Part shown: positions 1 to 64,000 of the stretch, piece by piece
Position numbering within the stretch: the stretch's first letter is position 1
Layout of the letters: every line of letters begins with the position of its first letter
From: Escherichia phage PBM-2
DNA: 64,000 nt
Reading direction: 5' to 3' (one strand)
Sequence record: PV029541
Translations under genes and position numbers: made by a program
The notes under the pieces: model-generated
What the model was told of the DNA's origin: nothing
Databases searched by the model: none
What the model saw: the letters and a program-made list of their open reading frames with translations, nothing else

Positions 1-143
1 GTGGCTGGGGCTACACCCTTACACTCAACCATCCCCCCCGGTATGTTGACGGTGTAGCCACTACCCTACCCCACCTTACACGTTACACATGCTCCGCATG
101 TTATGGACATGTCGTCCTATCATCAACTATTGGAGCTATCATC

Positions 144-422
144 ATGACTACTACCGCTACTGTACGTATGACCGCAGGAACTTTACTTGGTACTGTTAAC
201 TCAGCTGCTACTACTGTTGCAGATACATTTGGTACAGCAACTAAAGCAGTAGGTATGCTTAATTCATATGTAAGTACTATGGCAGAGAAACAAGCCATCC
301 GTACTAAATTAGAAATGCATACCTTTGTTAATAAACTGGCAGAGGAGACAGCTATGACTGAGACTCTGCGTAAGAAAAGTATTGAAGAATTCTGTAAGGA
401 TAAAGAAAACGGGTTCCGCTAA
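144..422 (+). CDS. hypothetical early protein (92 aa)
   Basis: ORF track; co-oriented with downstream early genes; ATG about 40 nt after a 6-bp-stem hairpin at about 87-101; no recognisable motif. Confidence 0.35.
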   Translation: MTTTATVRMTAGTLLGTVNSAATTVADTFGTATKAVGMLNSYVSTMAEKQAIRTKLEMHTFVNKLAEETAMTETLRKKSIEEFCKDKENGFR

Positions 423-664
423 GGGTTATCCTGATGGGGATTCCATCTTGTGGAAACTTAACGAGAAAGAAATTGATGACATGATAGCCTTGCTTAAAGC
501 TATCAAACAGCACCGACCTAATAACAGTTAAAACCAAGACGCTCCGCGTCTTATGGATGATTTAAATGCATCCACTAATCATTGAAATCTTAAGTCTTTT
601 CTTGGGTTTAGTCACCGACGGACAAACCCATAAATCAAACAATCATTTATCTGGAGAGTACAAA

Positions 665-1048
665 ATGTCTATTCAAAAATTCACTTTCGGTCAATCTAAC
701 ACTGCTGCTACTTCTACTGCTAAAGCTGATAAGCCTAAAGCTCAGTTCTGGCTGAACATTGGTTATGTAGCTAATGAAGGCTCTGATGATGAGAAATTCA
801 TCTCATTGCCTACTGGTATTCCTTTGGATACTCAGGAGCCGCTGCCTACTAATAGCAGCAATGCTGACTTCCGTGCTATGCGTTGTGCACAGAACGACCT
901 GTTGGAACAGTTAATTGAATATGCTCAGAACCTGGAACCAGGTGAAGAAGGTATCATTAACCTGCAAGTTCAACTTCGTCGTGTGAAAGCAGAGGCTGCT
1001 GACATCCCAGCAGACGAGAATAAATATGCTCGTAAACTGACTTTCTAA
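665..1048 (+). CDS. hypothetical early protein (127 aa; start moved to internal ATG)
   Basis: Track ORF 566..1048; internal ATG at 665 is preceded by GGAGAG RBS; followed directly by a strong intrinsic terminator. Confidence 0.45.
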
Positions 1049-1056
1049 TCAACCAC

Positions 1057-1086
1057 TAGACTCCCTTCGGGGAGTCTTTTATTTTT
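1057..1086 (+). terminator. rho-independent terminator (approx. coords)
   Basis: 8-bp GC-rich stem tagactccc/gggagtct with TTCG loop followed by T-run. Confidence 0.6.
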
Positions 1087-1191
1087 AACTAGACGATAAT
1101 CTATTTCTACTTTTTGAGTATCTTTAGACGAAGGGTACTGAAACAGTAACCAGATAGATATAGATTTATATTAGATGAAGGAGTAACCATT

Positions 1192-1377
1192 ATGCGTACA
1201 GTATGTAACCGTTATAACTCACAAAAGTTGATTGTTATGTTACAACCTTGGGGTAGTAAGATGTCTCTTAATGCTCGTTGGCAGGTATCTGTAGAAGATA
1301 AGAATGGTCAGCATTATGACCACTTCTTTGTAGCTAAACCTACTCGTAAACAAATCCGTAAACTTCATAAGGTGTAA
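1192..1377 (+). CDS. hypothetical small protein (61 aa)
   Basis: ORF track; AGGAG-like RBS (gaaggag) upstream of ATG. Confidence 0.35.
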   Translation: MRTVCNRYNSQKLIVMLQPWGSKMSLNARWQVSVEDKNGQHYDHFFVAKPTRKQIRKLHKV

Positions 1378-1381
1378 GACT

Positions 1382-1600
1382 ATGTTGGACTTCATTGCGT
1401 TTGTAATACTCTGTTATGTGCTGTATCGCCTACGTGGTTACATTCTCAATGGAGCCAAGTGGGTAAGAACTAAGCTGGTACTTATTTGTAAGTTACCAGT
1501 TGTATTCGTTAAGTGTCTGTTTGCTTCCATCATAGCTAAAGAGGTACGTAAGCAACTCTGGGCTAAAGAAGCAGAAGAGTTTGCAAAGAGGAACCAGTGA
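1382..1600 (+). CDS. small putative membrane protein (72 aa)
   Basis: ORF track; hydrophobic N-terminal segment FIAFVILCYVLY; tight spacing to upstream gene. Confidence 0.35.
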   Translation: MLDFIAFVILCYVLYRLRGYILNGAKWVRTKLVLICKLPVVFVKCLFASIIAKEVRKQLWAKEAEEFAKRNQ

Positions 1601-1897
1601 TATTCACTAACATTGAGGATGCCATTGAAGAATGTATCTTTCGTAGATATCACACTGGTGTACAGAAACGACACTATGGTGTTGTACAACTCAATGGCTA
1701 TCAAATGGTTGTAAGAATTGTACGTAACAACAACAAGCCTTTTAACTTTATGTGGAGTACCAAACATGCGTAAGTCATTAATCATGGGAACCAAAGCTGA
1801 CGTACAGAAGATGAAGGAACGTCTGGCTGCTAAGCAACAGACATCTGAACCAGTACGTAAGATTGTTACTTACAATCATCCATGTATCAAATAGTAA

Positions 1898-1935
1898 GGA
1901 GTCCTCCAATAGGAGGCTCCTATTTTTTATTTTTG
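1898..1935 (+). terminator. rho-independent terminator (approx. coords)
   Basis: ggagtcctcc/ggaggctcc stem with AATA loop followed by tattttttatttt. Confidence 0.55.
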
Positions 1936-1971
1936 AATAGTTAGATATGTATTTAAATAGGAGAAATAATC

Positions 1972-2286
1972 TTGAATGAAATAGTATGTATACTTCCTCA
2001 CCAAGCTAAAGTAGCTGACAGGAATATACGGGTACATTTACCATTCCCATTAAGTAATCCATTTGCTCGTAATGAAAGAACCACAGTAGAAGATATAGAG
2101 GTAGCTTATGAAGCTTACCTTCGTAATCGTCTTATTAATGGTGACAAGTTAATTACAGCAGAGATGGAAAGGATTGCTGGCTTTGTAACTGATAGTACAG
2201 GTAAACCTGTTGGTTTAATTGGTACTGAATCTGATGTTAACGTTATTCGTAAAATACTGATGGAGGCACTCGGTGAACAATCTTAG
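1972..2286 (+). CDS. hypothetical protein (104 aa, TTG start in track)
   Basis: ORF track; AGGAG 9 nt upstream of TTG; no motif recognised. Confidence 0.35.
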   Translation: MNEIVCILPHQAKVADRNIRVHLPFPLSNPFARNERTTVEDIEVAYEAYLRNRLINGDKLITAEMERIAGFVTDSTGKPVGLIGTESDVNVIRKILMEALGEQS

Positions 2287-2518
2287 TGATGTCATCGTAG
2301 ATAAAACAATATTAGTAAATCCCAAAGGGTATGCCTGGTTCATGCTAAAGCATACCCGTAAGGTATATGTTAGAAAGGTATATATACGTAACTTTGGTAA
2401 GTTATCTTACAGAGAAGTACGTATTAATAATGAGATGTACTTTCTAGATGAATCAGTGATTATCAAATCAACTGAAGACAGAAAGGCTCCTTACTTTAAC
2501 TATTACGGATTCAACTAA
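2273..2518 (+). CDS. hypothetical protein (81 aa)
   Basis: ORF track; overlaps upstream stop (coupled arrangement). Confidence 0.3.
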   Translation: MNNLSDVIVDKTILVNPKGYAWFMLKHTRKVYVRKVYIRNFGKLSYREVRINNEMYFLDESVIIKSTEDRKAPYFNYYGFN

Positions 2519-2519
2519 A

Positions 2520-2741
2520 ATGATGTACTCAACTGATTATGGTGTTTGCCCTGTATGTAACAAACGTAAAGGAGTTGCTAATCATAAGCGTTGTAGTCGT
2601 ATATTACAGAAACAACGGAACCAGAAAGAATGGGATAAGCTGTTGGAAAACCAGCGTAAAGAAGAAAATCAACAGATGGCTGTTAAGGCATCTACTCAAC
2701 GTATTCGCCGTATTAACTATATACAGGGGTATCAGAAATGA
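2520..2741 (+). CDS. hypothetical basic protein with CxxC pair (73 aa)
   Basis: ORF track; CPVCNKRKG...KRCSR, possible zinc ribbon; very basic. Confidence 0.35.
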   Translation: MMYSTDYGVCPVCNKRKGVANHKRCSRILQKQRNQKEWDKLLENQRKEENQQMAVKASTQRIRRINYIQGYQK

Positions 2742-3094
2742 GACTAATCGTAGCTGGTGGAAGAGACTTCGTAAATACCAATCTTATGATTGAGGAATTA
2801 CAGAAGTTAGTAAATTCAGGGAATATACCTGAATGTCCGGAATTAGTATGTGGTATGGCTCGTGGAGCAGATATGCTTGCATATAGTCTATGGGCTAATA
2901 ACAAAATGCCTATTCATAATTTCCCAGCAAACTGGGATAAACATGGTAAATGTGCTGGTTATAAACGTAACCTGGAAATGGGTGAATTTGCAGATGCTGC
3001 TGTATGTTTCTGGGATGGTAATTCCAAAGGAACCAAGCACATGATTGATATCATGTATAGGCTTAATAAACCCGTATACGTTGTGAGGTACTAA
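2738..3094 (+). CDS. SLOG-type Rossmann-like protein (DUF2493-like), putative nucleotide-binding
   Basis: N-terminus MRLIVAGGRDF and GMARGADMLA glycine-rich motif resemble my recollection of DUF2493/SLOG-family phage proteins. Confidence 0.45.
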   Translation: MRLIVAGGRDFVNTNLMIEELQKLVNSGNIPECPELVCGMARGADMLAYSLWANNKMPIHNFPANWDKHGKCAGYKRNLEMGEFADAAVCFWDGNSKGTKHMIDIMYRLNKPVYVVRY

Positions 3095-3349
3095 ATGATT
3101 ATTACATATCCTACAGGCAAGACTGTGGAATATATGAAGCACACCATTCAAGTACCTCACTGGGTTAAGTATATAGCTTTATTACCACGTCAATATAAAA
3201 GTGCTAATACCTCATTAATAGGATTCTCTAAGAAGCCTAAGCTAACAGAAAACAATATCTGGGTATCCTCTGGGAGACAAGAAGAAATTGGTTTTTGTGA
3301 TTTGAGTATTGTCGATAATAACATCTATGGGACATTGAGAAAGGTATGA
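3095..3349 (+). CDS. hypothetical protein (84 aa)
   Basis: ORF track; abuts neighbours with no gap. Confidence 0.3.
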   Translation: MIITYPTGKTVEYMKHTIQVPHWVKYIALLPRQYKSANTSLIGFSKKPKLTENNIWVSSGRQEEIGFCDLSIVDNNIYGTLRKV

Positions 3350-3660
3350 AAACTATTCTAGTAGTTCATGATTCTACATTTACAGATGTAGATAAAATGA
3401 TGCGTAATATTGATTATGTATCTCAAACAAGCCAGGCATTCAATGAAGAATTTACCCTCTACTGCAATGCTGAATCTCCACTGGTTCCTATCCTTAAAGA
3501 ATCAGGTCTACCATTCTCTACAGAGAACTTCCCGGAAGAACCAGACTATGTAATCTCATTCATTTATGACTTACATGATGGTTCTGAAACTAGTGAACTA
3601 GCTATGAACCAGTGGCGTAGTAAACGTCCTGTGTTCGCATTCCAGGTACTTAAGCCATGA
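3346..3660 (+). CDS. hypothetical protein (104 aa)
   Basis: ORF track; 4-nt overlap with upstream gene. Confidence 0.35.
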   Translation: MKTILVVHDSTFTDVDKMMRNIDYVSQTSQAFNEEFTLYCNAESPLVPILKESGLPFSTENFPEEPDYVISFIYDLHDGSETSELAMNQWRSKRPVFAFQVLKP

Positions 3661-3899
3661 TTTATGAAGAATATTATGTATTCAAAAAGGGGGATGATTT
3701 TATAGCTATGCCGGATGATTATATAGATTGGCATACAACTCCCGTATTAAATGAAGCATTTTCTGTACCTAACCTAGAAGAGGTTAATAAAGTAATGAAC
3801 GGGGTAATGTTAACAAGAGGGTTAGCTTACAAAATAGACGCATTAGAAGGAACTACTGTATGTAAAGTAAGTACATCTATTGAGGCATTAAAACCATGA
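3657..3899 (+). CDS. hypothetical protein (80 aa)
   Basis: ORF track; 4-nt overlap with both neighbours. Confidence 0.3.
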   Translation: MIYEEYYVFKKGDDFIAMPDDYIDWHTTPVLNEAFSVPNLEEVNKVMNGVMLTRGLAYKIDALEGTTVCKVSTSIEALKP

Positions 3900-4276
3900 A
3901 GACTATTACATTAGGGGACGACACCAATGCTTTGCTGGGTGTAGCTGCACGTCCAATTATCATTGTTAATAAACATCACGGTAAATCCGGTGAGTATATC
4001 GGACGTGGTTCACCATTAGGAAATCCATTCGTTATTGGTAAAGACGGTTCAAGAGAACAGGTTATAGCCAAATATCGAGTATGGCTTAATGAACAAATCA
4101 TGAGGAAGAATCAAGCTGTATTGGATGAACTTAATCGTCTTGGTAATAAAGCCATTGATGAGAAAGGGTTGGCCTTACAGTGCTTCTGTTATCCGAAACC
4201 ATGTCATGGTGAGGTTATTAAAGAGAAGCTAGTAAAAGCTATGTATAACTACTTTGTGGAGAATCCAAAGGGGTAA
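3896..4276 (+). CDS. DUF4326-like protein
   Basis: Motifs YIGRGSPLGNPF and CFCYPKPCHGEV resemble the DUF4326 family as I recall it; function unknown. Confidence 0.4.
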   Translation: MKTITLGDDTNALLGVAARPIIIVNKHHGKSGEYIGRGSPLGNPFVIGKDGSREQVIAKYRVWLNEQIMRKNQAVLDELNRLGNKAIDEKGLALQCFCYPKPCHGEVIKEKLVKAMYNYFVENPKG

Positions 4277-4279
4277 CTA

Positions 4280-4630
4280 ATGAAAGAAATATTCGTATTC
4301 ACTACCAATACACTAGGACAACATACCAATGCTTCTGCCAAGTTAGCTTATAAGAAGCATGGTGCTCGTTGGGGTATGGCCTATGGTCATTATGGTAATA
4401 GCTTTGCTATTCCAGTAAGAGATGGCAATGGTAACCGTATCAAAGAGGGTGCTATCTATGGCTTCATTGAGGGCTTTATTGCTTATGCATCTGCCAATCC
4501 ACAATGGGATTTCAAAGTCATGAGTAATGACTACCTGGACCCATACCAGTTCATTAATGTAACCGGAAATGTACTGTTACCCGAAGCATGGCGTAAACAC
4601 TTAGGCGATGCTTACAACTACTGGAGTTAA
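4280..4630 (+). CDS. hypothetical protein (116 aa), glycine-rich Rossmann-like N-terminus
   Basis: ORF track; IFVFTTNTLGQHTNASAKLA...GARWGMAYGHYGNSFAIP; family not identified. Confidence 0.35.
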   Translation: MKEIFVFTTNTLGQHTNASAKLAYKKHGARWGMAYGHYGNSFAIPVRDGNGNRIKEGAIYGFIEGFIAYASANPQWDFKVMSNDYLDPYQFINVTGNVLLPEAWRKHLGDAYNYWS

Positions 4631-4632
4631 TA

Positions 4633-4893
4633 ATGACTTATGAAGAACTGTGGACTGCTCAAGTCAGAGCCAGAGCACTTACACGGCATGATATCTATTG
4701 TGCATTACAAAACGAACTAAAGGATCGTACTAAACTAGGTCACATATCTGGTTTAATTAAAATACCTATGCGTAGTCTGGTATGGCCTTACCAGAAGAAA
4801 AATAACGAGTTTAGTGGTAATGGTTTATATGTACGTATTGACTACCTTGGTCAAGAGAACAGTATTCGTATTACCTTTTGGACTAAACGTTAG
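4633..4893 (+). CDS. hypothetical protein (86 aa)
   Basis: ORF track; followed by a hairpin plus T-run. Confidence 0.3.
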   Translation: MTYEELWTAQVRARALTRHDIYCALQNELKDRTKLGHISGLIKIPMRSLVWPYQKKNNEFSGNGLYVRIDYLGQENSIRITFWTKR

Positions 4894-4946
4894 GTAATAG
4901 CTGCTCCGCAGCTTTTGGTTATTAATCACATTTAGGAGAATAAGCG

Positions 4947-5765
4947 ATGTACTCATCCATTGAACATCAGAAGCAACTCGAAATTCTTTTCAACAAAAAT
5001 CAATTACTCCCTCGCATGAGGAAGGAATTTGAGGACTCCGAAGAAATTGACTTTAAGGCATTCGCTGCCTATTTGGAAATTGATTATAAGCTGCTCATTG
5101 ATGCAATGGTGCAGATTGCCCTACATAAACGTGCTGACCTTCAGACTATGATTGGCTCTCTTATGAGCCATTCAGATGATGCTCAGTACATCGCTGACTG
5201 TCTGTATAAGATGGCAGAGAATGACTGCTTCAACTATGACCCTACCATCGACAAGTTCGGTGTTATCTACGAGATTAGTGAAGATGTTCAGATGGAACTG
5301 GAAGCATTCCAGTATCCATTACCTATCGTAAGTGCTCCTAAGCCTGTTCTGTGTAACCGTGATACAGGTTACTACGAGAGCAGGGGAAGTATCATCCTCA
5401 AGAAGAACCATCATGAGATGGATGTCTGTCTTGATCACATCAACCGTATGAATAATCAGCGTCTAAGTATCAACTGGGACGTTGCTAACTATGTAAAAGA
5501 CTCTCGTCCTAATATGGATAAGCCCAAAGAGGGTGAAACCCGTCAGGAATACGAGAAACGTGTTAAAGCCTTTGAGAAGTACAGCCGTACCGCTAAGGAA
5601 GTAATGGAGTTAGTGACCAAAGAAGGTAATAACTTCTCACTGGGTCACAAATATGACAAACGTGGGCGTACTTACGCTCAGGGCTATCACATCAACTATC
5701 AGGGAACCAGCTACAACAAAGCTGTACTGGAGTTCGCTGATAAGGAGTTAGTAAACGATGAGTAG
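4947..5765 (+). CDS. putative small subunit of split T7-like RNA polymerase (N4 RNAPII-type)
   Basis: 272-aa ORF with AGGAG RBS, immediately upstream of the catalytic subunit; assignment by size and synteny only. Confidence 0.5.
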   Translation: MYSSIEHQKQLEILFNKNQLLPRMRKEFEDSEEIDFKAFAAYLEIDYKLLIDAMVQIALHKRADLQTMIGSLMSHSDDAQYIADCLYKMAENDCFNYDPTIDKFGVIYEISEDVQMELEAFQYPLPIVSAPKPVLCNRDTGYYESRGSIILKKNHHEMDVCLDHINRMNNQRLSINWDVANYVKDSRPNMDKPKEGETRQEYEKRVKAFEKYSRTAKEVMELVTKEGNNFSLGHKYDKRGRTYAQGYHINYQGTSYNKAVLEFADKELVNDE

Positions 5766-5997
5766 GTTAAAACTATGGCTCATTAGCCAGGAAGAGAATA
5801 CAGGATGGGATACATACGATTCCGCAGTGGTAGCTACTACAACTAAGGAAGAAGCTCGCCTTATTAATCCAGACGGAGAATGGAATCTATCTTCCGCTTG
5901 GTGTTCTTCCCCAGATAAAGTGCACGTCGAGTACCTGGGTATTGCCACAGAAGGTGTGGAACCAGGAATAGTATTGTCATCATTTAATGCTGGCTAA
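5758..5997 (+). CDS. hypothetical protein (79 aa)
   Basis: ORF track; lies between the two RNAP subunit genes. Confidence 0.3.
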   Translation: MSRLKLWLISQEENTGWDTYDSAVVATTTKEEARLINPDGEWNLSSAWCSSPDKVHVEYLGIATEGVEPGIVLSSFNAG

Positions 5998-6054
5998 TCC
6001 ATCCAATAAGCAGGCTCTTCATAGTGAGGAGCCAAGAAGCAAAAGGAACATAAA

Positions 6055-7272
6055 ATGCAACTGTTAACCGCTCGTGAATACCTGAAAGTAGATATTGCCA
6101 ATAACTATGGTCTGGATAAAAAGACCTGGGATGAGCGTATTGCTTGGTTCGATGAGAATGAAGCTAACTTGCTTAATCTGGTAGATGAAGCTGAGGAATC
6201 TGCACTGTTCTATGCTGGTGTAAACGCATGGAAAGATATGAAAGCTGGTAAGCCTATCGGATATGCCGTAGCCCTGGATGCTACATCATCAGGCTTGCAG
6301 TTACTGGCCTGCCTGACTGGTGACCGCTCTGCTGCTGAACTGTGTAACGTAGTTAATTACATGGGAGAGAATGGTAAGCCATTACGACGTGATGCTTATA
6401 CAGTTATATATCACAAGATGCTGGACATCCTTGGTGAAGCATCCCGTATTAAACGCAGTGATACCAAGCAGGCAGTTATGACTGCATTCTACGGTTCAGA
6501 AGCCAAACCTAAAGAAGTATTCGGGGAAGGTATCCGTCTCAAGACTTTTGAAAATGTAATGGAAACAGTTGCAAGTGGTCCTTGGGCACTTAACAAGTTC
6601 TTACTGCAATGTGGTAACCCGGATGCTAACCGTTACATATGGGTACTCCCTGACAACTTCCATGCTGTCATTAAAGTCATGGTTCTTGAAGTACAGACTG
6701 TTAACTTCTTGGGTAAACCATTTGACATCACTCGTATGGTTCAGGGTACTGAAGAGAAGACCCGTATGCTCTCTGCTAACATCACTCACTCTATTGATGG
6801 GATGGTAGTACGTGAGATGCTGCGTCGTTGTAACTTCGACCCTAAACTGGTTGCCTATGTACGGGAACTGTGCGATATCGGGCCAAGTGAATACCCCGTT
6901 ATTGAGGGGAACCAAGAGAAGACTATGGAAATCTGGAATCATTATGAAAGGTCAGGATTCCTGTCGCTGTCTATCCTAGACTTCCTTGACCCGAATACTA
7001 TTGCATTGGTAGACCGTCAAGTAGTAGCAGATATGATCGACACTATGCCTAAGAAACCATTCCCTGTAATGACTGTACATGATTGCTTCCGTTGCCACCC
7101 TAACTATGGTAATGACCTGCGTCGTCAGTACAATCAGATTCTGTCTGACATTGCTAAGAGTGACTTACTGGGCTTCATTCTGTCTCAAGTACTGGGGCAA
7201 GAGTTCTCTGCTGGTAAGCTGGATGACAGCCTCTGGCAGGACATTCTTGAAACGGATTATGCATTAAGTTAA
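6055..7272 (+). CDS. T7-like single-subunit RNA polymerase, catalytic subunit (N4 RNAPII large subunit-like)
   Basis: DATSSGLQLLA (cf. T7 RNAP DGSCSGIQHFSA) and C-terminal VHDCF (cf. T7 motif C HDSFG); 405 aa, too short for a full T7 RNAP, so a split enzyme. Confidence 0.75.
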   Translation: MQLLTAREYLKVDIANNYGLDKKTWDERIAWFDENEANLLNLVDEAEESALFYAGVNAWKDMKAGKPIGYAVALDATSSGLQLLACLTGDRSAAELCNVVNYMGENGKPLRRDAYTVIYHKMLDILGEASRIKRSDTKQAVMTAFYGSEAKPKEVFGEGIRLKTFENVMETVASGPWALNKFLLQCGNPDANRYIWVLPDNFHAVIKVMVLEVQTVNFLGKPFDITRMVQGTEEKTRMLSANITHSIDGMVVREMLRRCNFDPKLVAYVRELCDIGPSEYPVIEGNQEKTMEIWNHYERSGFLSLSILDFLDPNTIALVDRQVVADMIDTMPKKPFPVMTVHDCFRCHPNYGNDLRRQYNQILSDIAKSDLLGFILSQVLGQEFSAGKLDDSLWQDILETDYALS

Positions 7273-7279
7273 TAAACTA

Positions 7280-7312
7280 GCCTCATTCCTTCGGGAGTGA
7301 GGCCTATTTTTT
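7280..7312 (+). terminator. rho-independent terminator (approx. coords)
   Basis: 10-bp stem gcctcattcc/ggagtgaggc, TTCG loop, T-run. Confidence 0.6.
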
Positions 7313-7329
7313 GCTTGGAGGTAACAACT

Positions 7330-7512
7330 ATGCTAATCCCCTTTGAAGTAATCTTTCAGTTAATACTGATAGTTTTATCTGTACTGGTTCTGTCTACGAT
7401 AGTTAGTGCTCATAAGTCTAAGTTTGCATATTACTACTATGGAGCATACTCACTTGGCTGCTTTGTAATGGCAGGATGGATAGCTTTTGCTATCTACTGT
7501 GTAAACAACTAA
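7330..7512 (+). CDS. small membrane protein, two predicted TM helices (60 aa)
   Basis: Track ORF 7297..7512; internal ATG at 7330 has GGAGG RBS; two hydrophobic stretches. Confidence 0.35.
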   Translation: MLIPFEVIFQLILIVLSVLVLSTIVSAHKSKFAYYYYGAYSLGCFVMAGWIAFAIYCVNN

Positions 7513-7540
7513 CCCTCTTAACGGAGGGTTTATTTTTTTA
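7511..7540 (+). terminator. rho-independent terminator (approx. coords)
   Basis: aaccctc/gagggtt stem followed by tattttttta. Confidence 0.6.
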
Positions 7541-7586
7541 CATGTCATGTATACTAATCCTGCTATTTACTTATGAGGAAATTCAT

Positions 7587-8420
7587 ATGCCAACTTTAAA
7601 AGTAGGTTTTAACAAAACCACCAATGTCGCAACTGTACTGGATGCGAGTGGTTCTATCCCGGGTGGTTCAGTAGAAGTAGGTACTTTTGTACACCCGGAT
7701 GCCACTTACCCAGATAGTTTAGTTATTTTTCATGGTGTTCGTGATCTGCTGTATAAACGTTCTGCTAAAGACCCTAGTAAAGCAGGCTTCTGGCCTAACA
7801 ACATCGTGGATATGCAAGCCATCTCTATTGACATGAAAGCTACTCCACGACTGACTGTTGCTACCAAACTGCCTCGTGTAATCTCTGCTATCGAAGGCGA
7901 AGATATTAACTGGCATGTTGATGTAGCAGGTGGTAAAGCACCGTTTACTTATAAATGGCAATTTAAAGCCGATACCGCTGGTGCAGTATTCACTGATATT
8001 GATTCTGGTGATAACGCATCTGCTGCTACTGCAACGTTGACTCTTAATAACGTAACCGCTGCTTCTGCTGGTACTTATAAAGTGATTGTTACTGATGCCA
8101 ATGGAACCACTGTAGAAGATACGACGTTGCTGGCAGTAGGCTACTATGAAGCAAGCTCACTGGTAGCTACTCCTGATTCACTGGCTCTGTCTGTTGCTGA
8201 TGATACTGCTGCCGGTAAGACTGTAACCATTGCTGCTATGCCTGTTGGTTCATCTGCTGGTACTTTGTCTATTAAGACTGCCCCGGATTCTGCCCGTGCT
8301 ACAGCTACCATTTCTGGTAACGTACTGACAGTTAAACCTGTAGCTGCTGGTGAAGCTACTTCTGTAGTAGTTACCAACGGTACGGTCGATGTAACCATCG
8401 CTATTACTGTTGCAGAATAA
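7587..8420 (+). CDS. Ig-like domain protein, putative capsid decoration protein
   Basis: Track ORF 7476..8420; internal ATG at 7587 with GAGG RBS; Thr/Ala/Val-rich beta-strand sequence with GTYKVIVTDANGT and C-terminal Big_2-like segment; N4 encodes its decoration protein at the equivalent position. Confidence 0.5.
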   Translation: MPTLKVGFNKTTNVATVLDASGSIPGGSVEVGTFVHPDATYPDSLVIFHGVRDLLYKRSAKDPSKAGFWPNNIVDMQAISIDMKATPRLTVATKLPRVISAIEGEDINWHVDVAGGKAPFTYKWQFKADTAGAVFTDIDSGDNASAATATLTLNNVTAASAGTYKVIVTDANGTTVEDTTLLAVGYYEASSLVATPDSLALSVADDTAAGKTVTIAAMPVGSSAGTLSIKTAPDSARATATISGNVLTVKPVAAGEATSVVVTNGTVDVTIAITVAE

Positions 8421-8470
8421 GGGTATTCTTTGTTTGGGGTCATAAACCCTGAAATGAAACCCTCAAGTTT

Positions 8471-8501
8471 GACCTCCCTATTGAAGGGAGGTCTTTTTTT
8501 G
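8471..8501 (+). terminator. rho-independent terminator (approx. coords)
   Basis: 8-bp stem gacctccc/gggaggtc followed by seven T. Confidence 0.65.
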
Positions 8502-8525
8502 ACTTAAACATTCTGGAGCCAGGAA

Positions 8526-8714
8526 ATGTATAAAGAGATTGCATTCTTCTCGTTCTTACTGGGTGGTTTAATAGGTGCAGGATTTGTAGCTATTTCTAAT
8601 ACCTACTTTGGTTCTACTCCAAATTCTGTAACACAAACCCTCAAGCATGAATGTGAATTGAATATCCCTCGCAATCAAAACTGTGTAATGAAGTTTGTAC
8701 CGGAGAAGAAATGA
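8526..8714 (+). CDS. small membrane protein (62 aa)
   Basis: ORF track; hydrophobic FFSFLLGGLIGAGFVAI segment. Confidence 0.3.
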   Translation: MYKEIAFFSFLLGGLIGAGFVAISNTYFGSTPNSVTQTLKHECELNIPRNQNCVMKFVPEKK

Positions 8715-8896
8715 AACTTACTCAGTCCCAAGCAATCTTCCTTCGTATGGTTCAAGGTGGTTCTGCCACCAGTAACCGTAATAACAAAACCGCACAGTCT
8801 CTTAAGAAGCTGGGCTTAGTGCAGTTTAATGCTGGTCTTGGGTGGTCATTAACCCCTACCGGAGTACTTCAACTCAACGAATTAAAAGGTAACTAA
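8711..8896 (+). CDS. hypothetical protein (61 aa)
   Basis: ORF track; 4-nt overlap with upstream gene. Confidence 0.3.
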   Translation: MKLTQSQAIFLRMVQGGSATSNRNNKTAQSLKKLGLVQFNAGLGWSLTPTGVLQLNELKGN

Positions 8897-9223
8897 ATGA
8901 AAACTTTAATTGCTGTTGCTGTAGTAGCTTTATCAGCTCTGTCATTCAATGCTCAAGCATCCAGCCGTGAAACCTTGTTGGAAGCTGCTGCTGATTACAA
9001 AGCCAATAATGCAAACTTTGTGAACCAGGGTTACTTCATGGGCATGGTTACTATGGGTGTAGAAGCGGGAAAGAACTGCGTACCAGATAGTTTGAAGTTA
9101 GGAAATGTCTTTGACAAAGTAGCCACTATTATCCTGTACGACCGAAAGGTTAATGCAGTAAAAGTGCCATCAGACATGGTTCTAATGGCAATTGATACAG
9201 CCTACCCATGTATTAAATCTTAA
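8897..9223 (+). CDS. secreted (periplasmic) small protein with two Cys
   Basis: Classic Sec signal peptide MKTLIAVAVVALSALSFNAQA with AQA cleavage site; mature part has Cys in GKNCVPDS and YPCIKS. Confidence 0.45.
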   Translation: MKTLIAVAVVALSALSFNAQASSRETLLEAAADYKANNANFVNQGYFMGMVTMGVEAGKNCVPDSLKLGNVFDKVATIILYDRKVNAVKVPSDMVLMAIDTAYPCIKS

Positions 9224-9257
9224 TTAGTAATTCCATTAACTTTAGGAGAGTAAGTAA

Positions 9258-10310
9258 ATGGCGAGCATTGACTCACTGACCGTATGTAATACACGTCAGG
9301 CCCGTAACTTTATTATTCGTGCCCTGCAAGCAGGTAACGTACCATTCCTGACTTCATCACCAGGCATGGGTAAATCTGCAATTATTCGTTCTGTTGCAGA
9401 AGAATTTGGTATGAAGCTGATAGACCATCGTCTGTCTACTTCTGCCCCGGAAGACTTATCTGGTTTACCATTCCGTAATGGTGACCGTGCAGAGTTTATC
9501 CCATTCGCTGATTTATTCCCTATTGAGGGGGATGAAATACCAGAAGGATATAATGGTTGGCTCTTGTTCCTTGATGAGTTCCCATCTGCTCGCAAAGAAG
9601 TAATAGCTGCTGCATATAAACTGATTCTAGACCGTATGACTGGTCAGAAAAAACTCCATCCTAATGTGATGATTATCTGCGCTGGTAACAAGGCTACTGA
9701 CCGTGCCATTGTTAACCCACTGGGTACTGCAATGCAGTCTCGTGTTGTCCACTTCGAAATGGAACTTAACTTCGACATCTTTGTTGAAGACGTAATGATT
9801 CCACAACAATGGGATGAACGCCTGGTTGCATTCCTACATGCTAATCCAGGTTATCTGCATGACTTTGACCCAGCCCATAAGAACAAAACGTTCTGTTGTC
9901 CTCGTACCTGGGACTTTGTTAATAAAGACCTCAAGAACCGTCCTGAAGGTGCTCTGCCTGACGAAGATTCTATCTACTATGCAGGACACGTTACTGCTGG
10001 TAAGGCTACAGAATTTGTTCAGTTTACTCAGGTATACAATCGTATGATTACGATTGAGAAGGTAGTAAAAGACCCTTTGGGCTGTGCACTACCAGAAGAT
10101 AACAACCTGTGCTGGGCTACCGTTAACCATCTGGCTAACAAAACCACTGAGGAAAACTTCGCTGATGTTCTTCAGTACATCGAACGCTTTAAAACGTTCA
10201 CCCATAAGATTCTGTACTTCCGTACAGTAGGCAGAGCATTACCAGAACTTCAGGCTACCCCTGAATGGCGTAAGGCTGCTGCTAATATCTCTCGTTACCT
10301 TCACGGATAA
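9258..10310 (+). CDS. AAA+ ATPase, MoxR-like
   Basis: Walker A SPGMGKSA, Walker B LLFLDEF; about 350 aa; immediately followed by a VWA-type partner as in MoxR systems. Confidence 0.7.
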   Translation: MASIDSLTVCNTRQARNFIIRALQAGNVPFLTSSPGMGKSAIIRSVAEEFGMKLIDHRLSTSAPEDLSGLPFRNGDRAEFIPFADLFPIEGDEIPEGYNGWLLFLDEFPSARKEVIAAAYKLILDRMTGQKKLHPNVMIICAGNKATDRAIVNPLGTAMQSRVVHFEMELNFDIFVEDVMIPQQWDERLVAFLHANPGYLHDFDPAHKNKTFCCPRTWDFVNKDLKNRPEGALPDEDSIYYAGHVTAGKATEFVQFTQVYNRMITIEKVVKDPLGCALPEDNNLCWATVNHLANKTTEENFADVLQYIERFKTFTHKILYFRTVGRALPELQATPEWRKAAANISRYLHG

Positions 10311-10314
10311 AATA

Positions 10315-11490
10315 ATGAACCAATTTCCTCAGCACTCCCTTAGTGATGAACAACTCATGCGTGAATATGATCGTATTCAGGCTCAGACTTTCCTAGGCAA
10401 GTCTGCTGCGTTCTTTGGTTCATTACTATGTAGCCTTAAGTTCTCATGGAAACGTGAGGATTGTCCCACCGCATGTACTGATGGGATAGAACTACACTTC
10501 AACCCGGATTTCTTTATCTGGATGTGTCCAGACGCAAGAGAAACAGTGTTAATGCACGAACTCTGGCATGTAGCATATCTGCATGACATCCGTCGTGGAA
10601 GCCGTGACCCAGAAATCTGGAACCAGGCATGTGACCACTTCATTAACCTCCAGTTAGAAGAAGATGGTTACAAGTTCACTGGTATTGATGAAGGTATTTG
10701 CAAAGACCCTCAATATAAAGGATGGGTTGAAGAAGACATCTACGATGACCTGATGAAGAACCCTCAGAAAAGGCAGAAGCCGTCAGGGGGTGCTGGAGCA
10801 GGTCTTGCTGGCGACATGAAATCCCCCTCTTCGGGGCAGTCCCAGGGTGCTGTTGTCAACAACGTAGTACGTGCAATGCAGAGCCAGAAAATGGCTGGTG
10901 GAACAATGCCTGGTAAGGGTGCTGGTCGTATGGAAGAGGTTATTACCCAATTCCTCAAACCAGTGGTTCCATGGCAGGAAGTTCTGATGAACTTCTTTAC
11001 CGACATTGACGATACTCATTATACGTGGGCCAGACCTAACCGTCGTTACACTGACATCTATCTACCTTCCATGGAAGATGATGAAGGACGTCTACGACAC
11101 TTAGCCTACTTTGAGGATGTATCTGGTTCCATTAGTAGTGCTGACTCTCTGCGATTTAACTCAGAAGTTGCCTATGTCAAGAGCCAGTTCAATCCTAAGA
11201 AGATGTCCTTAATTACCTTCGACGATATTATCCAAGAAGAGATAGACATCACTGAAGAAGATACTTTTGAAGAGATTAAGATTACTGGTCGTGGTGGTAC
11301 AAGCCTTGTGCCAGTACGAGATTGGATTATTAAGAATAAGCCAACTGCTGCAATCATATTCTCCGATATGTATGTTCATCCAATGGAAGAATTACCATTT
11401 GATATTCCTATCATCTGGTGTGTTCTGAATAATCCCAATGCTACCGTACCTTTTGGGGAGGTAGTTCATATCCCTAAAGGAATGAAATAA
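10315..11490 (+). CDS. VWA-domain protein with N-terminal HExxH metallopeptidase-like motif (MoxR partner)
   Basis: VLMHELWHVAYLHD (HExxH); gene pairing with the MoxR-like ATPase; C-terminal half consistent in size with a VWA fold. Confidence 0.55.
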   Translation: MNQFPQHSLSDEQLMREYDRIQAQTFLGKSAAFFGSLLCSLKFSWKREDCPTACTDGIELHFNPDFFIWMCPDARETVLMHELWHVAYLHDIRRGSRDPEIWNQACDHFINLQLEEDGYKFTGIDEGICKDPQYKGWVEEDIYDDLMKNPQKRQKPSGGAGAGLAGDMKSPSSGQSQGAVVNNVVRAMQSQKMAGGTMPGKGAGRMEEVITQFLKPVVPWQEVLMNFFTDIDDTHYTWARPNRRYTDIYLPSMEDDEGRLRHLAYFEDVSGSISSADSLRFNSEVAYVKSQFNPKKMSLITFDDIIQEEIDITEEDTFEEIKITGRGGTSLVPVRDWIIKNKPTAAIIFSDMYVHPMEELPFDIPIIWCVLNNPNATVPFGEVVHIPKGMK

Positions 11491-11996
11491 TGGTTGTTAA
11501 TGGTAATTCTCTATACCGTTCATCTCAGTTGCTGGATGTCCCAGACCGTAAGATATCAGAGCATGGTGTAAGCTATGGATTAGGTGAAGCTGGTTATGAT
11601 ATTCGTATCAAACAAGACATTACCTTCTATCGCTTATTTGGGTTGATTCCAATGGTGAAAGTCGTTGATGGAAATCAAGTATCACGCCATCTCGGTAAGT
11701 TCACCTTGGCTTCAGCAATTGAGAAGTTCAACATGTCTCCATCCTGTGTAGCTATCGTTCACGATAAGTCTACGTGGGCAAGACGTGCATTATCAGTGTT
11801 CAATACCGTGATTGAGCCAGGTTGGAAAGGGTATCTTACCCTTGAACTGGTCTATCATGGTCGTAAGAAACTACATATCCCGGCTGGTGCTGGGATAGCT
11901 CAAGTATTATTTCATCTGGTTCAGGAACCTGCTAATTACAATGGCAAGTATCAGAACCAGGAAAACCAACCAGTAGCTGCTAGACCTTCAAAATAA
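11490..11996 (+). CDS. dcd: dCTP deaminase (dUTPase-fold)
   Basis: GYDIRIKQDITF and IEPGWKGYLTLELVYHG match dCTP deaminase signature regions. Confidence 0.6.
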   Translation: MVVNGNSLYRSSQLLDVPDRKISEHGVSYGLGEAGYDIRIKQDITFYRLFGLIPMVKVVDGNQVSRHLGKFTLASAIEKFNMSPSCVAIVHDKSTWARRALSVFNTVIEPGWKGYLTLELVYHGRKKLHIPAGAGIAQVLFHLVQEPANYNGKYQNQENQPVAARPSK

Positions 11997-12026
11997 AAGG
12001 CTATCCAGCTTAATTAAGGAAACAAC

Positions 12027-12227
12027 ATGTCAGTATTTCAAGTAACTCCTGTTGGCAGTACCGTGCGTAAAACTATTGTTGCAACTAACGTAGTAGATGT
12101 AGATGAGACATCAGTCGGTGCTGTAATTCATCTGATTGATGGGCGAACAGTATCTGTAAAAGAAAGTTACCGTTCTGTGCGTGGTTACGTTCGTAAAGCT
12201 TTAACTGCTGTCTCTGACGCAGAGTAA
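12027..12227 (+). CDS. hypothetical protein (66 aa)
   Basis: ORF track; RBS-like aaggaaacaac upstream. Confidence 0.3.
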   Translation: MSVFQVTPVGSTVRKTIVATNVVDVDETSVGAVIHLIDGRTVSVKESYRSVRGYVRKALTAVSDAE

Positions 12228-12300
12228 GTAGCTGCCTAAATAGCCCAGCATAGTTGGGCTATTTGTGAAGAAACTAACTCAACCCCACATAGGAACCATC

Positions 12301-12543
12301 ATGGAATCTTTAGCAGCAATCCTTGTTTTCTTATTCATACTAGCTGTATACCTCATCCCTACTATCATTGCTTTTGCACGAGGCCATGCCTCCAAGTGGG
12401 GTATTGGTGTACTCAATATTGTATTAGGCTGGTCACTGGTATTCTGGGTAGTAGCACTGATTTGGGCACTGTCCAACAAAGGGCAAAGCCAAGTTACAAA
12501 CGTAACTGTTGTTCAAACCAATGGCGGTAGTAAAGCAGAGTAA
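12301..12543 (+). CDS. superinfection immunity protein (T4 Imm-like), membrane
   Basis: Track ORF 12265..12543; YLIPTIIAFARGH...LNIVLGWSLVFWVVALIWAL matches my recollection of the Imm-type family; two TM helices; AGGA RBS before internal ATG at 12301. Confidence 0.55.
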   Translation: MESLAAILVFLFILAVYLIPTIIAFARGHASKWGIGVLNIVLGWSLVFWVVALIWALSNKGQSQVTNVTVVQTNGGSKAE

Positions 12544-12618
12544 CTAACCTAAGCATCATTACATAGTGGTGCTTGTGGAAGTTACTTCCAGCTCATTGCT
12601 TATCCATCTCCTAACCCA

Positions 12619-12647
12619 AGCCCACCTAACCAGTGGGCTTTTTTATT
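12619..12647 (+). terminator. rho-independent terminator (approx. coords)
   Basis: aagcccac/gtgggctt stem followed by ttttttattt. Confidence 0.6.
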
Positions 12648-12660
12648 TACAGGTACTCTT

Positions 12661-13047
12661 ATGTCAAACAGACGAAATGGTAAGTCTATCCTGCAAGGAC
12701 TGGACTTCGGTAAGCTGGAACAAACTGCAATGCTTGCTTTAGGTAAAGCTGTACATGATCAAGTAGATAATGAAATTGAATTAGATCTTTACACAGCAAT
12801 GCAGGCTATTGTTCAGAAAGGATGGACTACTAGCAGACCATTTTATGCCACTTCATACACTCCACCGGAACCCCATCTGAAATCTAAGGTAGACCGAATC
12901 ATAGACAAGTTCTGGCTTAGTCCGTGTTATGACGAAATGCATCTTTACTTGGCTCAAATACAAAAGAATCCCCGTACTAAGGATGTATTCAAAGGTAAAA
13001 GTACTACTCATCATTATCCCTGGTATAGAAGAGGTAGTAAATACTAA
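12661..13047 (+). CDS. hypothetical protein (128 aa)
   Basis: ORF track. Confidence 0.35.
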   Translation: MSNRRNGKSILQGLDFGKLEQTAMLALGKAVHDQVDNEIELDLYTAMQAIVQKGWTTSRPFYATSYTPPEPHLKSKVDRIIDKFWLSPCYDEMHLYLAQIQKNPRTKDVFKGKSTTHHYPWYRRGSKY

Positions 13048-13490
13048 TGCGTATCCCATTCCTACGGAAAAGGGAACGAAATCCTGTTCTTTACAATAAA
13101 GGCATAGAGGATGAGTATGAACTCAACCGTAAAGCTCGTTCCTACACAACAAAATTATTTATGGGGACTAACAATCCTGATAGATTACTGGACTTTGTTT
13201 TTGAACAAGTCTTTATCATATACAGCTTAGCTATGTCTGCTGGTTCACAAGAAGTAAGTGATAAGGCAAGAGATGCTCTCTGTATGCTCCGTAAAGAGTA
13301 TGAAGCCCTCATGTATGAAGACTTATACTCCTTTAAAAAAGAAACCGCTGTAGCGTGTTCTGTGGCCCTTACTGAAGGTATAGCAGTATTGCAAGAGCTA
13401 CCCCGTAGTGAGTTTAAGCTGGTATATGTTCAGGTTAAGAAAATTACAGAAAACCGTAGTGGTATCACCAACTATCTAAGGTCATTCTAA
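13047..13490 (+). CDS. hypothetical protein (147 aa)
   Basis: ORF track; start overlaps upstream stop. Confidence 0.35.
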   Translation: MRIPFLRKRERNPVLYNKGIEDEYELNRKARSYTTKLFMGTNNPDRLLDFVFEQVFIIYSLAMSAGSQEVSDKARDALCMLRKEYEALMYEDLYSFKKETAVACSVALTEGIAVLQELPRSEFKLVYVQVKKITENRSGITNYLRSF

Positions 13491-14434
13491 TGATTAAGGC
13501 AACTGTCATTGCAGATTCCGTTCACCCAGAAACAGGAACTCGTATTACTACCTTTGAATTGGTTTATCCCCGATTCATTCACAGTGAGTTTATGACCCAC
13601 CGTGTATTTAACCGTAATGCTTCAAGCAGTCGTGCTATTCCTACATCTAAGTTAATTGAACAGGTTCGTAATGAACCAGTGATGCCAAGTCACTGGGGCA
13701 AGAACCAGAAAGGTATGCAAGCAGATGAAGAACTCACTCCTGCTGAGATTGAAGATGCTAAGTTTATCTGGGATAACGCTGCATCTGCTGCTGCTGTGTA
13801 TGCTGAACAGCTACGACGTGGACAAGTACATAAGCAGATTGTTAACCGTATCCTGGAACCATTCACGCATATTCGTGTAGTGGTAACTTCAACTAGCTGG
13901 GCTAATTTCTATGGACTGCGTGACCACAAAGATGCACAACCAGAGATTCGTGAACTGGCTCAAGCAATGCGTAAGGCACATGAAGAAAGTACACCAAGAG
14001 CACTACCGTATGGGCAATGGCATCTGCCTTATATTGCTCATATTGACCGTGTTGGGGCTTATAATTTCTGCAAACGTAATCGAATTACACGCGATGAACC
14101 AAGTGATGCAGAAGTGCATGGGCTACTTCTCAAAGTAAGTGCTGCACGCTGTGCCCGTGCTTCTTATAACAACTTTGAAGGACGTCCTTCTACTATTGAG
14201 GAAGACCTTAGCTTATTTGCTAAGTTAGTGGAAAACCAACCTATTCATGCTTCCCCAACAGAGCATCAAGCTACACCTATGAATCTTGGTGAGAAGTACG
14301 TGAATAACATGAACCCAGTTACATGGGAACAAGGTGTTACATCCATGGATAAAGAAGGGAACCTGTACTCAGGTAACCTGCTTCACTTTATCCAATTCCG
14401 TAAGTTAATCCCAGGTGAGACAATTACTGAATGA
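13490..14434 (+). CDS. thyX: putative flavin-dependent thymidylate synthase (ThyX-like)
   Basis: FMTHRVFNRNASSSRAIP resembles the ThyX RHR-x7-S signature, with Thr in place of the first Arg; size of about 314 aa fits. Confidence 0.45.
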   Translation: MIKATVIADSVHPETGTRITTFELVYPRFIHSEFMTHRVFNRNASSSRAIPTSKLIEQVRNEPVMPSHWGKNQKGMQADEELTPAEIEDAKFIWDNAASAAAVYAEQLRRGQVHKQIVNRILEPFTHIRVVVTSTSWANFYGLRDHKDAQPEIRELAQAMRKAHEESTPRALPYGQWHLPYIAHIDRVGAYNFCKRNRITRDEPSDAEVHGLLLKVSAARCARASYNNFEGRPSTIEEDLSLFAKLVENQPIHASPTEHQATPMNLGEKYVNNMNPVTWEQGVTSMDKEGNLYSGNLLHFIQFRKLIPGETITE

Positions 14435-14667
14435 AAAAACTAGCTATCCAGGCAATGATTATAAATATCATCCTGGTTCTGGAATTTGTATTTTCATTAC
14501 ACAATGTTCAGAGCCTAGAAGAGATGTTCTTCGTAGTGGCCCGTTTCTCTGCATGTATTATTGGCCTATGGTGTGCATATTACTATGCACGAGATTATGT
14601 AGCCATTAAAGAGCAGGATGAAGCAAAGGAGCGTGTGATACGCTTCTTTGGAGGAAATCGTAAGTAA
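14431..14667 (+). CDS. small membrane protein (78 aa)
   Basis: ORF track; two hydrophobic segments; followed by terminator. Confidence 0.35.
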   Translation: MKKLAIQAMIINIILVLEFVFSLHNVQSLEEMFFVVARFSACIIGLWCAYYYARDYVAIKEQDEAKERVIRFFGGNRK

Positions 14668-14672
14668 ACCTA

Positions 14673-14699
14673 AGACCTCCTCCGGGAGGTCTTTTTTTG
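14673..14699 (+). terminator. rho-independent terminator (approx. coords)
   Basis: agacctcc/ggaggtct stem, TCCG loop, seven T. Confidence 0.65.
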
Positions 14700-14727
14700 G
14701 TTTCAATTAACTCTTTTAGGAGGGCAT

Positions 14728-14940
14728 ATGCCTGCTAAATACCGTATCAAAGATACACCCGTAATGTGTGAGGGTGAGAAAGGTGACATTGTATATGCCT
14801 GTATCCAGGATGATTTCAATGCTGCTCTGATGCTAACTCAGATGACAAATACACTGCATGTATCAGTGACACTGGACCCTACCGGTGACTATCCATGCTT
14901 CCCTATTCCTGCCCATAACCTGGAGCAAATCCATGATTAA
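14728..14940 (+). CDS. hypothetical protein (70 aa)
   Basis: ORF track; AGGAGG RBS upstream. Confidence 0.35.
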   Translation: MPAKYRIKDTPVMCEGEKGDIVYACIQDDFNAALMLTQMTNTLHVSVTLDPTGDYPCFPIPAHNLEQIHD

Positions 14941-15247
14941 CCCTGAAGTAATTCATAGCAAAACTGGTAAAACTGTTCCTCTTAGTGAAATTGCGGTAAC
15001 TGGTGATATTGCTGCTTGCCCAGCTAACATCGCTTCTATATGTATGTGCATTGCTGCACTGGCAGAGGAACGTAAGTTATGGTTGGAACCAAGCAAGGAA
15101 ATGGTACTGGCTGGCATGTCTGAACTGAATGCACTTCTGAAAGAAATGTATGACGAGGATGGGCAACTAGTTGAACCAACTGATGACCAAATATCAGATG
15201 CTGTCGTATTCATCCTTCAAGCAATGGCAGGTAAACGCAATGGCTAA
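14933..15247 (+). CDS. hypothetical protein (104 aa; internal ATG start)
   Basis: Track ORF 14885..15247; ATG at 14933 overlaps upstream stop (ATGATTAA) with GGAG RBS. Confidence 0.35.
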   Translation: MINPEVIHSKTGKTVPLSEIAVTGDIAACPANIASICMCIAALAEERKLWLEPSKEMVLAGMSELNALLKEMYDEDGQLVEPTDDQISDAVVFILQAMAGKRNG

Positions 15248-15431
15248 TGTAAATATCGCCTCAGAGAAAACGTATAGCATTCAGATAAATGGATTAACCG
15301 AGTATCAGGTCTTATTCCTAATGAATGCTTTTCAAAATAGTCCCGTGGGTCACCATCCTAATGATGAACCACAGGAAGAAGCTGAACTTCGTAAAGCTAT
15401 TTTTGATAAGTGCAAACAAGTCCTACTATAA
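15240..15431 (+). CDS. hypothetical protein (63 aa; internal ATG start)
   Basis: Track ORF 15171..15431; ATG at 15240 overlaps upstream stop (ATGGCTAA). Confidence 0.3.
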   Translation: MANVNIASEKTYSIQINGLTEYQVLFLMNAFQNSPVGHHPNDEPQEEAELRKAIFDKCKQVLL

Positions 15432-15458
15432 GCAACATTTAAACTGGAGAGTAAATAA

Positions 15459-18026
15459 ATGTTAGTTGCAGATACCAATGAAGTAGCTACCTCAGCGACA
15501 CTGGGTGGCAAAGAAACGATTGCCTTTGGCATCTCTGATGACCCGACATTCTTTCACGTATTAAGTACTTCCCTGTACAACAACCCCACTCTGGCAGTAG
15601 TCCGTGAGACTATCTGTAACAGTTGGGATGCTCATATTGAAGCAGGTAAGACTGATACCCCTATTCGTATCACTATTGATACAGACAACTTTATTACCTT
15701 CCGTGACTTTGGTAATGGCATCCCCGATGAACTCATTGGTTCCATTTATGGTGTCTATGGTGCATCTACTAAGAAAGCCAACAGTAGTGTTACTGGTGGT
15801 TTTGGTCTGGGATGTAAATCCCCGTTCGCTTATACAGATAGCTTCCAGGTTACTTCATGGAACCAGGGAAAGATGTCGGTATATAACGTAGCTAAAGCTG
15901 CGATTGAGAATGACGGTAAACCAGGCATTGTTCCTATTGTTACTAATATTCCTACTGAGGAATCTGGGCTGGAAGTTAAATTCCAGTTAGGCAAGCATGA
16001 TTTAAATACCTTTGTACATTACATCACATCAATAGTATTTAACGGTGAGATTAAAGCTGAACTTAGTATCCCTAAACTCGTTAAAACAGAAGAAGGTAAT
16101 AGTATTCAGCAAGGTGACTACACTCTACTGAATACACTAGGAATGTCATTTGAACCTGGTTCATACGATATGTCTGATAGATGGTATCAAGGCTATATGG
16201 GTAACAGTAACATATTCGTTCGTTACGGTAACGTAATGTACCCAATTGTATCCAGCCCAGCTAGTGAAGAGGCTGTAGGTCTTATCCTCAACTTTATGAA
16301 TATCATTGGTGCTTCTAATCTGGTGGTTCAGGCTGCACCTGATACTCTAGCTATTTCTCCTAGTCGAGAAACACTGTCTAACCAGAAGTTAACTGACGAT
16401 GGTATTACTACTCTGTGTGTAGATTTAGTAGACCGTATGGAGAAAGAGATTAGGGCTAAAATTCCTGAAGCTATTAAGCAGATTGAAGAATATGCCGCTA
16501 AAGCATCTACCCGCTTCTGGACCTATCCATCTTTCTTGATTGCTGTCACAGACCCTATTGTTCAACGCTATATGTCCTCTAGTTTGTGGGCTAAGCAACG
16601 TAAACATCACATCAAGCACTGGCGTAACTTATCTAATAAGGCATTATTAGCCCGGCCAGAATATGCTGGTCTTAAGAAGTTGTATGGTAAGGCTATGCGT
16701 GCTCTTAAAGATACTCGTGAAGAAGGTGCATACTCTCCATTTCAGGAATTAGTATATCGCCATCTGCACTTACCACAACTCGCTGCTTTAAAAACCTCTG
16801 GTATTAAGTGGTCTGGTTACATAATGAACCAGGGTAACCATGTTGACCTGGTGAAAGGTAAACTTACTGACTACTTTAGGATATTCTATAACTCCCATCA
16901 GAGTATTGGCATATTCACTACTAAAAATGTTGTAATTACCCGACGTTTATCTGATTGTGCAGACTCTTTCTCATATTTCCCAGAGTACAATCGTGGTGAC
17001 CTGGAACGTACAGCTTTTGTTCACGTCGTTAGTCCTAAAAAGGGTGCAGCAGAAGAAGCTGTAGCTAAGTTCACTGCTATGGGTTATCGGGTAATTGACC
17101 TCACTCAATATAATGAGTGGGACAAACCAACTAACTACCGCAGAGAACAAGCTAAGATAGCTGCTGAGAAACGAGCTAAGACGATAGCTGCCAATAAAAC
17201 CAAAGCAGGGGGTAAAACTAATGCTCTGATTTCGTTGAATGCAGTTCTCGGTACTACTTCTGTACGAAATAAAAGTGGGGATTGGGATTCTAAGCCGTAC
17301 ATTGACAAGGATTTTACTGACCCAAGCTTCCATGAGAAGTACGGTTTCGTTGAAGTGGAACAGCCTAAGTACTACGTACTAGCCAATCAGGTTAGTTCTG
17401 GTAGTCCTGTAACTGCTCGGATTGGAACCATGTGGAAATGGTATGAGTTATCTGACGAGATGAAAGCAGAGACTGTTGTCTGTCGCAATCAAATTGAAGC
17501 TAACAAAGCTAAACGACGTGGTGCTATTCACATTGATGACGTTCGTTTTATGGAGCTGATGCCAGTTATTACCAGCAAAGGCTTCAAGAAATATGTTACT
17601 GAACACCGTATTGGTATTCTGGAATATGTAGGATTAGATGACAGGGAATACTGGGAAATCCTCGATATTCTTGGTCTAACATTCAAACCATTACAGAATC
17701 TGATTTTTAAACCAGAGTATGAATGGGCATATGACTTTCTACGGAATCGACCACATAACAACAAAGAAAAACTTGTTGAAATGGGTTGTATTAAGTCAGT
17801 TGATGACTTAGAGCCATATACAATGATGGTTAATCCGCGTAATCATAAGTACTTTGAAATACTTAATCAGTACAAGGGGTTATTCAGCTATAGCTTGAGT
17901 GCTGGTGACATACTACAGAGTCTGGACTTGGGGAGTTTAGTTAAACACCTCAAGAAAAATCCAGAGGATATTCCTGGGTTTAAGTCCCTCTACCGTAATC
18001 GTCTAAATAAACTGAAAGGTAACTAA
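15459..18026 (+). CDS. rIIA: rIIA-like protein (GHKL ATPase-like N-terminus)
   Basis: LSTSLYNNPTLAVVRETICNSWDAH and GGFGLGCKSPFAYTDSFQVTSW closely parallel T4 rIIA N-terminal motifs as recalled; 855 aa. Confidence 0.8.
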   Translation: MLVADTNEVATSATLGGKETIAFGISDDPTFFHVLSTSLYNNPTLAVVRETICNSWDAHIEAGKTDTPIRITIDTDNFITFRDFGNGIPDELIGSIYGVYGASTKKANSSVTGGFGLGCKSPFAYTDSFQVTSWNQGKMSVYNVAKAAIENDGKPGIVPIVTNIPTEESGLEVKFQLGKHDLNTFVHYITSIVFNGEIKAELSIPKLVKTEEGNSIQQGDYTLLNTLGMSFEPGSYDMSDRWYQGYMGNSNIFVRYGNVMYPIVSSPASEEAVGLILNFMNIIGASNLVVQAAPDTLAISPSRETLSNQKLTDDGITTLCVDLVDRMEKEIRAKIPEAIKQIEEYAAKASTRFWTYPSFLIAVTDPIVQRYMSSSLWAKQRKHHIKHWRNLSNKALLARPEYAGLKKLYGKAMRALKDTREEGAYSPFQELVYRHLHLPQLAALKTSGIKWSGYIMNQGNHVDLVKGKLTDYFRIFYNSHQSIGIFTTKNVVITRRLSDCADSFSYFPEYNRGDLERTAFVHVVSPKKGAAEEAVAKFTAMGYRVIDLTQYNEWDKPTNYRREQAKIAAEKRAKTIAANKTKAGGKTNALISLNAVLGTTSVRNKSGDWDSKPYIDKDFTDPSFHEKYGFVEVEQPKYYVLANQVSSGSPVTARIGTMWKWYELSDEMKAETVVCRNQIEANKAKRRGAIHIDDVRFMELMPVITSKGFKKYVTEHRIGILEYVGLDDREYWEILDILGLTFKPLQNLIFKPEYEWAYDFLRNRPHNNKEKLVEMGCIKSVDDLEPYTMMVNPRNHKYFEILNQYKGLFSYSLSAGDILQSLDLGSLVKHLKKNPEDIPGFKSLYRNRLNKLKGN

Positions 18027-18030
18027 TCTG

Positions 18031-20091
18031 ATGAAAATCGAACTGATTTCTATCATCGCACTGGCAGTTGACAGTCGAAACTTAACATTGTGGAAGCCTG
18101 ATGGCTCCACAATTGTATATCCACAGAGCGACCCACGGGTTGCTCGTATCGTATCTGAAGCACAAACCAAAGGCTTGGGAATTACCAAAGACCTGATAGA
18201 AGTAAACATTGCACCAGAAGTATCACTGCGTAATGAGTATCTGGAAGCAGAGAAGAACACTAATGGATTCGTCCGTTTCTTCAAGGTAGCTAAAGCTAAA
18301 CTCAAAGAGTTCTTCCAGGATGGTACAGATGTTCAACCTACCCAAGCCGTTTCTGATATTAAGCTAGGCAATCCCACCAAGACATTAGTATCTAAAGCTA
18401 TGGATACATTCCTGGCTGTACAAGCTAATGAACCAGAAGTAACAGTATCAGATGGTTGCTACGACAGACGTGACAATCTGATGTGGATTACTGGCTGGGA
18501 TAAGGACTATAACTATCCTGCACTGGTTCGTTTTATTAACGACGTAATGGGTTGGGGGTATGAACAAACCAACACCATGCTCAGACAGGAATGGCCTGTT
18601 GCAGTTCGTGCAGTATCCGATGATGAAATGGGTGAGTTTGCTAAACAAGCCAAGCACATCAAAGGTGTACATATTGTATTTACCAGCCGTAAACATACCC
18701 CACCACCTTACATTGAAGTAGCTAAAACTACGAACCAGGATAAGCTGGCTGCTGCATCCGAGAAATTAGCTGCATTAGGTGCTATTAGTACTGATAACGC
18801 TAACTTTCACACTGATGTGAAGGAAGATGAAGTGGTTGTTGCTGTTACCAACGATGGGGTTATCCCTGGAGTTGAGAACCTGCAACGTCACTTACGTCAG
18901 TCTGCCAAGTTGAAAGACTACAAGGGCTTCACTAAGTTCCTTGAGCGTCTGGCTCCGGTTATTAAAGACCGTCTGCACTCAGTAGAAGACCTGATGAAGT
19001 TCATGGAAACTGCTGAATTGCCTATCGCTGATGATGGTTCAATCCTGTTCCTTAAACGCCTTCAGTATAAAGGGAAAGAAGATGGTAAACGTGTATTCGT
19101 TGACTGTCACTCAGGTAACATCAAACAGTGGGTAGGCTGTAAAGTGCAGGTACGGGAAGACCTGGTAGATCCTGACCGTCGTCAGGACTGTTCTAACGGT
19201 CTGCATGTAGCATCCATGAGCTATATTCGTAGCTTCGGTGGTAACGTAACTATCCTTGGTAAAGTAGCACCAGAAGATGTATTTGCTGTTCCTCAGTACA
19301 GCACTAATAAGATGCGTGTATCTGCGTATCACATTATTGCTGAACTGCCGGAAGAGGAACGTAATAACGTTAACAGTGGTATCTATTTGTCTAAAACTGA
19401 AGTAGGTAAGAAACTACTTAATGATGCCATCGTTGGGAACCATAGTTCACCTACCACACTTATTATGGTTGGTGGACATCGTGGTACTAACCTCAAATAC
19501 ACCAATCTCACATCTGGTTCTGTAGAACAATTCCGTACAGTTGCTAGCAAAGAAGCACTGGACATGGAAGAGTCACTGAATGAAGCTGTAGCTGCTGAAC
19601 CAGTGAAGGCTACTGACCTTAAACCCGTTATTAAGAAGGCTCCTACTGTGAAAGAACAAATCCAGGAACTGGTTAAAGAGTTCCTTAATGCAACAACACC
19701 AGAAGATAAGTTAGCTGCTGCTGACCTTCTGGTAGAACTGCGTTCCAAAGCTCGTAAGCCTTGGGCTGCATTTGATGTAGGTAGTGACGTGGTAGCTAAG
19801 ATTGCTGATGTACGTGCTACCTATACAATTAAGCCTATTGGTAAACCTAAAGCTGTTAAGCAGGATAAGACAGTTAAACCTACACGTTCTGCTGCTGCTT
19901 CTAAAGTAGCTCCTTCTGGTAAACACGTTGATAATCTGCGTAGCATCCTGAACGATACGTCATATTCTGACTATCAGAAAGGCCATGCTCTGCAAGACTA
20001 TAAACGTCATGCTAAGAAGTCATTCACTGCAATGGGTCTGACTGAAGAAGAAGCTAAATTAGCTACCAAGCTGGTTAAAGCAGTTAAGTAA
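18031..20091 (+). CDS. rIIB: putative rIIB-like protein
   Basis: 686-aa ORF immediately downstream of rIIA; assignment by synteny only. Confidence 0.4.
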   Translation: MKIELISIIALAVDSRNLTLWKPDGSTIVYPQSDPRVARIVSEAQTKGLGITKDLIEVNIAPEVSLRNEYLEAEKNTNGFVRFFKVAKAKLKEFFQDGTDVQPTQAVSDIKLGNPTKTLVSKAMDTFLAVQANEPEVTVSDGCYDRRDNLMWITGWDKDYNYPALVRFINDVMGWGYEQTNTMLRQEWPVAVRAVSDDEMGEFAKQAKHIKGVHIVFTSRKHTPPPYIEVAKTTNQDKLAAASEKLAALGAISTDNANFHTDVKEDEVVVAVTNDGVIPGVENLQRHLRQSAKLKDYKGFTKFLERLAPVIKDRLHSVEDLMKFMETAELPIADDGSILFLKRLQYKGKEDGKRVFVDCHSGNIKQWVGCKVQVREDLVDPDRRQDCSNGLHVASMSYIRSFGGNVTILGKVAPEDVFAVPQYSTNKMRVSAYHIIAELPEEERNNVNSGIYLSKTEVGKKLLNDAIVGNHSSPTTLIMVGGHRGTNLKYTNLTSGSVEQFRTVASKEALDMEESLNEAVAAEPVKATDLKPVIKKAPTVKEQIQELVKEFLNATTPEDKLAAADLLVELRSKARKPWAAFDVGSDVVAKIADVRATYTIKPIGKPKAVKQDKTVKPTRSAAASKVAPSGKHVDNLRSILNDTSYSDYQKGHALQDYKRHAKKSFTAMGLTEEEAKLATKLVKAVK

Positions 20092-20153
20092 TAGCCTGTT
20101 CAAATGCCCTCACTTGTAATAAAGTGAGGGTAAATTTGAAGAGGAATTGTACT

Positions 20154-20549
20154 ATGAGTAAAGTATTCAGAAGTAATCGCAAAGCAACTGATGAAGACAT
20201 CATTCGTATGAATGCTGTTGGGCTATCCCTCGCAACTATCGCTAAGACGTTGGGGGTTCACCCCACTACGGTTACTTTGCGATTGCGTTCTTTAAACATT
20301 GAACCAGCCGACACACGTCGGACGTTCATGGAAAACGTATTACGTCCTTTACCAACCCATGTGGCTGATTGGCTATCAGAACAAGTTGGTCCTGCTTATG
20401 AAATTCGTTCATATGTAAGGGACTTGATTCTGGAGGCATATAATAATCGCCACCTTAACCAAGAGAGTGAGCATGACAAGTTCATCCGTTTGTACGCTGG
20501 CAAATACGGAAGCCTGGTTCCGGAAAGCAGTACCAAATCCGACGAGTAA
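20154..20549 (+). CDS. helix-turn-helix DNA-binding protein
   Basis: Track ORF 20124 (GTG); ATG at 20154 with GAAGAGG RBS; HTH-like GLSLATIAKTLGVHPTTVTLRL. Confidence 0.45.
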   Translation: MSKVFRSNRKATDEDIIRMNAVGLSLATIAKTLGVHPTTVTLRLRSLNIEPADTRRTFMENVLRPLPTHVADWLSEQVGPAYEIRSYVRDLILEAYNNRHLNQESEHDKFIRLYAGKYGSLVPESSTKSDE

Positions 20550-20934
20550 GAATATTAGTACCCAGATTGGTTGTCATCTGGAAGAAGTAGTAGAGATGCT
20601 AGACGAGTTATACGCTAACTCAGAAGATGCTTACGATATTCTTCACAATGCCATTGCAGCATTAACCGAATTGTCTGATTTAATGAAAAAAGATGACAAA
20701 GAGGTATATGCACCGAACAGCCATCGTTTAGCTATCCTTGATAGTCTTGCTGACCAGATTGTTACAGCAACCGGCGTCGGTACTTTCCTTGGGATGAATG
20801 TCCCTGGAGCATTGAATGAAGTCAATCGCTCTAACTATTCTAAGTTTGAAGATGGGGAACCTGTCTTCAATGAGAATAAGAAAGTTATGAAAGGGAAAGA
20901 CTACACTCCCCCGGATTTAACCCCATACATCTAA
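20467..20934 (+). CDS. putative MazG-like nucleotide pyrophosphohydrolase (start uncertain)
   Basis: HLEEVVEMLDELY resembles the MazG EExxE metal-binding helix; 5' end overlaps upstream gene by 83 nt in another frame, first ATG after upstream stop is at 20596. Confidence 0.35.
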   Translation: MSMTSSSVCTLANTEAWFRKAVPNPTSKNISTQIGCHLEEVVEMLDELYANSEDAYDILHNAIAALTELSDLMKKDDKEVYAPNSHRLAILDSLADQIVTATGVGTFLGMNVPGALNEVNRSNYSKFEDGEPVFNENKKVMKGKDYTPPDLTPYI

Positions 20935-20955
20935 CCCTCTACAGAGGGTTTTTTA
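20933..20955 (+). terminator. rho-independent terminator (approx. coords)
   Basis: aaccctct/agagggtt stem followed by ttttt. Confidence 0.55.
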
Positions 20956-20967
20956 CTGGAGATTTAA

Positions 20968-22278
20968 ATGTTTTCCAAACCTACCAAAGCCCCACTGAAC
21001 CAGGGGCAAGAAGCGGTTGCGAAGGAGTTCTTCGACTTCCTGCTCGACCCTAATGCTACCGAATTCAATATTAGTGGCCCAGGGGGAACTGGTAAGACAT
21101 TCCTGATGTCGCACCTCATTGATGACACTATGCCTGCATACATGGAAACTTGTTCTCTCATGGGAACCAAGCCCCTGTATAACGAAGTCGTCATGACTGC
21201 GACCACGAACAAAGCTGCTGAAGTTCTGGCTCAAGCTACAGGACGTCCAACATCTACCTATCACTCCTTCCAGGGTCTGATTGTTAAGAATGATTTTAAG
21301 ACTGGCGAGGCTAATGTCGTACCATCTAAATCATTCAATATTAAGAAGAACAAAATCATCTTCGTAGACGAAGCATCCATGATTGACCGTCAGTTACTTA
21401 AGTATGCTCGTGAAGGTACTCACCAGTGCAAACTGGTATTTGTAGGTGATGCTTCTCAGCTTTTGCCTGTTAAAGAGAATAAGTCTCCGGTATACGCAGG
21501 TAATATCCCAACACACTATCTGACTGAACAGATGCGTACTGATGCACCGGAACTTAAAGCATTGCACCAGCAATTGCGTGATACGGTGGAAGGTAAGACA
21601 GGCTTCCTGCCAATTAAATGTATCCCAGGTATCATTGACTGGGTACAGGAGGAAGAGATGGAGAAATTGGTTCTCAGTCACTTCACTCAACCTACCAACA
21701 GCCGTATTGTTGCTTACACAAATGACCAGGTTATTAATTACAATAACTACATTCGTGAAGCTAACGGTTATGTGGGTGAATACTCCATCGGTGAACAGTT
21801 AGTTTCTAACTCTGCTGTTCGCTTGGGTGTGGATAATCGTTTATCTATTGAACAGGACGTAAAACTCATTGACCAGGATAGTAGTACTCGCATGATTAAG
21901 GTTACAGGTGACCTGGAACTGGAAGTTCGTGATAGTACTCTTGACCTAGGCTATGGTGGCATTGTAAGTGAAGTTCCAGTACCTACTGACCCAGACTACT
22001 TCAACCGTTTGGTTAAGTGGTTAGGTAAGGAGAAGAACTGGGAACCTTACTTCCGTCTTAAAGAAACCATTCCAGACCTGCGTGCTACTCATGCATGTAC
22101 TGTCCATAAATCACAAGGCTCTACTTACGACACAATCTTCATTGATGCAAATGACCTCTCAAGCTGTCGCCAACCAGATATGGTTGCCCGTCTGCTTTAC
22201 GTCGCTGTGTCTCGTGCCCGTAAGCGAGTAGTGTTCTATGGCAATCTTGCCAGTAAGTACGGTGGTCTAACTTTCTAA
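20968..22278 (+). CDS. SF1 DNA helicase, Dda/RecD-like
   Basis: Walker A GPGGTGKTF, Walker B IIFVDEASM, C-terminal VHKSQGSTYD motif typical of Dda/RecD-type helicases. Confidence 0.75.
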   Translation: MFSKPTKAPLNQGQEAVAKEFFDFLLDPNATEFNISGPGGTGKTFLMSHLIDDTMPAYMETCSLMGTKPLYNEVVMTATTNKAAEVLAQATGRPTSTYHSFQGLIVKNDFKTGEANVVPSKSFNIKKNKIIFVDEASMIDRQLLKYAREGTHQCKLVFVGDASQLLPVKENKSPVYAGNIPTHYLTEQMRTDAPELKALHQQLRDTVEGKTGFLPIKCIPGIIDWVQEEEMEKLVLSHFTQPTNSRIVAYTNDQVINYNNYIREANGYVGEYSIGEQLVSNSAVRLGVDNRLSIEQDVKLIDQDSSTRMIKVTGDLELEVRDSTLDLGYGGIVSEVPVPTDPDYFNRLVKWLGKEKNWEPYFRLKETIPDLRATHACTVHKSQGSTYDTIFIDANDLSSCRQPDMVARLLYVAVSRARKRVVFYGNLASKYGGLTF

Positions 22279-22288
22279 GGGAGGATAT

Positions 22289-22819
22289 ATGCCTCAGATT
22301 GGTTCAGCGACTATTGGTCAGGTTGCCAATAGTAGCGAGATGGTCAAGCATCTGTTCTTAGCAGAACTGGTTCGTCTTGATGGTGTGTTAAACAGTATTA
22401 TTGATAAGAATGACCGTATTAACGGTGTAGATGTATCGGCTGGATTCCTTCACCAGGGAGAGTTCTATCAGCGTTCTAATGCTACCAGACCTCCCACCTA
22501 CGGTGAGCGATTAACGCTTAATCCAGAACTATGGCCTTCAATGGACAAGTATCTGAAAGCCTCCAGTCGTTTGATTATGGAAGTACACCTTGTGAACCAG
22601 ACTGTATATCGTCTGGTTCGCGGTTGTATGTCCTATCAGGATGTACGTGATGCTCTGCCTGAGTGTCTGGTAGCACAAGACCAGACGGGTCAGTACAAAG
22701 GTCTGCCTCGTAATCGTGAAGCAGCCTGGACACTTGCTGGTGATGCTATGGCAATCAAGCAGTATGAGAAGATTCTGCCCTCTATTGAGTATTATGCAGC
22801 TTCCCATCTGATTTTCTAA
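22289..22819 (+). CDS. hypothetical protein (176 aa)
   Basis: ORF track; GGAGG RBS; lies between helicase and DNA polymerase. Confidence 0.4.
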   Translation: MPQIGSATIGQVANSSEMVKHLFLAELVRLDGVLNSIIDKNDRINGVDVSAGFLHQGEFYQRSNATRPPTYGERLTLNPELWPSMDKYLKASSRLIMEVHLVNQTVYRLVRGCMSYQDVRDALPECLVAQDQTGQYKGLPRNREAAWTLAGDAMAIKQYEKILPSIEYYAASHLIF

Positions 22820-22828
22820 GGTAAAGCT

Positions 22829-25408
22829 ATGCGTTACATCACCTCTCAAGATACTGGTAAGTATCCTATTGCTATCCTCGGTCATCAAATCCGAAGGGAG
22901 GAGATGATTAAAACCTACCTGCTGCCTTATGACCTAAGCATGGAAGACTTCATCTTCATTGAACTTCATTCTGCTCCAGGCAAGAAGAAGACTCCTGCAA
23001 GGGAGATTAAGGAGTTCATACAGCAGGAACTGCAACAAGTACTGGATGATGCGGAAACTCAATACATTATCTGTACCGATTCTGACTACTTTAAAATACT
23101 GACTAAGGAAGCTAAAGCAGAGGCTAACCTCGGCTATGTTTGTGATTCAGTATGGGGTAAGCAGAAGGTTATCTATACGCCTAGTTACAGACAGGTATTT
23201 TATGACCCACCTGTAGTGAAATCCAAGATTGCTCAGGGTATGGATGCATTACTCAACCATATACGTGGGCAGTATGCTGAACCAGGTCAGGGAATCATTG
23301 AGTTTGAAGCCTATCCAGATACTCCTGAGAAGATTAAAGCCTGGTTAGACCAGTTGCTTGAGATGAATAAGCCTTTGGCTATAGACATCGAAGCATTCGG
23401 TTTAAAGCACTATAACGCCGGTATAGGAACAATTACATTCTGTTGGAGTAAGACACAGGGCATAGCCTTTAATGTGGACTACGAGCCAATTGAGGGGGCT
23501 ACTGAAGCACCTTATGGACGTATCAACAGAAATGATATTGTTCGAAATCTTCTGCGCGAGTTCTTCATTAAGTACACCCAACGGCAGATGTATCACAACA
23601 TTAGCTATGACGTGTATGTGCTTATCTATCAGCTGTTCATGGGTAACCTGATTGATACAGAAGGACTACTGCATGGCATGGACATCATGCTGCGTAACTG
23701 GGACTGTACTAAATTAATTACTTACCTGGCTACTAACAGTTGTGCTGGCAATCATCTTAGCCTAAAAGAGCAGGCTCAGGAGTATGCTGGTAACTATGCT
23801 CAGGATGATATTAAAGACATTCGCCTTATTCCTAATGAGCAGCTGTTACGCTACAACCTCATAGATGGCTTGTGTACTTGGTACACCTATGAGAAGCACT
23901 GGGATACTCTCATTGCTGATGACCAATTAGATGTTTACAACAACATCTTTAAGCCAGCTTGCGAAGACATCATTCAGATGCAGTTAACCGGTATGCCCAT
24001 GAATATGGAAACCGTTAACCAGGTAGCTGAAGAAATGGAAACTGACAGGAACCAGGCACTGAAAACTATTCGTGAGTCTAACCTCATGAAGAACTTTACC
24101 CTGATGCTTCGTCAGGAATGGGTAGACGATAAGAATGCTAAGTTGAAAAAGAAACAGGTAACACTGGCTGATTGTGACATCGAGTTTAATCCTAACTCTG
24201 GTCCACAACTACAGAAGTTGTTATTTGATTATATCGGCTTACCGGTTCTTGGTCTTACTAAGAGCAAGCAACCTGCTACTGACGGTGACACTATTAAAGC
24301 ACTGCGTACACATACGCAGAGTGAAGATGTTAAGGAACTGCTCAATGCACTTATCGACTATAAGCTCGTGGATAAGATTATCACTAGCTTTATACCAGCT
24401 TTCAGGAATGCCCAACCGGGACCAGATGGCTGGCACTACCTGTTCGGTAACCTCAATCTGGGAGGCACAGTCTCCGGTAGGTTATCGGCTTCAGAGCCAA
24501 ATCTACAAACAATTCCATCCGGCTCTAAATATGCCAAGAAGATTAAGAAATGCTTCGAAGCTCCTCCAGGCTGGATATTTTGCGGCTTGGATTTCGCCTC
24601 GCTGGAAGACAGAATCTCTGCACTGACGACTAAAGACCCACAGAAGCTTAAGGTATATACCGATGGTTATGACGGTCATAGTCTTCGCGCATATGCTTAT
24701 TTTGGTGAGCAGATGCCAGACATTGAAGACACAGTAGAATCCATTAACTCCATTCAGCATAAGTACAAATCATTGCGTAGTGACTCGAAGGCTCCAACCT
24801 TCTTACTTACCTATGGTGGTACTTATATGGGCTTAATGAAAAACTGTGGCTTCTCCGAAGAGAAGGCTAAGACTACAGAGAAACGTTATCACGATCTCTA
24901 TGTAGTTAGTGATATGTGGGTTCAGGCTAAGCTAGATGAAGCTGCTAAGACTGGTTATGTAACTGCTGCATTTGGTTTGAGAGTGCGTACTCCTTTACTG
25001 GCTCAGGTATTACGTGGGACATGTAAGACTCCATATGAAGCAGAAGCAGAAGGCAGAACTGCTGGTAACGCATTAGGTCAAAGCTGGTGTCTACTGAATA
25101 ACCGTGCTGGCTCAGAGTTTATGCGTAAAGTCAGAACCAGTGAGTTCAGGTTAGATATACGCCCTTGTATTCACATTCATGATGCCCAATACTTCATGAT
25201 TCGCGATAACATGGACACCTTGCAGTATACGAACAAGCACTTGGTTGAAGCCGTTAACTGGCAGGATCATCCTGATATTGCTCATCCAGAAGTTGGTTTG
25301 GGTGGGGAACTATCCTTGTTTTACCCAACGTGGGCTAACGAGATTGAAATTCCAAATCACGCTACCCCAGAAGAAGTTCATCAAATAATTCAAAAGGCAT
25401 TCGCATGA
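22829..25408 (+). CDS. family A DNA polymerase with 3'-5' exonuclease domain
   Basis: GRLSASEPNLQTIP (Pol A motif A region), exo motif in LAIDIEAFG, 859 aa. Confidence 0.85.
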   Translation: MRYITSQDTGKYPIAILGHQIRREEMIKTYLLPYDLSMEDFIFIELHSAPGKKKTPAREIKEFIQQELQQVLDDAETQYIICTDSDYFKILTKEAKAEANLGYVCDSVWGKQKVIYTPSYRQVFYDPPVVKSKIAQGMDALLNHIRGQYAEPGQGIIEFEAYPDTPEKIKAWLDQLLEMNKPLAIDIEAFGLKHYNAGIGTITFCWSKTQGIAFNVDYEPIEGATEAPYGRINRNDIVRNLLREFFIKYTQRQMYHNISYDVYVLIYQLFMGNLIDTEGLLHGMDIMLRNWDCTKLITYLATNSCAGNHLSLKEQAQEYAGNYAQDDIKDIRLIPNEQLLRYNLIDGLCTWYTYEKHWDTLIADDQLDVYNNIFKPACEDIIQMQLTGMPMNMETVNQVAEEMETDRNQALKTIRESNLMKNFTLMLRQEWVDDKNAKLKKKQVTLADCDIEFNPNSGPQLQKLLFDYIGLPVLGLTKSKQPATDGDTIKALRTHTQSEDVKELLNALIDYKLVDKIITSFIPAFRNAQPGPDGWHYLFGNLNLGGTVSGRLSASEPNLQTIPSGSKYAKKIKKCFEAPPGWIFCGLDFASLEDRISALTTKDPQKLKVYTDGYDGHSLRAYAYFGEQMPDIEDTVESINSIQHKYKSLRSDSKAPTFLLTYGGTYMGLMKNCGFSEEKAKTTEKRYHDLYVVSDMWVQAKLDEAAKTGYVTAAFGLRVRTPLLAQVLRGTCKTPYEAEAEGRTAGNALGQSWCLLNNRAGSEFMRKVRTSEFRLDIRPCIHIHDAQYFMIRDNMDTLQYTNKHLVEAVNWQDHPDIAHPEVGLGGELSLFYPTWANEIEIPNHATPEEVHQIIQKAFA

Positions 25409-25710
25409 CCAAAAGTACTAAAGAAACTGTAGTCAAAAAGTATCATTGGATGGTGGCAGCACAGGTAATCTTCCAGCTTCCTAAAGCTGATGATGGCTCC
25501 CTGCTTACCATGAACACAATGCTGCTCACTGACGAACCTCATGTGACCTATAAAGATTTGGCTCGTGCCAATCACTCACTGAAGATTAGTCTGGACCAGC
25601 GTTTTGATACCTCGGTTGACTTGAAAGACATCGTTTATCTATCTATTAACAACCTGGGCCTGATGTCTGAACCAGAGTTCCAGGCAAACATGATTCCCAA
25701 GGGGGAATAA
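25405..25710 (+). CDS. hypothetical protein (101 aa)
   Basis: ORF track; 4-nt overlap with DNA polymerase stop. Confidence 0.35.
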   Translation: MTKSTKETVVKKYHWMVAAQVIFQLPKADDGSLLTMNTMLLTDEPHVTYKDLARANHSLKISLDQRFDTSVDLKDIVYLSINNLGLMSEPEFQANMIPKGE

Positions 25711-26177
25711 TGACTAAGCTCTCCGGTGGTCTTAATAACTACTATGTAGTTACAATTAAGAATCCCCAACGGAAAGAGCAAGAGCCATACCAAGCAGAGT
25801 GTGAGGATATTATCCAAGCACTAGGCATGACCTTCGATGAAGGTTGTGCCTTTAAAGCTCTATGGCGAAATGCTGCTGCCCGTATGGGTAATGGTAAACC
25901 TGGAAACACTTCAGTTTATGACTGTGAGAAATTGGTTCATTACGCTAATCGTATTCTTACTAAAGAGAAGTTAGTAGATGAATTACCTGCCACAGATATC
26001 ACTGCTACTGGGAGATGCTGGCATTACCCGGGGAATGGAAATCCTTATCTAACAGTGAACTTTCAGTTCATTGAGGTAGCGTACAAAGGTGAACTAGATA
26101 ACATAGTCAGCTATAGCTTCGATGAGGTAGAGAGTATTCGTTGGAACCAGGTGCATAGATACAGGATTACTTACTGA
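25710..26177 (+). CDS. hypothetical protein (155 aa)
   Basis: ORF track; start overlaps upstream stop. Confidence 0.35.
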   Translation: MTKLSGGLNNYYVVTIKNPQRKEQEPYQAECEDIIQALGMTFDEGCAFKALWRNAAARMGNGKPGNTSVYDCEKLVHYANRILTKEKLVDELPATDITATGRCWHYPGNGNPYLTVNFQFIEVAYKGELDNIVSYSFDEVESIRWNQVHRYRITY

Positions 26178-27157
26178 TGAAGATAACCAACAACCATGAT
26201 GTCTCGCTGGCCCTGGCTGTATGGCTATTACATGACGAGTATGATTATGTAGACAATCCTAAGTATCTGTCTGTAACCACACTGCTTAAGCCACTTAAGC
26301 AAATCGTCATGAAGCATCGTGTAGACCTCAGTGACCAGTCAATTGATGTTATGGATTTTGTCTCCACATCAATGGGTACTGGCTTACACGATTCTATTGA
26401 GAAAGCCTGGAAGTTAGGCCATAAGACTGCATTGAAAAAGTTGGGTTATCCTCAGCGAGTAATTGATGCAGTAGTCATTAACCCAACCAAAGCAGACTTT
26501 GATGCTAACCCTGACCTTATCCCAATCTACATTGAACAACGTGGAACCAGGGTAGTTAAGGGTTGGACTATCGGAGGTAAGTTCGACATCGTAACAGAAG
26601 GTCTATTGCAAGACTTTAAGTCTACCTCAACCTATTCCTGGGTTGCTGGTTCCCGTGATGATGAACACAAGATGCAAGGTAGCTTGTACCGTTGGATTCA
26701 CAACGACATCATTACCGAGGATGTAATCCGTATTAACTACATCTTCACTGACTTCATGAAACACATGGCTAATAGCAATCCGAACTATCCTGCTAATCGT
26801 ATTATGCATAAGGATATTCCGTTGTTATCTGTCGATAAGACTGAACGTTGGGTAGAAGAGAAGATACATCTCATCGAAAAGTACTGGGATGCTCCTGAAG
26901 AGGAAATTCCTGAATGTACTGACGAGGAGTTGTGGCGAACAGAGCCACAGTTCAAATACTTCTCTGATGCTTCTAAGGTAGATATGCCTGGAGCCAGAAG
27001 TACCAAAAACTTTGACGATATGGCATCTGCCCGTATCTTCATGGCTGAAAAAGGTGGCAAGGGTGCTATCAAGGTCGTGGAGGGGCAGGTTAAGCGTTGC
27101 TTATACTGCCCTGTCGCAACCATTTGCAAACAAAGAGAGAGATATTTTCCATCATGA
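26177..27157 (+). CDS. putative PD-(D/E)XK nuclease with C-terminal Cys cluster (Cas4/RecB-like exonuclease)
   Basis: GKFDIV...LLQDFKS (D...DxK-like) and C-terminal KRCLYCPVATICK (C-x2-C-x5-C) resemble Cas4/AddB-type nuclease domains; weak. Confidence 0.4.
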   Translation: MKITNNHDVSLALAVWLLHDEYDYVDNPKYLSVTTLLKPLKQIVMKHRVDLSDQSIDVMDFVSTSMGTGLHDSIEKAWKLGHKTALKKLGYPQRVIDAVVINPTKADFDANPDLIPIYIEQRGTRVVKGWTIGGKFDIVTEGLLQDFKSTSTYSWVAGSRDDEHKMQGSLYRWIHNDIITEDVIRINYIFTDFMKHMANSNPNYPANRIMHKDIPLLSVDKTERWVEEKIHLIEKYWDAPEEEIPECTDEELWRTEPQFKYFSDASKVDMPGARSTKNFDDMASARIFMAEKGGKGAIKVVEGQVKRCLYCPVATICKQRERYFPS

Positions 27158-27669
27158 TTAAGCTGACTCAGCAACGGCTAAAAGAGTTGCTGCATTATGA
27201 CCCACTTACTGGGATATTTACTCGCCGCATCTCCCTCAGTAACCGAACACCTGTCGGTAGTGTTGCTGGGTCGCTCAATAACAGTGACGGTTATCTCTAC
27301 ATAACAGTTGATGCCAAACGGGAAGCTGCCCATAGGTTAGCTTGGTTGTACGTGTACGGTATGTGGCCTACTGGTTTAATAGACCATAAAGACACCATAC
27401 GTCACCACAACTGGATAGACAATCTAAGGGAAGCGGATAAAAGCACCAATGGTGCTAACCGTGGACTGAATAAAAACAACACCAGTGGTTTTATGGGTGT
27501 TACTAAGTTCAGGGGTAACTACTTAGCCAAAATCAAAGTAAACCGTAAATCAATTCATTTAGGTGTATTCCTGGAAGCAATTGAAGCTGCCAAAGTATAC
27601 GACTTAGCTGCCGTAAAATACTTCGGAGAATATGCCGTCACTAATAAGAGCATAGGATTAATCAAATGA
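27154..27669 (+). CDS. HNH homing endonuclease with AP2 DNA-binding domain (free-standing)
   Basis: Track ORF 27097..27669; ATG at 27154 with GAGAGAG RBS; HNH region AHRLAWLYVYGMWPTGLIDHKDTIRHHNWIDNLR and AP2-like SGFMGVTKFRGNYLAKIKVNRKSIHLGVF; overlaps both flanking genes by 4 nt. Confidence 0.7.
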   Translation: MIKLTQQRLKELLHYDPLTGIFTRRISLSNRTPVGSVAGSLNNSDGYLYITVDAKREAAHRLAWLYVYGMWPTGLIDHKDTIRHHNWIDNLREADKSTNGANRGLNKNNTSGFMGVTKFRGNYLAKIKVNRKSIHLGVFLEAIEAAKVYDLAAVKYFGEYAVTNKSIGLIK

Positions 27670-29819
27670 GTATCGACCTTACTGGCATCAGTCACCATCC
27701 AGCGATTGAAGAAATCGTAGATGTGCTCTGCAATAAAACCCAGAATAATGACCGGGGATTCTTCCGTGTCGAAGTAGCCTACTTCTTGGCTAAAATGGCA
27801 TCCTGCATGGGTGCAACCATTGTAACTAAAGACCGTGGTGACCTGCCGGTAAACATCTACGCTATAGCGTTGGCTACATCTGGTTTCGGTAAAGGTCACT
27901 CAGTAAATATCATTGAAGACGGGTTCATGTCTGGCTTCCGTAAACGCTTTATGGAAGACACCATGCCCGTCATTGCAAATGATCGTCTATGGAAGATTGC
28001 TAACGAACGTTCTGCTCGTCAGGGTACTGACCAGCAGGAAGAGTTTGATAAAGTTGAAGCAGAGTATAAACGTGCCGGGGCATATCCGTTTACGTTTGAC
28101 TCTGGTACTCCACCAGCAGTTAAACAGCTACGGCATAAGCTGTTAATGGCTGGGTGTGGTTCAATCAATCTTCAGATTGATGAAATTGGTTCGAACCTGT
28201 TGGCTAACATGGATGTACTAACCCTATTCCTGGAGTTATATGACCAGGGAAAAGTAAAACAGAAGCTAACCAAGAATACTGCTGAAAGCGTTCGTGGTGA
28301 AGAATTGGATGGAAAAACTCCAACTAACCTGCTGCTGTTCGGTACTCCGAGTAAGCTGCTGGATGGTGGTCAGACTGAAGACCAGTTCTATGGCTTTCTC
28401 GATATAGGGTATGCACGTCGCTGTCTGTTTGCTACTGGTCACTTAGACAAGAGAGCACATGCAACACTAACCCCGGAAGAAATCTACCGTAACCTGATTA
28501 AACAAGATAACGTACAGACTCTTGGTAAGTGGGCTAACCATTTCCATAGTCTGGCTGACCCAAACCTGTTTGGTTTTAAGATGGTTGTAGAAGATGCCGT
28601 GGGTATTGCTCTGATTGCTTACAAAATTGATTGTGAGAAGCAAGCAGAAGCTATGGCTGACCATGAAGATATTCGTAAAGCTGAAATTTCTCACCGTTAT
28701 TTCAAAGCACTTAAGCTGGCAGGTGCACTGGCGTTTGTTGACCAAAGTTCATTCATTGAGATGACCCACCTTAAACAAGCAATTCTGCTTGTAGAAGAAT
28801 CTGGAGCAGCATTTCAGACAATCCTCAATCGTGAGAAGGCTTATGTGAAGCTGGCTAAGTACATTGCTTCTGTAGGTAAAGAAGTAACCCATGCTGATTT
28901 GGTGGAGTCTTTACCATTCTATAAGAGTGGTAATGCAGCTCGTAATGAGATGATGACTCTTGCTACAGCATGGGGTTACAAGCAGCACATCATCATTAAG
29001 AAGACCTTCAATGAAGGTATTGAGTTCTTCCGTGGTGAAACTCTTAAAGAGACAGACATCAATGAGATGATTGTGGCGTATAGTGATAGCTTTGCTTATG
29101 ACTACATTGGTGAACGTGTACCGTTCGACCAGTTGCATGTATTAACCCAAGCTCCCGGTATGCACTGGGTAAACCATCACATGAAGAATGGGCATCGTTC
29201 TGAAGAAAATGTTATCCCAGGATTTAACATGATTGTTATTGACTGTGATGGTGGAGTACCCCTGCATACGTGCCATGAACTAATGAAGGAATATAAGTTC
29301 ATGACCTATACCACCAAGCGTCATACTGATGAAGAGAACCGCTTCCGTCTGATTATTCCAATGAACTATGAGTTACACCTCGACACTGAGGAATACAAAG
29401 AGTTCATGAATAACGTTATGGCTTGGCTACCATTTGAAACAGATGAGTCTGCTAACCAACGAGCCAAGAAGTGGATGTCCTGTGAGACTGGTTCCTATCA
29501 TTACAATCTTGATGCGAATCTGTTAGATGTGCGTGACTTTATTCCTCGTACTAGTAAGAACGAGCAGTTCCAGAACCAGATGAAGGAAGTACAGTCGTTG
29601 GATAATCTGGAGCGTTGGTTCGCTAGTCGTATTGCCTCCGGTAATCGTAATAATCAAATGATTAAGTACGCACTGGCATTGGTTGACAGTGGTTGGGACT
29701 TTGCTCAAGTACAGCAAGCCGTCCACACATTCAATAAGAAACTGGCTAATCCATTACCAGATGATGAATTGAATGCAACCGTAATGGTCACCGTGGCTAA
29801 ACGCTACGCTGGCAAATAA
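27666..29819 (+). CDS. putative DNA primase
   Basis: 717 aa in the replication module; C-terminal IVIDCDGG...HTCH resembles an AEP-type hhhDhD/H catalytic arrangement; by motif and synteny only. Confidence 0.45.
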   Translation: MSIDLTGISHHPAIEEIVDVLCNKTQNNDRGFFRVEVAYFLAKMASCMGATIVTKDRGDLPVNIYAIALATSGFGKGHSVNIIEDGFMSGFRKRFMEDTMPVIANDRLWKIANERSARQGTDQQEEFDKVEAEYKRAGAYPFTFDSGTPPAVKQLRHKLLMAGCGSINLQIDEIGSNLLANMDVLTLFLELYDQGKVKQKLTKNTAESVRGEELDGKTPTNLLLFGTPSKLLDGGQTEDQFYGFLDIGYARRCLFATGHLDKRAHATLTPEEIYRNLIKQDNVQTLGKWANHFHSLADPNLFGFKMVVEDAVGIALIAYKIDCEKQAEAMADHEDIRKAEISHRYFKALKLAGALAFVDQSSFIEMTHLKQAILLVEESGAAFQTILNREKAYVKLAKYIASVGKEVTHADLVESLPFYKSGNAARNEMMTLATAWGYKQHIIIKKTFNEGIEFFRGETLKETDINEMIVAYSDSFAYDYIGERVPFDQLHVLTQAPGMHWVNHHMKNGHRSEENVIPGFNMIVIDCDGGVPLHTCHELMKEYKFMTYTTKRHTDEENRFRLIIPMNYELHLDTEEYKEFMNNVMAWLPFETDESANQRAKKWMSCETGSYHYNLDANLLDVRDFIPRTSKNEQFQNQMKEVQSLDNLERWFASRIASGNRNNQMIKYALALVDSGWDFAQVQQAVHTFNKKLANPLPDDELNATVMVTVAKRYAGK

Positions 29820-29875
29820 GTAAACAGGAGTCTTTCTTTGGTTTGAAGGACTCCTAAATTAAACGAGGAAAAATA

Positions 29876-30628
29876 ATGTCCGAAGAAATCTCCAATGATA
29901 TGAACACTCAGCTAATCCTGATTGCAGGATTCTCAGCGAGTGGTAAATCAGCATCACTGCGTAACATCAGGAACCAGGAACGCTGGCTCTATCTGAATAC
30001 TGAAGCAGGTAAACGTCTACCTTTCCGTAACAAGTTTAATACCTACAACATTGAAGACCCATATCAGATTTGGGAAGCATTTGATGTTGCATCCCCAGGT
30101 GGTGAAATGGCAGACGATGTTGATGGAATCATTATCGACTCTGCTACCTTCATGATGGATATGCTGGAATCTCAGTATGTACTGCCATCTGCTAATACTC
30201 AGAAGGCATGGGGAGATTTTGCACAGTTCTTTAAAATACTGCTGCAACAGAAAGTTGTTAAATTTGGTAAGCCAGTAATTATTACTGCCCATGCCAAAGA
30301 TGAACTCGACGAAGCTGCTGGTGTGATTAAAACATTCATCCCAGTGAAAGGTTCTCTGAAGAACAATGGTCTTGAGGCTTACTTCTCTACAGTGGTTTAC
30401 GCAGAGCGTGTAGACATTAAAGAGCTGGAGAAGTATGGCAACAAGATGCTTGAAATTACCGAAGAAGAACGTGACTTAGGTTATAAGCACGTATTCCAGA
30501 CTCGCCCAACCAAGAAGTCTGTTGGTAAACGTCTACGTTCCCCAATGGGTATGTTCGATAAGTCTGAGACTTACATTGATAATGATGCCCAGAAACTCTT
30601 AGACCATCTGGCTGAATACTACGCTTAA
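29876..30628 (+). CDS. P-loop ATPase, possibly Sak4-like recombination protein
   Basis: Walker A GFSASGKSAS near N-terminus, Walker B-like IIIDSATF; about 250 aa; directly upstream of the putative SSB. Confidence 0.4.
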   Translation: MSEEISNDMNTQLILIAGFSASGKSASLRNIRNQERWLYLNTEAGKRLPFRNKFNTYNIEDPYQIWEAFDVASPGGEMADDVDGIIIDSATFMMDMLESQYVLPSANTQKAWGDFAQFFKILLQQKVVKFGKPVIITAHAKDELDEAAGVIKTFIPVKGSLKNNGLEAYFSTVVYAERVDIKELEKYGNKMLEITEEERDLGYKHVFQTRPTKKSVGKRLRSPMGMFDKSETYIDNDAQKLLDHLAEYYA

Positions 30629-30668
30629 GCGTTTGCCTGGTTGTTAATCACTTATTAGGAAAAATATT

Positions 30669-31466
30669 ATGTCACTGTTCAGTAACTTGAAAGAAAAAAC
30701 CAAAAACGTTGAAGCTGTAAAAGACTCCCTTGGTGGTGGTGGCTTCGGTGCAAAGGAGTCAGATATCTACACCGGTACTGTAAAAGTAGCTTACGTAGGT
30801 AAAGCTGACTCTGGTGCAGACTGGATGCAGTTAATCATTGAAAACCTGAAAGGTTCTGATGGTAATGATGCTGGCGAGTTCCGTTCACAGGTGTACTTCA
30901 CTTCTGGTAATTCTAAAGGCAATAAGCCTACTTACGAGAAGAATGGTAAAGAATACTTCCTGCCAGGTTATACCGTCATCAATGACATGATGCTGATGGC
31001 TACCGGTACAGAACTGCCTGAAGCTGACTTCGAAGAGAAGATTGTTAAAGTCTATGACTTCGATGCTAAAGCAGAAGTTAATAAATCTGTCATGGTTCCA
31101 GTTGACCTGGTTGGTCAGACTGTTACCTTTGCTCTGGAAAAAGTTCTGGAATCCAAGCAGGTTAAGGGTGACAACGGTTACGTTGATTCCGGTGAAACCC
31201 GTGAAGTAAACGAGATTCAGAAAGTGTTTCACCCGGAACTGCTGGTCACAGTCGTCGAGGCTCAGGAAGCAGAGAAGGCTGAGAAAGAACTGACCCCAGA
31301 ACTGGCTGTATTTTATGCAGCATGGTTAGAAAAGAACAAGGGTAAAACCCGTGATAAGACCAAGGGTTCTGCTGGTGGTAATGGCAAAGGTGGCTTGCCT
31401 CCTAAACCAAGTGCTGGCACGGGTACTGCTCCTGCTGGTGGTAAATCACTGTTCGGTAAACGTTAA
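30669..31466 (+). CDS. putative single-stranded DNA-binding protein
   Basis: 265 aa with Gly-rich flexible C-terminal tail (GSAGGNGKGG...GKSLFGKR); position between ATPase and resolvase; synteny-based. Confidence 0.4.
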   Translation: MSLFSNLKEKTKNVEAVKDSLGGGGFGAKESDIYTGTVKVAYVGKADSGADWMQLIIENLKGSDGNDAGEFRSQVYFTSGNSKGNKPTYEKNGKEYFLPGYTVINDMMLMATGTELPEADFEEKIVKVYDFDAKAEVNKSVMVPVDLVGQTVTFALEKVLESKQVKGDNGYVDSGETREVNEIQKVFHPELLVTVVEAQEAEKAEKELTPELAVFYAAWLEKNKGKTRDKTKGSAGGNGKGGLPPKPSAGTGTAPAGGKSLFGKR

Positions 31467-32020
31467 TGAAAATCCCAATTGTTGGTGCAGACATTAGTCT
31501 CCGCAATTGGGGTTTAGCTCGTGGGATGCTGGACATTGAGTCCGGCGTCTTCGAGCAGGTCGAACTTAAACTGGTTCAAACTGAAGTTGACCACAACAAA
31601 CAAGTTCGAACCAACTCCAAAGATATACAAGCCGCTCACGATTTGTTTCTTGGTTGTGAAGAATGGTTACGGTCTGCTAAAGCAGTATTCGTAGAAGTAC
31701 CAGTAGGCTCTCAGTCTGCTAACGGTATGAAATCCTATGGCGTATGCGTAGGATTAATTGGTGCATTTCGTGCATTGGGTTGTCCAATCTTTGAAGTATC
31801 CCCAATTGAAAACAAACTTGCACTGGTCGGCGATAAAACTGCATCTAAAGACACGATGATTCGTGCTGCTCATGCCATCTATCCCGAAGCCAACTGGCTC
31901 ACAGATAAGAAAGGCAAACTTCTGAATAAGAATGAGCACTTAGCAGATGCAATCGGTGCAATCCACGCTGGAGTAAATCTACCAGCTTTCCAGAACCTCA
32001 TTAAATTAATAAAGGCATAA
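31466..32020 (+). CDS. RuvC-like Holliday junction resolvase
   Basis: IVGADISLRNWG (cf. RuvC ILGIDPG), VFVEVPV (cf. FAIEQVF), KLALVGDKTASKDTM (cf. RuvC VVGIGSAEKSQV), EHLADAIGAIHAG (cf. ADAADALAIAITH). Confidence 0.6.
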   Translation: MKIPIVGADISLRNWGLARGMLDIESGVFEQVELKLVQTEVDHNKQVRTNSKDIQAAHDLFLGCEEWLRSAKAVFVEVPVGSQSANGMKSYGVCVGLIGAFRALGCPIFEVSPIENKLALVGDKTASKDTMIRAAHAIYPEANWLTDKKGKLLNKNEHLADAIGAIHAGVNLPAFQNLIKLIKA

Positions 32021-32021
32021 T

Positions 32022-32465
32022 ATGCAAATCATTTTGAACCAGTCCGAAGTAGAAGCTGCTGTACAAGCTTATGTCGATGATCAAATCAATCTTGCTGGTG
32101 ACATTAATATTGTCATCAATGCAGATGGTACAGCCTCCGTTGGTATCAACGAAGAGGTAAGTCATAACGATGATACTCCACCCTTGGTAGAGAAGAAGAC
32201 GCGTCGTTCTCGTAAGAACCCTCAGGAAGCTAAACACCGTCCGGTAGAACCGGAACCGGAAGAAGTGGTTGAAGAGGTAAAGGAAGAAGAAACCCAGACC
32301 TCTACTGGTGGACAGAACGAGAGTTCTACGCCGGAACCTGAAGAAGAAGCAGTAGCTGAACCAGAAGCACAAGAAGAAGTTGTGCAGGAAGAGGTTAAGG
32401 CTGAAGAACCAGCAGAGAAACCTGCTACTAAGCCTTCACTGTTCGCTGGCCTTAAACGTAGTTAA
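32022..32465 (+). CDS. acidic low-complexity protein (Glu/Pro-rich C-terminal half)
   Basis: ORF track; C-terminal half dominated by E, P, V, A repeats. Confidence 0.4.
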   Translation: MQIILNQSEVEAAVQAYVDDQINLAGDINIVINADGTASVGINEEVSHNDDTPPLVEKKTRRSRKNPQEAKHRPVEPEPEEVVEEVKEEETQTSTGGQNESSTPEPEEEAVAEPEAQEEVVQEEVKAEEPAEKPATKPSLFAGLKRS

Positions 32466-32696
32466 TCTGGTAGGTGGCTCAGAAGCTGCTGCTAGGTGTG
32501 GTAGTGTTTATAGTCCTGATGCTACTACTGGTCAGGATTATAGACGTGTCGGCTCCATACATAGCTTTTATCATCACTGTCATTATCCTGTGGAAATGCA
32601 GTGGTAAACACGGTGGTGACAAGCCGCCAGAGTAACAACAACCGAACCAGTCCCCTTTAATACTCTCCGAAGGGGATTGGTTCAAACGAGGTTAAC

Positions 32697-32867
32697 ATGA
32701 ACAAATTTACTATTCACTGGCTCAATGGAAAGGTTAGTTCTTTCGTGGGTGGAGAACCTGTTGAAGGGAACAAAGCATTCCACATTGATTCAGAAGGTTG
32801 CAAAATCTTAATACCATATGCTTGGTATAAAGATGGTGAAGTAAAGGCATTAAAAAAGAGTAGTTAA
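32697..32867 (+). CDS. small hypothetical protein (56 aa, below track cutoff)
   Basis: Hand-translated MNKFTIHWLNGKVSSFVGGEPVEGNKAFHIDSEGCKILIPYAWYKDGEVKALKKSS; AACGAGG RBS 7 nt upstream of ATG. Confidence 0.3.
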   Translation: MNKFTIHWLNGKVSSFVGGEPVEGNKAFHIDSEGCKILIPYAWYKDGEVKALKKSS

Positions 32868-34331
32868 TATCGTGAAGGGTTCTGTTAGAATCCTTTGAGA
32901 TAGGAACTCCTATCATAACCTTTCTTAACTTAATCTTTGCCGTATGGCACTGACGCTAGGGGTGGACCCCCATCCGTCAGACAGACTATTTTAAGAATTG
33001 GTTATCACAGCAAATGTAAAGCAACATTCGGGTTAATCAATGGCCTCTCCCTATAGGGGCCATTTCTGAATCTTAGGCTATATCCCAAAGGTTAGTATCT
33101 TTAGGATAAGGCTTCAGATCCCTTATCAAACTAACCGCTCAATGTTGAGCATTCTAATCACATAAGCCCCTATATGGGCTGGGTTAAATGTCGGATAGCC
33201 TAGCTACCTACAACATCGAACTGTTAGATCTTACATGCAATATAGGGTATAAAGGGAGGATTCGTCCCCTCCCCCCTATTATGGGCTATCAGTGAGTGCA
33301 TTAGTTGATTAGCTGTGGAAGGTAGGCCGATGTCCACAAGCGTGGCCCAGAGCTAGTGTACTCTTTGATAGTTTTCGTAAGCGATTATGCGGTTTTTTAG
33401 AAACGAACCAATAACATAAATGCAAACGATGATGTTGTTCTGATGGCAGCCTAATAAGCCAAGCGTCAGTCAGGAGTGAGTCGTCCTGATTATCAAACGA
33501 CCGTGGAGTGTCCCCGTCCATGTATTAGAAACGGGGAGTTAATCAATGGTATGTGATAGCTCAAATAGGTAGAGCGTGAGGCTACAGTGCTGAATGGTTT
33601 GTGGGTTCGATTCCCACCCATGCCTACAGTCCAGACGATATCTGAGTGACTATAAAAACAGATGGAGCCAGGTGGAATCCCTGGCAATTAATTCCGGTGT
33701 AGGTACTAGTGTCGTGCACGGCATGAGTGTTCTGGTTCGAGTCCAGACGCCGGAACCAATTATCAGTTGCACGAGATGGCTTGACATGTTCAAGTTTGGA
33801 CTAAGTGTGACACCGCTAGATTGGAGGGCTGCTGCGGTAAGCTATAGACTCCAACCGGAGGTTCGAATCCTTCACTGATAACCAATTCAAAGTAGCATTG
33901 TATATTTAAATGTTTCCCGGCATTTAAAGCACCCACCGTGACAGTGCTACTCTAAATTGGAAGAATTATGGGGGTAAGTCGTAACCATACGACGGCGTAA
34001 GTACCAGATGAGACTTCTGGACGCCCCTACCATATTTGAGGTGTAACAGTTAAATCCAGTTGCCGGAAGTGCAATTCTAGATACGCTGCCAATGTGTGAA
34101 CGGTAAGGCTGTACAGGACTCGGACTCCCACCTCAAACCAAAGTCGCCAGGTACTTATGGCAAACGGGTAGTAACGAACTAGTCATTCGTCAAACGCCCA
34201 ACCCAATTATGAGTCAGCAAGAACGCCTTCACTTAAACTTAAACAAAAAAGCTTAACGCAATAATTATGTAGGGGTATGTAAGGATTGCGAAGAAGGAGC
34301 CAGTTAGAGTCTGGCATGACTCACCTATTAA

Positions 34332-34407
34332 TACCCGGTAGGCTTAGTGGTAAAGCCCCACTAGTAAACCAACTAGGACGCAGGTTCGAATCCTGTCCGG
34401 GTAACCA
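34332..34407 (+). tRNA. tRNA gene (anticodon not resolved; CCA encoded; approx. coords)
   Basis: Perfect 7-bp acceptor stem tacccgg/ccgggta, D-arm ggct-tagtggtaa-agcc, T-arm gcagg-ttcgaat-cctgt, discriminator A then CCA; anticodon arm folds only as ctagt/actag with a 6-nt loop, so possibly aberrant. Confidence 0.5.
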
Positions 34408-34413
34408 TATTAT

Positions 34414-34487
34414 GTCCGCTTAGCTTAGACTGGGAAAGCAACCGACTAATAATCGGAAAGTCACTGGTTCAAATCCAGTAGTGGACA
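34414..34487 (+). tRNA. tRNA gene, hand-folded anticodon AAU (needs confirmation; approx. coords)
   Basis: Acceptor gtccgct/agtggac (one G-U), D-arm gctt-agactggga-aagc, anticodon stem accga/tcgga with loop ctaataa (U33, A37), T-arm actgg-ttcaaat-ccagt. Confidence 0.55.
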
Positions 34488-34731
34488 CCCATTTAGCAGT
34501 AACATAGTCCTGATTGCATCGCACTCTAAAGACAACACTGGTAAGACAGTCCAGTGGCTGCTATTGTATTGTTATTCCCTTCGACGGGAATTTCGCTGGA
34601 GAATAGGAACTCCTTAAATCCTAGCCTGAGTAATTACCACAGGAACGGGACTATCAATCCCAAGCCTGGTCAGCGTGGACTGTCTTCGTGGTAAGAACCA
34701 AAAGCCTCCCAGCTATGGGTAAATAGTACTA

Positions 34732-34768
34732 AGTCCCCTGGAGCCGTCACTCTGGGGGACTTTTTTAT
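34732..34768 (+). terminator. rho-independent terminator after tRNA region (approx. coords)
   Basis: agtcccc...gggggact stem followed by ttttttattt. Confidence 0.5.
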
Positions 34769-34795
34769 TTGAGTATTAATAATTGGATAATCAAT

Positions 34796-34954
34796 ATGAT
34801 TGACCTAATCTCAACCCCGTATGCCTATGAGGTAACGGATAATCGAGGACGCAAGTCTTTGGTGTTTGCAGGTAGCGTAGCCTATAACAACGCAGTCATG
34901 TTTAAGTACAAACTCAAACCACTCTATGAGGCTAATAATGGCAACAGTAAGTAA
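34796..34954 (+). CDS. hypothetical small protein (about 52 aa)
   Basis: Track ORF 34769..34954; internal ATG at 34796 more plausible; first gene after the tRNA terminator. Confidence 0.3.
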   Translation: MIDLISTPYAYEVTDNRGRKSLVFAGSVAYNNAVMFKYKLKPLYEANNGNSK

Positions 34955-35318
34955 AGAAGCAATCGAAGCTAAGATTAAGAGCGTCTACTATTTTAATGGA
35001 GCTGATGCAGTGAAGTCTGCATTTGTTGATCCATCTGCACTCCCGGCAGATGATTTGGCTAACCTGGGTCTGATAACCTATTGCATTATCATCTTGGAAA
35101 ATGGCTTCAAAGTTGAAGGTGTATCTGCCTGTGTTGACCCAGCTATCTATGATGAGCAAAAAGGCCGTCAGTATGCATATGAAAATGCATTCAATAAGAT
35201 TTGGGAATTAGAAGGTTACCTGCTACGTCAGGCACTGCATGAGAAAGAAGAGACTGCTAAAGCTCTGGCTTCCTTTGCAGAAAACAACACCTGTGATGGT
35301 GGTGGTTGTACAATCTGA
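34938..35318 (+). CDS. hypothetical Cys-containing protein (126 aa)
   Basis: Track ORF 34926..35318; internal ATG at 34938; C-terminal CDGGGC; family not recognised. Confidence 0.4.
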   Translation: MATVSKEAIEAKIKSVYYFNGADAVKSAFVDPSALPADDLANLGLITYCIIILENGFKVEGVSACVDPAIYDEQKGRQYAYENAFNKIWELEGYLLRQALHEKEETAKALASFAENNTCDGGGCTI

Positions 35319-35436
35319 TTCAAAAGTGTAAGGTAGTTTTTACCGAAAGGTACTGAACTACCCGACATGTGGTAAGGCTCATGAAGCCAAAACAAAACAA
35401 GCCCTCCTAGTGAGGGCTTTCTCATTTGAGGTAGTT

Positions 35437-35937
35437 ATGTCAGAAGAAATTAAAGTCCATTTTACCAATTATATCGGAACCAAGTGTGTAAATGGTTTCC
35501 GAATGAACAAAGAAACATACTGCAAACTTCGTGGCTGGGATGTACCTGCTAATGAAGACCCATTAGAAGAAGGTTACTTAGTAGAGTACCCAGACTCTAA
35601 GTCTAACCATCCTCAGTTCCGTGGCTATATTAGCTGGTCACCTAAATCTGCATTTGAAACTGCGTACCATGACGTAGAAAAAGGTTGCACCTTTGGTCAT
35701 GCAGTAGAGCTTCTCAAATCCGGCTTCAAACTAGCCCGTAAAGGCTGGAATGGTAAAGGAATGTACATTGAGTACGTTGCTGCTCAAGAATGGAATAGCA
35801 GTAGCTTAGAGCGTCCAGGACTTGCTGATGAATTGAAACCTCGTCCATGGTTAGGAATCAAAACTGTTGATGACCAGTTTATGCCTTGGGTCCCATCCCA
35901 ATCAGATATATTAGCTGAAGACTGGGTGTTAGTTTAG
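35437..35937 (+). CDS. DUF2829-like protein, candidate Tad2-type anti-Thoeris sponge with N-terminal extension
   Basis: Track ORF 35410..35937; C-terminal half has LARKGWNGKGMYIEYV and terminal PWVPSQSDILAEDWVLV, matching hallmark strings of the DUF2829 family as I recall them. Confidence 0.5.
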   Translation: MSEEIKVHFTNYIGTKCVNGFRMNKETYCKLRGWDVPANEDPLEEGYLVEYPDSKSNHPQFRGYISWSPKSAFETAYHDVEKGCTFGHAVELLKSGFKLARKGWNGKGMYIEYVAAQEWNSSSLERPGLADELKPRPWLGIKTVDDQFMPWVPSQSDILAEDWVLV

Positions 35938-35940
35938 TAA

Positions 35941-35975
35941 AAATTAAAGCCCCTCTAATGAGGGGCTTTTTCATT
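35941..35975. terminator. bidirectional intrinsic terminator between convergent genes (approx. coords)
   Basis: 8-bp stem aaagcccct/aggggcttt flanked by an A-run on one side and a T-run on the other; lies between a plus-strand gene end and the vRNAP stop. Confidence 0.55.
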
Positions 35976-38900
35976 TAGTTAGCTAGATTGAGCCAAGGGT
36001 TAAGGTTATGGGCACGAAGTCCCTGACCGAAGCCCCAGGAGTAACCGAGATTGCCTTGTGCAGCAATACTGAAGATGTTGTCCTGAATAGGTAAACCAAC
36101 ATTACCAAACATGGTAGGAGTTGGAGCCAACATAGCCATAGCTGCGTGTACCGGGTTGTTACGAATCATGGATACTGCAATTTTTGCAGAACGAATCTTA
36201 AAATTATAGAACCACATAAGACCAACACTTTCCATATACCCACGGAAGCGACCAGGCAGACGGTCATAGTTAATGAACTCTTCCGTTACACGTCCAAGTG
36301 CTTCTTCACGAGTCTTACCTTTACGCTGAGTCAAATCATCATAGATGATTGCTTTAGCAATAAAGTCAGAGTACTCAACCGTCTTCTGGATACCCTGGAA
36401 TAAAGCAGTATCCTTGGTGATAAGGGCATAACGTCCAGCATTACGTACAGACTTAGGTAACTTATCAGCCAGTTTATCCATGTATTCGTGAAGTTTACCT
36501 TCAGTAATCAGGATGTCATCTCGTCCAATACCAGCATCTGCAATTGAAGAAAACTCACCAGCTTCTAACAGAGGCCAGATACTCATACGCTTATGACTAT
36601 CAGTGATGGACTGAATTTCAGCCTTAAGCTTACGAATCTGGTTCGGGTTAGTAGCTGCACGTAATTCTGCTTCTGCATCTACCTGACGCAGACGAGATTT
36701 CAGGTACTGGTTAATCTCAGCAGTCTTCTGTGGAATGCTCTTAGCAATGTTCTTAACAGGTACACCACGACCAACCATCTGGTAAAGGTTAGCCAGGAAG
36801 TTAACAGCAGGAACAACTACTGATTTAACTACAATCAGAGTCTTAGCTTCTTTAACTAAGTTTTGAACCAGGTTCTCACCACCCATTACATACTTATAAG
36901 CACGGTTGCCGAATACACCCAACATAGCTTTCTTGAAGGTATCCAGTGTTTCTGGTGACCAACGAGAATTGCCAGACCAGGCATCACCTACGGAAGCTGC
37001 ACGATAGCCCAGTGCATCATTCAGCATGTCACGACGTACCCACAACTCACCAGGACCAAACAGACTTTCTGCTTTCTGACGAGTTTCACTGTTCATCAGC
37101 TTAAGGGCATCAGCAGTTACTGGGTCCAGTTTAGAACCAAGAAGGTTAACGTACTGTGACTTGTTAGAGGCAGACATTTTAATGTCGTTTTCATACATGC
37201 TATGCAGGTTCTCAATCAGCATATCGTTAAAACGCTGAGCCTTAGCTTCCTCTACCTGACGACCACGCCATACACCGATTGCACGAGCGAGATGGTTCTC
37301 ACCCTCAATGTGCTTCAGCATGTTAGGGTCAATAGATTGCTCATAAGCAACCACATTGCCTTTATCATCATATACAGGCAGCAGTGGTTCATTACCACGT
37401 TCACCGCGAGCCAGTGCTTTAGTGATACGGTCTACAGAAGGCTTGTCAGTGATACGACCAGCTACCATTGTACCCATCGTAAAGCCTGTACCAAGGTCTA
37501 CACCACCAGCAGTATTGCGAACGTTCTGTAAGATACCTTGCGAGAATGGAGCCTGTGCCTGTACCGGTGCAAAGTAGTAGCTACGTGCTGGACCACGATT
37601 AGCAGAGCTACCCTGATAAGTACCCAGACGTACATAGGACTTCTCAATCAAATCAGCAAACTGACTATCTTCAGCAACAATCAAGTTAACACCCTGTTTA
37701 GTCTCACCAGGAATATACCCTTTGTACTGGTTCAGAGTTGCACGAGTATCAGATTTGGCTTTAGCCATTTCATCTTTACGCTGACCAACCAGATAAGAAG
37801 TAGCGAAGTCCATGCCTTCAATCTCTGTCTGAGCCAGTGAAGATAACATCTCACGGTCAGTCTTACTCATTGCTTCCAGTGCATACAGAGTAATCAGTTT
37901 ATCCAGTTGAGCTACATCTACAGTAGAACGTGCAGCCTGTCGTTCACCCAGCATACGAGAGATTGCAGTAGCATTACGCAGCAAGTTATTACCAACTGTG
38001 CCATTAATCATGTACTGAGCCAGTTGCTTAGATTTACGGCTAATCAAAGGCCAGTTACGTCCTGCTTGTTTCTGCAAATCTGCTTCCAGCTTATTCACTT
38101 CACGGTCAACAATCTTTTGGTCAGTCAGCAAGTCACGAATTTCACCCAGAGACATAGTGTCACGCAGAACAGCTAAGTCGGTTTTACCCATACCGGTATG
38201 CATTGCTTTCCACTCATCATTAGTAAGCTTACGGCTGAACTTAGATGCAATAGTGGTAGGCAAATGTTCACGGAACTGCTGACGGTCAGCCTGTACCTGT
38301 GCACGCACTGCTTTAATCAAATCATATACAGAAGCATTGCTCTTAGTACGACCAGTTAAGTCATTAACCAGGTCATGGAAAGGTTGCCATACCTTACCCT
38401 GGTTCATTGCAGCCATAACACCCTCAGCTACGATTGCACCATTTTTCTCTGTAGCAATAGCAGCTATTAGTTGTGCAGCATGAGCAGCACCTTTAACCAA
38501 CGGGTTCTTGGTATTAGCTGCAACTTCACGAGCACCCTCTAAAGCACGGGTAGACAGTACATCAATAGAATCCACCAGATACTGGTTAGCACGGTCGATA
38601 GCATTACCACTAGGAGTAGCAATGGAATCATAGAAGGACTGCGCATTGAGACTCGTCTGCATGATTGTCTGAGCCAGTGCATCCATACCTTCCTGTACGT
38701 TGGTAGCTTTAGTATCTCCTGCTACACGAGCATTCAGACTAGCCATTGCAGCAGTACCGATGTTAGTCAGCATTGCATCAGCGGTATTGCCAGATTTCTT
38801 GTCTACTTTCATAACAGGAATGTCAGCCAGTACTTTACGCACTTCTTCACTTACCATTGCCAGACCAACAAAGGTAGGCAGTAAGGAAGAACGGCCTTGT

Positions 38901-41900
38901 GCATCAAACTCAATGTTGTTAGCACCCATGATGGTATCGAACTTCTGCTGTGCATAGTAACGGTCAGCAGGGTTAGTACTATCTGGGTCAGCCATGAATG
39001 ACTCAACGGTCAGGTTCTTAGTAACATGTGTGTAGTATTCCTGTGCACGAGCCAGAGCAGCAGGATTAATAGCAGCTTCAGTAGCCAGTGCAGCAACAAT
39101 GTTAGTAAAGAGACGTTGTTCCTGCATATTCATAGTGAAGCCATGAGCCTGAACATCACGAGTTACTTTAGTCGCATTAACCACTGCATCAGAGAACTTA
39201 CCTTTACGAATTACTTGCTGTACTGGTTCAGAACCAATGTAGTCAGTAATCAGTTTATCGAAGGTTTTCCCTAGCTCTTCCAGACGAGTATTGTCACCAT
39301 ACGTTTTGTTATGGAACAGAGTAGTATCTTTGGCTACAGCAGCAGTAGGAGCTTGCCCACGCATAACTACGGACGAGTTAAACAGTAAGCCAGAGAACAT
39401 ATCATCTGCATTAGCTGGTGCTTTCTTACGCCCAAATACCAGACGCTTGATTGCTTCATATACAGCCTGAACCATAGTCTTCAGTGCAGTGGTTTTCTTC
39501 TGCTTACTAATCAGTTCACGGTTAGTTAAACCCCATGCCATGTACTCATTCAGTGCAGCAGCTTTAGCCATTGCTGGCTCAATGAAGCCATTAGATAGAT
39601 GACCGTTAATAGTATTAAGAGCATCTGCATATGCTTCCCGAACTGCCGGGGATTCATCCTTAACATCCAGAGCACGGAACTGGTTCATCAGGTCTTCAAT
39701 GTTCTGGACCGCTTCATTAGGAGTACCCTCATAGTGAGCCAGTACAGATTCAAAAGTAGAAGCATGCACCAATTCATGAACCAGAGTCTCTAAGGAAGGG
39801 GTAACTAAGTAGATGGTCTTATCTTCAAAGTTAGTCCAACCATACGCATTACCAGCTTCAGCAGCTTCAATATCTTCTGGTGCTGGGCGAGTAATATTCT
39901 TCTCAATAGCATAAGCATCCAGTTGGGAAGGTGTACCGTAAACAACCTTATAATCTTTAGCAGCAAGGGATTTCTGTACTTCTTTCAGTACTGCTTGCTG
40001 TTCCGGAGACATCTCTTTAGCCAGCTTAGAGATAGCAGTATTAGACAGTAGGCGTACACCAGACTTCAGTACACGACCAACCTGTTCCATTGCTGGCACT
40101 TCTTTCACTGGTTCTACTTTAGCAGCACGTACTGCATCACGACGTTTGTTTAATTCAGCATCGAACAGTTCATTTAGCTTAGCTACTTGTTGGTCTACGG
40201 TCAGACCTTCCAGAGAGATTTTACCGTTGTTCACATAAGGAGCACCAACAGCAGCCATCTGGTCAACAGTAGTCTGTACCTGGTTCATTACTTTGTGACG
40301 AATATCTACACCCAGAGCAATATTACGCAGGTTACGTTCAATCTGTTCAGCACCAACACGTAACAGGTCATCGGTAGCACCTTCACGCTGGTCATATTCC
40401 AGAGCAGATTTAGCGATAGCCTGTTTGGTTTCATCAGATAGTTTGCTGAAGTCTACGTTCTTCATGAACTTAGTAAAAGACTCATAAACATTCTTGATAG
40501 GGTTACCCTGCCAGGAAGTGTATACAGCCTCGTTAGCTTTACGACTTGCATCAGTGATGTTGTCGATACCAATGTTCATACCATCAAAGATTTTCAGGGT
40601 ATTCTTCGGAGCACCTTTCATAGTAGAAAGGGTCTGCATCATCATGCCATCACCAGTGCCAATGGTCATAAATGGAATACCTGCAACGCCTGCCTGAGAA
40701 GGAGCATAGATGCTCATTGGCACACGCATACGGTCATCTAAGTTGGTAGCCAGTACCTGGTTAGCAACATCAGTATTCTCACTACCAGCAATATAGAAAG
40801 TCTGTGAACCAGTCTCAATCATTGGAGCCAGTGGAGACAATGATTCCTGAATTTCATTCAGTTCTTTCTGTGTTAAGAAATCACCCTTCTTCCAGGTTGG
40901 GTCTTTTTCTTTTTCTGCCAGCTTAGCCTGTACTGCTTGTTGGAACATGTCTTGTAGAACCAAAGACTGAATCTGGGTAGCCTTCTGCAAGTTCTCAGTA
41001 GAATGCATCAGACCTTCCCCAACAGTATTCCGGATACCAGTACGCATTGGTTCAACGAACAGGTGAAGCATGTTCTCTTGTAAGTTCTTCAGGGCATTAC
41101 CCGATACGGTAAACTTCTGAGGGTCTAACTTACCAGTCAGAGCACCTTCTACCTGTTGAATAGACAATTCACCTTTACGCATAACTGGAACATTACCAGT
41201 CAGTGCTTCCATAGAAGTAAGGAAAGTATCCAGCATAGCCTGAGCATCAGCCTCAGACGCAGCCTCCTTACCAAACATTGCCATAGCTGGGGAAATACTA
41301 GGGTCAGCAGCACGAGCTTGCAGAACATCACTGAAGCGTTCATAGATGGTATCAGTAATTGCACTAACCATCTTGCCAGCAATACCACGAGCACCTGAAC
41401 CATAGATGGTAATGGTCAGTGGGTTTTTAGCGATACCACGTTTTAGGTCCAGAGTACCGTCTTCATTCAGGTTAAAGTCTTTAATAAACAGGTCCATTAA
41501 CTTCTGAAGATGATTCATTTGGTTCATAACCGGAACGTTGTTACGGTAAGTAGTACGTAACTCATTAAGTGCTTGTTGCAGACCATTGGTAGATGCTTCA
41601 TACAGGTCAACACTGTCATCCTGTGAACGATGCTCATTCATAGTCTTACCAGCTTTACCGAAGAACAGACCACCTTTAGCAGTATTCTTAATCCAGTCTG
41701 AAGTGAACTTACCACCTGTCATTAATATCATTGCGTTGATTGGTCCGTTGGTTACACCATCGGCTTCAACGTACAGTGGGGTATTAAAGTTGGCACGGTC
41801 ATCACTGTTCAGGTAACGGGCATATTCCATAAGAGCCATGAGAGCTACGAATGATTTATCGCCACCCAAAGAAGTCTTCAGAATATCTACTGCATCAGCT

Positions 41901-44900
41901 GGTAAGTGGCCAGACTTATCAAACTCAACCATCATATCAACAGCAGGTTTCAGATTACCTTCCAGAGCTTTGGTCAGCTTTTCAGACATAGCTTCACGGG
42001 ACATATTATGTACCTTGATACCCAATGCCTGAGCCAGTCCTAGCTGGAAGTCAGAGAATGTTTGGCTGTTTTCATTACTCAAGTCAATAGTAGAGAAGGT
42101 TGGCAGAATTGCTTCACGAACCAGTTTACTGGATTGTGGGTTGTTCTTACCTAACATCTGCATACGACCTACACGGGTCATGTTGTAACCATAGTGAATA
42201 GGCGTATCCAGACCATTCTCCTGTTCCTGTAACTGGTTGATTACACCGAACAGGGAATCATATGCCATAGACACTGACAGGTTTTTACCCTCCAGTGACT
42301 TAGCAGTGTTCACGTTCAGCAGTTCAGGATTAAGAGTACCAGCACCCATCAGTTCCAGAATGTTGTCACGACCTAATGCTTCATAGAAGTTAACCATCGG
42401 CATGTGTACACGGAACTCGGTAGCCTGTTCTGCTTTAAGAGCAGCTTTCTGCTCTGGGGTATTCTTAACAGCAGGGTTACGTAACTGAGTTTGAGCCACG
42501 GAAGGAATATCATCACCAAAGTACATTTTCTCTTCTGGTTCTACGAGAACAGCTTCCTCGATAGCAGTAGGGAACTTGTTAATGGCATCGTTATCATCCA
42601 GCTTCTCAATGGTATACAGACCGACGGTCTTATTAGAGTCTGGGTCAATCTCAGACACATCAAGCATAGACTCTTTAACTTCACCCATCTCAATGAGAGA
42701 AGACAGAATCTCTGTAGCCATTGCCATTGGAATACCTTTGGTATAACCCAGTGGTGCATTAGGATTACGATTCAATCCCCAGTAAGATTCAATCTTTTGA
42801 GCCAGTGAGTTAGTAGCTTCAACCAGAGTCTGAGCATTCTCAAATTCAGCCAGGATACCTTCAGGTAACAAGGATGCTTCTACTCCAGTAATAGCAGCTA
42901 CATCTTTCATGTCTTTAACAGCAGCATTCTGTGTAGCAGTCAGTCGCCATTGCAGACCAGCAAGTACAGCAGTCTCTAACAACTGGTCATTGAACTTAAA
43001 GGTGTCTCCGTCTTTCTCTACGATATTAAGTAACTTACCACCTACCCAACGGTTAGCCTCTGTGCCTTCTGCAAAGCGTTTACCAACGTTCTTATTAGCA
43101 AGAAACTTAGCCAGACGATCAGACAGAGTAGTCTTCAGAGTTTCACCAAAGCCCATTAAGTCCTGATAACGCTTAATCACATCACTTGTGAGAGCGTTAT
43201 TTTCTTTTTGAGTGAATGCTTCAAAGCGTGCAGTAGAAGACAGTGCTTGCTTAATATCAGTCAAAGGGGATTCAGAACCAATGGTGCGAGACTTAGGTTC
43301 TTCCGGCAGGGTAAATGATTTCAGGAACTGGTTCGGTGTCTTGTCATTGTTATAGACAGGGAAAACTGTTTCCATTTCCGTTTTAGTTTCAGCTACTTTT
43401 TGAGTGGTATCCTCATTGGTGAGGGTAGCATCTACTGTTTCAGACTTAGTAGTAGAGACTTCTTCTGCTTTTGAACTAGCCTCTTTAACAGGAACAGTCT
43501 TATTTTCTACCACTGGTTTAGCTTTAGGCTGTACAGTAGTAGTAGTAGTCTCTTGCGCTGGTGCAGGAGTTTCATCAACCTGATTCACTGGTTCATTGGT
43601 CTGTTGAGACTGAGTGGCATCAAGACCACCTTGACGGAACTCTTTAACTACCTGGGCAGCAGGCTTGTCCAGACGTGAATCTAATGGAGTAACCTTCACA
43701 TGAGAAACATTAAGCTCCGGGTAAGCCGTAGCAAGTGCGTTAGCAATATCAGCTACGGTTTTGGCCTCCAGTCCTACTTGCTGGGCAAACTTAACCGACT
43801 TGGTATCATACGGATTGACACCAAGACCAGTACGACTACGTACCCATTCACGGGAGGGAGTAAGAGCCTGATAATGGACAGACTTATTCTTATCCGCATT
43901 CCCAGAAATCAGATGCTCATTCAACGCTCCGACCTTATTCTGCATGTGCTGGGCGAACTTCATAAAGTCGTCGAGGTAAGCGGAAGCCAAATCGAAGTTA
44001 CCAGAGTTGTACGCAGAACGAATGCGTTTAGCATGTTGCAACGCAGAGTACTGACCTTCATTAGAACGAGACTCGTCGGTTTTAATCTGTTTACTAACAA
44101 TGTCTTGAGGACGTAAGCCTAGTTCTTCTGCTTTAGCGTCAAATTCTCGTGCTCCTTGCAATAGAGCAGCAGCAGATTGCAGGGCAGCACGCTGACGATT
44201 CCCCAGTGTAATCTTACCTTCACTTGCATGTTTCAGAACCATGTTCACTGAGTCTGCATCCAGTACTTCTGGAGACATATCAGCAGCCATAGCAATGTTG
44301 TTTGCTTGGGCTTGGTTAGCTTCTTCGGTAGCTTTCAGTTTACCTGCTTCAGCCTGTTCCTGAATCATAGAATGGATGGCACGGAATGCACGAAGTACCT
44401 TTGGTGTATTCTGAACGTTAGCCATCAGGCCGGAGAACTGGTCAACAATATTAGCAGCAGGAGAACCCTGTTCCAGATTAGCTAAAGCACCAGGATCACG
44501 GTTAATGAAGCTATCCATAGACATGATGTTGTCATACATCTGGATTGCAGCTTCCATTTGAACGTTAGGGTCTTCAGTAGTATTAACCAGGTCTGCCATC
44601 TTCTGAATAGCTTCCACACGGTTAGTGGAACCAGAAACAGCTTCACGGATTGTAGGACTAGCTTGCTCCAGTTCTACTGGGTCAAACTTCATTGCCTGAG
44701 TTAAGTCAGCAGCATACTGAGTAGCAGCAGCTTTCTCTTCAGGAGAAATGTCCATTGCATCTACTGCTTCCTGTACAGTTGCTTGTGCTTGTTCTGCTTG
44801 AGCAGTAGCTTCTTGTGCAGCAGCATTAACCGTAGCATCTGATACAGGGGATGCTTGCTCATTACGCTTAGCAACTTCTTCGCCACGCTGAACCAGGATG

Positions 44901-46330
44901 TTAGTAATAGGAGAGGCAGCTTTTGCTAATGCACTACCAACCAGAGAAGCACCAGCCAGAGTAGTACGTAAAGCAGGCCCAGCAGAAGCACCAACAGCTT
45001 TAACAGTTGTACCTGGAGCCTGAGCAACACCAGCACTACCGAAGCCGTAGAGTGCACCAAGACCTGCTTGCTCACCGACACCTTTAAGCAAATCACGCTT
45101 AGCATCTACATTACCCTGAATTGCCTTGTTCTGTGCAAACTGACTTGTACCAGACTGAATACCTTCTTCTACTGTTTCACGTAGCATGTTAGAACCAGCA
45201 CCAGCCAGCGAACCTACCTTAAGTGGGTTAAGTTCAAATTTGGATACCAGAGGACCAGTAGCAGCAGCAACCGGAGCAGTTAAGCCAGCAGCAATGATAC
45301 CCGTTTCAGATGCAGTTTGGCGACGTGCTTCATCAGGAGATAAACCATCAGCGATATGCTGTTGATAAACAGGAGACTTACTTGCCAATTCTTGATGGGA
45401 CATCTTCATGATTTCGGAAGCAGTCTGTTGGTATGCACCACCAGCTTCCATACCACCAATTGCAATAGCAGGTGCAGCAACACGACCAGCAGACAATGCA
45501 ACCTGTGCAGGACGTGAACCTAACTCAGCAGCTAAGGTAATACCCTTAACAGCTTTATCACCACCTACCATTACTTTACCGAGTGCAGATACACCACGAA
45601 TTAATGGACCACCGGTAAAGAGAGAACCAACACCTTCACTCAGCCCATCAGTAGCAGCCATACCATTATCAAGCGTATTAGCAACAGAATCAAAAGCATC
45701 ACGACCAATACGAGACAGAGAGGCAACCAAACTGCTCTCTCCATTTTTAATGTCTTCTTCGTAGAGTTTCTGGTTCTTTTGTGCAGAAATCTGGTTCTGA
45801 TTCTGAACAACCTTACGGGTAGCATTCAGTGCGTCAGACTGTAGATTGTGTACCCCTTCATTCAGCCAATCCATCCCGGAAGCAATGGATGCCCCGGCAT
45901 TATCATTGACCAAACCCGTACCAAGAGCAGCAATGCCCCCAAGGGTATTAGCAACACCAAGACCAACACCAGAAAGAGTATCACCAAATGCTTCTGCGTT
46001 AGTACGTTGCTTAGATAAGTCCTGACGTACAACATCAGCAGCATTAGCTCGGCTATTAAGAATCTGTAGACCTTGCTCATTACCGTATTTATTAAGAATT
46101 TCTAATGGGGAGGCTTGAGTGAAATCTGCCTGAAGTGAACCTGGTTCGAATGCACCGATTCCAAGATTACCTACACGACCAGTTTGGAGATTGTAAGCAT
46201 TCTCTGGGGTTAATTGGAAAGGGCTTTGCCCTTGTGCAGCTTGCTTCTGAGAGGTTGCAGTAGAGACATCGACTTGCTTAGCATTAGTGATGCTGTCTGC
46301 GAAACCTGCCAGACGGTCAAATGTTGACAT
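35975..46330 (-). CDS. virion-encapsidated RNA polymerase (N4 gp50-like giant vRNAP)
   Basis: About 3450-aa ORF; central region has YVEADGVTNGP (motif A-like Asp) and KIFDGMNIGIDN (motif C-like Asp) as in N4 mini-vRNAP as I recall it; track start is TTG at 46348, ATG at 46330 has AGGAA RBS. Confidence 0.85.
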   Translation of the reverse strand: MSTFDRLAGFADSITNAKQVDVSTATSQKQAAQGQSPFQLTPENAYNLQTGRVGNLGIGAFEPGSLQADFTQASPLEILNKYGNEQGLQILNSRANAADVVRQDLSKQRTNAEAFGDTLSGVGLGVANTLGGIAALGTGLVNDNAGASIASGMDWLNEGVHNLQSDALNATRKVVQNQNQISAQKNQKLYEEDIKNGESSLVASLSRIGRDAFDSVANTLDNGMAATDGLSEGVGSLFTGGPLIRGVSALGKVMVGGDKAVKGITLAAELGSRPAQVALSAGRVAAPAIAIGGMEAGGAYQQTASEIMKMSHQELASKSPVYQQHIADGLSPDEARRQTASETGIIAAGLTAPVAAATGPLVSKFELNPLKVGSLAGAGSNMLRETVEEGIQSGTSQFAQNKAIQGNVDAKRDLLKGVGEQAGLGALYGFGSAGVAQAPGTTVKAVGASAGPALRTTLAGASLVGSALAKAASPITNILVQRGEEVAKRNEQASPVSDATVNAAAQEATAQAEQAQATVQEAVDAMDISPEEKAAATQYAADLTQAMKFDPVELEQASPTIREAVSGSTNRVEAIQKMADLVNTTEDPNVQMEAAIQMYDNIMSMDSFINRDPGALANLEQGSPAANIVDQFSGLMANVQNTPKVLRAFRAIHSMIQEQAEAGKLKATEEANQAQANNIAMAADMSPEVLDADSVNMVLKHASEGKITLGNRQRAALQSAAALLQGAREFDAKAEELGLRPQDIVSKQIKTDESRSNEGQYSALQHAKRIRSAYNSGNFDLASAYLDDFMKFAQHMQNKVGALNEHLISGNADKNKSVHYQALTPSREWVRSRTGLGVNPYDTKSVKFAQQVGLEAKTVADIANALATAYPELNVSHVKVTPLDSRLDKPAAQVVKEFRQGGLDATQSQQTNEPVNQVDETPAPAQETTTTTVQPKAKPVVENKTVPVKEASSKAEEVSTTKSETVDATLTNEDTTQKVAETKTEMETVFPVYNNDKTPNQFLKSFTLPEEPKSRTIGSESPLTDIKQALSSTARFEAFTQKENNALTSDVIKRYQDLMGFGETLKTTLSDRLAKFLANKNVGKRFAEGTEANRWVGGKLLNIVEKDGDTFKFNDQLLETAVLAGLQWRLTATQNAAVKDMKDVAAITGVEASLLPEGILAEFENAQTLVEATNSLAQKIESYWGLNRNPNAPLGYTKGIPMAMATEILSSLIEMGEVKESMLDVSEIDPDSNKTVGLYTIEKLDDNDAINKFPTAIEEAVLVEPEEKMYFGDDIPSVAQTQLRNPAVKNTPEQKAALKAEQATEFRVHMPMVNFYEALGRDNILELMGAGTLNPELLNVNTAKSLEGKNLSVSMAYDSLFGVINQLQEQENGLDTPIHYGYNMTRVGRMQMLGKNNPQSSKLVREAILPTFSTIDLSNENSQTFSDFQLGLAQALGIKVHNMSREAMSEKLTKALEGNLKPAVDMMVEFDKSGHLPADAVDILKTSLGGDKSFVALMALMEYARYLNSDDRANFNTPLYVEADGVTNGPINAMILMTGGKFTSDWIKNTAKGGLFFGKAGKTMNEHRSQDDSVDLYEASTNGLQQALNELRTTYRNNVPVMNQMNHLQKLMDLFIKDFNLNEDGTLDLKRGIAKNPLTITIYGSGARGIAGKMVSAITDTIYERFSDVLQARAADPSISPAMAMFGKEAASEADAQAMLDTFLTSMEALTGNVPVMRKGELSIQQVEGALTGKLDPQKFTVSGNALKNLQENMLHLFVEPMRTGIRNTVGEGLMHSTENLQKATQIQSLVLQDMFQQAVQAKLAEKEKDPTWKKGDFLTQKELNEIQESLSPLAPMIETGSQTFYIAGSENTDVANQVLATNLDDRMRVPMSIYAPSQAGVAGIPFMTIGTGDGMMMQTLSTMKGAPKNTLKIFDGMNIGIDNITDASRKANEAVYTSWQGNPIKNVYESFTKFMKNVDFSKLSDETKQAIAKSALEYDQREGATDDLLRVGAEQIERNLRNIALGVDIRHKVMNQVQTTVDQMAAVGAPYVNNGKISLEGLTVDQQVAKLNELFDAELNKRRDAVRAAKVEPVKEVPAMEQVGRVLKSGVRLLSNTAISKLAKEMSPEQQAVLKEVQKSLAAKDYKVVYGTPSQLDAYAIEKNITRPAPEDIEAAEAGNAYGWTNFEDKTIYLVTPSLETLVHELVHASTFESVLAHYEGTPNEAVQNIEDLMNQFRALDVKDESPAVREAYADALNTINGHLSNGFIEPAMAKAAALNEYMAWGLTNRELISKQKKTTALKTMVQAVYEAIKRLVFGRKKAPANADDMFSGLLFNSSVVMRGQAPTAAVAKDTTLFHNKTYGDNTRLEELGKTFDKLITDYIGSEPVQQVIRKGKFSDAVVNATKVTRDVQAHGFTMNMQEQRLFTNIVAALATEAAINPAALARAQEYYTHVTKNLTVESFMADPDSTNPADRYYAQQKFDTIMGANNIEFDAQGRSSLLPTFVGLAMVSEEVRKVLADIPVMKVDKKSGNTADAMLTNIGTAAMASLNARVAGDTKATNVQEGMDALAQTIMQTSLNAQSFYDSIATPSGNAIDRANQYLVDSIDVLSTRALEGAREVAANTKNPLVKGAAHAAQLIAAIATEKNGAIVAEGVMAAMNQGKVWQPFHDLVNDLTGRTKSNASVYDLIKAVRAQVQADRQQFREHLPTTIASKFSRKLTNDEWKAMHTGMGKTDLAVLRDTMSLGEIRDLLTDQKIVDREVNKLEADLQKQAGRNWPLISRKSKQLAQYMINGTVGNNLLRNATAISRMLGERQAARSTVDVAQLDKLITLYALEAMSKTDREMLSSLAQTEIEGMDFATSYLVGQRKDEMAKAKSDTRATLNQYKGYIPGETKQGVNLIVAEDSQFADLIEKSYVRLGTYQGSSANRGPARSYYFAPVQAQAPFSQGILQNVRNTAGGVDLGTGFTMGTMVAGRITDKPSVDRITKALARGERGNEPLLPVYDDKGNVVAYEQSIDPNMLKHIEGENHLARAIGVWRGRQVEEAKAQRFNDMLIENLHSMYENDIKMSASNKSQYVNLLGSKLDPVTADALKLMNSETRQKAESLFGPGELWVRRDMLNDALGYRAASVGDAWSGNSRWSPETLDTFKKAMLGVFGNRAYKYVMGGENLVQNLVKEAKTLIVVKSVVVPAVNFLANLYQMVGRGVPVKNIAKSIPQKTAEINQYLKSRLRQVDAEAELRAATNPNQIRKLKAEIQSITDSHKRMSIWPLLEAGEFSSIADAGIGRDDILITEGKLHEYMDKLADKLPKSVRNAGRYALITKDTALFQGIQKTVEYSDFIAKAIIYDDLTQRKGKTREEALGRVTEEFINYDRLPGRFRGYMESVGLMWFYNFKIRSAKIAVSMIRNNPVHAAMAMLAPTPTMFGNVGLPIQDNIFSIAAQGNLGYSWGFGQGLRAHNLNPWLNLAN

Positions 46331-46393
46331 AGCATGTTTCCTGTTCAAACTTATATCGTATATAGAAAGCTTACTCTACAGTAAGCCAGTGTA

Positions 46394-46418
46394 AGAAAAA
46401 AGCCCCGAAGGGCTTTTG
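46394..46418 (-). terminator. intrinsic terminator upstream of vRNAP gene (approx. coords)
   Basis: Minus-strand RNA would read stem aaagccc/gggcttt then UUUUUUC. Confidence 0.5.
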
Positions 46419-46424
46419 TTAGTA

Positions 46425-48389
46425 TTACCGATTTTGTCTTGGTTGCATATACTCAGGCAAACCCTGTGCCTGACGTAAATACCGTGCAGCACGTTCTTCA
46501 TCTTCCTTGGCTCGTGCTCTGTCCATACTAGCCTGTGACCGGAAACCTCTTGGAGCCAGGTTAGATGGGTCTGCTTGAACTTGTGCTTGAGCAGCTTGTA
46601 GCATTGCAGCAGCTTTAGTAACAGCTTCCTGACGAGCAGGCAACAATGCAGTAAGTCCTGTTTGTCCGGTGTTAATCTTGTTCTGGGTATTTGTCAGTGC
46701 AGCTACAGCAGCATCATAAGCAGTCTGTGCTGCCTGAATATTCTGCATGGCTTGAGCACGACCAAGGTTACGCACACTGCCTTCCAGTGGTTCACCACGT
46801 TGTACACCCTCAATTAACTGATCTACCAGACGGTCATTAAGACGCATACCATTACCAGCTTCATTGGTAATGAATGGGTTAACCGCATCAATAGCACGGC
46901 TAATGTAACCTTCAGGTACACCAGTCTGTGCACGTTGCATAACAGCAGCAGCCATAGCTGGAGACATATTCCCACGTTGAGAAATATCAGTTAATCGGTT
47001 AAGTACCCAGTTACGGTCAGCACCCTTAAAGTCACCATCCAGTAGACGATTAGCAATCTCACCTACTGGAGTATTATCGGTGACAGTACCCAGGAAATCG
47101 GTATTAAGGCTACCGGTATTATCCTGCATAGAGCGAGTACCAATCATACCCTGAGCCAAGGTAGATACTGCCTGATTTCCCTGATTATTCTGAAGCAGAG
47201 AGAATGGGTCAGCCCCTACTTCAGCTTGGGCAATAACAGGTTTAATCTGTTCCCAAGTCATATCCTTATAAGCACCTGGGGTAGAGTTAGGTAAAGCAGC
47301 CCAGGTATCTTTAAGGTTACCATTCTTACGAGCCTCAAAAATAGCCTTACCAATCTTCTCCTGGTTCTCAGGGGAAAGAGGTTGGTTCTGCCAATCTGAA
47401 CCAAGAACTTTGGGGGCAAAGTCTTTCAAGGTAGCTTGGTTAATCTGAAATGCACCAACAGGGGAAGCACCCTGGTTCGATTTCATACCATCCTGGTGTT
47501 TAATTACATCACCAATACTCATTTGAGTAATAGGAGTAGATGTACCAGCAAACTGATAAGTAACATCGTAAGGTGAACCCTGACGAGTACCAGCAGTACC
47601 AGGAGCAGACGTAGCACCTACACCATTACCGTAAACACCCGGGTAAGCATTAGCCAGTAATCCCTGCAAGCGTGCCTGTGCAACTGGAGACAGGTTCTTA
47701 CTGTATGCTTCTGCCAACAGACGGGCATCATTAGGGTTCTCAGCACCACGGGTAATCTGTGCCATTACACCCATAGCTGCCTGACTATCGGCATCATTAC
47801 GTTGAGCAACACCCAAATCAAAACGATTGCTCGCCTGATTAATAGCAGCACTACCCTGTCCTTGTAAACTACCTAACAATTCTAACTGTTGGTCAGCTGG
47901 GAGCGTAGATAATGCCTCACGAGTCTGACCCAATGCAGTATTAATACGATTCTGGTCACCAGACTGATAAGCCTCAGACAATAAACGAATAGCCGGAGAA
48001 GCATTATCTAGTGCTGAGTTAATATCCTTTAAGCGACCAAAGCGATATGCAATGTAGTCATTGGTTCCCTGCTGTCCTTGTTGAGTCAGCAGTGTACCTG
48101 CTCGCTCATCCAGATTCTGGAGAGTACGCTGGTTTACCAATGAAGGGTCAACCCCCTGAAACAGTGCACCTGATGCCAAAGCATTACGGTACTCAGTAGG
48201 ATCTTGATACTGCATAGCATTCATCATGACGGCATTGCCAGCCTCCTGCTTGGCAGCGTTCTGGAAATTACCCAGTGCATCACTTAAGCCAGAGGTGGCG
48301 TTACCAATCATGTTGCCAAATGTGCGAATGCTGTCACCTACTCCAGAGAAGTTAGGTGCATCAACATTACGCCATGTAATTTGAGCCAT
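46425..48389 (-). CDS. putative virion protein (654 aa)
   Basis: ORF track; Gln/Ala/Asn-rich; located in virion module next to vRNAP. Confidence 0.45.
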   Translation of the reverse strand: MAQITWRNVDAPNFSGVGDSIRTFGNMIGNATSGLSDALGNFQNAAKQEAGNAVMMNAMQYQDPTEYRNALASGALFQGVDPSLVNQRTLQNLDERAGTLLTQQGQQGTNDYIAYRFGRLKDINSALDNASPAIRLLSEAYQSGDQNRINTALGQTREALSTLPADQQLELLGSLQGQGSAAINQASNRFDLGVAQRNDADSQAAMGVMAQITRGAENPNDARLLAEAYSKNLSPVAQARLQGLLANAYPGVYGNGVGATSAPGTAGTRQGSPYDVTYQFAGTSTPITQMSIGDVIKHQDGMKSNQGASPVGAFQINQATLKDFAPKVLGSDWQNQPLSPENQEKIGKAIFEARKNGNLKDTWAALPNSTPGAYKDMTWEQIKPVIAQAEVGADPFSLLQNNQGNQAVSTLAQGMIGTRSMQDNTGSLNTDFLGTVTDNTPVGEIANRLLDGDFKGADRNWVLNRLTDISQRGNMSPAMAAAVMQRAQTGVPEGYISRAIDAVNPFITNEAGNGMRLNDRLVDQLIEGVQRGEPLEGSVRNLGRAQAMQNIQAAQTAYDAAVAALTNTQNKINTGQTGLTALLPARQEAVTKAAAMLQAAQAQVQADPSNLAPRGFRSQASMDRARAKEDEERAARYLRQAQGLPEYMQPRQNR

Positions 48390-48401
48390 GATGGTTTCCT
48401 A

Positions 48402-48866
48402 TTAACGGGTTAATTTATTAGCTGCAATATAAGCATCAGCAGTAGACTGGTCACGGTTCTCTGCTGTAGCACGACTACGAGCACGATCTTCCAGTGCAGT
48501 GTTATAAGACTTAATCTGGTTATTCAGGTTAGTGTTAGTAACACTCTTAGTAAAGTTCAACTGGTCTTTGGCTAACTTATTAGCCTGGAAACCACTGTAG
48601 ATATTAGCTAATGAACCAAGTGCACCCAGTCCTAATTGGAAGGTAGGTACATTCAATCCCAACTGATCAGCTGAACCAGACAGGAAAGAAGTAGGGGAGG
48701 CTACTCCTGTATTTGCCCCCATACCAATAGTTGCACCTGGGTTATAGTTCATAGCCGGGGTATTAAAGTTCTGATTGTTATTAGACATCCAAGACATAGC
48801 AGCTGGCTGTGGAGTTGGGTTGCCTGTTAAGAATGACAAATCCATGGGGATTCTCCTGTTAAACAA
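48402..48866 (-). CDS. putative virion protein (154 aa)
   Basis: ORF track; overlaps downstream gene start by 8 nt. Confidence 0.4.
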   Translation of the reverse strand: MFNRRIPMDLSFLTGNPTPQPAAMSWMSNNNQNFNTPAMNYNPGATIGMGANTGVASPTSFLSGSADQLGLNVPTFQLGLGALGSLANIYSGFQANKLAKDQLNFTKSVTNTNLNNQIKSYNTALEDRARSRATAENRDQSTADAYIAANKLTR

Positions 48867-51513
48867 GGTCAGTATTAAGAGTCATATCAGAGTAGTTGCC
48901 AACCATGTCTAAAGACAAGTCAGCTATATCTGAACCAGTCATGAGAGTACGTGACAAGAATGAATCCAACGACTCCATTGACACGAATTGCATGGGGTCA
49001 ATCACACCCTGTCCAGCAGTACCGAACATCTCTTCATACTGCTTATTGATTGCCATCATATCAGTATTGTACTGCTGCATTACACTCTCTGCTTTCTGAA
49101 TAGTAGCAGCCGTGGATGCATTAATATACTGACTAATGCCATTACCCACTGAACTGGTAAGTTGCATGATGTTTTGAGCATTCATCATTTCACCAGCTAA
49201 AGAGGATAAGGATGTACCAGTAGACAAAGCAGTACCAACGTTCATGGCTACCATTGAGGCAATAGCAGCAATGATAAAACCTAGCTTATCACCGAACAGT
49301 GAAGTAGATACTTTAGTAATAATGGATACCAGAATCATTGCAGCTATGGCGTTTGCTACAGCACCAACTATTACAGCAGCTAATCCAACAAAACCAAGTG
49401 ATGCACCGACTGCACCGTATGCCCCAAGTATACCTGCACCACCAGCACCTGCTGTAAATACAGAGACAACTACAGCTACCACTACAACAACAATTTTAAA
49501 TGCCCCAGTCTGATACCACTTCTGCTTAACCTTCTTATATGAGTTCATCACTAAGTAGGAGCAGGCAGTGGATAACTGAGTGCTACGAACCAGTGACATT
49601 GAACGGTAGATATTGGTGTGCAGTGGAATAATGAATCCACTCTCCTCTGCATCACCCATTGCTTCGGCAACATCAATGTGCACTGACTTATTTTTATATA
49701 CCCTGTTGTTGTGATTTAGACCCAGTACCCTAAGTTTACGATAGGTATTATTACCATCCTGCCAAAGCAACTCGTATTCCTGCATTGAATAGAATGTGTA
49801 TGTTACCTCAAGTTTCTTAGCAGAACCGGAGTTGGAAGCTGTCCTTATGTTCTTACGAGTAAGGGTTATATCTCCTGCATACCTGGCTCGAAGTTGCCCC
49901 TGCTTAGCACCAGACCATGCTTGACCTGAATGGGTAGTTTCAGATACATAGTTCCAGCCAATAGTCATGTCGTACTTGTACTGCTTATTACTATGCACCC
50001 TAAACTCTCGCTTAGGTATAACTGGGTATTCTGGCAGTGGTGGAGGTGTTCCAATAATATGCCCTTCAGTCCTGTTCCACCATTCCACATATGCGTCAAC
50101 TGCATCATTTGCTGCCTGATAGCCTGCAATCACTGCTTCCAGTGTTGGGTAGGTTGGGTCAGGTGGGAATGCTTCAGTAGCCATCTGAAAGAAACGATAG
50201 ATGTATTCCTTAGCACTATCCTCGGGGGTATTAAGGGATACACCAAATGAACCATAGATGTACTGAATATCACCTATGTCATCATTCTTCTTAAGCTCTG
50301 TGACTACTTTATCAATTTTTCCACCAGTAGCTTTATAAAGGGCTTTCTTACAGTGTGGGTAGATTGGGTCATTCTCTACCCATTGCTTATCATTTCTGAT
50401 TGGAATGAATGGGTAGAATCGGTTATCAGTAGCTTCAGTCTCGAACAAAGAATCCAGTGCAACGTTACCGGAGTTCTGCTTATAAATAAGCATTTTAGGT
50501 GTACTAACAGCAGTCATCTCGGTATCAGTACGGGTAGTCTGGGATGAGTACTTACGAACCAGTGTCTCTGTGGTTGTAGTGATTGTATCTGTACGAGTAA
50601 CACCTCCACCTATATCAACCACATTAGTAGTTACAGAAGTACTGGATTGAATCTCACCAAATTTTGTATGAGTCATTACCCTGTCAGATACAACTACAGT
50701 CACATCATCAGGTTTCTCAGTGAATCCTCTACGATAAACTTTAACGTAAGAGTTCCAGTTATCCACACTTGGTTCTGTGACAGTACTGTCTTCATCCGGT
50801 CTGCCATCAGAGTAAACAGAATGAGTATGTATAGTCTTAGTAAGATTGGTTGTGTTAGCCGTCGTATCACTTGAGACGGTAGTCCATAACAAAGTGGAAG
50901 GTAAGTCATCCTCATCATCATAGACAGTAGTCGGTCCTACTACCGGAGGATTAGTAGAAGGGGACTTATAGAATGAGTAATCAGCATAGAGATATAAAGC
51001 ACCTGGTTCAAAGTTAGTAGGTGTGAATGTAATAGTAGAGCCCCCATCTAAGGAGGTCATAGTGATTTCATTAGTATCTTCATCAATATCTATGTCGAAT
51101 CGTTCCATGATTCGACTTGGAGCATTCTCATAAAGATACTGGTCACACCATTGCTCAAAGTCAGCAAAGCCAATCTCTGCTGCCTGAACATAGACTGATT
51201 CACCAGCAGGGGGTGTAATTTGACCCTCTATAACGGTAGGGTCAATCTTAGCCAATACACCCAATGAAGAACCAGCCATACCAACTACTGAATCATAGTG
51301 GTTCTTACTCCAGCTGGAGAACAGTCGCATACGAATACCTGGCCCATTCAGATAACTATCAGAGATAGTATCTGCCATAGTGAATCCTGTATTGGAAACA
51401 ATATTACCTATAACTACAGTCTTCATATAGTTAGGGCGTTTATGTATATCCCCTGCCATGTTATAGACAGAGGATGCTACGTATACTTTGGTCTTCCCAC
51501 TGAATAAGCCCAT
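48859..51513 (-). CDS. large virion protein with multi-helix transmembrane block, putative ejection or channel protein
   Basis: 884 aa; residues about 640-760 form a roughly 100-aa Gly/Ala/Val-rich hydrophobic block (FKIVVVVVAVVVSVF...GAVANAIAAMILVSIITKV...FIIAAIASMVAM). Confidence 0.45.
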   Translation of the reverse strand: MGLFSGKTKVYVASSVYNMAGDIHKRPNYMKTVVIGNIVSNTGFTMADTISDSYLNGPGIRMRLFSSWSKNHYDSVVGMAGSSLGVLAKIDPTVIEGQITPPAGESVYVQAAEIGFADFEQWCDQYLYENAPSRIMERFDIDIDEDTNEITMTSLDGGSTITFTPTNFEPGALYLYADYSFYKSPSTNPPVVGPTTVYDDEDDLPSTLLWTTVSSDTTANTTNLTKTIHTHSVYSDGRPDEDSTVTEPSVDNWNSYVKVYRRGFTEKPDDVTVVVSDRVMTHTKFGEIQSSTSVTTNVVDIGGGVTRTDTITTTTETLVRKYSSQTTRTDTEMTAVSTPKMLIYKQNSGNVALDSLFETEATDNRFYPFIPIRNDKQWVENDPIYPHCKKALYKATGGKIDKVVTELKKNDDIGDIQYIYGSFGVSLNTPEDSAKEYIYRFFQMATEAFPPDPTYPTLEAVIAGYQAANDAVDAYVEWWNRTEGHIIGTPPPLPEYPVIPKREFRVHSNKQYKYDMTIGWNYVSETTHSGQAWSGAKQGQLRARYAGDITLTRKNIRTASNSGSAKKLEVTYTFYSMQEYELLWQDGNNTYRKLRVLGLNHNNRVYKNKSVHIDVAEAMGDAEESGFIIPLHTNIYRSMSLVRSTQLSTACSYLVMNSYKKVKQKWYQTGAFKIVVVVVAVVVSVFTAGAGGAGILGAYGAVGASLGFVGLAAVIVGAVANAIAAMILVSIITKVSTSLFGDKLGFIIAAIASMVAMNVGTALSTGTSLSSLAGEMMNAQNIMQLTSSVGNGISQYINASTAATIQKAESVMQQYNTDMMAINKQYEEMFGTAGQGVIDPMQFVSMESLDSFLSRTLMTGSDIADLSLDMVGNYSDMTLNTDLV

Positions 51514-51514
51514 A

Positions 51515-52357
51515 TTAGTTCAGCCCGTTGTTAGACTTCAGCTTGGTCAGAATGGTGTCAATACTTGCGTTAGTGAAACCATTTGGTGGATTCAAGCCTT
51601 CATCAATAGTCTTCTGAGTAATCCATGCATCAGTAAACAGCTTAGATGCTTTAACCTCTGCATCACGTTGATAAGAAGTAATCTGTTGTGAGTACAACTC
51701 TTTCTGTTTACCTACAGAACCAGTAACAGTAGCTCCATCACTACGGGTATCAAGTGTCTGTGCACGTTGTGCTTCAGTCTGCTCAGTAAGCAATTTAAGC
51801 TGTTGAGGTAACATCTGACTAACATTAAACAATGCAGCACAGTATGTTTCAGACTCAGTAGCAATCTTCATCTTAGTAAGAGCATACTCACTCTTAGCAG
51901 ACAGTGCCTGAATCTTAGCCAGCACAAACTGTGCTTTAGACGTTGCCAGTTGAACACGAGCAGTAACTGCCTGAATCTGTGCCATAGCAGCAGCCCAGTA
52001 TGCCTGGTCACGACCAAGTAAGAACTGAACAGCATTGCTCATGCAAGATTCCATCATAGCAATGTATGCTTTGGTATATTCACCACCGGTAATACGGTTA
52101 GCTTTAAACTCAGCTTTCAGATGATTGTGTGCAGATTCCATTAATGCATCAAACGTACCACTACCACCAACTTCACGGGTAGTGAGTGATTCATTGGATA
52201 TTTTATCAATAGCACCAAAGATTGGGGAAGCATCCCCACCAGGGATATCCCATTCGGGGCCAGTCATATCAACATCAGGAAGGGTAAAGTCATCACCCTT
52301 AGTTAACTCTTCTAGGAGTCGGTTAGCTTCTACCTCAGCAGAACAAGACATAATCAT
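51515..52357 (-). CDS. putative virion structural protein (280 aa)
   Basis: ORF track; coiled-coil-like Ala/Gln-rich middle; stop adjacent to start of next gene. Confidence 0.4.
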
Positions 52358-52427
52358 TCCTCTTGGTTCAAAAAGAAACGGCCCACGGAGTTACCCCAGT
52401 GAGCCGTGTTGAACTGTAGCTTATACG

Positions 52428-53069
52428 TTAATCGTTCAGGCTACCAGCAGCAATCTGTGCCTGAGCTAGTTGAGCTAATTCAGCTTCAGTCAACGGAGGC
52501 AGTACCTCAATGGAGAACTCTCGTGCTTCAGTTGCACGAATATCCGGTAAGCCATTCTTACCTTTACGGGTCGTAATGTTGATGAACTTACGCTCTTTAA
52601 GGAACTCGTAGATACAATACGGAATGTGATAACCATTGTCGGTTACTTCACCGAATGGAACAAACTTACGCACAGTACCCATATATTCGTTAGCTACGGT
52701 GATAATCTCACCTGGCAGGTCTTTCTTCTTAGGGTCAAGGTTCTGGATACGTACACGAATCAGTCGAGTCTGTTCTGCACGAATCTTTTGACCAAGAGTC
52801 ATCTTCTTAACACCAGCTTCCTGTTTTTCACCCAGCGGATTAACGGCAGCTTCTTCTACTACTGGTTCATCTTTTACTTGTGCAGCTTCAATCTTCTCAC
52901 GAAGCTTTTCAACGGAAATGTTGTTAGAGAACTTGATATTCATCAACGTTGCACGTTGCTTAAGAACTTCAAGTTCGCTAGGCATTGCAATATCGTTAAC
53001 GGTATCTTCGTTGCCCTGTACGTTCACTTCTACGTCAGTGGTCGGTTTATCGTTAATGCTCATGTTCAT
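52428..53069 (-). CDS. putative head-associated protein (213 aa)
   Basis: ORF track; directly downstream of capsid candidate on minus strand. Confidence 0.4.
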   Translation of the reverse strand: MNMSINDKPTTDVEVNVQGNEDTVNDIAMPSELEVLKQRATLMNIKFSNNISVEKLREKIEAAQVKDEPVVEEAAVNPLGEKQEAGVKKMTLGQKIRAEQTRLIRVRIQNLDPKKKDLPGEIITVANEYMGTVRKFVPFGEVTDNGYHIPYCIYEFLKERKFINITTRKGKNGLPDIRATEAREFSIEVLPPLTEAELAQLAQAQIAAGSLND

Positions 53070-53136
53070 ATTTCCTGTGGTTCATTCAGTTTTATTAAGA
53101 GGGGGACATTAGTCCCCCTTGTTTTATTTCGGACTA

Positions 53137-54339
53137 TTACAGAGGAGCAACAGTCTTAATCATAGCCAGACGTTCTGGGCGTTTAACCAGGATACCGTAG
53201 TACCACTTGATAGAACTGAAGCCAGTTTCACCATACGGGTCATTACGGTCAGCAGTTTCTTTACCAGGCATCTTAGTCATGATGGAGAACTTAACAGACT
53301 TACCATCAGTCTGGAAGCCAATGGTAGAGAAGGAGTCATCACCAACTACCAGCATCGGGAATACGTCGTAGTGTTCCTGACCACCAACCATAGTAGAACG
53401 ATAGCCTGGGTTAGAAGTAGCCTGAGCACCAGCACCTGCCCAATGCAGCATCTCAGGAACCTGGATAATACGGAACTTGTCGATACAACCAACTTCACCA
53501 TTCATCAGAGTACCGGCATCAGCATAGTGCTGAATTTCGATGAATGCTTTGTTACCGAACAGATCTTTCATCGCTTTCAGTTCTGGAACCAATTCAGAAC
53601 CAACGTACATTACACGAGTACCACCAAGTACTTTGGTATCAGTCAGTTTAGAACCAGTGATAATAGTAGTCTGAGTCGGGGTACGGTTCTCAGTAAGAAT
53701 CTGGTCAAGACGCATCAGGTTCTTATAAGAAACTACAGACGGAGTAGAACCATCACCGGTGATGGTAGCATCAGAAGTAGCAGCACCTGCATACAATACA
53801 GTACCAGCAGCAGCAAGCAGGTCTTTCTGGAGAACAGCTTCAGTCAACTGTACAGCACCGTTCATCAGTTCACGAGACAGGTGTTCTTTCAGCTGGTCAT
53901 CAGAATCAAAGTCCAGAGACTCTTGAGTAAATTCATAGAAGAAACCGAACTTATGGATGGAGCCTTCACGAGACAGACGGGTAAAGCCTACACGGTTAAC
54001 ACGACCACCATTCTCTGTCAGCAGAGGCAGTTTGGAAGTGATGTTACCTACGTCTTTAGAAGAACCATACAGGTTCCCATTAACAATGGTAGCACCATTA
54101 GCATCAATGCCCTGGTCGTTAATGTTCTTATCGTCGAGCAGTGGAACGTACTCATACACCTTAACAGTCTTACCATAGTTCTTAGGCATGTTAATGGTGT
54201 TAGCCAGTGGCATGAAGTACTGGTCTTTACGAGACTGAATAATAGCTTTCTTCAGCCAGTAAAAGGTATTCATCTGATCGGAACCAGCACCATCAATGCT
54301 AGATTTCTGACCGTCAATTGGAGCGTTATAGTTTAACAT
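53137..54339 (-). CDS. putative major capsid protein
   Basis: 400 aa (N4 major capsid protein is about this size), AGGA RBS, position between scaffold and portal candidates, structured hairpin downstream; synteny-based. Confidence 0.5.
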
Positions 54340-54355
54340 ATCGTATTATTCCTGT

Positions 54356-55576
54356 TTAAAGACTACCCGGTACTGGGAGTTTAGCGAAATCTTCATCACT
54401 CATAGCGAGTGGGTTTACAATAGGTGTTGCTTTGCGTGTAGCAGCCCGATTAAGGGAAGCTGCTTTAGCTTGCTCACTGTTAGCCAGAGTCTGCTTAGGT
54501 TGTGCTACACGCACTACCGGCTGAACTGCTGGTTTAACTGCTTGTACCGGCTCAGGCTTAGCTACTTGGTTAAATGCTCCCTGTTGTGCAAGGAGGTTGC
54601 CAACGTAGTTATAAGCCTGAATGAACGGAGTACCTACCGGAATCTGACCTAACATCTGAAGACGATTCACTTCGTTAGCAATGGTGTCATAAATACCATT
54701 CTCACGCTGTTCGTGAATCGTATGGAGTAAGCCACGATTCTGATAAAGAGCATCTTTACTGGCAGCATCCCATGTCGAGCCAATAACACCTAATGTAGCT
54801 TGTCCTTCTTGAGTAGACTTTAAGTCGTCAATTTCGGTTGCAAAATCTGCTTCGGTGTCGGTAACACGGTGATTGCCACCCTGGTAGTTAATTTCCTCAT
54901 CTGGGTTAAAGTCCAGAGGGTCTGTACCAGAGTCTTTGAGCAACTTCTTAATGGCCTCAGGATTCTTCTTATCCAGGTCAATCAGGAAAGAGAGTTTGTC
55001 CTCATCCATTAAACCGTTGTTCTGTAACATCAGCATTACCTTACGGTATGGCTGTAGTTCTTGCATTTTGCGAGTATAGTTAGCACCCATCTGCATCAGG
55101 CTAATGGCCTCCTCCGGTGAACGGGGAGTAATCATTTTGCCGTTAGCTTTAAAAGGAGCCATCAACTTCTCGTAACCTTCCTTATAGTTGAAGTCAGCAG
55201 GCAGACCTTCAGACTGTTTGCCTTCTTCTTTCTGTTCCTGGCCGGGTTCAGCAGTAGAAGGTTCAGCTTTAGTAATCGGCTTACCGTTACTATCAACTTC
55301 TGTGTCAACAACTTTATCATCAACTTTATCAGAAGTTAAAGAATTTGCTGCATCTTCTTCAACTGGTTCGGTTTCAGGGGAGGTTTCTTCGGTTGGTAGG
55401 TCTTCAACAGCAGAGGTGTCAACTTCTTCATCAGGAGTCTGTACGCCGTTGGTTTCTGGGTTGTTCTGAGTGGAAGTATCTTCCTCAGCGATAACTGCTG
55501 GGGCTTCCATATTCAGAATCTCATCATCCGACATTGCGAGAATGTCGGAAGCTGTGGTTGCAGCTTCCGTAGTCAT
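54356..55576 (-). CDS. putative scaffolding protein
   Basis: 406 aa, highly acidic low-complexity N-terminus, lies between portal and capsid candidates. Confidence 0.4.
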   Translation of the reverse strand: MTTEAATTASDILAMSDDEILNMEAPAVIAEEDTSTQNNPETNGVQTPDEEVDTSAVEDLPTEETSPETEPVEEDAANSLTSDKVDDKVVDTEVDSNGKPITKAEPSTAEPGQEQKEEGKQSEGLPADFNYKEGYEKLMAPFKANGKMITPRSPEEAISLMQMGANYTRKMQELQPYRKVMLMLQNNGLMDEDKLSFLIDLDKKNPEAIKKLLKDSGTDPLDFNPDEEINYQGGNHRVTDTEADFATEIDDLKSTQEGQATLGVIGSTWDAASKDALYQNRGLLHTIHEQRENGIYDTIANEVNRLQMLGQIPVGTPFIQAYNYVGNLLAQQGAFNQVAKPEPVQAVKPAVQPVVRVAQPKQTLANSEQAKAASLNRAATRKATPIVNPLAMSDEDFAKLPVPGSL

Positions 55577-55595
55577 AGGAAATATCTCCGGTTAA

Positions 55596-55940
55596 TTATT
55601 CATCTTCAGGTTCAGCACGAACTGCATCGAGTTCTTCTTCTACCTGAAGAATAACGTCAGCTTCGTTTTCGCCCATACGAATGGCGAGGTCGAGCCAACG
55701 ACGTAAGTGACCAGCAGCTTGAGCCATGTTCAATGCATCTGCACGGTTATTAGGTTCAAGCAGTGGGTCACCAGACTCCTGCACGTAACGTGCACAATCT
55801 TCCACACAGAACTGACGAAGAATTACTTTACGGAACAGTGGATACTCCAAAAGTTTACGTACATCTTCTGCGTGTGCAACTGCACCTTTAGCAGCTTCCA
55901 GTCGATGTTCCAGTCCTGCGATTGTTGATTCTTTACTCAT
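55596..55940 (-). CDS. hypothetical head protein (114 aa)
   Basis: ORF track; between portal and scaffold candidates. Confidence 0.35.
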   Translation of the reverse strand: MSKESTIAGLEHRLEAAKGAVAHAEDVRKLLEYPLFRKVILRQFCVEDCARYVQESGDPLLEPNNRADALNMAQAAGHLRRWLDLAIRMGENEADVILQVEEELDAVRAEPEDE

Positions 55941-55953
55941 GTGAAGGTCTGCC

Positions 55954-58224
55954 TTACAAGTTCATGCCAAGAGCCGATGCTGGGTCTTGGCTAGGGTCAT
56001 AGAATTGGGAACTAAGTGAATAAGCTGGGTCTTGTTGTGCAGCTAAGTCACGTTCTGGTATAGAGTTCCCATTAGTCAAAGCGTTATATCCAACAGCAGC
56101 AGATATGTTGGGGGTAGTTTCACCTTCTTTAGTAGGTGTTGTCAACGCCTTAGTTATCTGAAGATTCTGGTTTCCTTGAGATTGTGCTTTTTGTTTTTCC
56201 ATGTCACGAGCATGTTTAGTACCAGATTCCTGTTCCAGATAATCCAGATCTTTAAGGTCACCACTAGAAGCAGCCTCTTTAGCCTTAGCCATATTGAGTG
56301 CAATCTTACTTTGCAGCTCTTCGTTCTCAAGCTGTGCTTTCTGAATTGCCAATTGCTTAAGCTGTTCTTCCATAGGGTCTGGTTGTGGTTGCCATGTACG
56401 TAACTCATGAGCAAGGTCTGGCATACGTTTAAGTTCTGCAATCTTAGCTACAAGAGATAACGTAATAGTCTGGTCAACCGTATTACCTAACGTTTGAACC
56501 ATGAAGCTCAAGTCCTGGGATTTCTGGTTATCAATCTCAGCAGTATTAATATCAACTTCAATGTCGAAATTACCTTTAAGGTCTTCACGGTTAATCTCTA
56601 CGTACTGCTCGTTAGTAATACGTACTACTTCTTTCTCAGATAAGAACACAGCATTCATTGCACAAATCTTAGTACCAATGTCTGCCATACCCTTAGCTAA
56701 TCGACGAAGGATTGCCATCTCACGTTTGGATGCTGCATCTAGTACACCACGAATACCAGCAGCTACATCTCCGTAAGCTTCACCAGTTACACCACCCGAG
56801 AATGCTTTAACACCCGTTAGTGCTTCTGCTTCCTGGTTTTGCATCTGAGTCATTACTATTGCCGACTGGGGTAACTCAGGGAACTTGTGTTCCATAATGG
56901 CCTGACTAGGATTGCCCTGCATTGGGTTATATTCGTAGTCTTGTCCATCATCGTATCGACGACGGTTCAAGGTATCTAACATCCCTTTAGGATAACCACG
57001 TTGACCATTTGCACTTCGGCCCAACAGGTCAATCATCCCACGCATGGTTGCACCAAGAATTGCTTGGTTATCTCCTAGCAATTCAGCATCAGCTTCACCA
57101 TAGAGTTCACGTTTACGAGGCATATAAGGAACAACTACCAATGGTAACTTACCATCTGGGAATGGGTTCTTCTCCATACGAATAAGAGTAGAACCAATCC
57201 AGGTAGCAACAATTGGTTCCAGTGAACCATCATCATTGATGTCGTAGAATCCCCAGTACTCATAAGCAACTACCTTCTTACGAAGTGCATCCTTAAACTG
57301 GAAATCGCTAGGGGTTTTACTTTCATGGTCTGGGTCAGTAATGGGGCTGGAACTCTCCCAGTCAATTTTATCTAGGTTGTGATAACGGTCTTTGTTTTTC
57401 ATAAGGTCTGCTTTGCAAGTCTCAAAGGAAATGACTGCATACAGAGCCTTATCCAAATCACCATTGCAGCTCGGGTCAATAACTACGTTATTAGGATTAA
57501 GCATTTCAACGGTAGGTCTGTTAACCAGTGCTTTTTCTACTTCTACTTCAGTGACCCCTGTCTGAATTGCATAAGTAGCTTCTCCAGTTTCATTGAAGTA
57601 GTTAACAGCTTCTTTGATATCTTCTGGCATTGTTTCGTCATACTCACGGGGATTCTCTGCCTGAAGCTGCAAAGCCTGTTGGAGAACATCTGCTTGTTCC
57701 TGGTTCTCAATTGGATACAACTGGAAGACTGGAGTTTCTGTTTTAATCTTAATAGTCTTACGTTCCCAACCGATACGAGCAATACCAGTACCGTCATCTA
57801 CGACACTATGCACGTAATCATCTACCAGTTTTACTTTATTAAGCTGAGTACGGAATTGGTAGTTAAGAACTAGCTCATTCTGGCGTGCAGCTAACTCATC
57901 TTCAAAAGTAACCGGAGTTACCTTAAATAGTTTGTTAGACGAGAGGAATGGTTCAGACAATGGAGCATAACGCCACTCTGCCTGACGGCGAACCAGTCTA
58001 GGCTGGACTTGCGAGCGTCCCTTAACCTTTGGGGGTTTAGCCTTACCCTTTACTTCCATTAAATCATTCCACTCACGAATCTGTGCCATGATTGCATCGT
58101 GAGCAGGTTTAGCAGATTCCAAATCACCCTTCAGTAATTGGATACTTGGTTCCTTCTTCCAGTCCGTTAACTTCTCTGATTGAGCCGGGTCTGGTAAAGG
58201 CTTAAAAGTGTCTTGGTGTTCCAT
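55954..58224 (-). CDS. putative portal protein
   Basis: 756 aa; AGGAA RBS; position upstream (in transcription order) of scaffold and capsid; synteny and size only. Confidence 0.5.
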
Positions 58225-58226
58225 AG

Positions 58227-58733
58227 TTATTCCTGTTCAAAAAGTTTACGGTCAGCCTGAATCTGTTTACCCAACTCAATTAGTTGGCTGTCACGGAGTC
58301 TAACAGTTGCCCGGAGTTCTTCAACCAAACGTCTGCCTTCTTCAAGACTATTGTCGAGTCTGGCTGCATGGCTTGCAAGACTTCTGCACTCAAGGGTTCC
58401 GGCTTCGGCTTGACGTTTATATACCGATGCTCGTCTTTCAGACTGTTGCATCCGGCTGTCGTAATCACTGCTAACGCGAGCAAGCTCGCTTGCGTAATTA
58501 CTCTCAGCCGTCTGCAACCGGGAAGTGAGTAACCCGACTTCATAACTATGGTTTCTTTGGAGAGCATTGTATTTGTCCTGTAATTTTTGCGTTGCCTTTT
58601 GGTCTTCGACCTTTTGGGCATCCCATTTCTTTTGAACAGTAGACTGCCCATTGGAATTGCCCCAAAAGTAAATGGTGGCCCCAAGGACCACCACCAGAAG
58701 ATAAGGCCAACCTTTAGAGATTAGCATCTTCAT
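58227..58733 (-). CDS. Rz-like i-spanin
   Basis: N-terminal TM helix [16 protein letters not shown] followed by coiled-coil-like periplasmic region; contains embedded Rz1 in the +1 frame; track start 58754, ATG at 58733 preferred. Confidence 0.55.
58280..58543 (-). CDS. Rz1-like o-spanin lipoprotein, fully embedded in Rz
   Basis: [32 protein letters not shown]: signal peptide with lipobox TTAGC; Pro-rich mature part; entirely inside the Rz ORF. Confidence 0.55.
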   Translation of the reverse strand: MKSGYSLPGCRRLRVITQASLLALAVITTAGCNSLKDEHRYINVKPKPEPLSAEVLQAMQPDSTIVLKKADVWLKNSGQLLDSVTAN

Positions 58734-59349
58734 TACATGCCTCCAGTGGCACATTGCCTATTCGGTTAGCTACCCAACCATACGTAAAGTCTGGCATGTT
58801 TAATGAGGTATAGTGGTTCAGTTGTTTAGCATCAAGCAGCTTAATCATTACCTGACATGCTGCAACTTTGCCCCGTTTTTTCTGTAATGCTTTATATGCA
58901 TTAACAGTACTTGTACCGACTTTACCATCAACCTGTATTTTAGGGTAGTCTTTGCCATTACGTGACATTTCATTAAGAGACATCTGCAACCACTTAGCAG
59001 GACGGGTTACACCAGTATTAACACCAGCATCTACTAGCTTATGCGTTACAGCAGGAGATATATCAGCGAAGGCTACGAAGTTAGGTTTAAGTACATAGTC
59101 ATCAATGTATATCTCAGCAGCCATCTCTTTAGATAAACCCTTCATAGAACCATCCCAACCATACTCAGTAGCCAGAACTTCTTTATGAGTCTTAGCTACT
59201 GATTGGGTAATACCATGATTAGTTTCCCCACCTGGGTCACGAGGATTGTTTACGTAACCCCCTTCCATATAGAACACTGCCCCCAGAATAGCAGCGACAA
59301 CCCCTCCCACTGCACCACCTTTCGCAGCAAGTTTCTGTTTAGCTTTCAT
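58714..59349 (-). CDS. endolysin, GH108-type muramidase with N-terminal SAR-like signal-anchor
   Basis: EGGYVNNPRDPGGETNHGIT matches the GH108 catalytic motif; N-terminus MKAKQKLAAKGGAVGGVVAAILGAVF is a Gly/Ala-rich weakly hydrophobic helix typical of SAR domains; C-terminal DGKVGTSTVNAYKAL resembles a peptidoglycan-binding motif. Confidence 0.7.
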   Translation of the reverse strand: MKAKQKLAAKGGAVGGVVAAILGAVFYMEGGYVNNPRDPGGETNHGITQSVAKTHKEVLATEYGWDGSMKGLSKEMAAEIYIDDYVLKPNFVAFADISPAVTHKLVDAGVNTGVTRPAKWLQMSLNEMSRNGKDYPKIQVDGKVGTSTVNAYKALQKKRGKVAACQVMIKLLDAKQLNHYTSLNMPDFTYGWVANRIGNVPLEACNEDANL

Positions 59350-59599
59350 GAGAATTTTCCTTTGGACGGAATCGTACTAACCTGCCTATGATATTTAAGG
59401 CAAACAGTACGATTGCAATATTGGAACCATGTGGAATATCTTCCAGGATGTGACGAGGTAACCCTGTCATCATTGGTTGGATAACATCTATAGCGGAAAA
59501 TAAAACTAAACCAAGTGTACTAATCTGAATGGATGCCCACTTCCAACATCTTTTCCAGTTAGGTACTAACTCTACTTTTCTTTTTAGCCTGCGAACCAT
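59339..59599 (-). CDS. putative holin or pinholin (two TM helices)
   Basis: Track ORF extends to 59665; ATG at 59599 gives 86 aa with two hydrophobic helices; immediately upstream of the SAR endolysin. Confidence 0.4.
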   Translation of the reverse strand: MVRRLKRKVELVPNWKRCWKWASIQISTLGLVLFSAIDVIQPMMTGLPRHILEDIPHGSNIAIVLFALNIIGRLVRFRPKENSHES

Positions 59600-59913
59600 G
59601 CGAATATCTCCCGTCTTGCAGCAGCCAATACACCAATAATTGCACCTGCCCCAGCCCACACCCACTTACCAAAAATTCCAGCACCAACGACTTTATGCTT
59701 AATGGTGATGAACTCTTCAATAGTAGGTTCATTCTTAGCTAAGCTATCCTCCACATTTTTCAGTCTATTACCTATGTCATTGATTGAATCCCGTAGTTCT
59801 CCCAGAGTTTCCTCCAGTTTCTCACGGTCCTGTCTGTCCCTTGTCTGGTTCTCAAACAGAGTCTTCAATCGTTCCTCCAGTCTGACTAGAAGCAGTTCAC
59901 CCGATTCATTCAT
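59584..59913 (-). CDS. membrane-anchored coiled-coil protein (possible lysis regulator)
   Basis: N-terminal charged coiled-coil-like region, C-terminal TM segment GAGIFGKWVWAGAGAIIGVLAAA. Confidence 0.35.
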   Translation of the reverse strand: MNESGELLLVRLEERLKTLFENQTRDRQDREKLEETLGELRDSINDIGNRLKNVEDSLAKNEPTIEEFITIKHKVVGAGIFGKWVWAGAGAIIGVLAAARREIFAWFAG

Positions 59914-60092
59914 AAGATTACCGTAGTTATGTAGTTAGGAACCCCAATAGGGTCATATCATAAGATGACCATTAGATAATACTTAATATAATTAAAGGCA
60001 TCCAGGTATAGAATGTAGTCCTACCAAATCCTCAAAACCCACAAGGAGGTAATGAGCCTCCGATGGACTTCGATGACGATATTCCGTTTTGA

Positions 60093-60122
60093 TGATAAAA
60101 CTAACCCCGCCGAAGCGGGGTT
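60093..60122 (-). terminator. intrinsic terminator downstream of tail-fibre gene (approx. coords)
   Basis: 8-bp stem aaccccgc/gcggggtt, CGAA loop; minus-strand RNA continues GUUUUAUC. Confidence 0.45.
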
Positions 60123-60350
60123 TAGTGATTATTGTTAGGAAATATAAGCCGTAATAACCCAAACTACAGTATATGCTAACACTGGTACTAACTAATCCAA
60201 TAGACTAGGTAAGTCCCATGCTCGCCAGTCGAATCCACCCCACCAAGGTATATTGGCGCGCCTCCTGCACCCCACATACCTAACACAATGCCAATTCCGC
60301 TTTGGATAATGACAGCGGCCCCCGCATGTAATAATGGGGAAAATCATGCA

Positions 60351-63029
60351 TTACTTAGCCTCCAGTTTTTTTAATCGCTCTTCAATACGATCACAGCGGC
60401 GTCGCTGATAAGCGGCCTCCAACCAGAAACACTGATCGGGACGAATGCCCCAGCGATTACCGGCAGCTCTAGTAAGTAGGGTATTACCGGTTTCCACTTG
60501 ACGGGTAACTTCGGTATCGACACCATCAATATTAACAGTAACAATCTCATCAACGAACTCAGGTTCATATTCATCTTCCCACTCGTCGTAACAAAGCAGG
60601 CCAAAGGCAGTACCATCCAATCCATGCTTGATGAACGTGTCACGAACCTGTTGGGCAATTACCCCAAAATGCCAACGAGCAGAGTCCTCCCCTTTAGATG
60701 CGATAGAAGCTAACCACTTATAAGTGATCACCTGTACATCGCCCCAGGCATCAAGGATATCATCCGATATTTCAGAAGGATCAGTTTTTTCACGGGAATC
60801 AGACGTATTAATAGTACCAATTGCCGCGAATACTTGAGCCACACGTAATGATGGATTACCTAAATTGTAAGCATTATCTGTGTATGGACGTAGAGATGTA
60901 TCATCTAAACGCCATCGAATAGTGCCACCTAGGGTTGCGGGCGACGGATTAGTAGCAAAACTAATAGTCGTAGCACTCTTAAATAATGAAGAGCCGCCAC
61001 CTAAAATAAGAGAATGTGCAGATGCGGAACTTTGTTGATCGAGGACAAGAATCTGTTCTGCTTCGGTTAAAGTTGTGTTACCGAAAGCTCTGGCAGCGAT
61101 ACGCCCCTGAGTTAAAGACCCAGAGTCAGTATTGTTTAAAGTTAAACGGTAAGTCTCCAAACCAGTAGCCGCAGTAACTACTGTGTAACCGGAGGTGTCA
61201 TAAGTAACACGAACAGTTTTACGGGTAGTTGGCCCGGTCTGATCTATAGAGAAGCTCTGGTTATTCAGGTTGCTAATATGAAGCTCTATCCCGATTGGGT
61301 AGGCAACTCCAGCCAGGTCTGTAAGACCGGTGCTTGATGTATAGATAGTAACTGCCTTCTGCCCGGACAACCGCATAAAGTCCAATACTGCTGACAATGA
61401 AGTCATGGCAATACCGGTCAGAGGGTTATAGAGTACGTCGCCTGCGAGTATTCGTGGATAAACCCCAGAAGCCATCCGAATGGTATCGTAACCTGGGGAT
61501 ACCGTTGTCACCGCAGAAAAATCCAAGTCCGGGAAATTGGAATACTCTTTGGTAATTAGGATTCCATGCGTATACGCATTCGAGGTGGTTCGGTCGTTAT
61601 AGATCCATAAGGTGAACACTTCACCATTTGAATAGCAGATGCCCTCATTCTCTATACGAGAAGTCGTTAAGCCTTTAGCATCCAGGACACTAATAAAACC
61701 AGTAGGAGGAATTACTGCCTCTACCATTTTGTGCCCATCGGTGCTGAACGCTTTTACCCCCTGATAATTAGTAGGCGCTTCTACAGTTGTTCCTGTAATG
61801 TACACACCACCGAATGCCATAATCAAAACACCAGGAGCTAAACAGATTGCTTGTCGCTTAGTTTGAAGTGACCCATAATCAGTAGTAGTTGCCGTGATGT
61901 ATCCAGCGTCATACGGAGAAAATTCCGTGAAGCCAGTTAATGCAAATGCGGAGTTGAAGTACGCAATAGCATTACGTTGGCGGTTAATGCCCAACGCTGG
62001 GATGGCCTGTTCAACTGCCCACATTCCATTGTGGAAGGAGAACTGGTTATACAGACCTACCTGATGCAAGGCTGTATAGCTAATCGTGGTGCCGTAGGTC
62101 ACCGCTGAGATATCAAACTCAGCTAAGTTACCATCGTAAGACCCCAGGAATAACTTAAGTGAACCATAGTAATTGGTTACGATAATCCCTTCGGATACCG
62201 CAGAACCATTTACCCCAGTGCCTCCATTATTAGTCTGGAGATACCCTAAGTATTCACCTTCCCCTGAGTAAACTACAACGAAACGTTCCGTCGCTGCGTT
62301 ATTACTTGGGCCGTATGCAATATAGATTTTGCCATCATCCCCGATACAGAATGACCCTGGATAAATAAACGTCCAGTCAGGGTGTGCCGCCAGAATCGCA
62401 TCGTAATCTGGGAATAGTAATGGCAGGTCAAAACGAATTTCTTTTTTATCTGCGCCCGAATTAGCCCAACGACTACCCAGGACTGTAGACAGTGTTTCCC
62501 CGTTTTTTGCGCCAATTAAATTTGTTCCGGTTGGTTTTGCAATATCGGCGCGCAATGACGCATCACCAACACTAACCCACGCTCCTAATTTAACCTCACC
62601 CGTGCTGTCTGGAGTTGAACCAGCGGGCACTACTTTAGGCAGCTCGCCATCCCAGCGATACTTACCATCGGTAAAGACAACTAATTCATTCTTAGTATTA
62701 ACTGTTACACCGGTATCAAATGAACCAGGCAAGGTCACATACTCTTCACGAGTAACAGCCAATGCACCTAAGTCCACATTACCAGCAGAGTGGACCAATA
62801 CCCCAGCAGTACTAAGACTTACAGCAGTAACCTCAGAACCAAGGTTAGCTGGTAAGGAATATGCTCGCTGAGTTACCTTGTCATAAATAACTTTGTAGCC
62901 ATCGAGTAATGCACCAACTGAGAAGTAAACAACCTCATTCTGCTTAACACCAAACTTACGGGCAATGGCTTGTTTGTTGGTAAGAATACCAGTGGAGCCT
63001 TTACCACCTTGTGAGAACATTTCGTTCAT
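60351..63029 (-). CDS. tail fibre or tailspike with C-terminal intramolecular chaperone (peptidase S74-type) domain
   Basis: 892 aa; C-terminal DAWGDVQVITYKWLASIASKGEDSARWHFGVIAQQVRDTF...RWGIRPDQCFWLEAAYQRRRCDRIEERLKKLE matches the self-cleaving chaperone domain of endosialidase-type fibres. Confidence 0.7.
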   Translation of the reverse strand: MNEMFSQGGKGSTGILTNKQAIARKFGVKQNEVVYFSVGALLDGYKVIYDKVTQRAYSLPANLGSEVTAVSLSTAGVLVHSAGNVDLGALAVTREEYVTLPGSFDTGVTVNTKNELVVFTDGKYRWDGELPKVVPAGSTPDSTGEVKLGAWVSVGDASLRADIAKPTGTNLIGAKNGETLSTVLGSRWANSGADKKEIRFDLPLLFPDYDAILAAHPDWTFIYPGSFCIGDDGKIYIAYGPSNNAATERFVVVYSGEGEYLGYLQTNNGGTGVNGSAVSEGIIVTNYYGSLKLFLGSYDGNLAEFDISAVTYGTTISYTALHQVGLYNQFSFHNGMWAVEQAIPALGINRQRNAIAYFNSAFALTGFTEFSPYDAGYITATTTDYGSLQTKRQAICLAPGVLIMAFGGVYITGTTVEAPTNYQGVKAFSTDGHKMVEAVIPPTGFISVLDAKGLTTSRIENEGICYSNGEVFTLWIYNDRTTSNAYTHGILITKEYSNFPDLDFSAVTTVSPGYDTIRMASGVYPRILAGDVLYNPLTGIAMTSLSAVLDFMRLSGQKAVTIYTSSTGLTDLAGVAYPIGIELHISNLNNQSFSIDQTGPTTRKTVRVTYDTSGYTVVTAATGLETYRLTLNNTDSGSLTQGRIAARAFGNTTLTEAEQILVLDQQSSASAHSLILGGGSSLFKSATTISFATNPSPATLGGTIRWRLDDTSLRPYTDNAYNLGNPSLRVAQVFAAIGTINTSDSREKTDPSEISDDILDAWGDVQVITYKWLASIASKGEDSARWHFGVIAQQVRDTFIKHGLDGTAFGLLCYDEWEDEYEPEFVDEIVTVNIDGVDTEVTRQVETGNTLLTRAAGNRWGIRPDQCFWLEAAYQRRRCDRIEERLKKLEAK

Positions 63030-63213
63030 AAGAACCTCTTTGTTTTTCTGGTTAATGGCGTCCTTGCCGAATATATCCTTATGTACACATTGGAAGATTA
63101 TTTAAATTTTTCCAATTGCCGACGAAGAAATGCACACTTAAGTACGGGAGATTTCTCATAACTAATACCGTATCCACCCCTCCACCAACTTAATGGCAAA
63201 ATGGTTTTGTTTA

Positions 63214-64000
63214 TTACTTCTGTTCAAGAGCAGAAAGTCTGGCTTCGATTCTTTCCAGTTTTCTTCTCTGATAAGCGGCTTCAGCAAAGAAAATTCCGTC
63301 AGGCCGAACACCCCACTCCTCACCCTCTTCATGAATAACCACCTCGGTGTATACAGGTTCTTCCGTAGTAGTGACATTACCCTCCTCGTCAGTATGTTCA
63401 ACGATTTCATTGTGTGAAAATACCGTATCGGTCATCCGTGGATACTTGTCATAGCACAGAACAGCATAACGACAATTCGTACTGTTTTCATCCATCAGAC
63501 CATGTGCAATGAATACATCACGAATTTGTTGAGCAATAACCCCGAAGTGAATACGAGCATCATTACCTTTCAGTTGAACAGCATCTAACCACTGGTACAT
63601 GATGTAGTGAACGTCACCCCAGGCATCCAGGAAAGCATCATCAAAAACTACCGGCTCTGTTTTCTTCTCCCCGTTAGAAGTAACAATAGGGTTACTTCCG
63701 AGGTATGCAGTGGTGAAACGGTTTCTTGGTCCACCAAGCGCAATGACGTTATCGTTATAAGGCTTAACATCAGCACCCTGAAACAGATGTTCATTTCCGT
63801 TGTAAACTATCCTGCGAGAAGCTGTGTTGCTCGCACCGTAAAGCGTAATCTGTGCACCAGTAGAAGAACTGGTTCCGTCTCCCCCGCAAAATATGATGCG
63901 CTGCCCTGCTGGGTTATTAGTCGGTACAGATTTCCCGATAAACCCATACTCACCTTCCATTAAAACTTCAGAGCGAATGTTACTACTGGTGCTGGCTCTA
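63214..64000 (-). CDS. second tail fibre with C-terminal chaperone (S74-type) domain, 5' end beyond window
   Basis: C-terminal DAWGDVHYIMYQWLDAVQLKGNDARIHFGVIAQQIRDVF...EWGVRPDGIFFAEAAYQRRKLERIEARLSALE; reading frame stays open upstream of the first ATG (63960) to the window edge. Confidence 0.6.
   Translation of the reverse strand, partial: RASTSSNIRSEVLMEGEYGFIGKSVPTNNPAGQRIIFCGGDGTSSSTGAQITLYGASNTASRRIVYNGNEHLFQGADVKPYNDNVIALGGPRNRFTTAYLGSNPIVTSNGEKKTEPVVFDDAFLDAWGDVHYIMYQWLDAVQLKGNDARIHFGVIAQQIRDVFIAHGLMDENSTNCRYAVLCYDKYPRMTDTVFSHNEIVEHTDEEGNVTTTEEPVYTEVVIHEEGEEWGVRPDGIFFAEAAYQRRKLERIEARLSALEQK

Follow-up and report, generated by a model that had tools for sequence, protein, structure and literature searches.

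A tRNA-like gene in a tRNA and non-coding RNA array

The window, meaning the whole 64,000-nucleotide stretch of DNA that was analyzed, is Escherichia phage PBM-3 in our comparisons, an N4-like Gamaleyavirus. Between flanking genes on the plus strand it contains an array of tRNA and non-coding RNA genes in which no open reading frame exceeds 94 amino acids, and whose boundaries were placed by consensus scans only. Other unusual tRNAs occur in the array as well, among them a tRNA whose anticodon loop has 6 nt and another that carries A34. The features discussed below are as follows.

32864–34762, plus strand: ORF-poor tRNA/ncRNA array, from a promoter-like site (32864–32891) to an intrinsic terminator (34731–34762)
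33422–33454: tmRNA-type tag-like frame, a separate module
33761–33884, plus strand: gene for the whole tRNA-like RNA, 124 nt with its encoded CCA
33761–33767, plus strand: acceptor stem 5' strand UAUCAGU, pairing 7/7 with 33874–33880; the invariant U8 (33768) is next
33769–33772, plus strand: D stem 5' strand GCAC, partner GUGU at 33805–33808
33773–33778, plus strand: D-loop start GAGAUG, its columns invariant in the family alignments
33779–33795, plus strand: D-loop hairpin insert GCUUGA-CAUGU-UCAAGU, 17 nt
33798–33804, plus strand: invariant GGACUAA motif; G33805, next, is the first base of the D-stem 3' strand
33812–33816, plus strand: pseudoknot stem S1 5' strand ACCGC, partner GCGGU at 33834–33838, inside the S2 loop
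33821–33826, plus strand: pseudoknot stem S2 5' strand UUGGAG, partner CUCCAA at 33849–33854
33855–33856, plus strand: CC between S2 and the T stem, the last C before the T stem being C in 18 of 18 aligned sequences
33857–33873, plus strand: T arm, GGAGG (33857–33861), UUCGAAU (33862–33868), CCUUC (33869–33873)
33874–33884, plus strand: acceptor 3' strand ACUGAUA (33874–33880), discriminator A33881, CCA (33882–33884)

The complete acceptor pairing, T arm, discriminator A, and CCA reported by an initial annotation of this DNA can all be read directly in the sequence, and its description of a tRNA-like element some 45–50 nt longer than a tRNA is borne out by the length of the gene. A U occupies position -1, a 2-nt spacer follows the ACCA of the preceding unit, and the 3' end is an encoded RCCA. 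By position, the bases of GAGAUG are the tRNA core nucleotides G13, A14, G15, and A16, and by analogy to tRNA structure these D-loop bases would make the U8-A14 and G15-C48 contacts. The GG of GGACUAA is a candidate equivalent of G18G19, the conserved C before the T stem is consistent with C48, and S2 occupies the site of a class II variable arm.

Compared with a canonical tRNA, the element has the acceptor stem and the T arm with a UUCRANY loop, but not the anticodon arm, the length of ~70–95 nt, or recognition by tRNA models. ARAGORN left the element uncalled in the window, Rfam 15 gave it no match there at either gathering or permissive (E ≤ 10) thresholds, and RF00005 in particular gave nothing on the element even at E ≤ 10. 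ARAGORN and Rfam likewise assigned no family to the element in phage KP8 or at four family loci. A group I intron was rejected, as no Rfam family, intron families included, matches the element. The suggestion of a tRNA with a small insertion captured the tRNA character and the added length but proved too simple, as what is present is a 17-nt D-loop hairpin together with an H-type pseudoknot in place of the anticodon arm and variable region; because the extra length is made of two separate structural modules, we reject both an intron and a simple insertion.

An undescribed family of tRNA-like RNAs

The element is 91–100% identical across 42 phage records, within an otherwise mosaic region, and is unannotated in every phage and E. 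coli record among the matches listed. About ten divergent lineages were found through pattern scans and a covariance model (R1), with family retrieval based on five scans over viral, genome, and metagenome sequences; they come from N4-like phages, the lambdoid coliphage mEp390, Serratia and E. coli prophages, and viral or metagenome contigs. R1 assigns the PBM-3 element 136.8 bits (E = 5.5e-33) with ends at exactly 33761–33884, and it separates family members (50–137 bits) from ordinary tRNAs (13–35 bits) by more than 15 bits.

Members are 122–144 nt long and have one architecture in common. An acceptor stem, U8, a D stem of 4 bp, and the invariant nucleotides of the core are combined with a variable D-loop hairpin, an H-type pseudoknot takes the place of the anticodon and variable arms, and a T arm, A73, and usually CCA complete the RNA. 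We define the family, the GGACUAAG tRNA mimics, by the acceptor stem, U8, the D stem, T arm, and A73, by GAGAY, a hairpin, and GGACUAAG in succession, and by the interleaved S1/S2 pseudoknot. The PBM-3 element has each of these, and all family helices are present in its sequence. Conservation of sequence is limited to U8, the D-loop motifs, the T loop, and A73, and the acceptor pairs vary freely. GGACUAA, itself the retrieving motif, is invariant in all members, and GGUUCRAWUCC, which three of the five retrieving scans required, is likewise found in all of them. Of the 18 aligned sequences, 14 have A as the discriminator. Groups A and C encode CCA, as do L061 (mEp390-like), L047, and L059, but group B and L022 (ACUA) do not.

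With group B and C members as BLAST queries on the phage collection, and group B members on E. coli genomes, the searches returned terminator matches only or nothing, and a literature search on phage tmRNA-like RNAs, N4-like tRNA-like RNAs, and tRNA-mimic decoys found no description of the family. The element belongs to an undescribed RNA family that is absent from Rfam 15. Among N4-like phages it is fixed in the G7C/KP8 group, and in lambdoid prophages the gene lies outside arrays.

Compensatory changes support a pseudoknot in place of the anticodon arm

The initial annotation had asked for a conserved secondary structure in homologous phages, and one is found there, with compensatory changes. 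In an alignment of 18 sequences, hand-fitted to the proposed structure and to that extent biased toward it, 93.1% of cells are paired compared to 35–43% with slid partners, and 33 of the 38 pairs show double-sided change, values reached in none of 500 shuffles. RNAalifold applied to an unfitted MAFFT alignment independently recovered the acceptor and T helices with covariation. It also offered an alternative in which GGACUAA pairs with AUGGC; both sides of this pairing never vary, so it carries no covariation evidence.

Support extends over the individual helices. All seven acceptor pairs change on both sides (96% of cells paired), as in TATCAGT/ACTGATA versus TACTGGT/ACCAGTA when PBM-3, Bp4, and Klebsiella KP8-like phages are compared, and among these phages the D-loop hairpin and T stem carry compensatory changes as well. 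In the D stem, with 95.8% of cells paired, the third pair is A:U, G:C, or C:G depending on lineage; a second register, pairing C10-G13 with the YGUG after the GGACUAAG motif, was rejected with 7 versus 3 mismatched cells and no covariation. The D-loop hairpin is present in every lineage with differing sequence (GCCUGG/UCAGGU in KP8), with 6/6 pairs covarying and 100% of cells paired. In the pseudoknot, each of the inner five S1 pairs occurs as 3–5 pair types across lineages, and S2 has 93.4% of cells paired and double-sided change in 8/9 pairs. The T arm is paired in 96.7% of cells, with 3/5 pairs covarying (GGGGG/CCCUC in Bp4). Shuffled sequences seldom form a contiguous pseudoknot with this topology, which arises in 5/400 for PBM-3, 1/400 for L047, 3/400 for L059, and 0/400 for L083. 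S1 has a competing local hairpin in group D (L022, L061).

These data bear on whether the element might be functionless, as a tRNA pseudogene in decay or a product of chance. Such a reading could draw on its rejection by tRNA finders, its rarity in E. coli (the group D form is present in 4 of 5426 genomes), and its ordinary folding energy, as single-sequence thermodynamic folding gave a z of -0.17 against shuffles. The case for more than chance is made by the comparative data and not by folding energy: the identity kept across the 42 phages, six helices that covary in about ten lineages, and the R1 score gap leave this reading with hardly any credibility, and the comparative data refute it for practical purposes. 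The chance pairing that the initial annotation had allowed for falls with it. Judged from these comparisons, the element is a real, conserved phage gene, with an architecture that recurs in about ten lineages with different helix sequences.

A decoding tRNA of unusual shape, using for example the 4-nt loop L1 (UAGA in PBM-3) or an alternative fold as its anticodon, would be in keeping with the conserved core, A73, and CCA, with an L1 of UANA in most lineages, and with the odd tRNAs that share the array. In no lineage, however, is there a 7-nt loop on a conserved 5-bp stem. L1 has variable middle bases (AGA, ACA, UCA, AUA) and a length of 7–10 nt in other lineages, and the structure that covaries is the pseudoknot. 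Because the pseudoknot stands where the anticodon arm should be, the element cannot read codons, and we consider a decoding role extremely improbable.

Genomic contexts of the family

In KP8, L017, L103, and L133 the element directly follows a tag-bearing RNA whose 3' pseudoknot ends in A-CCA plus 2–4 nt, and in PBM-3 it is a different tRNA-like unit that stands there. Copies outside any tRNA/ncRNA array are found in prophages, between lysis and terminase genes, and in the cultured coliphage mEp390. A terminator was called by scan after the L013 copy. Hairpin-plus-T-run sequences were also read by eye after other prophage-type copies. A consensus sigma-70 promoter scan upstream of the L013 and L035 copies found none; -10-like boxes can be seen there by eye, and we claim no promoter from them. 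Pfam searches of the small open reading frames flanking the prophage copies gave an HNH endonuclease as the sole match, with no partner common to the copies, and no conserved neighboring protein gene across the loci points to a partner.

These contexts allow an evaluation of whether the element serves only as a processing handle, recruiting RNase P and 3' trimming enzymes to free its array neighbors, the upstream tmRNA-tag-like RNA among them, with no function of its own. Its location in an array of back-to-back tRNA-like units with one promoter-like site and one terminator, and directly behind the tag-bearing RNA in the four genomes named above, is what such a handle would look like. The relatives in prophage late regions are nevertheless outside arrays, one with the scan-called terminator and others with a hairpin and T-run. 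Moreover, every lineage keeps the D-loop hairpin and pseudoknot by compensatory change, neither of which an RNase P substrate needs, and the encoded CCA and A73 are also kept. A role as a handle only is therefore unlikely. The processing signal that the initial annotation listed may well be one role of the element in the N4-like array, where it directly follows another RNA, but it is not the whole story, since the prophage relatives keep the hairpin and pseudoknot outside arrays.

Comparison with tmRNA and the adjacent tag module

As the element adjoins a tag-bearing RNA in several N4-like phages, the two could form a split trans-translation system, with the element as the acceptor half and the tag RNA (ANDDVVLMAA) as the template half. 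The tag template looks real, in that it always has 10 codons, with conservative or synonymous substitutions and no start codon, and the element, like tmRNAs, contains a pseudoknot. Matches to Rfam tmRNA models stay below threshold. The element itself is unmatched by RF00023, RF01849-51, and RF04321, and only T-arm fragments of other units score, at a noise level of 15–16 bits. Within 33761–33884 there is no tag reading frame with a resume codon. Its acceptor stem is complete in itself, whereas tmRNA alanine identity calls for G3:U70; pair 3:70 in the family is U:A, C:G, U:G, A:U, or G:C, and never G:U.

Two specific ways of joining the modules were rejected. A tmRNA-like molecule of ~600 nt could be closed by an identical UAUCAGU upstream, at ~33288, but KP8 has UAUCAAU there and ACCAGUA as the 3' strand, so that the alternative stem does not covary. 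Pairing of loop L2 (GGCUGCU) with the end of the tag (GGCAGCC) is likewise lost in KP8, with no covariation. A global alignment of the KP8 tag module plus element with E. coli ssrA found similarity around the tag and part of PK2 and not in the element. The tag-like module also occurs without the element: siphophage Sa179lw has an identical tag and no tRNA, tmRNA, or family member in its 46.8-kb genome. Conversely, no tag module is present in the DNA examined around prophage-type family members. A partnership between the element and the adjacent tmRNA-tag-like RNA is disfavored, and we regard the split system as very unlikely.

The element does resemble the tRNA-like domain of tmRNA as a phage-encoded, non-decoding, tRNA-like RNA with an acceptor stem, T arm, CCA, and pseudoknot content. 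It differs in lacking G3:U70 and a tag frame, in having a true D stem, and in being independent of the tag module. A 'TLD-only' tmRNA of mycobacteriophage DS6A has been reported to inhibit host tmRNA (PMC4131195, PMC11915505).

Likeness to other tRNA-like RNAs

The ordinary tRNAs nearest to R1 are class II, mostly tRNA-Ser. Features common to them and the element are the acceptor stem, U8, a D-loop start of GAGAU type, the D-loop GG, C48, and the T arm. S2, with 6–9 bp, emerges just 5' of the T stem at the site of the long variable arm, but its loop is locked into S1. Unlike tRNA-Ser, the element has no anticodon arm or loop, and the 5' strand of the would-be anticodon stem pairs into the S2 loop; it also has the D-loop hairpin insert, acceptor and D stems separated by a single nucleotide, A73 where tRNA-Ser has G73, and the greater length of the family.

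The species 1 RNA of T4 (rnaC) is also the product of a stable-RNA gene in a phage tRNA cluster and longer than a tRNA, and its 3' ~90 nt can be read as tRNA-like, with acceptor strands CGGAACG/CGUUUCG and a T arm of CCGGG-UUCGAAU-CCCGG. It keeps an anticodon-like hairpin, however, and has neither the GGACUAAG motif nor the pseudoknot. Homology was rejected, with rnaC scoring 22.8 bits against R1, about the level of an ordinary T4 tRNA-Leu (21 bits), and having a different body by sequence. We know of no function for rnaC.

Plant-virus tRNA-like structures (TLS) of the TYMV type and mascRNA-type elements do no decoding, yet tRNA enzymes (RNase P, CCA-adding enzyme, synthetases) recognize them, and the element resembles them as tRNA mimicry built with a pseudoknot. 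In a TLS the acceptor arm, located at a genome's 3' end, is formed by the pseudoknot, whereas the acceptor arm of the element is ordinary, its pseudoknot replaces the anticodon and variable arms, and it is encoded by a DNA phage as a small RNA gene in its own place.

A probable non-decoding tRNA mimic and its possible role

The aligned sequences demonstrate retention of the upper half and core of a tRNA, namely the acceptor stem, U8, D stem, GAGAU, GGACUAA, the C48-like C, T arm, A73, and CCA, and the element is probably matured like a tRNA. The explanation toward which we lean, with a little more confidence than doubt, is that 33761–33884 specifies a stable non-coding tRNA mimic, non-decoding and likely descended from a class II tRNA, that works by the following predicted mechanism. 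In PBM-3 the element would be transcribed within the 1.85-kb tRNA/ncRNA array, cleaved by RNase P at U33761, trimmed at its 3' end back to the encoded CCA, and folded into an L shape. It might then act through its acceptor and elbow end, since these are the only parts with conserved sequence, and might there engage a tRNA-recognizing protein that ignores the anticodon. In the version we prefer, the RNA would be a decoy that does no harm, or a competitor, for an enzyme directed at the acceptor end of tRNAs, and in the alternative version it would be a substrate of an anticodon-independent synthetase.

With regard to the latter, no synthetase identity is a clean fit. G3:U70 marks alanine identity, G73 is the E. 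coli serine identity, and G15-C48 argues against E. coli leucine. With no G3:U70 the element would not be an alanine acceptor, and E. coli serine identity is disfavored because A73 is present instead of G73. With low probability, and as a tentative proposal, the family may form a dedicated class of anticodon-less, pseudoknot-locked mimics that are matured, CCA-ended, and possibly aminoacylated, and that serve as decoys or antidotes to host enzymes attacking or modifying the acceptor end of tRNAs, or in the capture of an anticodon-independent synthetase or EF-Tu.

Phage tRNA genes are currently read as helpers for codon usage or as replacements for tRNAs destroyed by host defenses, and neither account suits this family, which retains the acceptor and elbow end seen by tRNA enzymes and has lost the codon-reading part. 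Because compensatory evolution maintains this architecture in unrelated phages, a tRNA mimic that does not translate appears to be useful in itself to a virus. At present the family is overlooked when N4-like therapeutic phage candidates are annotated, and since it occurs in cultivable coliphages (G7C-like, mEp390), the RNA ends, charging, partners, and phenotype are directly testable. If true, the decoy or takeover reading would represent a new kind of RNA-based counter-defense or takeover device.

Architecture of the element

The initial annotation described an oversized tRNA-like element, and reading of the sequence located all of its reported features within a 124-nt interval at 33761-33884 (plus strand): an acceptor pair with 7/7 pairs (TATCAGT, 33761-33767; ACTGATA, 33874-33880), a T-arm (GGAGG-TTCGAAT-CCTTC, 33857-33873), a discriminator A at 33881 and CCA at 33882-33884. 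One architecture is common to all lineages of its family, in which two interleaved stems, S1 and S2, form an H-type pseudoknot, followed in order by CC, the T arm, A73 and, usually, CCA.

Parts of the element (plus strand)
33761-67 / 33874-80: acceptor stem
33768: U8
33769-72 / 33805-08: D stem, 4 bp
33773-78: invariant GAGAUG
33779-95: hairpin inserted in the D loop, variable in sequence
33798-804: invariant GGACUAA
33812-16 / 33834-38: S1, ACCGC/GCGGU, 3' strand inside the S2 loop
33821-26 / 33849-54: S2, UUGGAG/CUCCAA

ARAGORN made no call at this interval, calling only two tRNAs further downstream, and Rfam 15 matched no family to the element, whether searched with gathering or with permissive thresholds. 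As shuffled sequence reached a comparable minimum free energy (z = -0.17), the case for the reality of the element rests on comparison.

Conservation and covariation

A 136-nt query containing the element matched 42 phage records at 91-100% identity (Gamaleyavirus, and Klebsiella Kaypoctavirus KP8 and relatives), none of which annotates the element beyond spurious overlapping protein calls. In a first covariation check, an alignment of PBM-3, Bp4 and three KP8-like phages, compensatory changes were found in the acceptor stem (TATCAGT/ACTGATA versus TACTGGT/ACCAGTA, three double changes), the internal hairpin (GCTTGA/TCAAGT versus GCCTGG/TCAGGT) and the T stem (GGAGG/CCTTC versus GGGGG/CCCTC).

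Divergent relatives were retrieved by pattern scans with the best-conserved internal motifs, GAGATRGC and GGACTAAGYGTGA, along with the T loop, and were present in viral contigs, bacterial genomes (three Serratia species) and metagenomes; with the N4-like phages, the family counts about ten lineages. Under a family covariance model (R1) built on an ordinary MAFFT alignment, scores ranged from 50 to 137 bits for family members and from 13 to 35 bits for ordinary tRNAs; Rfam searches of four family loci matched no family at the element. Pseudoknot stem sequences are unrelated between lineages.

Lineages (L-numbers are loci) and examples of their pseudoknot stems
Group A: N4-like phages
Group B: L013, L019, L060, L101, L107
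Group C: L018, L023, Serratia; L018 S1 CAUGAGC/GCACGUG, S2 UCGAGCUGU/ACAGU-A-UCGA
Group D: L022, L061, cultured lambdoid coliphage mEp390
Further lineages: L047 (S1 AUGCUG/CGGCAU, S2 CUGGAGGAU/AUCUUCUGG); L059 (S1 GCAGAU/AUCUGC, S2 CUGGG/CUCAG); L083 (S1 CACUGA/UCAGUG, S2 CUUUGGCG/CGCCGGGG); L106 (S1 CUAAC/GUUAG, S2 GCCCG/CGGGC); L109/L126
Weaker candidates: L049, L068, L069

A contiguous pseudoknot with the S1/S2 topology was a rare outcome when the 47-51-nt bodies of four independent lineages were dinucleotide-shuffled, arising in 5/400, 1/400, 3/400 and 0/400 cases. In an alignment of 18 structure-padded sequences, left gapless by MAFFT and fitted by hand to the proposed structure, standard pairs occupied 93.1% of 621 cells, compared with 35-43% when the 3' partners were slid by 1-3 columns, these cells not being independent events because the sequences are related. 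Both-sided changes occurred in 33 of the 38 pairs, and none of 500 column shuffles matched the observed values. Pairing was high in the acceptor stem (96% of cells), the D stem (95.8%, with one pair being A:U, C:G or G:C in equal numbers), the D-loop hairpin (100%), S2 (93.4%) and the T arm (96.7%); S1 reached 80.6%, with its inner five pairs good, and in group D it has a competing local hairpin. An earlier 15-sequence alignment agrees with this picture. As an unfitted control, RNAalifold on a plain MAFFT alignment returned the acceptor and T helices, supported by covariation, plus a D-type helix; the program cannot represent the pseudoknot. It also suggested that the two invariant D-loop motifs, neither of which ever varies, pair together.

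These covariation data contradict both a decaying pseudogene and a decoding tRNA. No lineage contains a 7-nt loop closed by a conserved stem, and the element is therefore unable to decode normally. What the comparison shows is a gene for a structured RNA in the shape of a tRNA, conserved and lacking an anticodon.

Genomic setting

The surrounding 1.3 kb matches at 100% identity the genome of Escherichia phage PBM-3 (PV053165.1, reverse complement), a Gamaleyavirus, i.e. a G7C-type N4-like phage of the Schitoviridae. The element lies in an ORF-poor stretch of ~1.9 kb (32868-34796) with small early/middle genes on one side and gp48/gp49-like genes on the other, all on the plus strand. Because consensus scans found one promoter-like site and one strong terminator, this stretch looks like a single tRNA/ncRNA array, in which GenBank annotates three tRNAs and nothing at 33761-33884.

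Features of the array
32864-32891: promoter-like site
33245-33292: minihelix-like piece, AUAGGG..GGGAGG-AUUCGUCC-CCUCCC..CCCUAU, just upstream of the tag-bearing RNA; resembles an acceptor-plus-T-arm fragment lacking CCA
33375-33545: tag module (tag 33422-33451; stops 33452-33457; hairpin 33470-33489; pseudoknot 33502-33507/33517-33522 and 33511-16/33532-37)
33547-33626: tRNA-like unit, GenBank tRNA-Cys(ACA), with A34, an irregular anticodon arm and 6/7 acceptor pairs
33693-33758: 66-nt mini tRNA-like unit with a 7-bp acceptor stem (TCCGGTG/CGCCGGA), T arm, A-CCA and one central hairpin replacing the D and anticodon arms; folding z = -2.36; copy in the KP8 record annotated tRNA-OTHER
33891-33900 / 33942-33951: long-range helix directly 3' of the element, AGUAGCAUUG/CAGUGCUACU
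34266-34282: 15-mer AUGUAGGGGUAUGUA
34332-34407: tRNA with a 6-nt anticodon loop (ARAGORN "tRNA-???", Rfam 40.7 bits)
34413-34491: tRNA-Ile, anticodon AAU (A34)
34731-34762: strong intrinsic terminator

A34 is unusual in bacteria outside tRNA-Arg. The unit at 33547-33626 received no ARAGORN call here, and its Bp4 copy and 92-nt phiMAM1 relative did; it adjoins the tag module in PBM-3, as does its relative in phiMAM1. The long-range helix covaries with the KP8 version (AGAGUACUG/CAGUGCUCU), indicating another structured RNA module. The 15-mer also occurs in siphophage Sa179lw (L009 ~1600-1620), in the 3' part of its ~480-nt tag-bearing non-coding region, which hints that more of the PBM-3 array may be shared modular ncRNA.

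Copies that do not belong to N4-like phages are not part of a tRNA/ncRNA array. They sit in the late region of prophages of the HK97 or lambda type, with the lysis cassette on one side and HNH/terminase genes on the other. The mEp390 copy (NC_019721 36453-36577, = L135 3401-3525) is unannotated and sits between spanin genes and a glycosyltransferase moron. A conserved ~77-aa ORF with no Pfam match directly precedes the element in L022, L061 and L047. A terminator scan placed a hairpin and T run directly after the L013 copy, and similar sequences follow other copies by eye. Of 5426 complete E. coli genomes, just 4 carry the group D form, and none of these has an annotation under the match.

This distribution bears on the processing signal that the initial annotation had offered as an option. 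A pure processing handle is plausible within the N4-like array but leaves unexplained both the copies outside such arrays and the maintained hairpin and pseudoknot.

The neighbouring tag module

Upstream of the element, 33422-33457 reads GCA AAC GAU GAU GUU GUU CUG AUG GCA GCC UAA UAA, encoding the tmRNA-type tag ANDDVVLMAA. It has no in-frame start codon, and the overlapping AUG frame is not conserved; its upstream context is tmRNA-like, with sub-threshold matches to Rfam tmRNA models. Homologues of the module occur in 554 phage records from unrelated families, with the tag always 10 codons long and its changes conservative or synonymous (ANDDVVLMVA, ANEEAYLMVA, ANDNAYLMVA, ANDDLMMVAA). No tRNA-like domain was detectable within 33375-33545. 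In some N4-like phages the 3' pseudoknot of the module stacks 13 base pairs and terminates in A-CCA, similar to an acceptor-arm mimic of the TYMV type.

The tag gave rise to the most interesting rival, a split trans-translation system whose acceptor half would be the element, and in KP8, L017, L103 and L133 the 124-nt element does directly follow the module. However, the element has a complete acceptor stem of its own and no G3:U70, candidate pairings between the two RNAs do not covary, prophage-type family members lack the module in the surrounding DNA examined, and Sa179lw carries an identical tag in a genome with no tRNA, tmRNA or family member. Given the element's own acceptor stem, the lack of covarying pairings and the separate occurrence, we treat the two as separate modules.

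Possible origin and role

Only U8, G9, the D-loop motifs GAGAU and GGACUAAG, the T loop, the discriminator A and the C preceding the T stem are conserved in sequence, with acceptor-stem pairs free to change. By analogy with tRNA, the conserved positions would build its core and elbow through the contacts U8-A14, G15-C48 and G18G19 to the T loop. The ordinary tRNAs scoring best against R1 were class II, mostly tRNA-Ser (35.2, 34.2, 31.8 and 29.9 bits), and in class II tRNAs the long variable arm emerges exactly where S2 does. The simplest reading of its origin is a class II tRNA whose anticodon-stem 5' strand now pairs with the variable-arm loop, the anticodon loop having been deleted.

The element would be transcribed together with the array, cut at its 5' end by RNase P (a U stands at -1, and the spacer after the preceding unit's ACCA is only 2 nt long) and trimmed at its 3' end to the encoded CCA; in group B copies, which have no encoded CCA, CCA would be added. 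The conservation of the acceptor/elbow end in sequence, and of the body in shape only, points to a tRNA mimic without an anticodon that most likely engages a protein recognising tRNAs independently of the anticodon, a general statement that we hold with moderate confidence. Our preferred version, itself rather unlikely when taken singly, is that it may act as a decoy or competitor harmless to translation. Alternatively, it may be the substrate of an anticodon-independent synthetase, and here none of the established identity sets fits cleanly: the element lacks the G3:U70 of Ala, its discriminator is A73 where E. coli tRNA-Ser has G73, and it has G15-C48 where E. coli tRNA-Leu has A15-U48.

Among known systems, the element is not a canonical tRNA (no anticodon arm, and not recognised by tRNA models) or a tmRNA (no G3:U70, tag or model match), nor does it belong with T4 species 1 RNA, which scored 22.8 bits against R1, like any tRNA. 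As a tRNA mimic, it may work like the broader class that includes the TLD-only tmRNA of phage DS6A (PMC4131195, PMC11915505), plant-virus TLSs, mascRNA and the T4 stable RNAs, in an architecture that differs from each of them. Full-text literature searches found no description of the family. The structure and distribution of the element are solid and unexpected, and its role is directly testable in cultivable coliphages.

Follow-up and report, generated by a model that had tools for sequence, protein, structure and literature searches.

The large minus-strand gene analyzed here almost certainly encodes an N4-type virion RNA polymerase (vRNAP). It lies within a stretch of 64,000 nucleotides from Escherichia phage PBM-2 (PV029541), referred to below as the window. 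Taken as a whole, the explanation that we consider highly probable is that of a Gamaleyavirus vRNAP gene preceded by a real terminator and, possibly, by a weak late promoter. The gene itself is ordinary and already known. Coordinates of all features are collected in Table 1.

Table 1. Features of the vRNAP locus of phage PBM-2 and related elements of the window (aa, amino acids; NTD, N-terminal domain).
Feature	Position	Strand	Remarks
SSB homologue, 265 aa	30669-31466	+	phrog_743 single-strand DNA-binding protein, E 6e-90
gp49 homologue, convergent with vRNAP gene	35410-35937	+	
Bidirectional terminator common to vRNAP gene and gp49 homologue	35946..35969	both	10-bp stem, 6 G-C pairs
vRNAP gene (N4 gp50 homologue)	35975..46330	-	ORF, 3451 codons + TAA stop; 10.36 kb
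C-terminal subdomain C2, aa 2328-3451	35978..39349	-	70.8% identity to N4 2376-3500
C-terminal subdomain C1, aa 2084-2327	39350..40081	-	60.7% identity to N4 2124-2375
HELVH in C1, aa 2185-2189	39764-39778	-	conserved with N4 2228-2232
Single-subunit RNA polymerase domain (mini-vRNAP equivalent), aa 986-2069	40124..43375	-	70.6% identity, N4 1007-2101
Motif C KIFDGMNIGIDN, aa 1913-1924, catalytic D1916	40559..40594	-	aligns to N4 gp50 1945-1956
Motif A YVEADGVTNGP, aa 1520-1530, catalytic D1524	41741..41773	-	aligns to N4 gp50 1552-1562
Low-complexity T/E/K/P-rich linker, aa 902-985	43376..43627	-	40% identity to N4 907-1006
N-terminal domain, aa 1-901 (N4 NTD 1-906)	43628..46330	-	59.7% identity to N4 NTD
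Ribosome-binding site AGGAAA of vRNAP gene	46336..46341	-	read from sequence; near-invariant in 15 relatives
Conserved box ATACGATATAAGTTTGA	46345..46361	-	invariant core CGATATAAGTTTG at 46346-46358
Hairpin 2, GGCTTACT-GTAG-AGTAAGCT	46368..46387	-	fold energy -10.0 kcal/mol
-10-like hexamer TAGAGT, candidate late promoter	46373..46378	-	TAnAGT across relatives, position 3 being any of the four bases
Intrinsic terminator after gp51 homologue	46393..46417	-	8-bp stem, TTCG loop, T6CTT
gp51 homologue, ejection protein, 654 aa, upstream neighbour	46425..48389	-	phrog_6126, 1019 bits; 0 Cys
gp52 homologue, ejection protein, 147 aa	48402..48845	-	phrog_2646; 0 Cys

The identification follows from DNA identity with PBM-3 and other Gamaleyavirus genomes, an end-to-end match to N4 gp50, four Pfam domains and conserved catalytic residues, and also from gene order, the absence of cysteine, three early hairpin promoters and an SSB homologue. 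The open frame of 10.4 kb is far beyond chance. As listed (35975..46348, minus strand) it began at TTG and comprised 3457 aa; the true start is the in-frame ATG at 46330, because the N-terminus MSTFDRLAGFADS paired with residue 1 of N4 gp50 (phmmer). The roughly 10.4-kb ORF and about 3450-aa product described in the first-pass annotation were thus confirmed at 3451 aa from this ATG, and its assignment to the N4-type vRNAPs was borne out by the gp50 alignment and by motifs A and C. Positions 35900-46500 (10.6 kb) displayed 100% DNA identity to Escherichia phage PBM-3 (PV053165; Gamaleyavirus, Schitoviridae), with no difference over the length compared; many Gamaleyavirus genomes were 92-99% identical in the vRNAP region, and the neighbours and terminator of other Gamaleyavirus were the same as in PBM-2. 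At the protein level, aa 1-3450 matched residues 1-3499 of the full-length N4 gp50 chains 11gp/9pnq/9pnr (phmmer, 5029 bits), with a global identity of 65.9% (40-71% by domain). The two proteins were collinear throughout and shared domains, catalytic residues and the HExxH motif (PDB 2PO4, 9PNQ, 9PNR, 11GP), the PBM-2 protein lacking 49 aa relative to N4, most of them in the linker. Its 3451 aa fall within the size of N4-type vRNAPs, single polypeptides of ~3400-3750 aa homologous over NTD, RNA polymerase domain and C-terminal domain (CTD). PF21867, PF21624, PF21894, and PF21769 were located within aa 1293-2026, and vRNAP_dom_2, vRNAP_plug, N4_RNAP_helical, and vRNAP_dom were matched with E values of 1e-29 to 1e-101; crystal-structure chains 2po4/3c2p/3q0a matched aa 998-2070 (phmmer). 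No cysteine was present in the vRNAP, as compared with 1-14 in the other large proteins of the window; Schitoviridae ejection proteins have been reported as cysteine-free (PMC11445570). In database records the vRNAP gene of several relatives is mislabelled "DNA polymerase" or "translation initiation factor 2".

The central T7-like domain contained motifs A, B and C, common to the T7 RNA polymerase family. Both peptides previously quoted as T7-like catalytic motifs were found and correspond to motifs A and C, each of which retains its catalytic aspartate. By alignment, D1524 equals N4 gp50 D1556, which we take to be mini-vRNAP D559, and D1916 equals D1948, presumably D951; R1631/K1635/Y1643, together with these aspartates, align to what we take to be the N4 catalytic residues. 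The alignment with N4 gp50 proposed earlier for delimiting the mini-vRNAP was run and provided the boundaries given in Table 1. The right-hand fold of the T7 family occurs in published N4 structures (PMC4496689, PMC13434306). Compared with T7 RNA polymerase, the PBM-2 vRNAP is about four times larger, with extra N- and C-terminal domains, and by analogy with N4 it would differ also in being packaged in the virion and in using single-stranded hairpin promoters. Wherever Gamaleyavirus vRNAPs differed widely in length, they did so in the linker between NTD and polymerase domain, which in PBM-2 was shorter than in G7C, PhAPEC5, and ECBP1 by 282, 116, and 106 aa, respectively. The description of the terminal regions as of unknown function is outdated, since the full-length structure and domain roles of N4 gp50 have been published (PMC13434306): the NTD inserts into the membrane and is required for genome injection, whereas the CTD is required for encapsidation and keeps the polymerase autoinhibited (PMC4496689; PMC13434306); its HExxH motif has been noted in C1 (PMC13434306).

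The gp52-gp51-gp50 order of N4 was kept in PBM-2, as was the three-part spacer upstream of gp50, the vRNAP gene being the last of the ejection-protein cluster on the late strand. The upstream neighbour is labelled similar to N4 gp51 in the PhAPEC7 and G7C records, and PhAPEC7_58 carries the corresponding label for N4 gp52. Downstream, the terminator shared with the convergent gp49 homologue (-18.1 kcal/mol) is annotated on both strands in PhAPEC7. The SSB homologue has what we take to be the length of N4SSB. N4-type early hairpin promoters (GCTCCGC-N4-TNTGG) were detected towards the left end of the window, at 91, 541, and 4903 on the plus strand, three found vs. 0.5 expected; their form is the same as that of the KP8 promoters derived from N4 (PMC6950046).

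The hairpin plus U-tract claimed between the vRNAP gene and the upstream virion gene was present and conserved. Its sequence, AAAAGCCC-TTCG-GGGCTTTT followed by TTCTT, lies 7 nt past the TAA stop of the gp51 homologue (46425-46427), with an RNA fold energy of -11.2 kcal/mol. A simple scanner requiring five T in the tail listed it on the plus strand only, because the full 8-bp stem leaves four; taken instead as a GCCC/GGGC stem plus a T6 tract, the hairpin is an intrinsic terminator of the classic kind, and the PhAPEC7 and PhAPEC5 records (ARNold-based annotation) already mark it as such. Each of the 15 distinct Enquatrovirinae sequences in the alignment kept the hairpin (15/15), with seven invariant pairs, and in pSb-1, Jgk1, and L034 the stem contained an additional G-C pair. 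About 10 distant genera had unrelated but equivalent terminators at this junction, among phages of Achromobacter, Pseudomonas, Erwinia, Stenotrophomonas, Rhizobium, and Salmonella. Host RNA polymerase recognises intrinsic terminators, and it is also the enzyme of N4-type late transcription (PMC4496689). Judged from sequence and its conservation, the terminator is very likely functional.

The claim that this terminator implies an independent promoter stood only in part, favoured by the conserved -10-like hexamer but weakened by the other late terminators that must be read through. After those that follow the major capsid gene (53099-53120) and the gp55 homologue (~52378-52407), a ribosome-binding site comes directly next, and the genes beyond must be read through because a promoter would not fit in between. 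Since read-through is thus routine at other late terminators in the window, the terminator alone proves no independent promoter. The vRNAP might then be expressed only by leakage through the gp51 terminator, which would set a low vRNAP:gp51 ratio, the conserved spacer supplying leader RNA signals for translation or stability. This alternative, to which we assign somewhat less than an even chance, agrees with the obligatory read-through at the two terminators above and with the gp51 terminator being the weakest late hairpin (-11.2 vs. -15.6 to -19.4 kcal/mol). It is also in line with the N4 gp52-gp51-gp50 genes having been called one operon (PMC13434306) and with the co-transcription of gp72 and gp71 found by RT-PCR in Pseudomonas phage DEV (PMC11445570). 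The latter phage, a Litunavirus with gp71 as vRNAP, resembles PBM-2 in having three genes for cysteine-free ejection proteins, the last being the giant polymerase (PMC11445570). However, no base separates gp72 from gp71, in contrast with the 94-nt, terminator-containing spacer of PBM-2, so that the DEV result does not transfer. Moreover, the other two junctions measure 67-70 nt, whereas the gp51-vRNAP junction keeps around 70 extra conserved non-coding bases past its terminator.

The spacer layout was alike in four Enquatrovirinae genera, in the order terminator, hairpin 2 carrying TAnAGT, an invariant 13-nt box and the ribosome-binding site. GTAnAGT was invariant in Enquatrovirinae except for the third hexamer position, and a TAnAnT hexamer was placed 31-42 nt before the ATG in 21/21 of the Schitoviridae upstream regions tabulated. 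In AT-rich DNA the latter pattern is a weak one. TAGAGT shares T1, A2, and T6 with TATAAT, likewise a weak pattern; the corresponding -35 position falls inside the T-run of the terminator, and a sigma-70 consensus scan found no promoter in the vRNAP spacer, both of which fit expression by read-through alone. A canonical TGn extension preceded the hexamer in JWDelta, Axy10, inbricus, Meara, and Paxi, whereas in Enquatrovirinae the TG abuts the hexamer instead of lying one base upstream. N4 late promoters have been reported to resemble sigma-70 promoters weakly (PMC9163698), which the weak sigma-70 likeness of the spacer hexamer fits. Such promoters are activated by N4SSB, and an SSB homologue is encoded in the window. 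Similarity between the spacer and the region upstream of the gp69 homologue, the first late gene, did not reach significance in shuffles (p 0.15, 0.055, and 0.36). The similar placement of the hexamer in 21/21 relatives, with its canonical extension in several, speaks against read-through as the only source of vRNAP and makes an own promoter plausible on comparative evidence; overall, we put the chances of an independent vRNAP promoter in the spacer as evenly balanced.

The stem of hairpin 2 varied in sequence among genera while its pairing was maintained, and RNAalifold indicated two pairs with compensatory changes; between PBM-2 and N4 the stem differs, and the hexamer reads TAGAGT vs. TATAGT. 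Such changes are expected of an RNA hairpin, and hairpin 2 could accordingly be a back-up terminator in tandem with the first, the hexamer in its loop being incidental. A scan listed it as terminator-like (8-bp stem followed by TTCTATAT), and a T-rich TTCT follows it in all Enquatrovirinae. However, it has only three G-C pairs and an interrupted T-run, and the GTAnAGT of loop and 3' arm is conserved far beyond the needs of a terminator loop. In distant genera the hexamer persists where the hairpin has often been lost (≤3-4 bp in Axy10, Frozen, Fifi067, and Zuri), and in JWDelta and HN05 the hairpin lacks T residues after it. We consider a back-up terminator quite improbable. As an N4 vRNAP-type hairpin promoter (5-7 bp stem, 3-nt loop with TCC on the sense strand, then yTwTGG), hairpin 2 was rejected: its loops have 4-8 nt without the GCTCCGC core, and in the window this pattern occurred only at the three early sites named above, none at hairpin 2.

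The core of the 13-nt box was invariant in 15 Enquatrovirinae sequences while flanking positions varied, and the box was the sole exact copy in the window. In Pseudomonas phage inbricus and the Erwinia phages Frozen and Fifi067 its reverse complement occupied the equivalent place. An RNA signal would be lost on inversion, which again argues against a spacer composed of leader RNA signals. The box might instead be an orientation-independent double-stranded DNA site at which a host-nucleoid or phage protein represses or times vRNAP, a reading that we consider rather unlikely. Its invariance across four genera amid variable flanks agrees with such a site, as do the inverted copies, which in Frozen (16/17), Fifi067 (15/16), and inbricus (13/14) likewise directly precede the ribosome-binding site and whose scores were reached in ≤0.3% of shuffle trials. 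In our comparison the box matched 7-8 of the 10 positions of the H-NS high-affinity site TCGATATATT (PMC2094087), but this likeness is partial and leaves the conserved AAGTTTGA half uncovered; furthermore, the hosts range from Erwinia to Pseudomonas, with differing nucleoid proteins. In PBM-3 and N4 a box-like GAyATAAsTTTG stands ahead of the ribosome-binding site of the gp69 homologue, although this leader similarity was not significant in shuffles, and in Frozen the box was found at the vRNAP gene only.

By homology, the vRNAP of this G7C-like (Gamaleyavirus) coliphage would be packed in the virion and ejected into the host. Like N4 gp50, it would form a beads-on-a-string chain of NTD, linker, polymerase and CTD, in which the NTD may insert in the membrane, the low-complexity linker would be flexible, the T7-like single-subunit domain would begin early transcription at DNA-hairpin promoters, and the large CTD would serve packaging and autoinhibit the polymerase. 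The protein would be made late, with host sigma-70 RNA polymerase transcribing the minus-strand virion genes. For that enzyme the gp51 terminator would be a genuine intrinsic terminator, reducing transcription into a 10.4-kb gene of which about four product copies would be needed per virion. The 70 nt from terminator to ribosome-binding site may hold a weak late promoter without a -35 element and with TAGAGT as its -10, which would top up vRNAP synthesis or time it separately from that of gp52 and gp51.

In the ORF listing, one of the open frames on the minus strand runs from 46348 to 35975. Its translation starts LNRKHAMSTFDRLAGFADS; N4 gp50 starts MSVFDRLAGFADS and aligns from residue 1, thus placing the start of the virion RNA polymerase (vRNAP) at the ATG at 46330. 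The product is 3451 aa long. Residues 1-3450 matched the full-length N4 gp50 PDB chains (5029 bits), four vRNAP-specific Pfam domains were found at aa 1293-2026, and the alignment proposed in the first-pass annotation for delimiting mini-vRNAP showed that the crystal chains of this domain cover aa 998-2070. Global identity to N4 gp50 was 65.9%, with values of 59.7% for the NTD, 40% for the linker, 70.6% for the polymerase domain, 60.7% for C1 and 70.8% for C2. The two peptides quoted in that annotation were located at aa 1520-1530 and 1913-1924, and hold D1524 (within YVEADG) and D1916 (within KIFDG); these aligned to N4 D1556 and D1948, which we take to be the motif A and motif C aspartates D559 and D951 of mini-vRNAP. 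Motif B residues R1631, K1635 and Y1643 were conserved too. Next to it, on the upstream side, lie the gp51 and gp52 homologues, and the three proteins together contain no cysteine in 4252 aa, the other large proteins of the window having between 1 and 14; cysteine-free ejection proteins are a published trait of Schitoviridae (PMC11445570). A 265-aa SSB homologue is also encoded in the window, at 30669-31466. All the testable features of an N4-type vRNAP were found, and the assignment made in the first pass is borne out by the end-to-end gp50 match, the Pfam domains and the neighbours. The vRNAP gene is well known as the hallmark of Schitoviridae, and since the phage has a GenBank entry the gene found here was already known: over the 10.6-kb stretch, identity was 100% with Escherichia phage PBM-3 and 92-99% with dozens of genomes of the Gamaleyavirus (G7C-like) group. 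In records PV053165, PP301343, MZ394712, OM982646 and MH358458 the vRNAP is erroneously annotated as 'DNA polymerase' or 'translation initiation factor 2'.

The large N- and C-terminal regions had been described in the first pass as being of unknown function, whereas roles for them are already published for the N4 homologue, the structure and domain roles of which appeared in 2026. In N4 the NTD inserts into the membrane and is needed for genome injection, and is followed by a low-complexity linker of ~100 aa; the CTD, in which subdomain C1 carries an HExxH motif and C2 is large and helical, is needed for encapsidation and for allosteric autoinhibition of the polymerase (PMC4496689; PMC13434306). 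According to the alignment to N4 gp50, HELVH is kept at aa 2185-2189. Among the Gamaleyavirus vRNAPs compared, every large length difference fell in the linker (+282 aa in G7C, +116 aa in PhAPEC5 and +106 aa in ECBP1), that of PBM-2 being among the shortest; variation in length confined to this segment would fit a passive tether.

Features of the vRNAP region and of related elements in the window
Feature	Position	Strand	Details
vRNAP gene (gp50 homologue)	35975-46330	(-)	cysteine-free
gp51 homologue	46425-48389	(-)	cysteine-free
gp52 homologue	48402-48845	(-)	cysteine-free
Low-complexity linker	43376-43627	(-)	vRNAP aa 902-985; NTD to polymerase domain
Ribosome-binding site of vRNAP gene	46336-46341	(-)	AGGAAA
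Invariant box	46345-46361	(-)	13-17 nt; before vRNAP ribosome-binding site
Candidate -10 hexamer	46373-46378	(-)	TAGAGT
Hairpin 2	46368-46387	(-)	-10.0 kcal/mol; between terminator and start codon
Predicted terminator after gp51 homologue	46417-46393	(-)	AAAAGCCC-TTCG-GGGCTTTT then TTCTT; 7 nt past stop codon; -11.2 kcal/mol (predicted fold)
Bidirectional terminator	35946-35969	both	3' of vRNAP gene; common to convergent gp49 homologue
Strong intrinsic terminator	53099-53120	(-)	after major capsid gene
Strong intrinsic terminator	~52378-52407	(-)	after gp55 homologue
N4-type early hairpin promoters	91-106, 541-556, 4903-4918	(+)	GCTCCGC core then TNTGG; 3 found vs 0.5 expected

The hairpin and T-run that had been noticed upstream of the vRNAP gene were confirmed, within the 94-nt spacer that separates the stop codon of the gp51 homologue from the vRNAP ATG. 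The structure was invariant in 15 distinct aligned Enquatrovirinae sequences, with 7 invariant pairs, and a variant with one extra G-C pair occurred in pSb-1, Jgk1 and one further locus (L034). Unrelated but equivalent hairpin-plus-T-run elements were found at the same junction in Achromobacter, Pseudomonas, Erwinia, Stenotrophomonas, Rhizobium and Salmonella phages, and the records of PhAPEC5 and PhAPEC7 already annotate the terminator after the gp51 homologue. Host sigma-70 polymerase responds to signals of this kind, and the predicted terminator is meaningful. In N4, the late genes are transcribed by this polymerase (PMC4496689). The first-pass annotation had gone further, taking the terminator to imply an own promoter for the vRNAP gene; by itself it does not, as other late terminators of the window must be read through. 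After both the capsid and the gp55-homologue terminators the next ribosome-binding site lies within 10-40 nt, so that the downstream genes, gp51 included, must depend on read-through. The argument was weak, but the step itself, judged from sequence, is plausible although unproven.

A three-part spacer layout of 91-110 nt was common to N4, Gamaleyavirus, Moovirus and Kaypoctavirus: terminator, hairpin 2 and an invariant CGATATAAGTTTG box, then AGGAAAC and ATG. The letters of the hairpin 2 stem varied by lineage with pairing kept (GGCTTACT/AGTAAGCT in the window, TTACACTA/TAGTGTGA in N4, CTCACT/AGTGAG in Moo19, CACACT/AGTGTG in Kaypoctavirus, and ATTCACT/AGTGAAT in pSb-1), and RNAalifold recovered the hairpin independently, with two pairs altered on both sides. 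Its single-sequence significance was modest (p 0.02-0.4 per lineage, upstream bases shuffled), so that the case for it lies in these compensatory changes. Loop and 3' arm read GTAnAGT, holding a -10-like hexamer that appeared as TAGAGT, TAAAGT, TATAGT or TACAGT depending on the lineage; the fixed T1, A2 and T6 and the free third position are like those of sigma-70 -10 elements. In nine more distant phages a TAnAnT hexamer was located 31-35 nt upstream of the ATG, preceded by the canonical TGn extension in five (JWDelta, Axy10, inbricus, Meara and Paxi). A 6-bp hairpin surrounds it in Achromobacter phage JWDelta (GGGAGT/ACTCCC) and Burkholderia phage HN05 (AGGACT/AGTCCT) and was absent in the others compared; both resemble hairpin 2, but their stems are unrelated to it. 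TAnAnT is a weak pattern in AT-rich DNA, and a consensus promoter scan did not pick up the hexamer. Its weak likeness to sigma-70 elements would agree with that reported for N4 late promoters (PMC9163698). Taking all this together, we consider the chances that the vRNAP gene has its own promoter to be about even.

Hairpin 2 was also considered as a hairpin promoter of the N4 vRNAP type, and rejected because its loop and core are wrong; the three early promoters of that type place the beginning of the window near the left genome end. A plus-strand antisense small RNA comprising the box, hairpin 2 and the bidirectional terminator was discarded as well: no convincing plus-strand promoter was found, and the orientation is unconserved in other genera. 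An Rfam scan of 35800-46700 with E up to 1 gave nothing in the spacer, and two sub-threshold chance matches near the 3' terminator.

In Erwinia phage Frozen the box occurred as the exact reverse complement, CAAACTTATATCG, at the matching position directly ahead of the ribosome-binding site, and near-exact inverted copies were present upstream of the vRNAP genes of Fifi067 and inbricus. The antisense strand of the window spacer agreed with the sense strands of Frozen, Fifi067 and inbricus at 16/17, 15/16 and 13/14 positions, respectively, with scores reached in ≤0.3% of shuffles; sense-to-sense alignment with the same three phages gave no match. Being conserved in either orientation, the box is predicted to act as a site in double-stranded DNA and not as an RNA signal. 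A leader hairpin in which GATATA would pair with the region of the start codon was not retained: covariation was unavailable, and the inverted box elsewhere argues against an RNA role. Nor does the box appear to be a general late-promoter motif: the window holds a single exact copy, and allowing ≤3 mismatches added none that convinced; in Frozen it was found only at the vRNAP gene. It agreed with the H-NS high-affinity site TCGATATATT (PMC2094087) at 7-8 of 10 positions, a partial resemblance that may serve as a lead and is not a finding. None of the IHF, Fis, CRP, DnaA and LexA consensus sites, compared by eye, fits the box.

The gp69 homologue is the first late gene, and its leader (PBM-3 2733-2925, and N4) has ACTGTAnnGTAnGnTTTCT in common with the vRNAP spacer, a box-like GAyATAAsTTTG right before the ribosome-binding site, as in that spacer, and a GGGGT...ACCCC hairpin at its likely 5' end. 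This likeness of the spacer to the region upstream of the gp69 homologue, seen by eye in PBM-3, N4 and Frozen, was not significant in shuffles and was dropped, a further reservation about an own promoter. Also on the late strand, no ORF of ≥100 aa is listed for 437 nt (59914-60350, minus), where a terminator lies at 60103-60122 and a GGTAGGACT motif is present.

The genes gp52-gp51-gp50 have been termed an operon (PMC13434306), and co-transcription was reported by RT-PCR in phage DEV (PMC11445570). At the gp72/gp71 junction of this Litunavirus the gp51-like gene abuts the vRNAP gene with no intergenic base, which reveals two different junction designs within Schitoviridae and makes the DEV result not transferable to PBM-2. 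The one-operon view of the structural papers rests on gene order and on RT-PCR in a phage with abutting genes. In most other lineages sampled, N4 included, gp51 and the polymerase gene are separated by a terminator together with a conserved module that resembles a promoter. A related-loci search with the N-terminal 440 aa as query reached close relatives only. It is possible, although we regard it as rather unlikely, that the so-called ejection operon is divided in Enquatrovirinae and in several further Schitoviridae subfamilies. The vRNAP gene would then be under the separate control of three elements: the conserved terminator, a late promoter that lacks a -35 and has its -10 within a covarying hairpin (loop and 3' arm), and an operator-like box of 16-17 bp. 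This box, inverted between subfamilies, would bind a host or phage protein and so set polymerase dose or timing. Of the whole finding, only this module of terminator, hairpin with hexamer, and box merits experiment. If functional, it would explain how a phage restrains the production of a 380-kDa protein, encoded by 10 kb and required at about four copies in each virion, and would constitute a compact, directly testable element.

Follow-up and report, generated by a model that had tools for sequence, protein, structure and literature searches.

The 884-amino-acid (aa) protein encoded between the virion RNA polymerase (vRNAP) and major capsid genes of Escherichia phage PBM-2 is, with a probability of roughly 85%, the tail plug (gatekeeper) of a G7C-like N4-family podovirus and the orthologue of N4 gp53 and DEV gp74. 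A preliminary description of the sequence had drawn attention to a long Gly/Ala/Val-rich hydrophobic block in this protein and proposed it as the envelope-spanning conduit for the phage genome and the vRNAP. Since the protein is an orthologue of the known N4 plug, the block is real but already explained. The role as a plug is already known from work on N4, where gp53 is the monomeric tail plug (Bellis et al., Nat Commun 2026, PMC13434306; PDB 9YFT). Six short helices from its residues 29–56 and 670–716 make up a 'hydrophobic knot' which corks the dodecameric gp54 tail tube; the tube:sheath:plug symmetry mismatch is 12:6:1 (PMC13434306).

Results

Genomic context

We analysed a 64-kb stretch (64,000 nucleotides) of the PBM-2 genome (record PV029541), referred to as the window. 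The genes needed for the argument are the following:

51515..52357, minus strand: gp54-like tail tube protein, 280 aa; would form the dodecameric tube closed by the plug
48859..51513, minus strand: probable gp53-like tail plug gene, 884 aa; ATG at 51513, TAA at 48859–48861
48402..48845, minus strand: gp52-like ejection protein, 147 aa, ATG at 48845; putative outer-membrane complex, stored in the tail lumen (function from N4)
46425..48389, minus strand: gp51-like ejection protein, 654 aa; putative periplasmic tunnel with a T7 gp15-like protomer (function from N4)
35975..46330, minus strand: virion RNA polymerase (gp50-like), about 3451 aa, ATG at 46330; assigned from the open reading frame list, the start codon context and N4 synteny

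The start codon of the 884-aa reading frame lies one base past the stop of the upstream tail-tube gene. As the preliminary description had correctly placed it, the gene is flanked by the vRNAP gene and the major capsid gene (53137–54339). The order portal, gp58, gp57, capsid, gp55, gp54, gp53, gp52, gp51 and vRNAP is identical in N4. Sequence searches agreed with these assignments. The 280-aa protein matched the 'Tail protein' of PDB entry 9D80_C (E 8.6e-149), N4 Gp54 (9LC0/9YF4/9YFT; E 3e-124) and the DEV tail tube gp75 (E 5e-19). The 147-aa protein, whose ATG is preceded by AGGAG, matched the '16.5 kDa protein' of PDB 9YF4 (E 1.8e-45) and the DEV 'N4 gp52-like' protein 8VXQ (E 8e-4). Residues 1–357 of the 654-aa protein matched the '66 kDa protein' of PDB 11MN (E 4e-130), and the protein also matched phrog_6126, a virion structural protein. 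This 654-aa protein had been put forward as an adjacent partner of the 884-aa protein. As the gp51 orthologue, it does belong to the true conduit, but it is not adjacent, with the 147-aa gene lying in between.

Relationship to N4 gp53

Compared with the solved N4 Gp53 (9YFT_FA) by phmmer, the 884-aa protein matched over residues 1–883 (E=0, 1067 bits). The DEV 'N4 gp53-like protein' (9ZE4_M) was matched with E 1.4e-18, and the core fold is common to the 884-aa protein and the solved plug proteins. Identity to the annotated N4 gp53 (EF056009) was 54.7% by tblastn and 56% in a global alignment. Residues 1–883 are also covered by phrog_2220, an unnamed PHROG family without assigned function, and searches of Pfam and NCBIfam returned no match for the protein. 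Matches in BFVD to maturation proteins of ssRNA phages were weak (E about 1e-4, probability <0.5) and judged not significant.

The preliminary description had taken the product for a virion protein belonging to the ejection apparatus, and both points are supported by relatives. N4 gp53 was detected by LC-MS and built into cryo-EM density (C1 map) as the tail plug (PMC13434306). In the near relative Moo19, mass spectrometry of virions identified gp70, a protein described as resembling N4 gp53, and weak density is visible at the tail tip (PMC11654681). In addition, the tail plug gp74 of DEV has been solved (PDB 9ZE4 chain M; mBio 2026, PMC12892993).

Mapping the protein onto N4 gp53, together with an AF2 model built from a 38-sequence alignment, gave the following layout:

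51346..51429, minus strand: residues 29–56, predicted N-terminal share of the hydrophobic knot; aligns to N4 gp53 29–56, AF2 helices 29–39 and 46–55
50494..50901, minus strand: residues ~205–340, predicted beta-feather outside the tube; AF2 strands, N4 counterpart
49354..49494, minus strand: residues 674–720, first half of the hydrophobic block, equivalent to the N4 gp53 cork segment 670–716; residue mapping, charge-free run, invariant glycines
49189..49353, minus strand: residues 721–775, second half of the hydrophobic block; Kyte-Doolittle (KD) peaks at 718–732 and 748–756, presumed in the tail lumen
48862..49188, minus strand: residues 776–884, polar/amphipathic C-terminal tail; low-confidence AF2 helices

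The knot residues of N4 thus align to residues 29–56 and 674–720 of the PBM-2 protein. Identity to N4 is highest around these segments (82% for residues 1–60, 77% for 601–669, 68% for 670–716 and 75% for 717–775), whereas the exposed core and the feather are least N4-like (about 40% over 61–340 and about 39% in the feather). To judge from the alignment, this pattern fits a conserved cork with a variable handle. The feather was modelled as four Thr/Ser-rich strands of 24–29 residues (211–234, 241–266, 272–300 and 306–334; pLDDT about 85–93). N4 gp53 carries such a 'feather-shaped beta-sheet protrusion', while DEV gp74 is without one (PMC13434306). Over residues 666–884, the pLDDT was 29–57 (41–57 for 666–730 and <55 for 721–775), and the knot is therefore not independently reproduced for the PBM-2 protein. 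In the C-terminal tail, the low-confidence helices span residues 802–830, 849–856 and 860–879, and E847, R855, T856 and G860 are invariant among the 38 aligned sequences. What is shown for the PBM-2 protein itself comprises its orthology, the synteny, the layout of its domains and the conserved block.

The gene is split in pSb-1 and Bp4, which might have indicated a separately expressed cork domain. We rejected this idea: each split goes back to the loss of one base, the codon differing between the two phages (604 and 367), and is most likely a sequencing error.

The hydrophobic block

The block described earlier was confirmed. It comprises about residues 673–765, that is roughly 95 aa, 51% of which are Ala, Val or Gly (A 19%, V 17% and G 14% for residues 673–776). 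The KD mean over 19 residues (KD19) is at least 1.6 at centres 675–689, 704–732 and 748–756, with a maximum of 2.59, and never exceeds 1.17 within residues 1–650. Residues 674–720, where KD reaches 2.5, form a run of 47 consecutive residues without D, E, K, R, H, N or Q, and in the whole block of ~100 residues only K673, K734, D742, K743 and E775 interrupt the apolar sequence. Its 90-aa mean KD of 1.84 was the highest among all stop-free frames of the window (runner-up: 1.32). Among 26 homologues with <50% identity, the mean KD was 1.94 for 674–720 and 1.00 for 721–775, and G694, G697, G703, G707, G717 and N721 were invariant in 38/38 aligned sequences. Invariant glycines inside the block are as expected of tightly packed short helices. 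With its hydrophobicity kept in diverged homologues, the block is evidently no chance feature.

Small-residue packing motifs had also been reported for the block, and this claim held in part. GxxG was enriched (6 versus 2.0 expected; 0.5% of shuffles), and the 24 small-xxx-small motifs represent only a modest excess over composition (18.4 ± 2.6 in shuffles, 2.2% of which reached 24). Strict GxxxG, the 'glycine zipper', was not enriched within the block (2 observed versus 1.9 expected from shuffles).

Such a block could be read as four to five transmembrane (TM) helices, in which case the protein, perhaps together with the 654-aa protein, would be the conduit by which DNA and vRNAP cross the envelope. 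No other segment of the locus comes close to the block in hydrophobicity: three to four of its segments exceed a KD19 of 1.6, a value that the gp51-like and gp52-like proteins reach nowhere. Accordingly labelled relatives are found in GenBank ('4 transmembrane helical domains containing protein', 'membrane protein' and 'TMhelix containing protein'). For N4, however, this reading is already contradicted. The N4 orthologue is monomeric, lies outside the tube and at its mouth, and is still present on DNA-emptied particles (PMC13434306), whereas an ejected conduit protein should leave. The authors of that study point out that the empty particles had lost their DNA in vitro and that real infection may differ (PMC13434306). 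In N4, the trans-envelope conduit consists of gp52, gp51 and the vRNAP N-terminus, and it is gp51 and gp52, not gp53, for which bilayer channel activity, channel-like assemblies (a decameric hollow one among them) and loss from empty particles were shown. Besides, a channel of ~35 Å would probably be too wide for one chain of about four helices. The first three putative segments of the PBM-2 block abut, no loop being longer than three residues, and a stretch of 23 residues (689–710) contains 10 Gly, which suits short interwoven helices over a canonical TM bundle. We therefore consider a conduit formed by the 884-aa protein very improbable. That the plug is present once, has the geometry of a cork and stays on emptied particles would, by homology, carry over to PBM-2 from the 56%-identical N4 orthologue. 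The expectation that the block is helical rather than a buried beta core agrees with the short-helix knot of N4 gp53, which corresponds to the first half of the block.

Plug holder and lumenal segment

The N4 plug is gripped by domains D9–D10 of the sheath/receptor-binding protein gp65, together with gp64 (PMC13434306). Searches by tblastn (E<=1) of the window and of PBM-3 1–40000 revealed no homologue of N4 gp64 or gp65, neither of which gave a match at E<=0.1. Instead, PBM-2 has two tailspikes, one of the gp66 type with 1215 aa and one with 892 aa. Of N4 gp66, the first 77 residues alone match the 1215-aa tailspike (E 7e-8), and a BLASTP comparison of gp65 with this tailspike gave E 9 only. 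Since homologues of gp64 and gp65 are absent from the sequences searched, the gating partner and the trigger must differ from those of N4.

The N4 knot accounts for only 47 of the ~95 hydrophobic residues. The N4 gp53 model ends at residue 724, the last ~160 residues being 'lost in the tail lumen' (PMC13434306). One reading of this remainder adds to the plug model without replacing it: after uncorking, the knot and residues 721–765 would enter the outer membrane and pin the tail tip or seed the gp52 complex. About half of the block plus 110 C-terminal residues are beyond what the N4 model accounts for, and these parts include the well-conserved stretch 717–775 as well as the four invariant residues of the tail. 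An apolar segment of ~95 residues would presumably be unstable in water once uncorked. G7C-type phages are thought to drive their tail tip through the O-antigen layer by processive tailspikes (PMC10743462), and at such a tip the plug would probably be the first part of the virion to meet the outer membrane. The missing gp64 and gp65 point in the same direction, and in gp65-less G7C-like phages the plug might itself sense the outer membrane, its apolar block (above all residues 721–765, together with the conserved tail) inserting, anchoring the tip and nucleating the gp52 pore. If true, the plug would also act as a 'pilot', the first component of the ejectosome to insert into a membrane, but we regard this proposal as unlikely. 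Insertion after uncorking in general is quite unlikely as well: the N4 plug was seen re-seated in emptied particles, and the authors proposed that it stays tethered and rebinds via the knot (PMC13434306). Furthermore, the conservation of residues 721–884 is equally explicable if they make contacts to gp52 or to the lumen of the tube.

Such contacts are central to another reading, according to which the lumenal residues 721–884 mainly serve assembly or docking. They would thread into the tube and organise ~12 copies of gp52, or help to close the tube after packaging, and would have no membrane role. The N4 lumen shows a poorly resolved double ring that was ascribed to the gp53 C-terminus and/or gp52 (PMC13434306). 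The N-termini of 12 gp52 copies are located in the adaptor lumen, with the remaining chains directed down the tail, and the gp53-like and gp52-like genes of PBM-2 are neighbours, separated by 13 nt. This explanation leaves the strong apolarity of the segment unaccounted for, AF2 provided no confident fold for 721–884, and we rate it as rather unlikely.

Discussion

The mechanism that we propose for PBM-2 follows the plug model. Residues 29–56 and 674–720 would fold into a compact knot of short helices, which, being Gly-rich and charge-free, would sit as a cork in the lumen of the tube. The remainder of the chain, i.e. the second hydrophobic half (721–765) followed by the tail to residue 884, would run up the lumen and share this storage space with the gp52-like ejection protein. 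In this state, the plug would hold the DNA and the ejection proteins within the particle. Engagement of the receptor, the likely trigger, would push the plug sideways. The gp52-like protein, the gp51-like protein and the vRNAP could then exit via the tube and build the trans-envelope channel.

The main practical value of this assignment is annotation. Dozens of Schitoviridae records label the protein as 'hypothetical protein', 'membrane protein' or 'TM-helix protein', for which the name tail plug (N4 gp53 family) can now be substituted. The case also calls for caution: of all virion proteins of this locus, the most hydrophobic one is most probably not the channel former, and it is the low-hydropathy homologues of gp51 and gp52 that match the N4 channel proteins.

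Among known systems, N4 is the closest. The two plugs are of nearly the same length (885 aa in N4 versus 884 aa), are 56% identical from end to end and are encoded in the same slot between gp54 and gp52/gp51/gp50. Two N-terminal helices, the core, the beta-feather, the hydrophobic block and the tail at the C-terminus are present in both, and the knot residues align one to one. They differ in how they would be held: gp65 D9–D10 grips the plug of N4, whereas PBM-2 has two tailspikes and no gp64 or gp65 homologue was found in the window and PBM-3 1–40000. DEV gp74 is more distant (12% identity, 740 aa, no beta-feather) and is held by the gp56-gp55-gp54 receptor-binding fibre; DEV particles without gp56 lose their DNA.

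The tail needle of P22-like podoviruses is a trimeric coiled coil. Like the plug, the needle of P22 (gp26) and Sf6 seals the tail channel once packaging is complete, and infection displaces or expels it, an analogy drawn by the authors of the DEV study, but it has neither sequence nor fold similarity to a monomeric plug with a hydrophobic cork.

With respect to the ejectosome of T7 (gp14/gp15/gp16), the N4 counterparts are gp52, gp51 and the gp50 N-terminal domain (NTD), the PBM-2 versions of which are encoded immediately downstream of the plug gene. For the 884-aa protein, we found no homology to or fold shared with known ejection proteins (T7 gp14/15/16-like; N4 gp52/gp51/gp50-NTD). Proteins of the T7-type ejectosome are ejected from the virion to make a pore in the outer membrane, a tunnel across the periplasm and a complex in the inner membrane, and it is a conduit of this kind that the preliminary description had envisaged. 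In contrast, the N4 plug orthologue is monomeric, lies outside the tube and is kept on emptied particles. Tape-measure proteins of siphoviruses, such as T5 pb2, are likewise virion proteins whose apolar helices reside in the tail lumen before infection.

The 884-aa protein is an orthologue of the N4 tail plug

The gene at 48859-51513 on the minus strand is a real open reading frame of 884 aa, running from an ATG at 51513, one base past the stop codon of the 280-aa gene upstream, to a TAA at 48859-48861. In a search of PDB sequences, its product matched 'Gp53' of 9YFT over residues 1-883 (E=0) and 'N4 gp53-like protein' of 9ZE4 (E 1.4e-18). Identity to the annotated gp53 of coliphage N4 (EF056009) was 54.7% over the full length using tblastn and 56% in a global alignment. 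Window and N4 have the gene order portal, gp58, gp57, capsid, gp55, gp54, gp53, gp52, gp51 and virion RNA polymerase (vRNAP) in common, and neighbouring products matched solved N4 proteins as listed below. Orthology, synteny and layout of the plug were established for PBM-2 itself.

Features around the plug gene, with matches to solved structures
54356-55576, minus strand: 406-aa gp57-like protein
Upstream of the plug gene: 280-aa ORF; solved N4 Gp54 tail tube (E 3e-124), 9D80_C 'Tail protein' (E 8.6e-149)
48859-51513, minus strand: plug gene, 884 aa
48402-48866, minus strand: gp52-like gene, 147/154 aa; solved N4 16.5-kDa gp52 (E 1.8e-45)
46425-48389, minus strand: gp51-like gene, 654 aa; solved N4 66-kDa gp51 (E 4e-130)
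46396-46417, minus strand: hairpin and T-run, putative terminator
35975-46330, minus strand: vRNAP gene

The plug gene is 100% identical in DNA to that of phage PBM-3 and 91-99.9% identical to those of other G7C-like phages (Gamaleyavirus; Schitoviridae, Enquatrovirinae). PBM-3 40000-8762 aligned with window 32760-64000 (99.994% identity, two gapped or mismatched positions) and PBM-3 402-1 with window 1-402, so the window crosses the start of the PBM-3 record in reverse orientation; arithmetic suggests a length difference of ~570 bp outside the segments compared. The records of Shigella phage pSb-1 and Escherichia phage Bp4 show the gene as two ORFs. Both carry a single-base deletion, at different codons (604 and 367), which most likely reflects sequencing error rather than a cork domain expressed separately.

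Neighbouring genes

The 654-aa gene is not directly adjacent to the plug gene, as the preliminary description had it; the 147-aa gene lies in between. In a mechanical ORF list this gp52-like gene opens with TTG 48866, so that it overlaps the plug gene stop. ATG 48845, with AGGAG ahead of it, is probably the true start and gives 147 aa; this length agrees with the PBM-3 annotation, and the alignment with N4 gp52 begins at the same Met. A GC-rich hairpin with a T-run behind it (aaaagcccttcggggctttttt) lies between the stop of the gp51-like gene (46425) and the start of the vRNAP gene (46330). It resembles an intrinsic terminator, and as such might keep vRNAP expression below that of the structural genes upstream. 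In the gp51-like protein, residues 538-627 gave a weak match to the NCBIfam RipA NlpC/P60 model (E 5e-4, 19 bits versus a cutoff of 625) which, far under threshold, may be only compositional. Three PBM-3 annotations look wrong: vRNAP is called 'DNA polymerase', the portal is divided into two CDS, and the gp57-like protein carries the label 'tape measure protein' (also in phrog_2120), which is implausible because the phage is short-tailed.

The first half of the hydrophobic block aligns with the N4 cork

The strongly hydrophobic, Gly/Ala/Val-rich block from which the preliminary description started was borne out. Kyte-Doolittle hydropathy in a 19-residue window (KD19) peaked at 2.59 and exceeded 1.6 in windows centred on 675-689, 704-732 and 748-756; in residues 1-650 it stayed at or below 1.17. 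Ala, Val and Gly make up 19%, 17% and 14% of residues 673-776, and the 90-residue mean hydropathy (1.84) was the highest of all stop-free frames in the 64-kb window (second, 1.32). The proposed small-residue packing motifs held in part: small-xxx-small motifs were modestly in excess (24 versus 18.4 +/- 2.6 expected from composition) and GxxG was enriched (6 versus 2.0 expected; 6 reached in 0.5% of shuffles), whereas strict GxxxG was not enriched in the block. The GxxG enrichment arises because Gly recurs at every third residue in 689-710. This run (window 49444-49509, minus strand) comprises G689, 691, 692, 694, 697, 700, 703, 707 and 710, a periodicity unusual for a canonical transmembrane helix. 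The block is apolar also in 26 homologues with less than 50% identity, and G694, G697, G703, G707, G717 and N721 are invariant in 38 of 38 aligned sequences; judged from such comparisons, it is under selection.

In N4, gp53 residues 9-724 were modelled in a 3.6 A C1 tail-tip map, and the base of the tube is corked by six short helices, contributed by residues 29-56 and 670-716 and termed a 'hydrophobic knot' (Bellis et al., Nat Commun 2026, PMC13434306). By alignment, the knot falls on residues 29-56 and 674-720 of the PBM-2 plug, the latter being exactly the run free of D, E, K, R, H, N and Q found in the independent hydropathy scan. Identity to N4 (N4 numbering) was 82% for residues 1-60, about 40% for 61-340 (exposed core and feather), 77% for 601-669, 68% for 670-716 and 75% for 717-775, a pattern that would be expected of a conserved cork in a conserved tube with a variable external handle. 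An AlphaFold2 model built from 38 homologues, confident for residues ~10-665 and unreliable for 666-884, predicted a mixed alpha/beta core with four very long strands at 211-334.

A probable plug rather than a conduit

We consider the 884-aa protein to be the tail plug, and assign the sealing and displacement-release mechanism as a whole a probability of about 0.85. Copy number, position and retention would carry over from N4 and DEV, whose gp74 is a single-copy plug and homologue of gp53 (mBio 2026, PMC12892993). A single plug would seal the tube from inside through residues 29-56 and the first half of the hydrophobic block, its C-terminal third sharing the tail lumen with the gp52-like protein. 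Receptor engagement, the presumed trigger, would displace it, and the released gp52-like, gp51-like and vRNAP proteins would then build the channel. Two variants concern the part beyond the knot. That the uncorked apolar block, particularly its unexplained half 721-765, goes on to anchor in the outer membrane is unlikely; that residues 721-884 act solely in the lumen, to dock or organise gp52, is doubtful, if slightly less so.

The preliminary description had instead made this protein the envelope-spanning conduit. This is highly improbable, as stoichiometry, position and retention of the orthologue on empty particles all contradict it. In N4, a single gp65 sheath subunit grips the plug through its domains D9-D10 in a 12:6:1 mismatch, the plug is seen in both full and emptied particles, and the conduit is assigned to other proteins (PMC13434306). 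There is direct evidence for gp51 and gp52 as channel formers: twelve gp52 N-termini located in the tail lumen, and likewise a gp51 hairpin around the portal, are no longer seen once particles are empty; recombinant gp52 and gp51 both formed channels in planar bilayers; and truncated gp51 assembled into a hollow decameric tube whose protomer is T7 gp15-like (PMC13434306). The abstract of that paper names gp51 as the outer-membrane complex and gp52 as the periplasmic tunnel, whereas the Results section and the Fig. 6 and Fig. 8 legends name gp52 as the outer-membrane complex and gp51 as the T7 gp15-like periplasmic tunnel; we follow the body text. Judged by hydropathy only, neither the gp51-like nor the gp52-like protein looks membranous (KD19 maxima 0.72 and 1.14, versus 2.59 for the plug), hence the sequence-only reading chose the wrong protein.

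The feature is real, and the function of the plug family is already published. An annotation gap persists: the plug has no Pfam or NCBIfam model, its PHROG family lacks a function name, and the GenBank label is 'hypothetical protein'.

Plug retention compared with N4 and related phages

The adsorption apparatus consists of two tailspikes.

60351-63029, minus strand: 892-aa tailspike; N-terminus like those of G7C gp63.1 and the CBA120 tailspikes, C-terminus like an endosialidase chaperone domain
63214-64000, minus strand: 1215-aa gp66-type tailspike, cut by the window end

Only the first 77 residues of N4 gp66 matched the N-terminus of the 1215-aa tailspike (E 7e-8), and gp65 did not match this tailspike. 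No homologue of N4 gp64 or gp65 was found in the window and PBM-3 1-40000 (tblastn, E<=0.1).

For Moo19, like PBM-2 a member of the Enquatrovirinae, mass spectrometry of virions revealed the gp53-like gp70, and the tail tip shows weak density without assignment (PMC11654681). Unlike N4 gp53, the DEV plug has no feather; the gp56-gp55-gp54 receptor-binding fibre keeps it in place (PMC12892993). In N4 the sheath proteins gp64 and gp65 hold the plug; with no homologue of either in the window and PBM-3 1-40000, the N4-type plug holder is absent here, and uncorking must be coupled to receptor binding in another way. Processive tailspikes are thought to carry the tail tip of G7C-type phages through the O-antigen layer (PMC10743462), and we infer that the plug itself would thereby come onto the outer membrane.

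Follow-up and report, generated by a model that had tools for sequence, protein, structure and literature searches.

A probable G7C-type host-recognition module, with an endosialidase spike and a recombinant propeller spike, in an N4-like Escherichia coli podovirus

We report that two consecutive minus-strand genes in the window (the whole 64,000-nucleotide stretch of DNA analysed here) very probably encode the host-recognition module of a G7C-type N4-like podovirus, in which an endosialidase primary spike carries a docked propeller spike, each ending in an S74 domain, and in which the gene for the docked spike (gene 1) is recombinant. Domain content, conserved residues, synteny, recombination junctions and a fold model together point to this reading. 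A sequence-only reading of the same DNA had described two minus-strand tail-fibre genes; both open reading frames (ORFs) are present, and the frame of the second (gene 2) is open to, and runs past, the window edge (Table 1), but the proteins are tailspikes rather than tail fibres. The two-spike arrangement is real but ordinary: both genes code for tailspikes of an N4-like E. coli phage that has already been published.

The window is 100% identical to the GenBank record of Escherichia phage PBM-3 (PV053165.1; Gamaleyavirus, G7C/N4-like), whose isolation host was the APEC strain PE144, O1:H7 ST95 (PMC12697173). The window carries a giant vRNAP ORF of N4 type (3457 aa), and its gene order (adaptor, gene 2, gene 1, gp63-like, holin, endolysin, spanin, portal) matched that of G7C (gp67-gp66-gp63.1-gp63 and onwards) in a synteny comparison. 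Beyond position 64000 gene 2 is intact: in PV053165.1 its 1215-aa ORF is complete and free of internal stops (L001:11215-14862), which disposes of the idea that it might be a truncated pseudogene. No hairpin terminator was found in the spacer between the two genes.

Table 1. Features of the two-spike locus, with window coordinates.
Feature	Coordinates	Strand	Description
Horizontally acquired cassette	60023..62660	.	Gene 1, aa ~124 up to its stop, with 328 bp of 3' flank
ssb fossil, 3' end	60023..60092	+	Ends ...PQGGNEPPMDFDDDIPF and stop; non-functional; in-frame stop at 60009-60011 just upstream
Hairpin terminator	60103..60122	-	Downstream of gene 1; AACCCCGCTTCGGCGGGGTT then T-rich tail
Gene 1 (PBM3_11)	60351..63029	-	892-aa tailspike; GenBank label 'endo-N-acetylneuraminidase' unsupported
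Gene 1 S74 chaperone domain	60354..60803	-	aa 743-892; predicted cut between T742 and S743; dyad S743, K748
Gene 1 stalk	60804..61142	-	aa ~630-742; presumed trimeric stem before cleavage site; approximate boundaries
Gene 1 small alpha/beta domain	61170..61487	-	aa ~515-620, after the propeller; from AF2 secondary structure; approximate boundaries
Gene 1 head	61530..62447	-	aa ~195-500; predicted five-bladed beta-propeller
Gene 1 docking module	62469..63029	-	aa 1-187; gp63.1 / CBA120 TSP1 type; Pfam Tail_spike_N at aa 91-156
Spacer, gene 2/gene 1	63030..63213	-	184 bp; identical to UE-S5a spacer
Gene 2 3' end (PBM3_10)	63214..64000	-	aa 955-1215 and stop (last 261 codons) of a 1215-aa tailspike
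Gene 2 S74 chaperone domain	63217..63678	-	aa 1062-1215; predicted cut between T1061 and S1062; S1062 codon 63678-63676; K1067

In gene 2, a gp66-type N-terminus for anchoring and branching (aa 1-387) is followed by an endosialidase of K1F type (aa ~396-1061) and then by an S74 domain. The N-terminus is 69% identical to G7C gp66 aa 1-388, aa 386-1215 are 86% identical to aa 235-1064 of K1F gp17 (endoNF), and gene 2 is 99.8% identical to the endosialidase of the sister phages UE-S5a/S5b/M3/M6. Its Pfam domains are End_N_terminal, End_beta_propel, End_beta_barrel, End_tail_spike and Peptidase_S74, with matches to all four endosialidase models (PF12217, E 4.5e-205; PF12195; PF12218; PF12219), and its PDB matches are 3gvl/1v0e (E = 0) and 9d80_D/9d83_D; the End_tail_spike domain and the endoNF structure matches would fit a trimeric stalk ahead of the S74 domain. 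Residues E581, R596 and R647 of endoNF, which we take to be its active-site residues, are conserved as E732, R747 and R798, so that gene 2 has both the full set of domains and the catalytic equivalents of an endosialidase. K1F gp17 shares the cleavage site and Ser/Lys dyad with gene 2 but has a T7-type N-terminal adaptor where gene 2 has the gp66-type region. The product would thus be the primary spike, its N-terminal ~387 residues anchoring the trimer to the tail and supplying branching domains, while the endosialidase part would cut the polysialic-acid K1 capsule.

The N-terminus of gene 1 is correspondingly of gp63.1 type, with 71% identity to G7C gp63.1 aa 1-163 and PDB matches to 4oj5 (CBA120 TSP1; E 6e-79), 4qnl (G7C gp63.1; E 2e-67) and 9d84_A (phage B2 gp48; E 1e-65). 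The locus therefore has the G7C-type combination of synteny, a gp66-type N-terminus on gene 2 and a gp63.1-type docking module on gene 1. G7C gp66 and gp63.1 come from the same genus and have the same gene order and N-terminal modules as the PBM-3 pair, and together they assemble into a stable two-branched complex that depends on gp66 XD3 (PMC8825819). It is the distal parts that have been exchanged: in PBM-3 the gp66 scaffold bears an endosialidase and the gp63.1 scaffold a propeller-plus-S74 unit, whereas the distal part of G7C gp63.1 is an SGNH esterase with no S74 match, and only residues 1-163/164 align with gene 1. The N-terminal modules of the Shigella phage B2 gp48/gp49 and Moo19 gp82 tailspikes (PDB 9d80-9d84) are homologous to both PBM-3 proteins, but there the distal domains are esterases and the anchor gp49 is without an enzymatic part of its own. 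B2 gp48 and gp49 were co-purified and solved as a complex, which is direct evidence that these N-terminal modules bind each other (PMC11654681). By analogy, the gene 1 N-terminus would dock on the branching domain of the gene 2 product, so that the gene 1 product most likely hangs on that of gene 2 and the two spikes are probably not independent.

Further, LC-MS/MS of UE-S5a/S5b/M3/M6 virions detected both the endosialidase and the K5 lyase of the gene 1 slot (PMC11927229). Together with the homology to G7C gp66/gp63.1, the proteomics of these sister phages gives good support, by analogy, to the earlier proposal that two distinct spikes are displayed. That proposal also held that differing upstream, receptor-binding parts distinguish the two proteins. 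These parts do differ, and domain prediction upstream of the S74 domains, suggested then as a check, returned gp66-type plus endosialidase for gene 2 and gp63.1-type plus propeller for gene 1, but the extreme N-termini are modules for attachment to the virion or to the partner spike, not receptor binders.

The assignment of an S74 intramolecular chaperone to both ORFs stands. Pfam Peptidase_S74 (PF13884; gathering score 22 bits) matches gene 1 at aa 743-804 (54.7 bits, E 1.2e-14) and gene 2 with 39.1 bits (E 9.3e-10) as the window fragment or 36.6 bits as the full protein, in each case above the gathering score and at the C-terminus. BLASTP aligned gene 1 aa 713-892 with gene 2 aa 1032-1215 at 41% identity (~190 residues, E 4e-39), and the shared region holds DAWGDV, HFGVIAQQ[VI]RD, WG[IV]RPD, EAAYQRR and RIE.RL. 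Outside these C-terminal ~190 aa BLASTP gave no significant similarity between the two proteins, barring a weak N-terminal patch (86 aa, E 0.002), and a tblastn search of the whole window with the gene 1 C-terminus returned exactly two copies, in gene 1 and gene 2.

The Ser and Lys aligned with S911 and K916 of K1F endoNF are invariant in a four-way alignment of K1F, gene 2, gene 1 and the UE-S5a K5 lyase, and the gene 1 dyad is also invariant across six homologues; mapping with a codon check placed the dyads at S1062/K1067 (gene 2) and S743/K748 (gene 1). AM084414.1 lists the K1F gp17-CTD as a mature peptide of its own, which places the cut between T910 and S911, and the chains in crystals of mature endoNF stop at the aligned ...NPIVT. 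This site aligns with T1061 and S1062 in gene 2 and with T742 and S743 in gene 1, where the cuts are predicted. From the 99% identity between the CTD of gene 2 and the K1F gp17-CTD we infer autoproteolytic release of the former. In each spike, the S74 domain would start trimerisation of the stalk and then remove itself via the Ser/Lys dyad.

The PBM-3, ZCEC08, ST1UNAM, U8 and ZCEC02 records all call gene 1 or its counterpart endo-N-acetylneuraminidase, and the ZCEC08 paper states this too, with a PhageDPO depolymerase score of 87% (PMC12001532). Were gene 1 truly an endosialidase, the phage would have two K1-specific enzymes, but this seems very improbable. The likeness is limited to the S74 domain and adjoining stalk, and Pfam describes the S74 domain as 'Chaperone of endosialidase'. 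None of the End_* Pfam domains (PF12217, PF12195, PF12218, PF12219) was matched in gene 1, which thus fails to show an endosialidase catalytic domain, whereas all four are present in gene 2 and in genuine K1 siphophage spikes (PMC11641727); the best fold matches of gene 1 are likewise not endoNF.

We regard the gene 1 product instead as a secondary spike that would carry a propeller head on a trimeric stalk, the head recognising, and probably cleaving or modifying, a surface polysaccharide other than K1. The AF2 model, a monomer on a selected alignment, has pLDDT > 90 up to model residue ~430 and supports a confident prediction of a five-bladed propeller, where 'five-bladed' rests on ranked fold matches and not on coordinates. 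The best of these is the platform domain of the receptor-binding protein (RBP) of Staphylococcus phage phi11 (Gp45; PDB 5efv), followed by five-bladed propellers, among them many glycosidases (GH43/32/68). The stalk has low pLDDT in this monomer model, as expected of an obligate trimer, and the stalk and CIMCD are matched by 9vvr_A (to aa 643-887), 3gw6_A (to 708-892) and T5 pb1 4uw8 (to 691-849). Residues Q393, G407, G424, E460, E462 and G489 are invariant in the head family, with the motif R-I-E-N-E-G at 458-463, and E280, K391 and D503 are nearly so (63-81 sequences, ~23-38% identity).

Because the phi11 platform domain is the closest solved fold, the head may be a lectin and not an enzyme. 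We take phi11 Gp45 to function in teichoic-acid binding, and its platform domain binds wall teichoic acid with no known catalysis. A non-enzymatic, lectin-like receptor binder, with a spike that merely adheres, is in our view a real if minority possibility, and no catalytic family model matched the gene 1 head. Yet the two invariant glutamates of R-I-E-N-E-G and the near-invariance of E280, K391 and D503 form a pattern that fits an active or metal site, and the fold search places many GH43/32/68 propeller glycosidases directly after the phi11 platform domain. ZCEC08, with a spike that shares 96% identity with gene 1 aa 91-892, also makes haloed plaques, an indirect hint of enzymatic activity (PMC12001532).

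Rather doubtful, but worth stating, is the broader reading that places the gene 1 head in a large family of phage receptor-binding heads, as yet without a name, whose fold would link Gram-negative tailspikes to the phi11 Gp45-like platform, and whose head-stalk-S74 cassette would move between podo-, sipho- and myoviruses. The family comprises 228 clusters at 50% identity, and neither Pfam nor NCBIfam has a model for it. The phi11 platform domain has 13% identity to the gene 1 head and was not detected by profile search from sequence, and Gp45 is a Gram-positive siphophage baseplate protein without an S74 domain, unlike gene 1. The gene 1 module is present without endosialidase in the siphophage ZCEC08, several Kayfunavirus phages and a myovirus-like contig, and phages whose isolation hosts are unrelated UPEC strains, or are labelled Salmonella, carry an identical module.

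The junctions mark a recombination event. The cassette DNA is 99.0% identical to that of the 47-kb siphophages ZCEC08, ST1UNAM and HC6, and homology to the Gamaleyavirus UE-S5a backbone ends at 60011 and restarts at 62629. With the cassette came the terminator and the final codons of the donor's ssb: in ZCEC08, ssb converges on the spike gene and the SSB ends ...SPQGGNEPPMDFDDDIPF and stop, and the terminator's 16-bp core recurs unchanged in a ZCEC08 copy and in the two annotated repeats that lie on either side of G7C gp63.1. In UE-S5a/S5b/M3/M6 (and by analogy K1-5) the second-slot spike shares the gene 1 N-terminus and also ends in S74, but it has a K5 lyase catalytic part and is accompanied by an extra plus-strand gene, 'G-9', where PBM-3 has the propeller cassette and the ssb fossil. 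The head-stalk-chaperone unit of gene 1 very probably came by recombination from a siphophage-like donor and displaced the K5-lyase cassette seen in the sister phages.

As to how the spikes are used, dual receptor or capsule specificity, which the sequence-only reading took to be implied, is just one option; sequential action on a single host is equally compatible with the data. Under the former, as in K1-5, gene 2 would serve for K1 strains and gene 1 for another capsule or O-antigen, one spike mattering per host, and we give this slightly less than even weight. In the sister Gamaleyaviruses the gene 1 slot, beside the same endosialidase, holds a K5 lyase, which is the K1/K5 combination familiar from phage K1-5. 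The gene 1 module also circulates alone in phages without endosialidase, and thus suffices there as the only polysaccharide-directed spike. However, G7C gp63.1 reportedly acts on the O-antigen of the very host that G7C infects, which favours cooperative use. In the sequential alternative, for which our confidence likewise falls a little short of even, the endosialidase would tunnel through the K1 capsule and the gene 1 spike would then bind or process the O-antigen beneath it, or some other glycan, on ST95-type strains. The O1:H7 ST95 lineage of the isolation host is typically K1 with a smooth O-antigen. The G7C-type scaffold is used in this way in G7C, with gp63.1 modifying the O-antigen (complex: PMC8825819), and esterase spikes of the gp63.1 type act on LPS (PMC11654681). 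Against sequential action stands the identical module in phages from unrelated UPEC and Salmonella-labelled hosts.

In summary, branched two-spike modules, S74 domains on several spikes of one phage and the exchange of receptor-binding cassettes are already established, and our result is confirmatory in these respects. The junctions, with their ssb fossil and shared 16-bp hairpin, show cleanly how a spike cassette passed from a siphophage-type genome into an N4-like phage. The unsupported name 'endo-N-acetylneuraminidase' is attached to the gene 1 head family in many phage genomes, and where it labels gene 1 or the near-identical copies carried by therapy-candidate phages it gives no basis for inferring K1 specificity. 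If the R-I-E-N-E-G glutamates form an active site, the heads would represent a new class of capsule- or O-antigen-processing enzyme, and the family is a reasonable biochemical target in the search for capsule- or O-antigen-specific enzymes against ExPEC and APEC.

The C-terminal module shared by the two consecutive minus-strand genes is confirmed and lies far beyond chance. Both genes exceed the 22-bit gathering score of the Pfam family Peptidase_S74 ('Chaperone of endosialidase'), gene 1 with 54.7 bits and the gene 2 fragment with 39.1 bits, and direct BLASTP aligns their products over the final ~190 residues only (41% identity, E 4e-39), a stretch that holds all the motifs quoted in the sequence-only reading. 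The same comparison bears out the claim that the parts upstream of the S74 domains differ. A tblastn search with the gene 1 C-terminus found two S74 copies in the 64-kb window, those of genes 1 and 2. As had also been proposed, gene 2 leaves the window, since its frame is unbroken to the edge. The observation was therefore real, and its interpretation right in outline.

Coordinates of gene 1, gene 2 and the features flanking the gene 1 cassette
Feature	Window position	Strand	Remarks
Gene 1	60351..63029	-	ORF, 892 aa
Gene 2, 3' part	ends 63214	-	frame open to base 63999
Hairpin terminator	60122-60103	-	in donor segment, downstream of gene 1
ssb fossil	60023-60092	+	3' end ...PQGGNEPPMDFDDDIPF(stop) / ...NPQGGNEPPMDFDDDIPF(stop); matches ZCEC08 SSB C-terminus

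Over bases 60000-64000 the window shows 100.0% identity with Escherichia phage PBM-3 (PV053165.1). This Gamaleyavirus (Schitoviridae, G7C/N4-like group) has a 72.9-kb genome, was described in a genome announcement and was isolated on avian pathogenic E. coli PE144 (O1:H7, ST95; PMC12697173). The window also holds a 3457-aa ORF whose size matches the N4-type virion RNA polymerase. Followed beyond 64000 in the PBM-3 record, gene 2 is an intact ORF of 1215 aa, 99.8% identical to a protein detected in virions, so that the early concern that it might be a truncated pseudogene does not apply.

The portal gene is annotated in PV053165 as two CDSs (PBM3_16 and PBM3_17) where the window shows a single 756-aa ORF (55954-58224), and two small to medium genes are labelled 'tail length tape-measure protein T' and 'tape measure protein' despite the phage being a podovirus. 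Some annotations look unreliable in this record (PBM3_11, PBM3_12, PBM3_19) and in PP213477, OQ469755, MT862763 and PV833354. A 134-aa ORF (58280-58684, minus strand) is nested in another frame inside a 175-aa spanin-like ORF (58227-58754, minus strand), a pair resembling the annotated embedded Rz/Rz1 pair gp60/gp60' of G7C.

Gene 2 is a chimera of two well-known parts. Its residues 1-387 share 69% identity with residues 1-388 of G7C gp66 and match gp49 of Shigella phage B2 and gp82 of Moo19, both solved by cryo-EM; residues 386-1215 share 86% identity with residues 235-1064 of K1F gp17. This second part carries the full set of four endosialidase Pfam domains together with S74, and its matches to endoNF crystal structures reach E = 0. 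Equivalents of E581, R596 and R647, which we take to be the endoNF active site, are conserved. In the K1F record the last 154 residues are annotated as a mature peptide in their own right (gp17-CTD), which places the K1F cut at T910/S911; in gene 2 the predicted cut is T1061/S1062, and K916 maps to K1067.

Gene 1 shares 71% identity with G7C gp63.1 over residues 1-163, and its residues 1-187 match the structures of CBA120 TSP1 (4oj5), G7C gp63.1 (4qnl) and B2 gp48 (9d84) with E values from 6e-79 to 1e-65. Towards the other end, residues ~640-742 match the stalks of other S74-bearing spikes, and the S74 domain itself occupies residues 743-892, where S743 and K748 fall at the positions of the endoNF dyad and are invariant both in a four-way alignment and in six homologues. 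Between these parts, the central ~450 residues had no match in Pfam (E up to 10), NCBIfam or PDB sequences by profile search. An exhaustive HMMER search for this head, a predicted five-bladed beta-propeller, recovered 228 cluster representatives at E <= 0.001; conservation within the family is complete at Q393, G407, G424, E460, E462 and G489, and almost complete at E280, K391, R458 and D503. S74 is present in 20 of the 63 members scanned, whose anchors at the N-terminal end are of different kinds (T7 tail-fibre N-terminus, Tail_spike_N, BppU_N). Family size, conserved residues and varied partner domains argue that the head is a widespread, nameless phage receptor-binding module. The PHROGs family phrog_22693 ('glycerophosphoryl diester phosphodiesterase') spans the propeller and was rejected as functional evidence, because those proteins probably owe the label to a different domain. 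A word-indexed homologue search gave only 8 matches, two of which were frameshifted entries and were left out. These two are spikes of the Kayfunavirus phages LS2 and ECG4 (P0006 and P0008; MN518893.2 and MN218775.2), which align to gene 1 patchily and look frameshifted, likely through sequencing or assembly errors in the records; one of them carries the label 'peptidoglycan lytic exotransglycosylase'.

Judged by its domains, its sequence and its fold, gene 1 was rejected as an endosialidase. Several GenBank records name the propeller spike 'endo-N-acetylneuraminidase', and the ZCEC08 paper uses the same label for its spike (PMC12001532); judged from the sequence, the label is unsupported for gene 1, and its source is evidently the Pfam description of the S74 domain. 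Two candidate homologues were discarded: Dpo52, whose annotation places it in the pectin-lyase-type polysaccharide-degrading superfamily (SSF51126) and which is similar to P12528, a Salmonella phage tail spike, and JSSK01 ORF40, a genuine endosialidase. Neither bears on gene 1. No catalytic family matches the gene 1 head, and its closest solved fold is that of a binder not known to be catalytic; that the head is a pure binder is accordingly a serious possibility. An enzyme is nonetheless suggested, and we think it somewhat more probable than a pure binder, in that acidic residues are invariant in the head family, five-bladed propeller glycosidases are numerous among the fold matches, and ZCEC08, whose spike is 96% identical to gene 1, makes haloed plaques (PMC12001532).

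Window bases 60023-62660, running from about residue 124 of gene 1 to its stop and 328 bp downstream, show 99.0% DNA identity with the 47-kb siphophages ZCEC08, ST1UNAM and HC6, and ~92% identity with several Kayfunavirus phages. Backbone homology with the sister phage UE-S5a ends at 60011 and returns at 62629, which places one crossover within the conserved Tail_spike_N coding region and the other a few bases past the donor segment. The ssb fossil, with an in-frame stop shortly upstream (60009-60011), shows where the transferred spike cassette ends on the left. Because ssb and the spike gene are convergent in ZCEC08, the donor terminator and ssb remnant point to transfer from a siphophage-type genome to a Gamaleyavirus. 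The terminator hairpin was the sole standout of a promoter and terminator scan, in which shuffled sequence gave promoter-like sites at least as often, and the short ORFs between it and the gene 1 stop, read by eye, were not judged credible genes. Its stem-loop is the 16-bp palindrome CCCCGCCGAAGCGGGG (60105-60120), identical copies of which lie on both sides of gp63.1 in G7C (9219-9234 and 11845-11860 of the retrieved stretch L006, annotated repeat_region), with a further copy following the spike gene in ZCEC08, an unrelated siphophage (6083-6098 of L003). The palindrome may be shared micro-homology for cassette exchange, or merely a common terminator.

In UE-S5a, as in its sister phages, a plus-strand gene named 'G-9' (4183-4809 of the retrieved stretch L002) lies between the K5 lyase and gp63-like genes; at the corresponding junction (window 60011-60023) it is wholly absent from PBM-3, because it was lost together with the K5-lyase cassette. 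G-9 was detected in virions, and a receptor-binding role has been discussed for it (PMC11927229). A propeller-plus-S74 spike with a 95% identical head also occurs in a 102.7-kb myovirus-like contig (L007, Logan SRR29378635), beside several other spike genes, whose products are an NCTSP TIM-barrel, a WcaM-like and a Tail_spike_N/collagen-like protein; the region (5833-18334) is reminiscent of a multivalent adsorption apparatus in the style of phi92/rV5.

The gene order of PBM-3 is that of G7C: adaptor, gene 2, gene 1, gp63-like, holin, endolysin, spanin, portal. In G7C, gp66 and gp63.1 assemble into a stable complex with two branches, in which the gp66 XD3 domain is required for gp63.1 binding (PMC8825819), and B2 gp48 and gp49 were co-purified and the structure of their complex was determined (PMC11654681). 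Judged by homology, the gene 2 trimer would be the primary spike, anchored to the tail, and the gene 1 trimer would dock onto its N-terminal region, an arrangement that we consider likely. Four sister phages (UE-S5a, S5b, M3 and M6) carry an endosialidase 99.8% identical to gene 2 and, in the position of gene 1, a K5 lyase likewise with Tail_spike_N and S74; both proteins were found in purified virions by LC-MS/MS (PMC11927229). The two spikes might serve alternative hosts, as in K1-5, or might act stepwise on one host, on the K1 capsule and then on another glycan. The 'dual receptor or capsule specificity' of the sequence-only reading covers both uses.

S74 chaperone domains are already known from endosialidases, K5 lyases, T5 pb1 and the GA-1 appendage (PDB matches), and close precedents for the two-spike arrangement exist in the branched complex of G7C and in the endosialidase-plus-second-spike pairing of the sister phages. 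With every element closely precedented and the sequence public and annotated, the finding is ordinary for the field. Its modest novelty lies in the second spike, a protein of propeller type that is misannotated and uncharacterised and whose recombination history is legible from its flanks.
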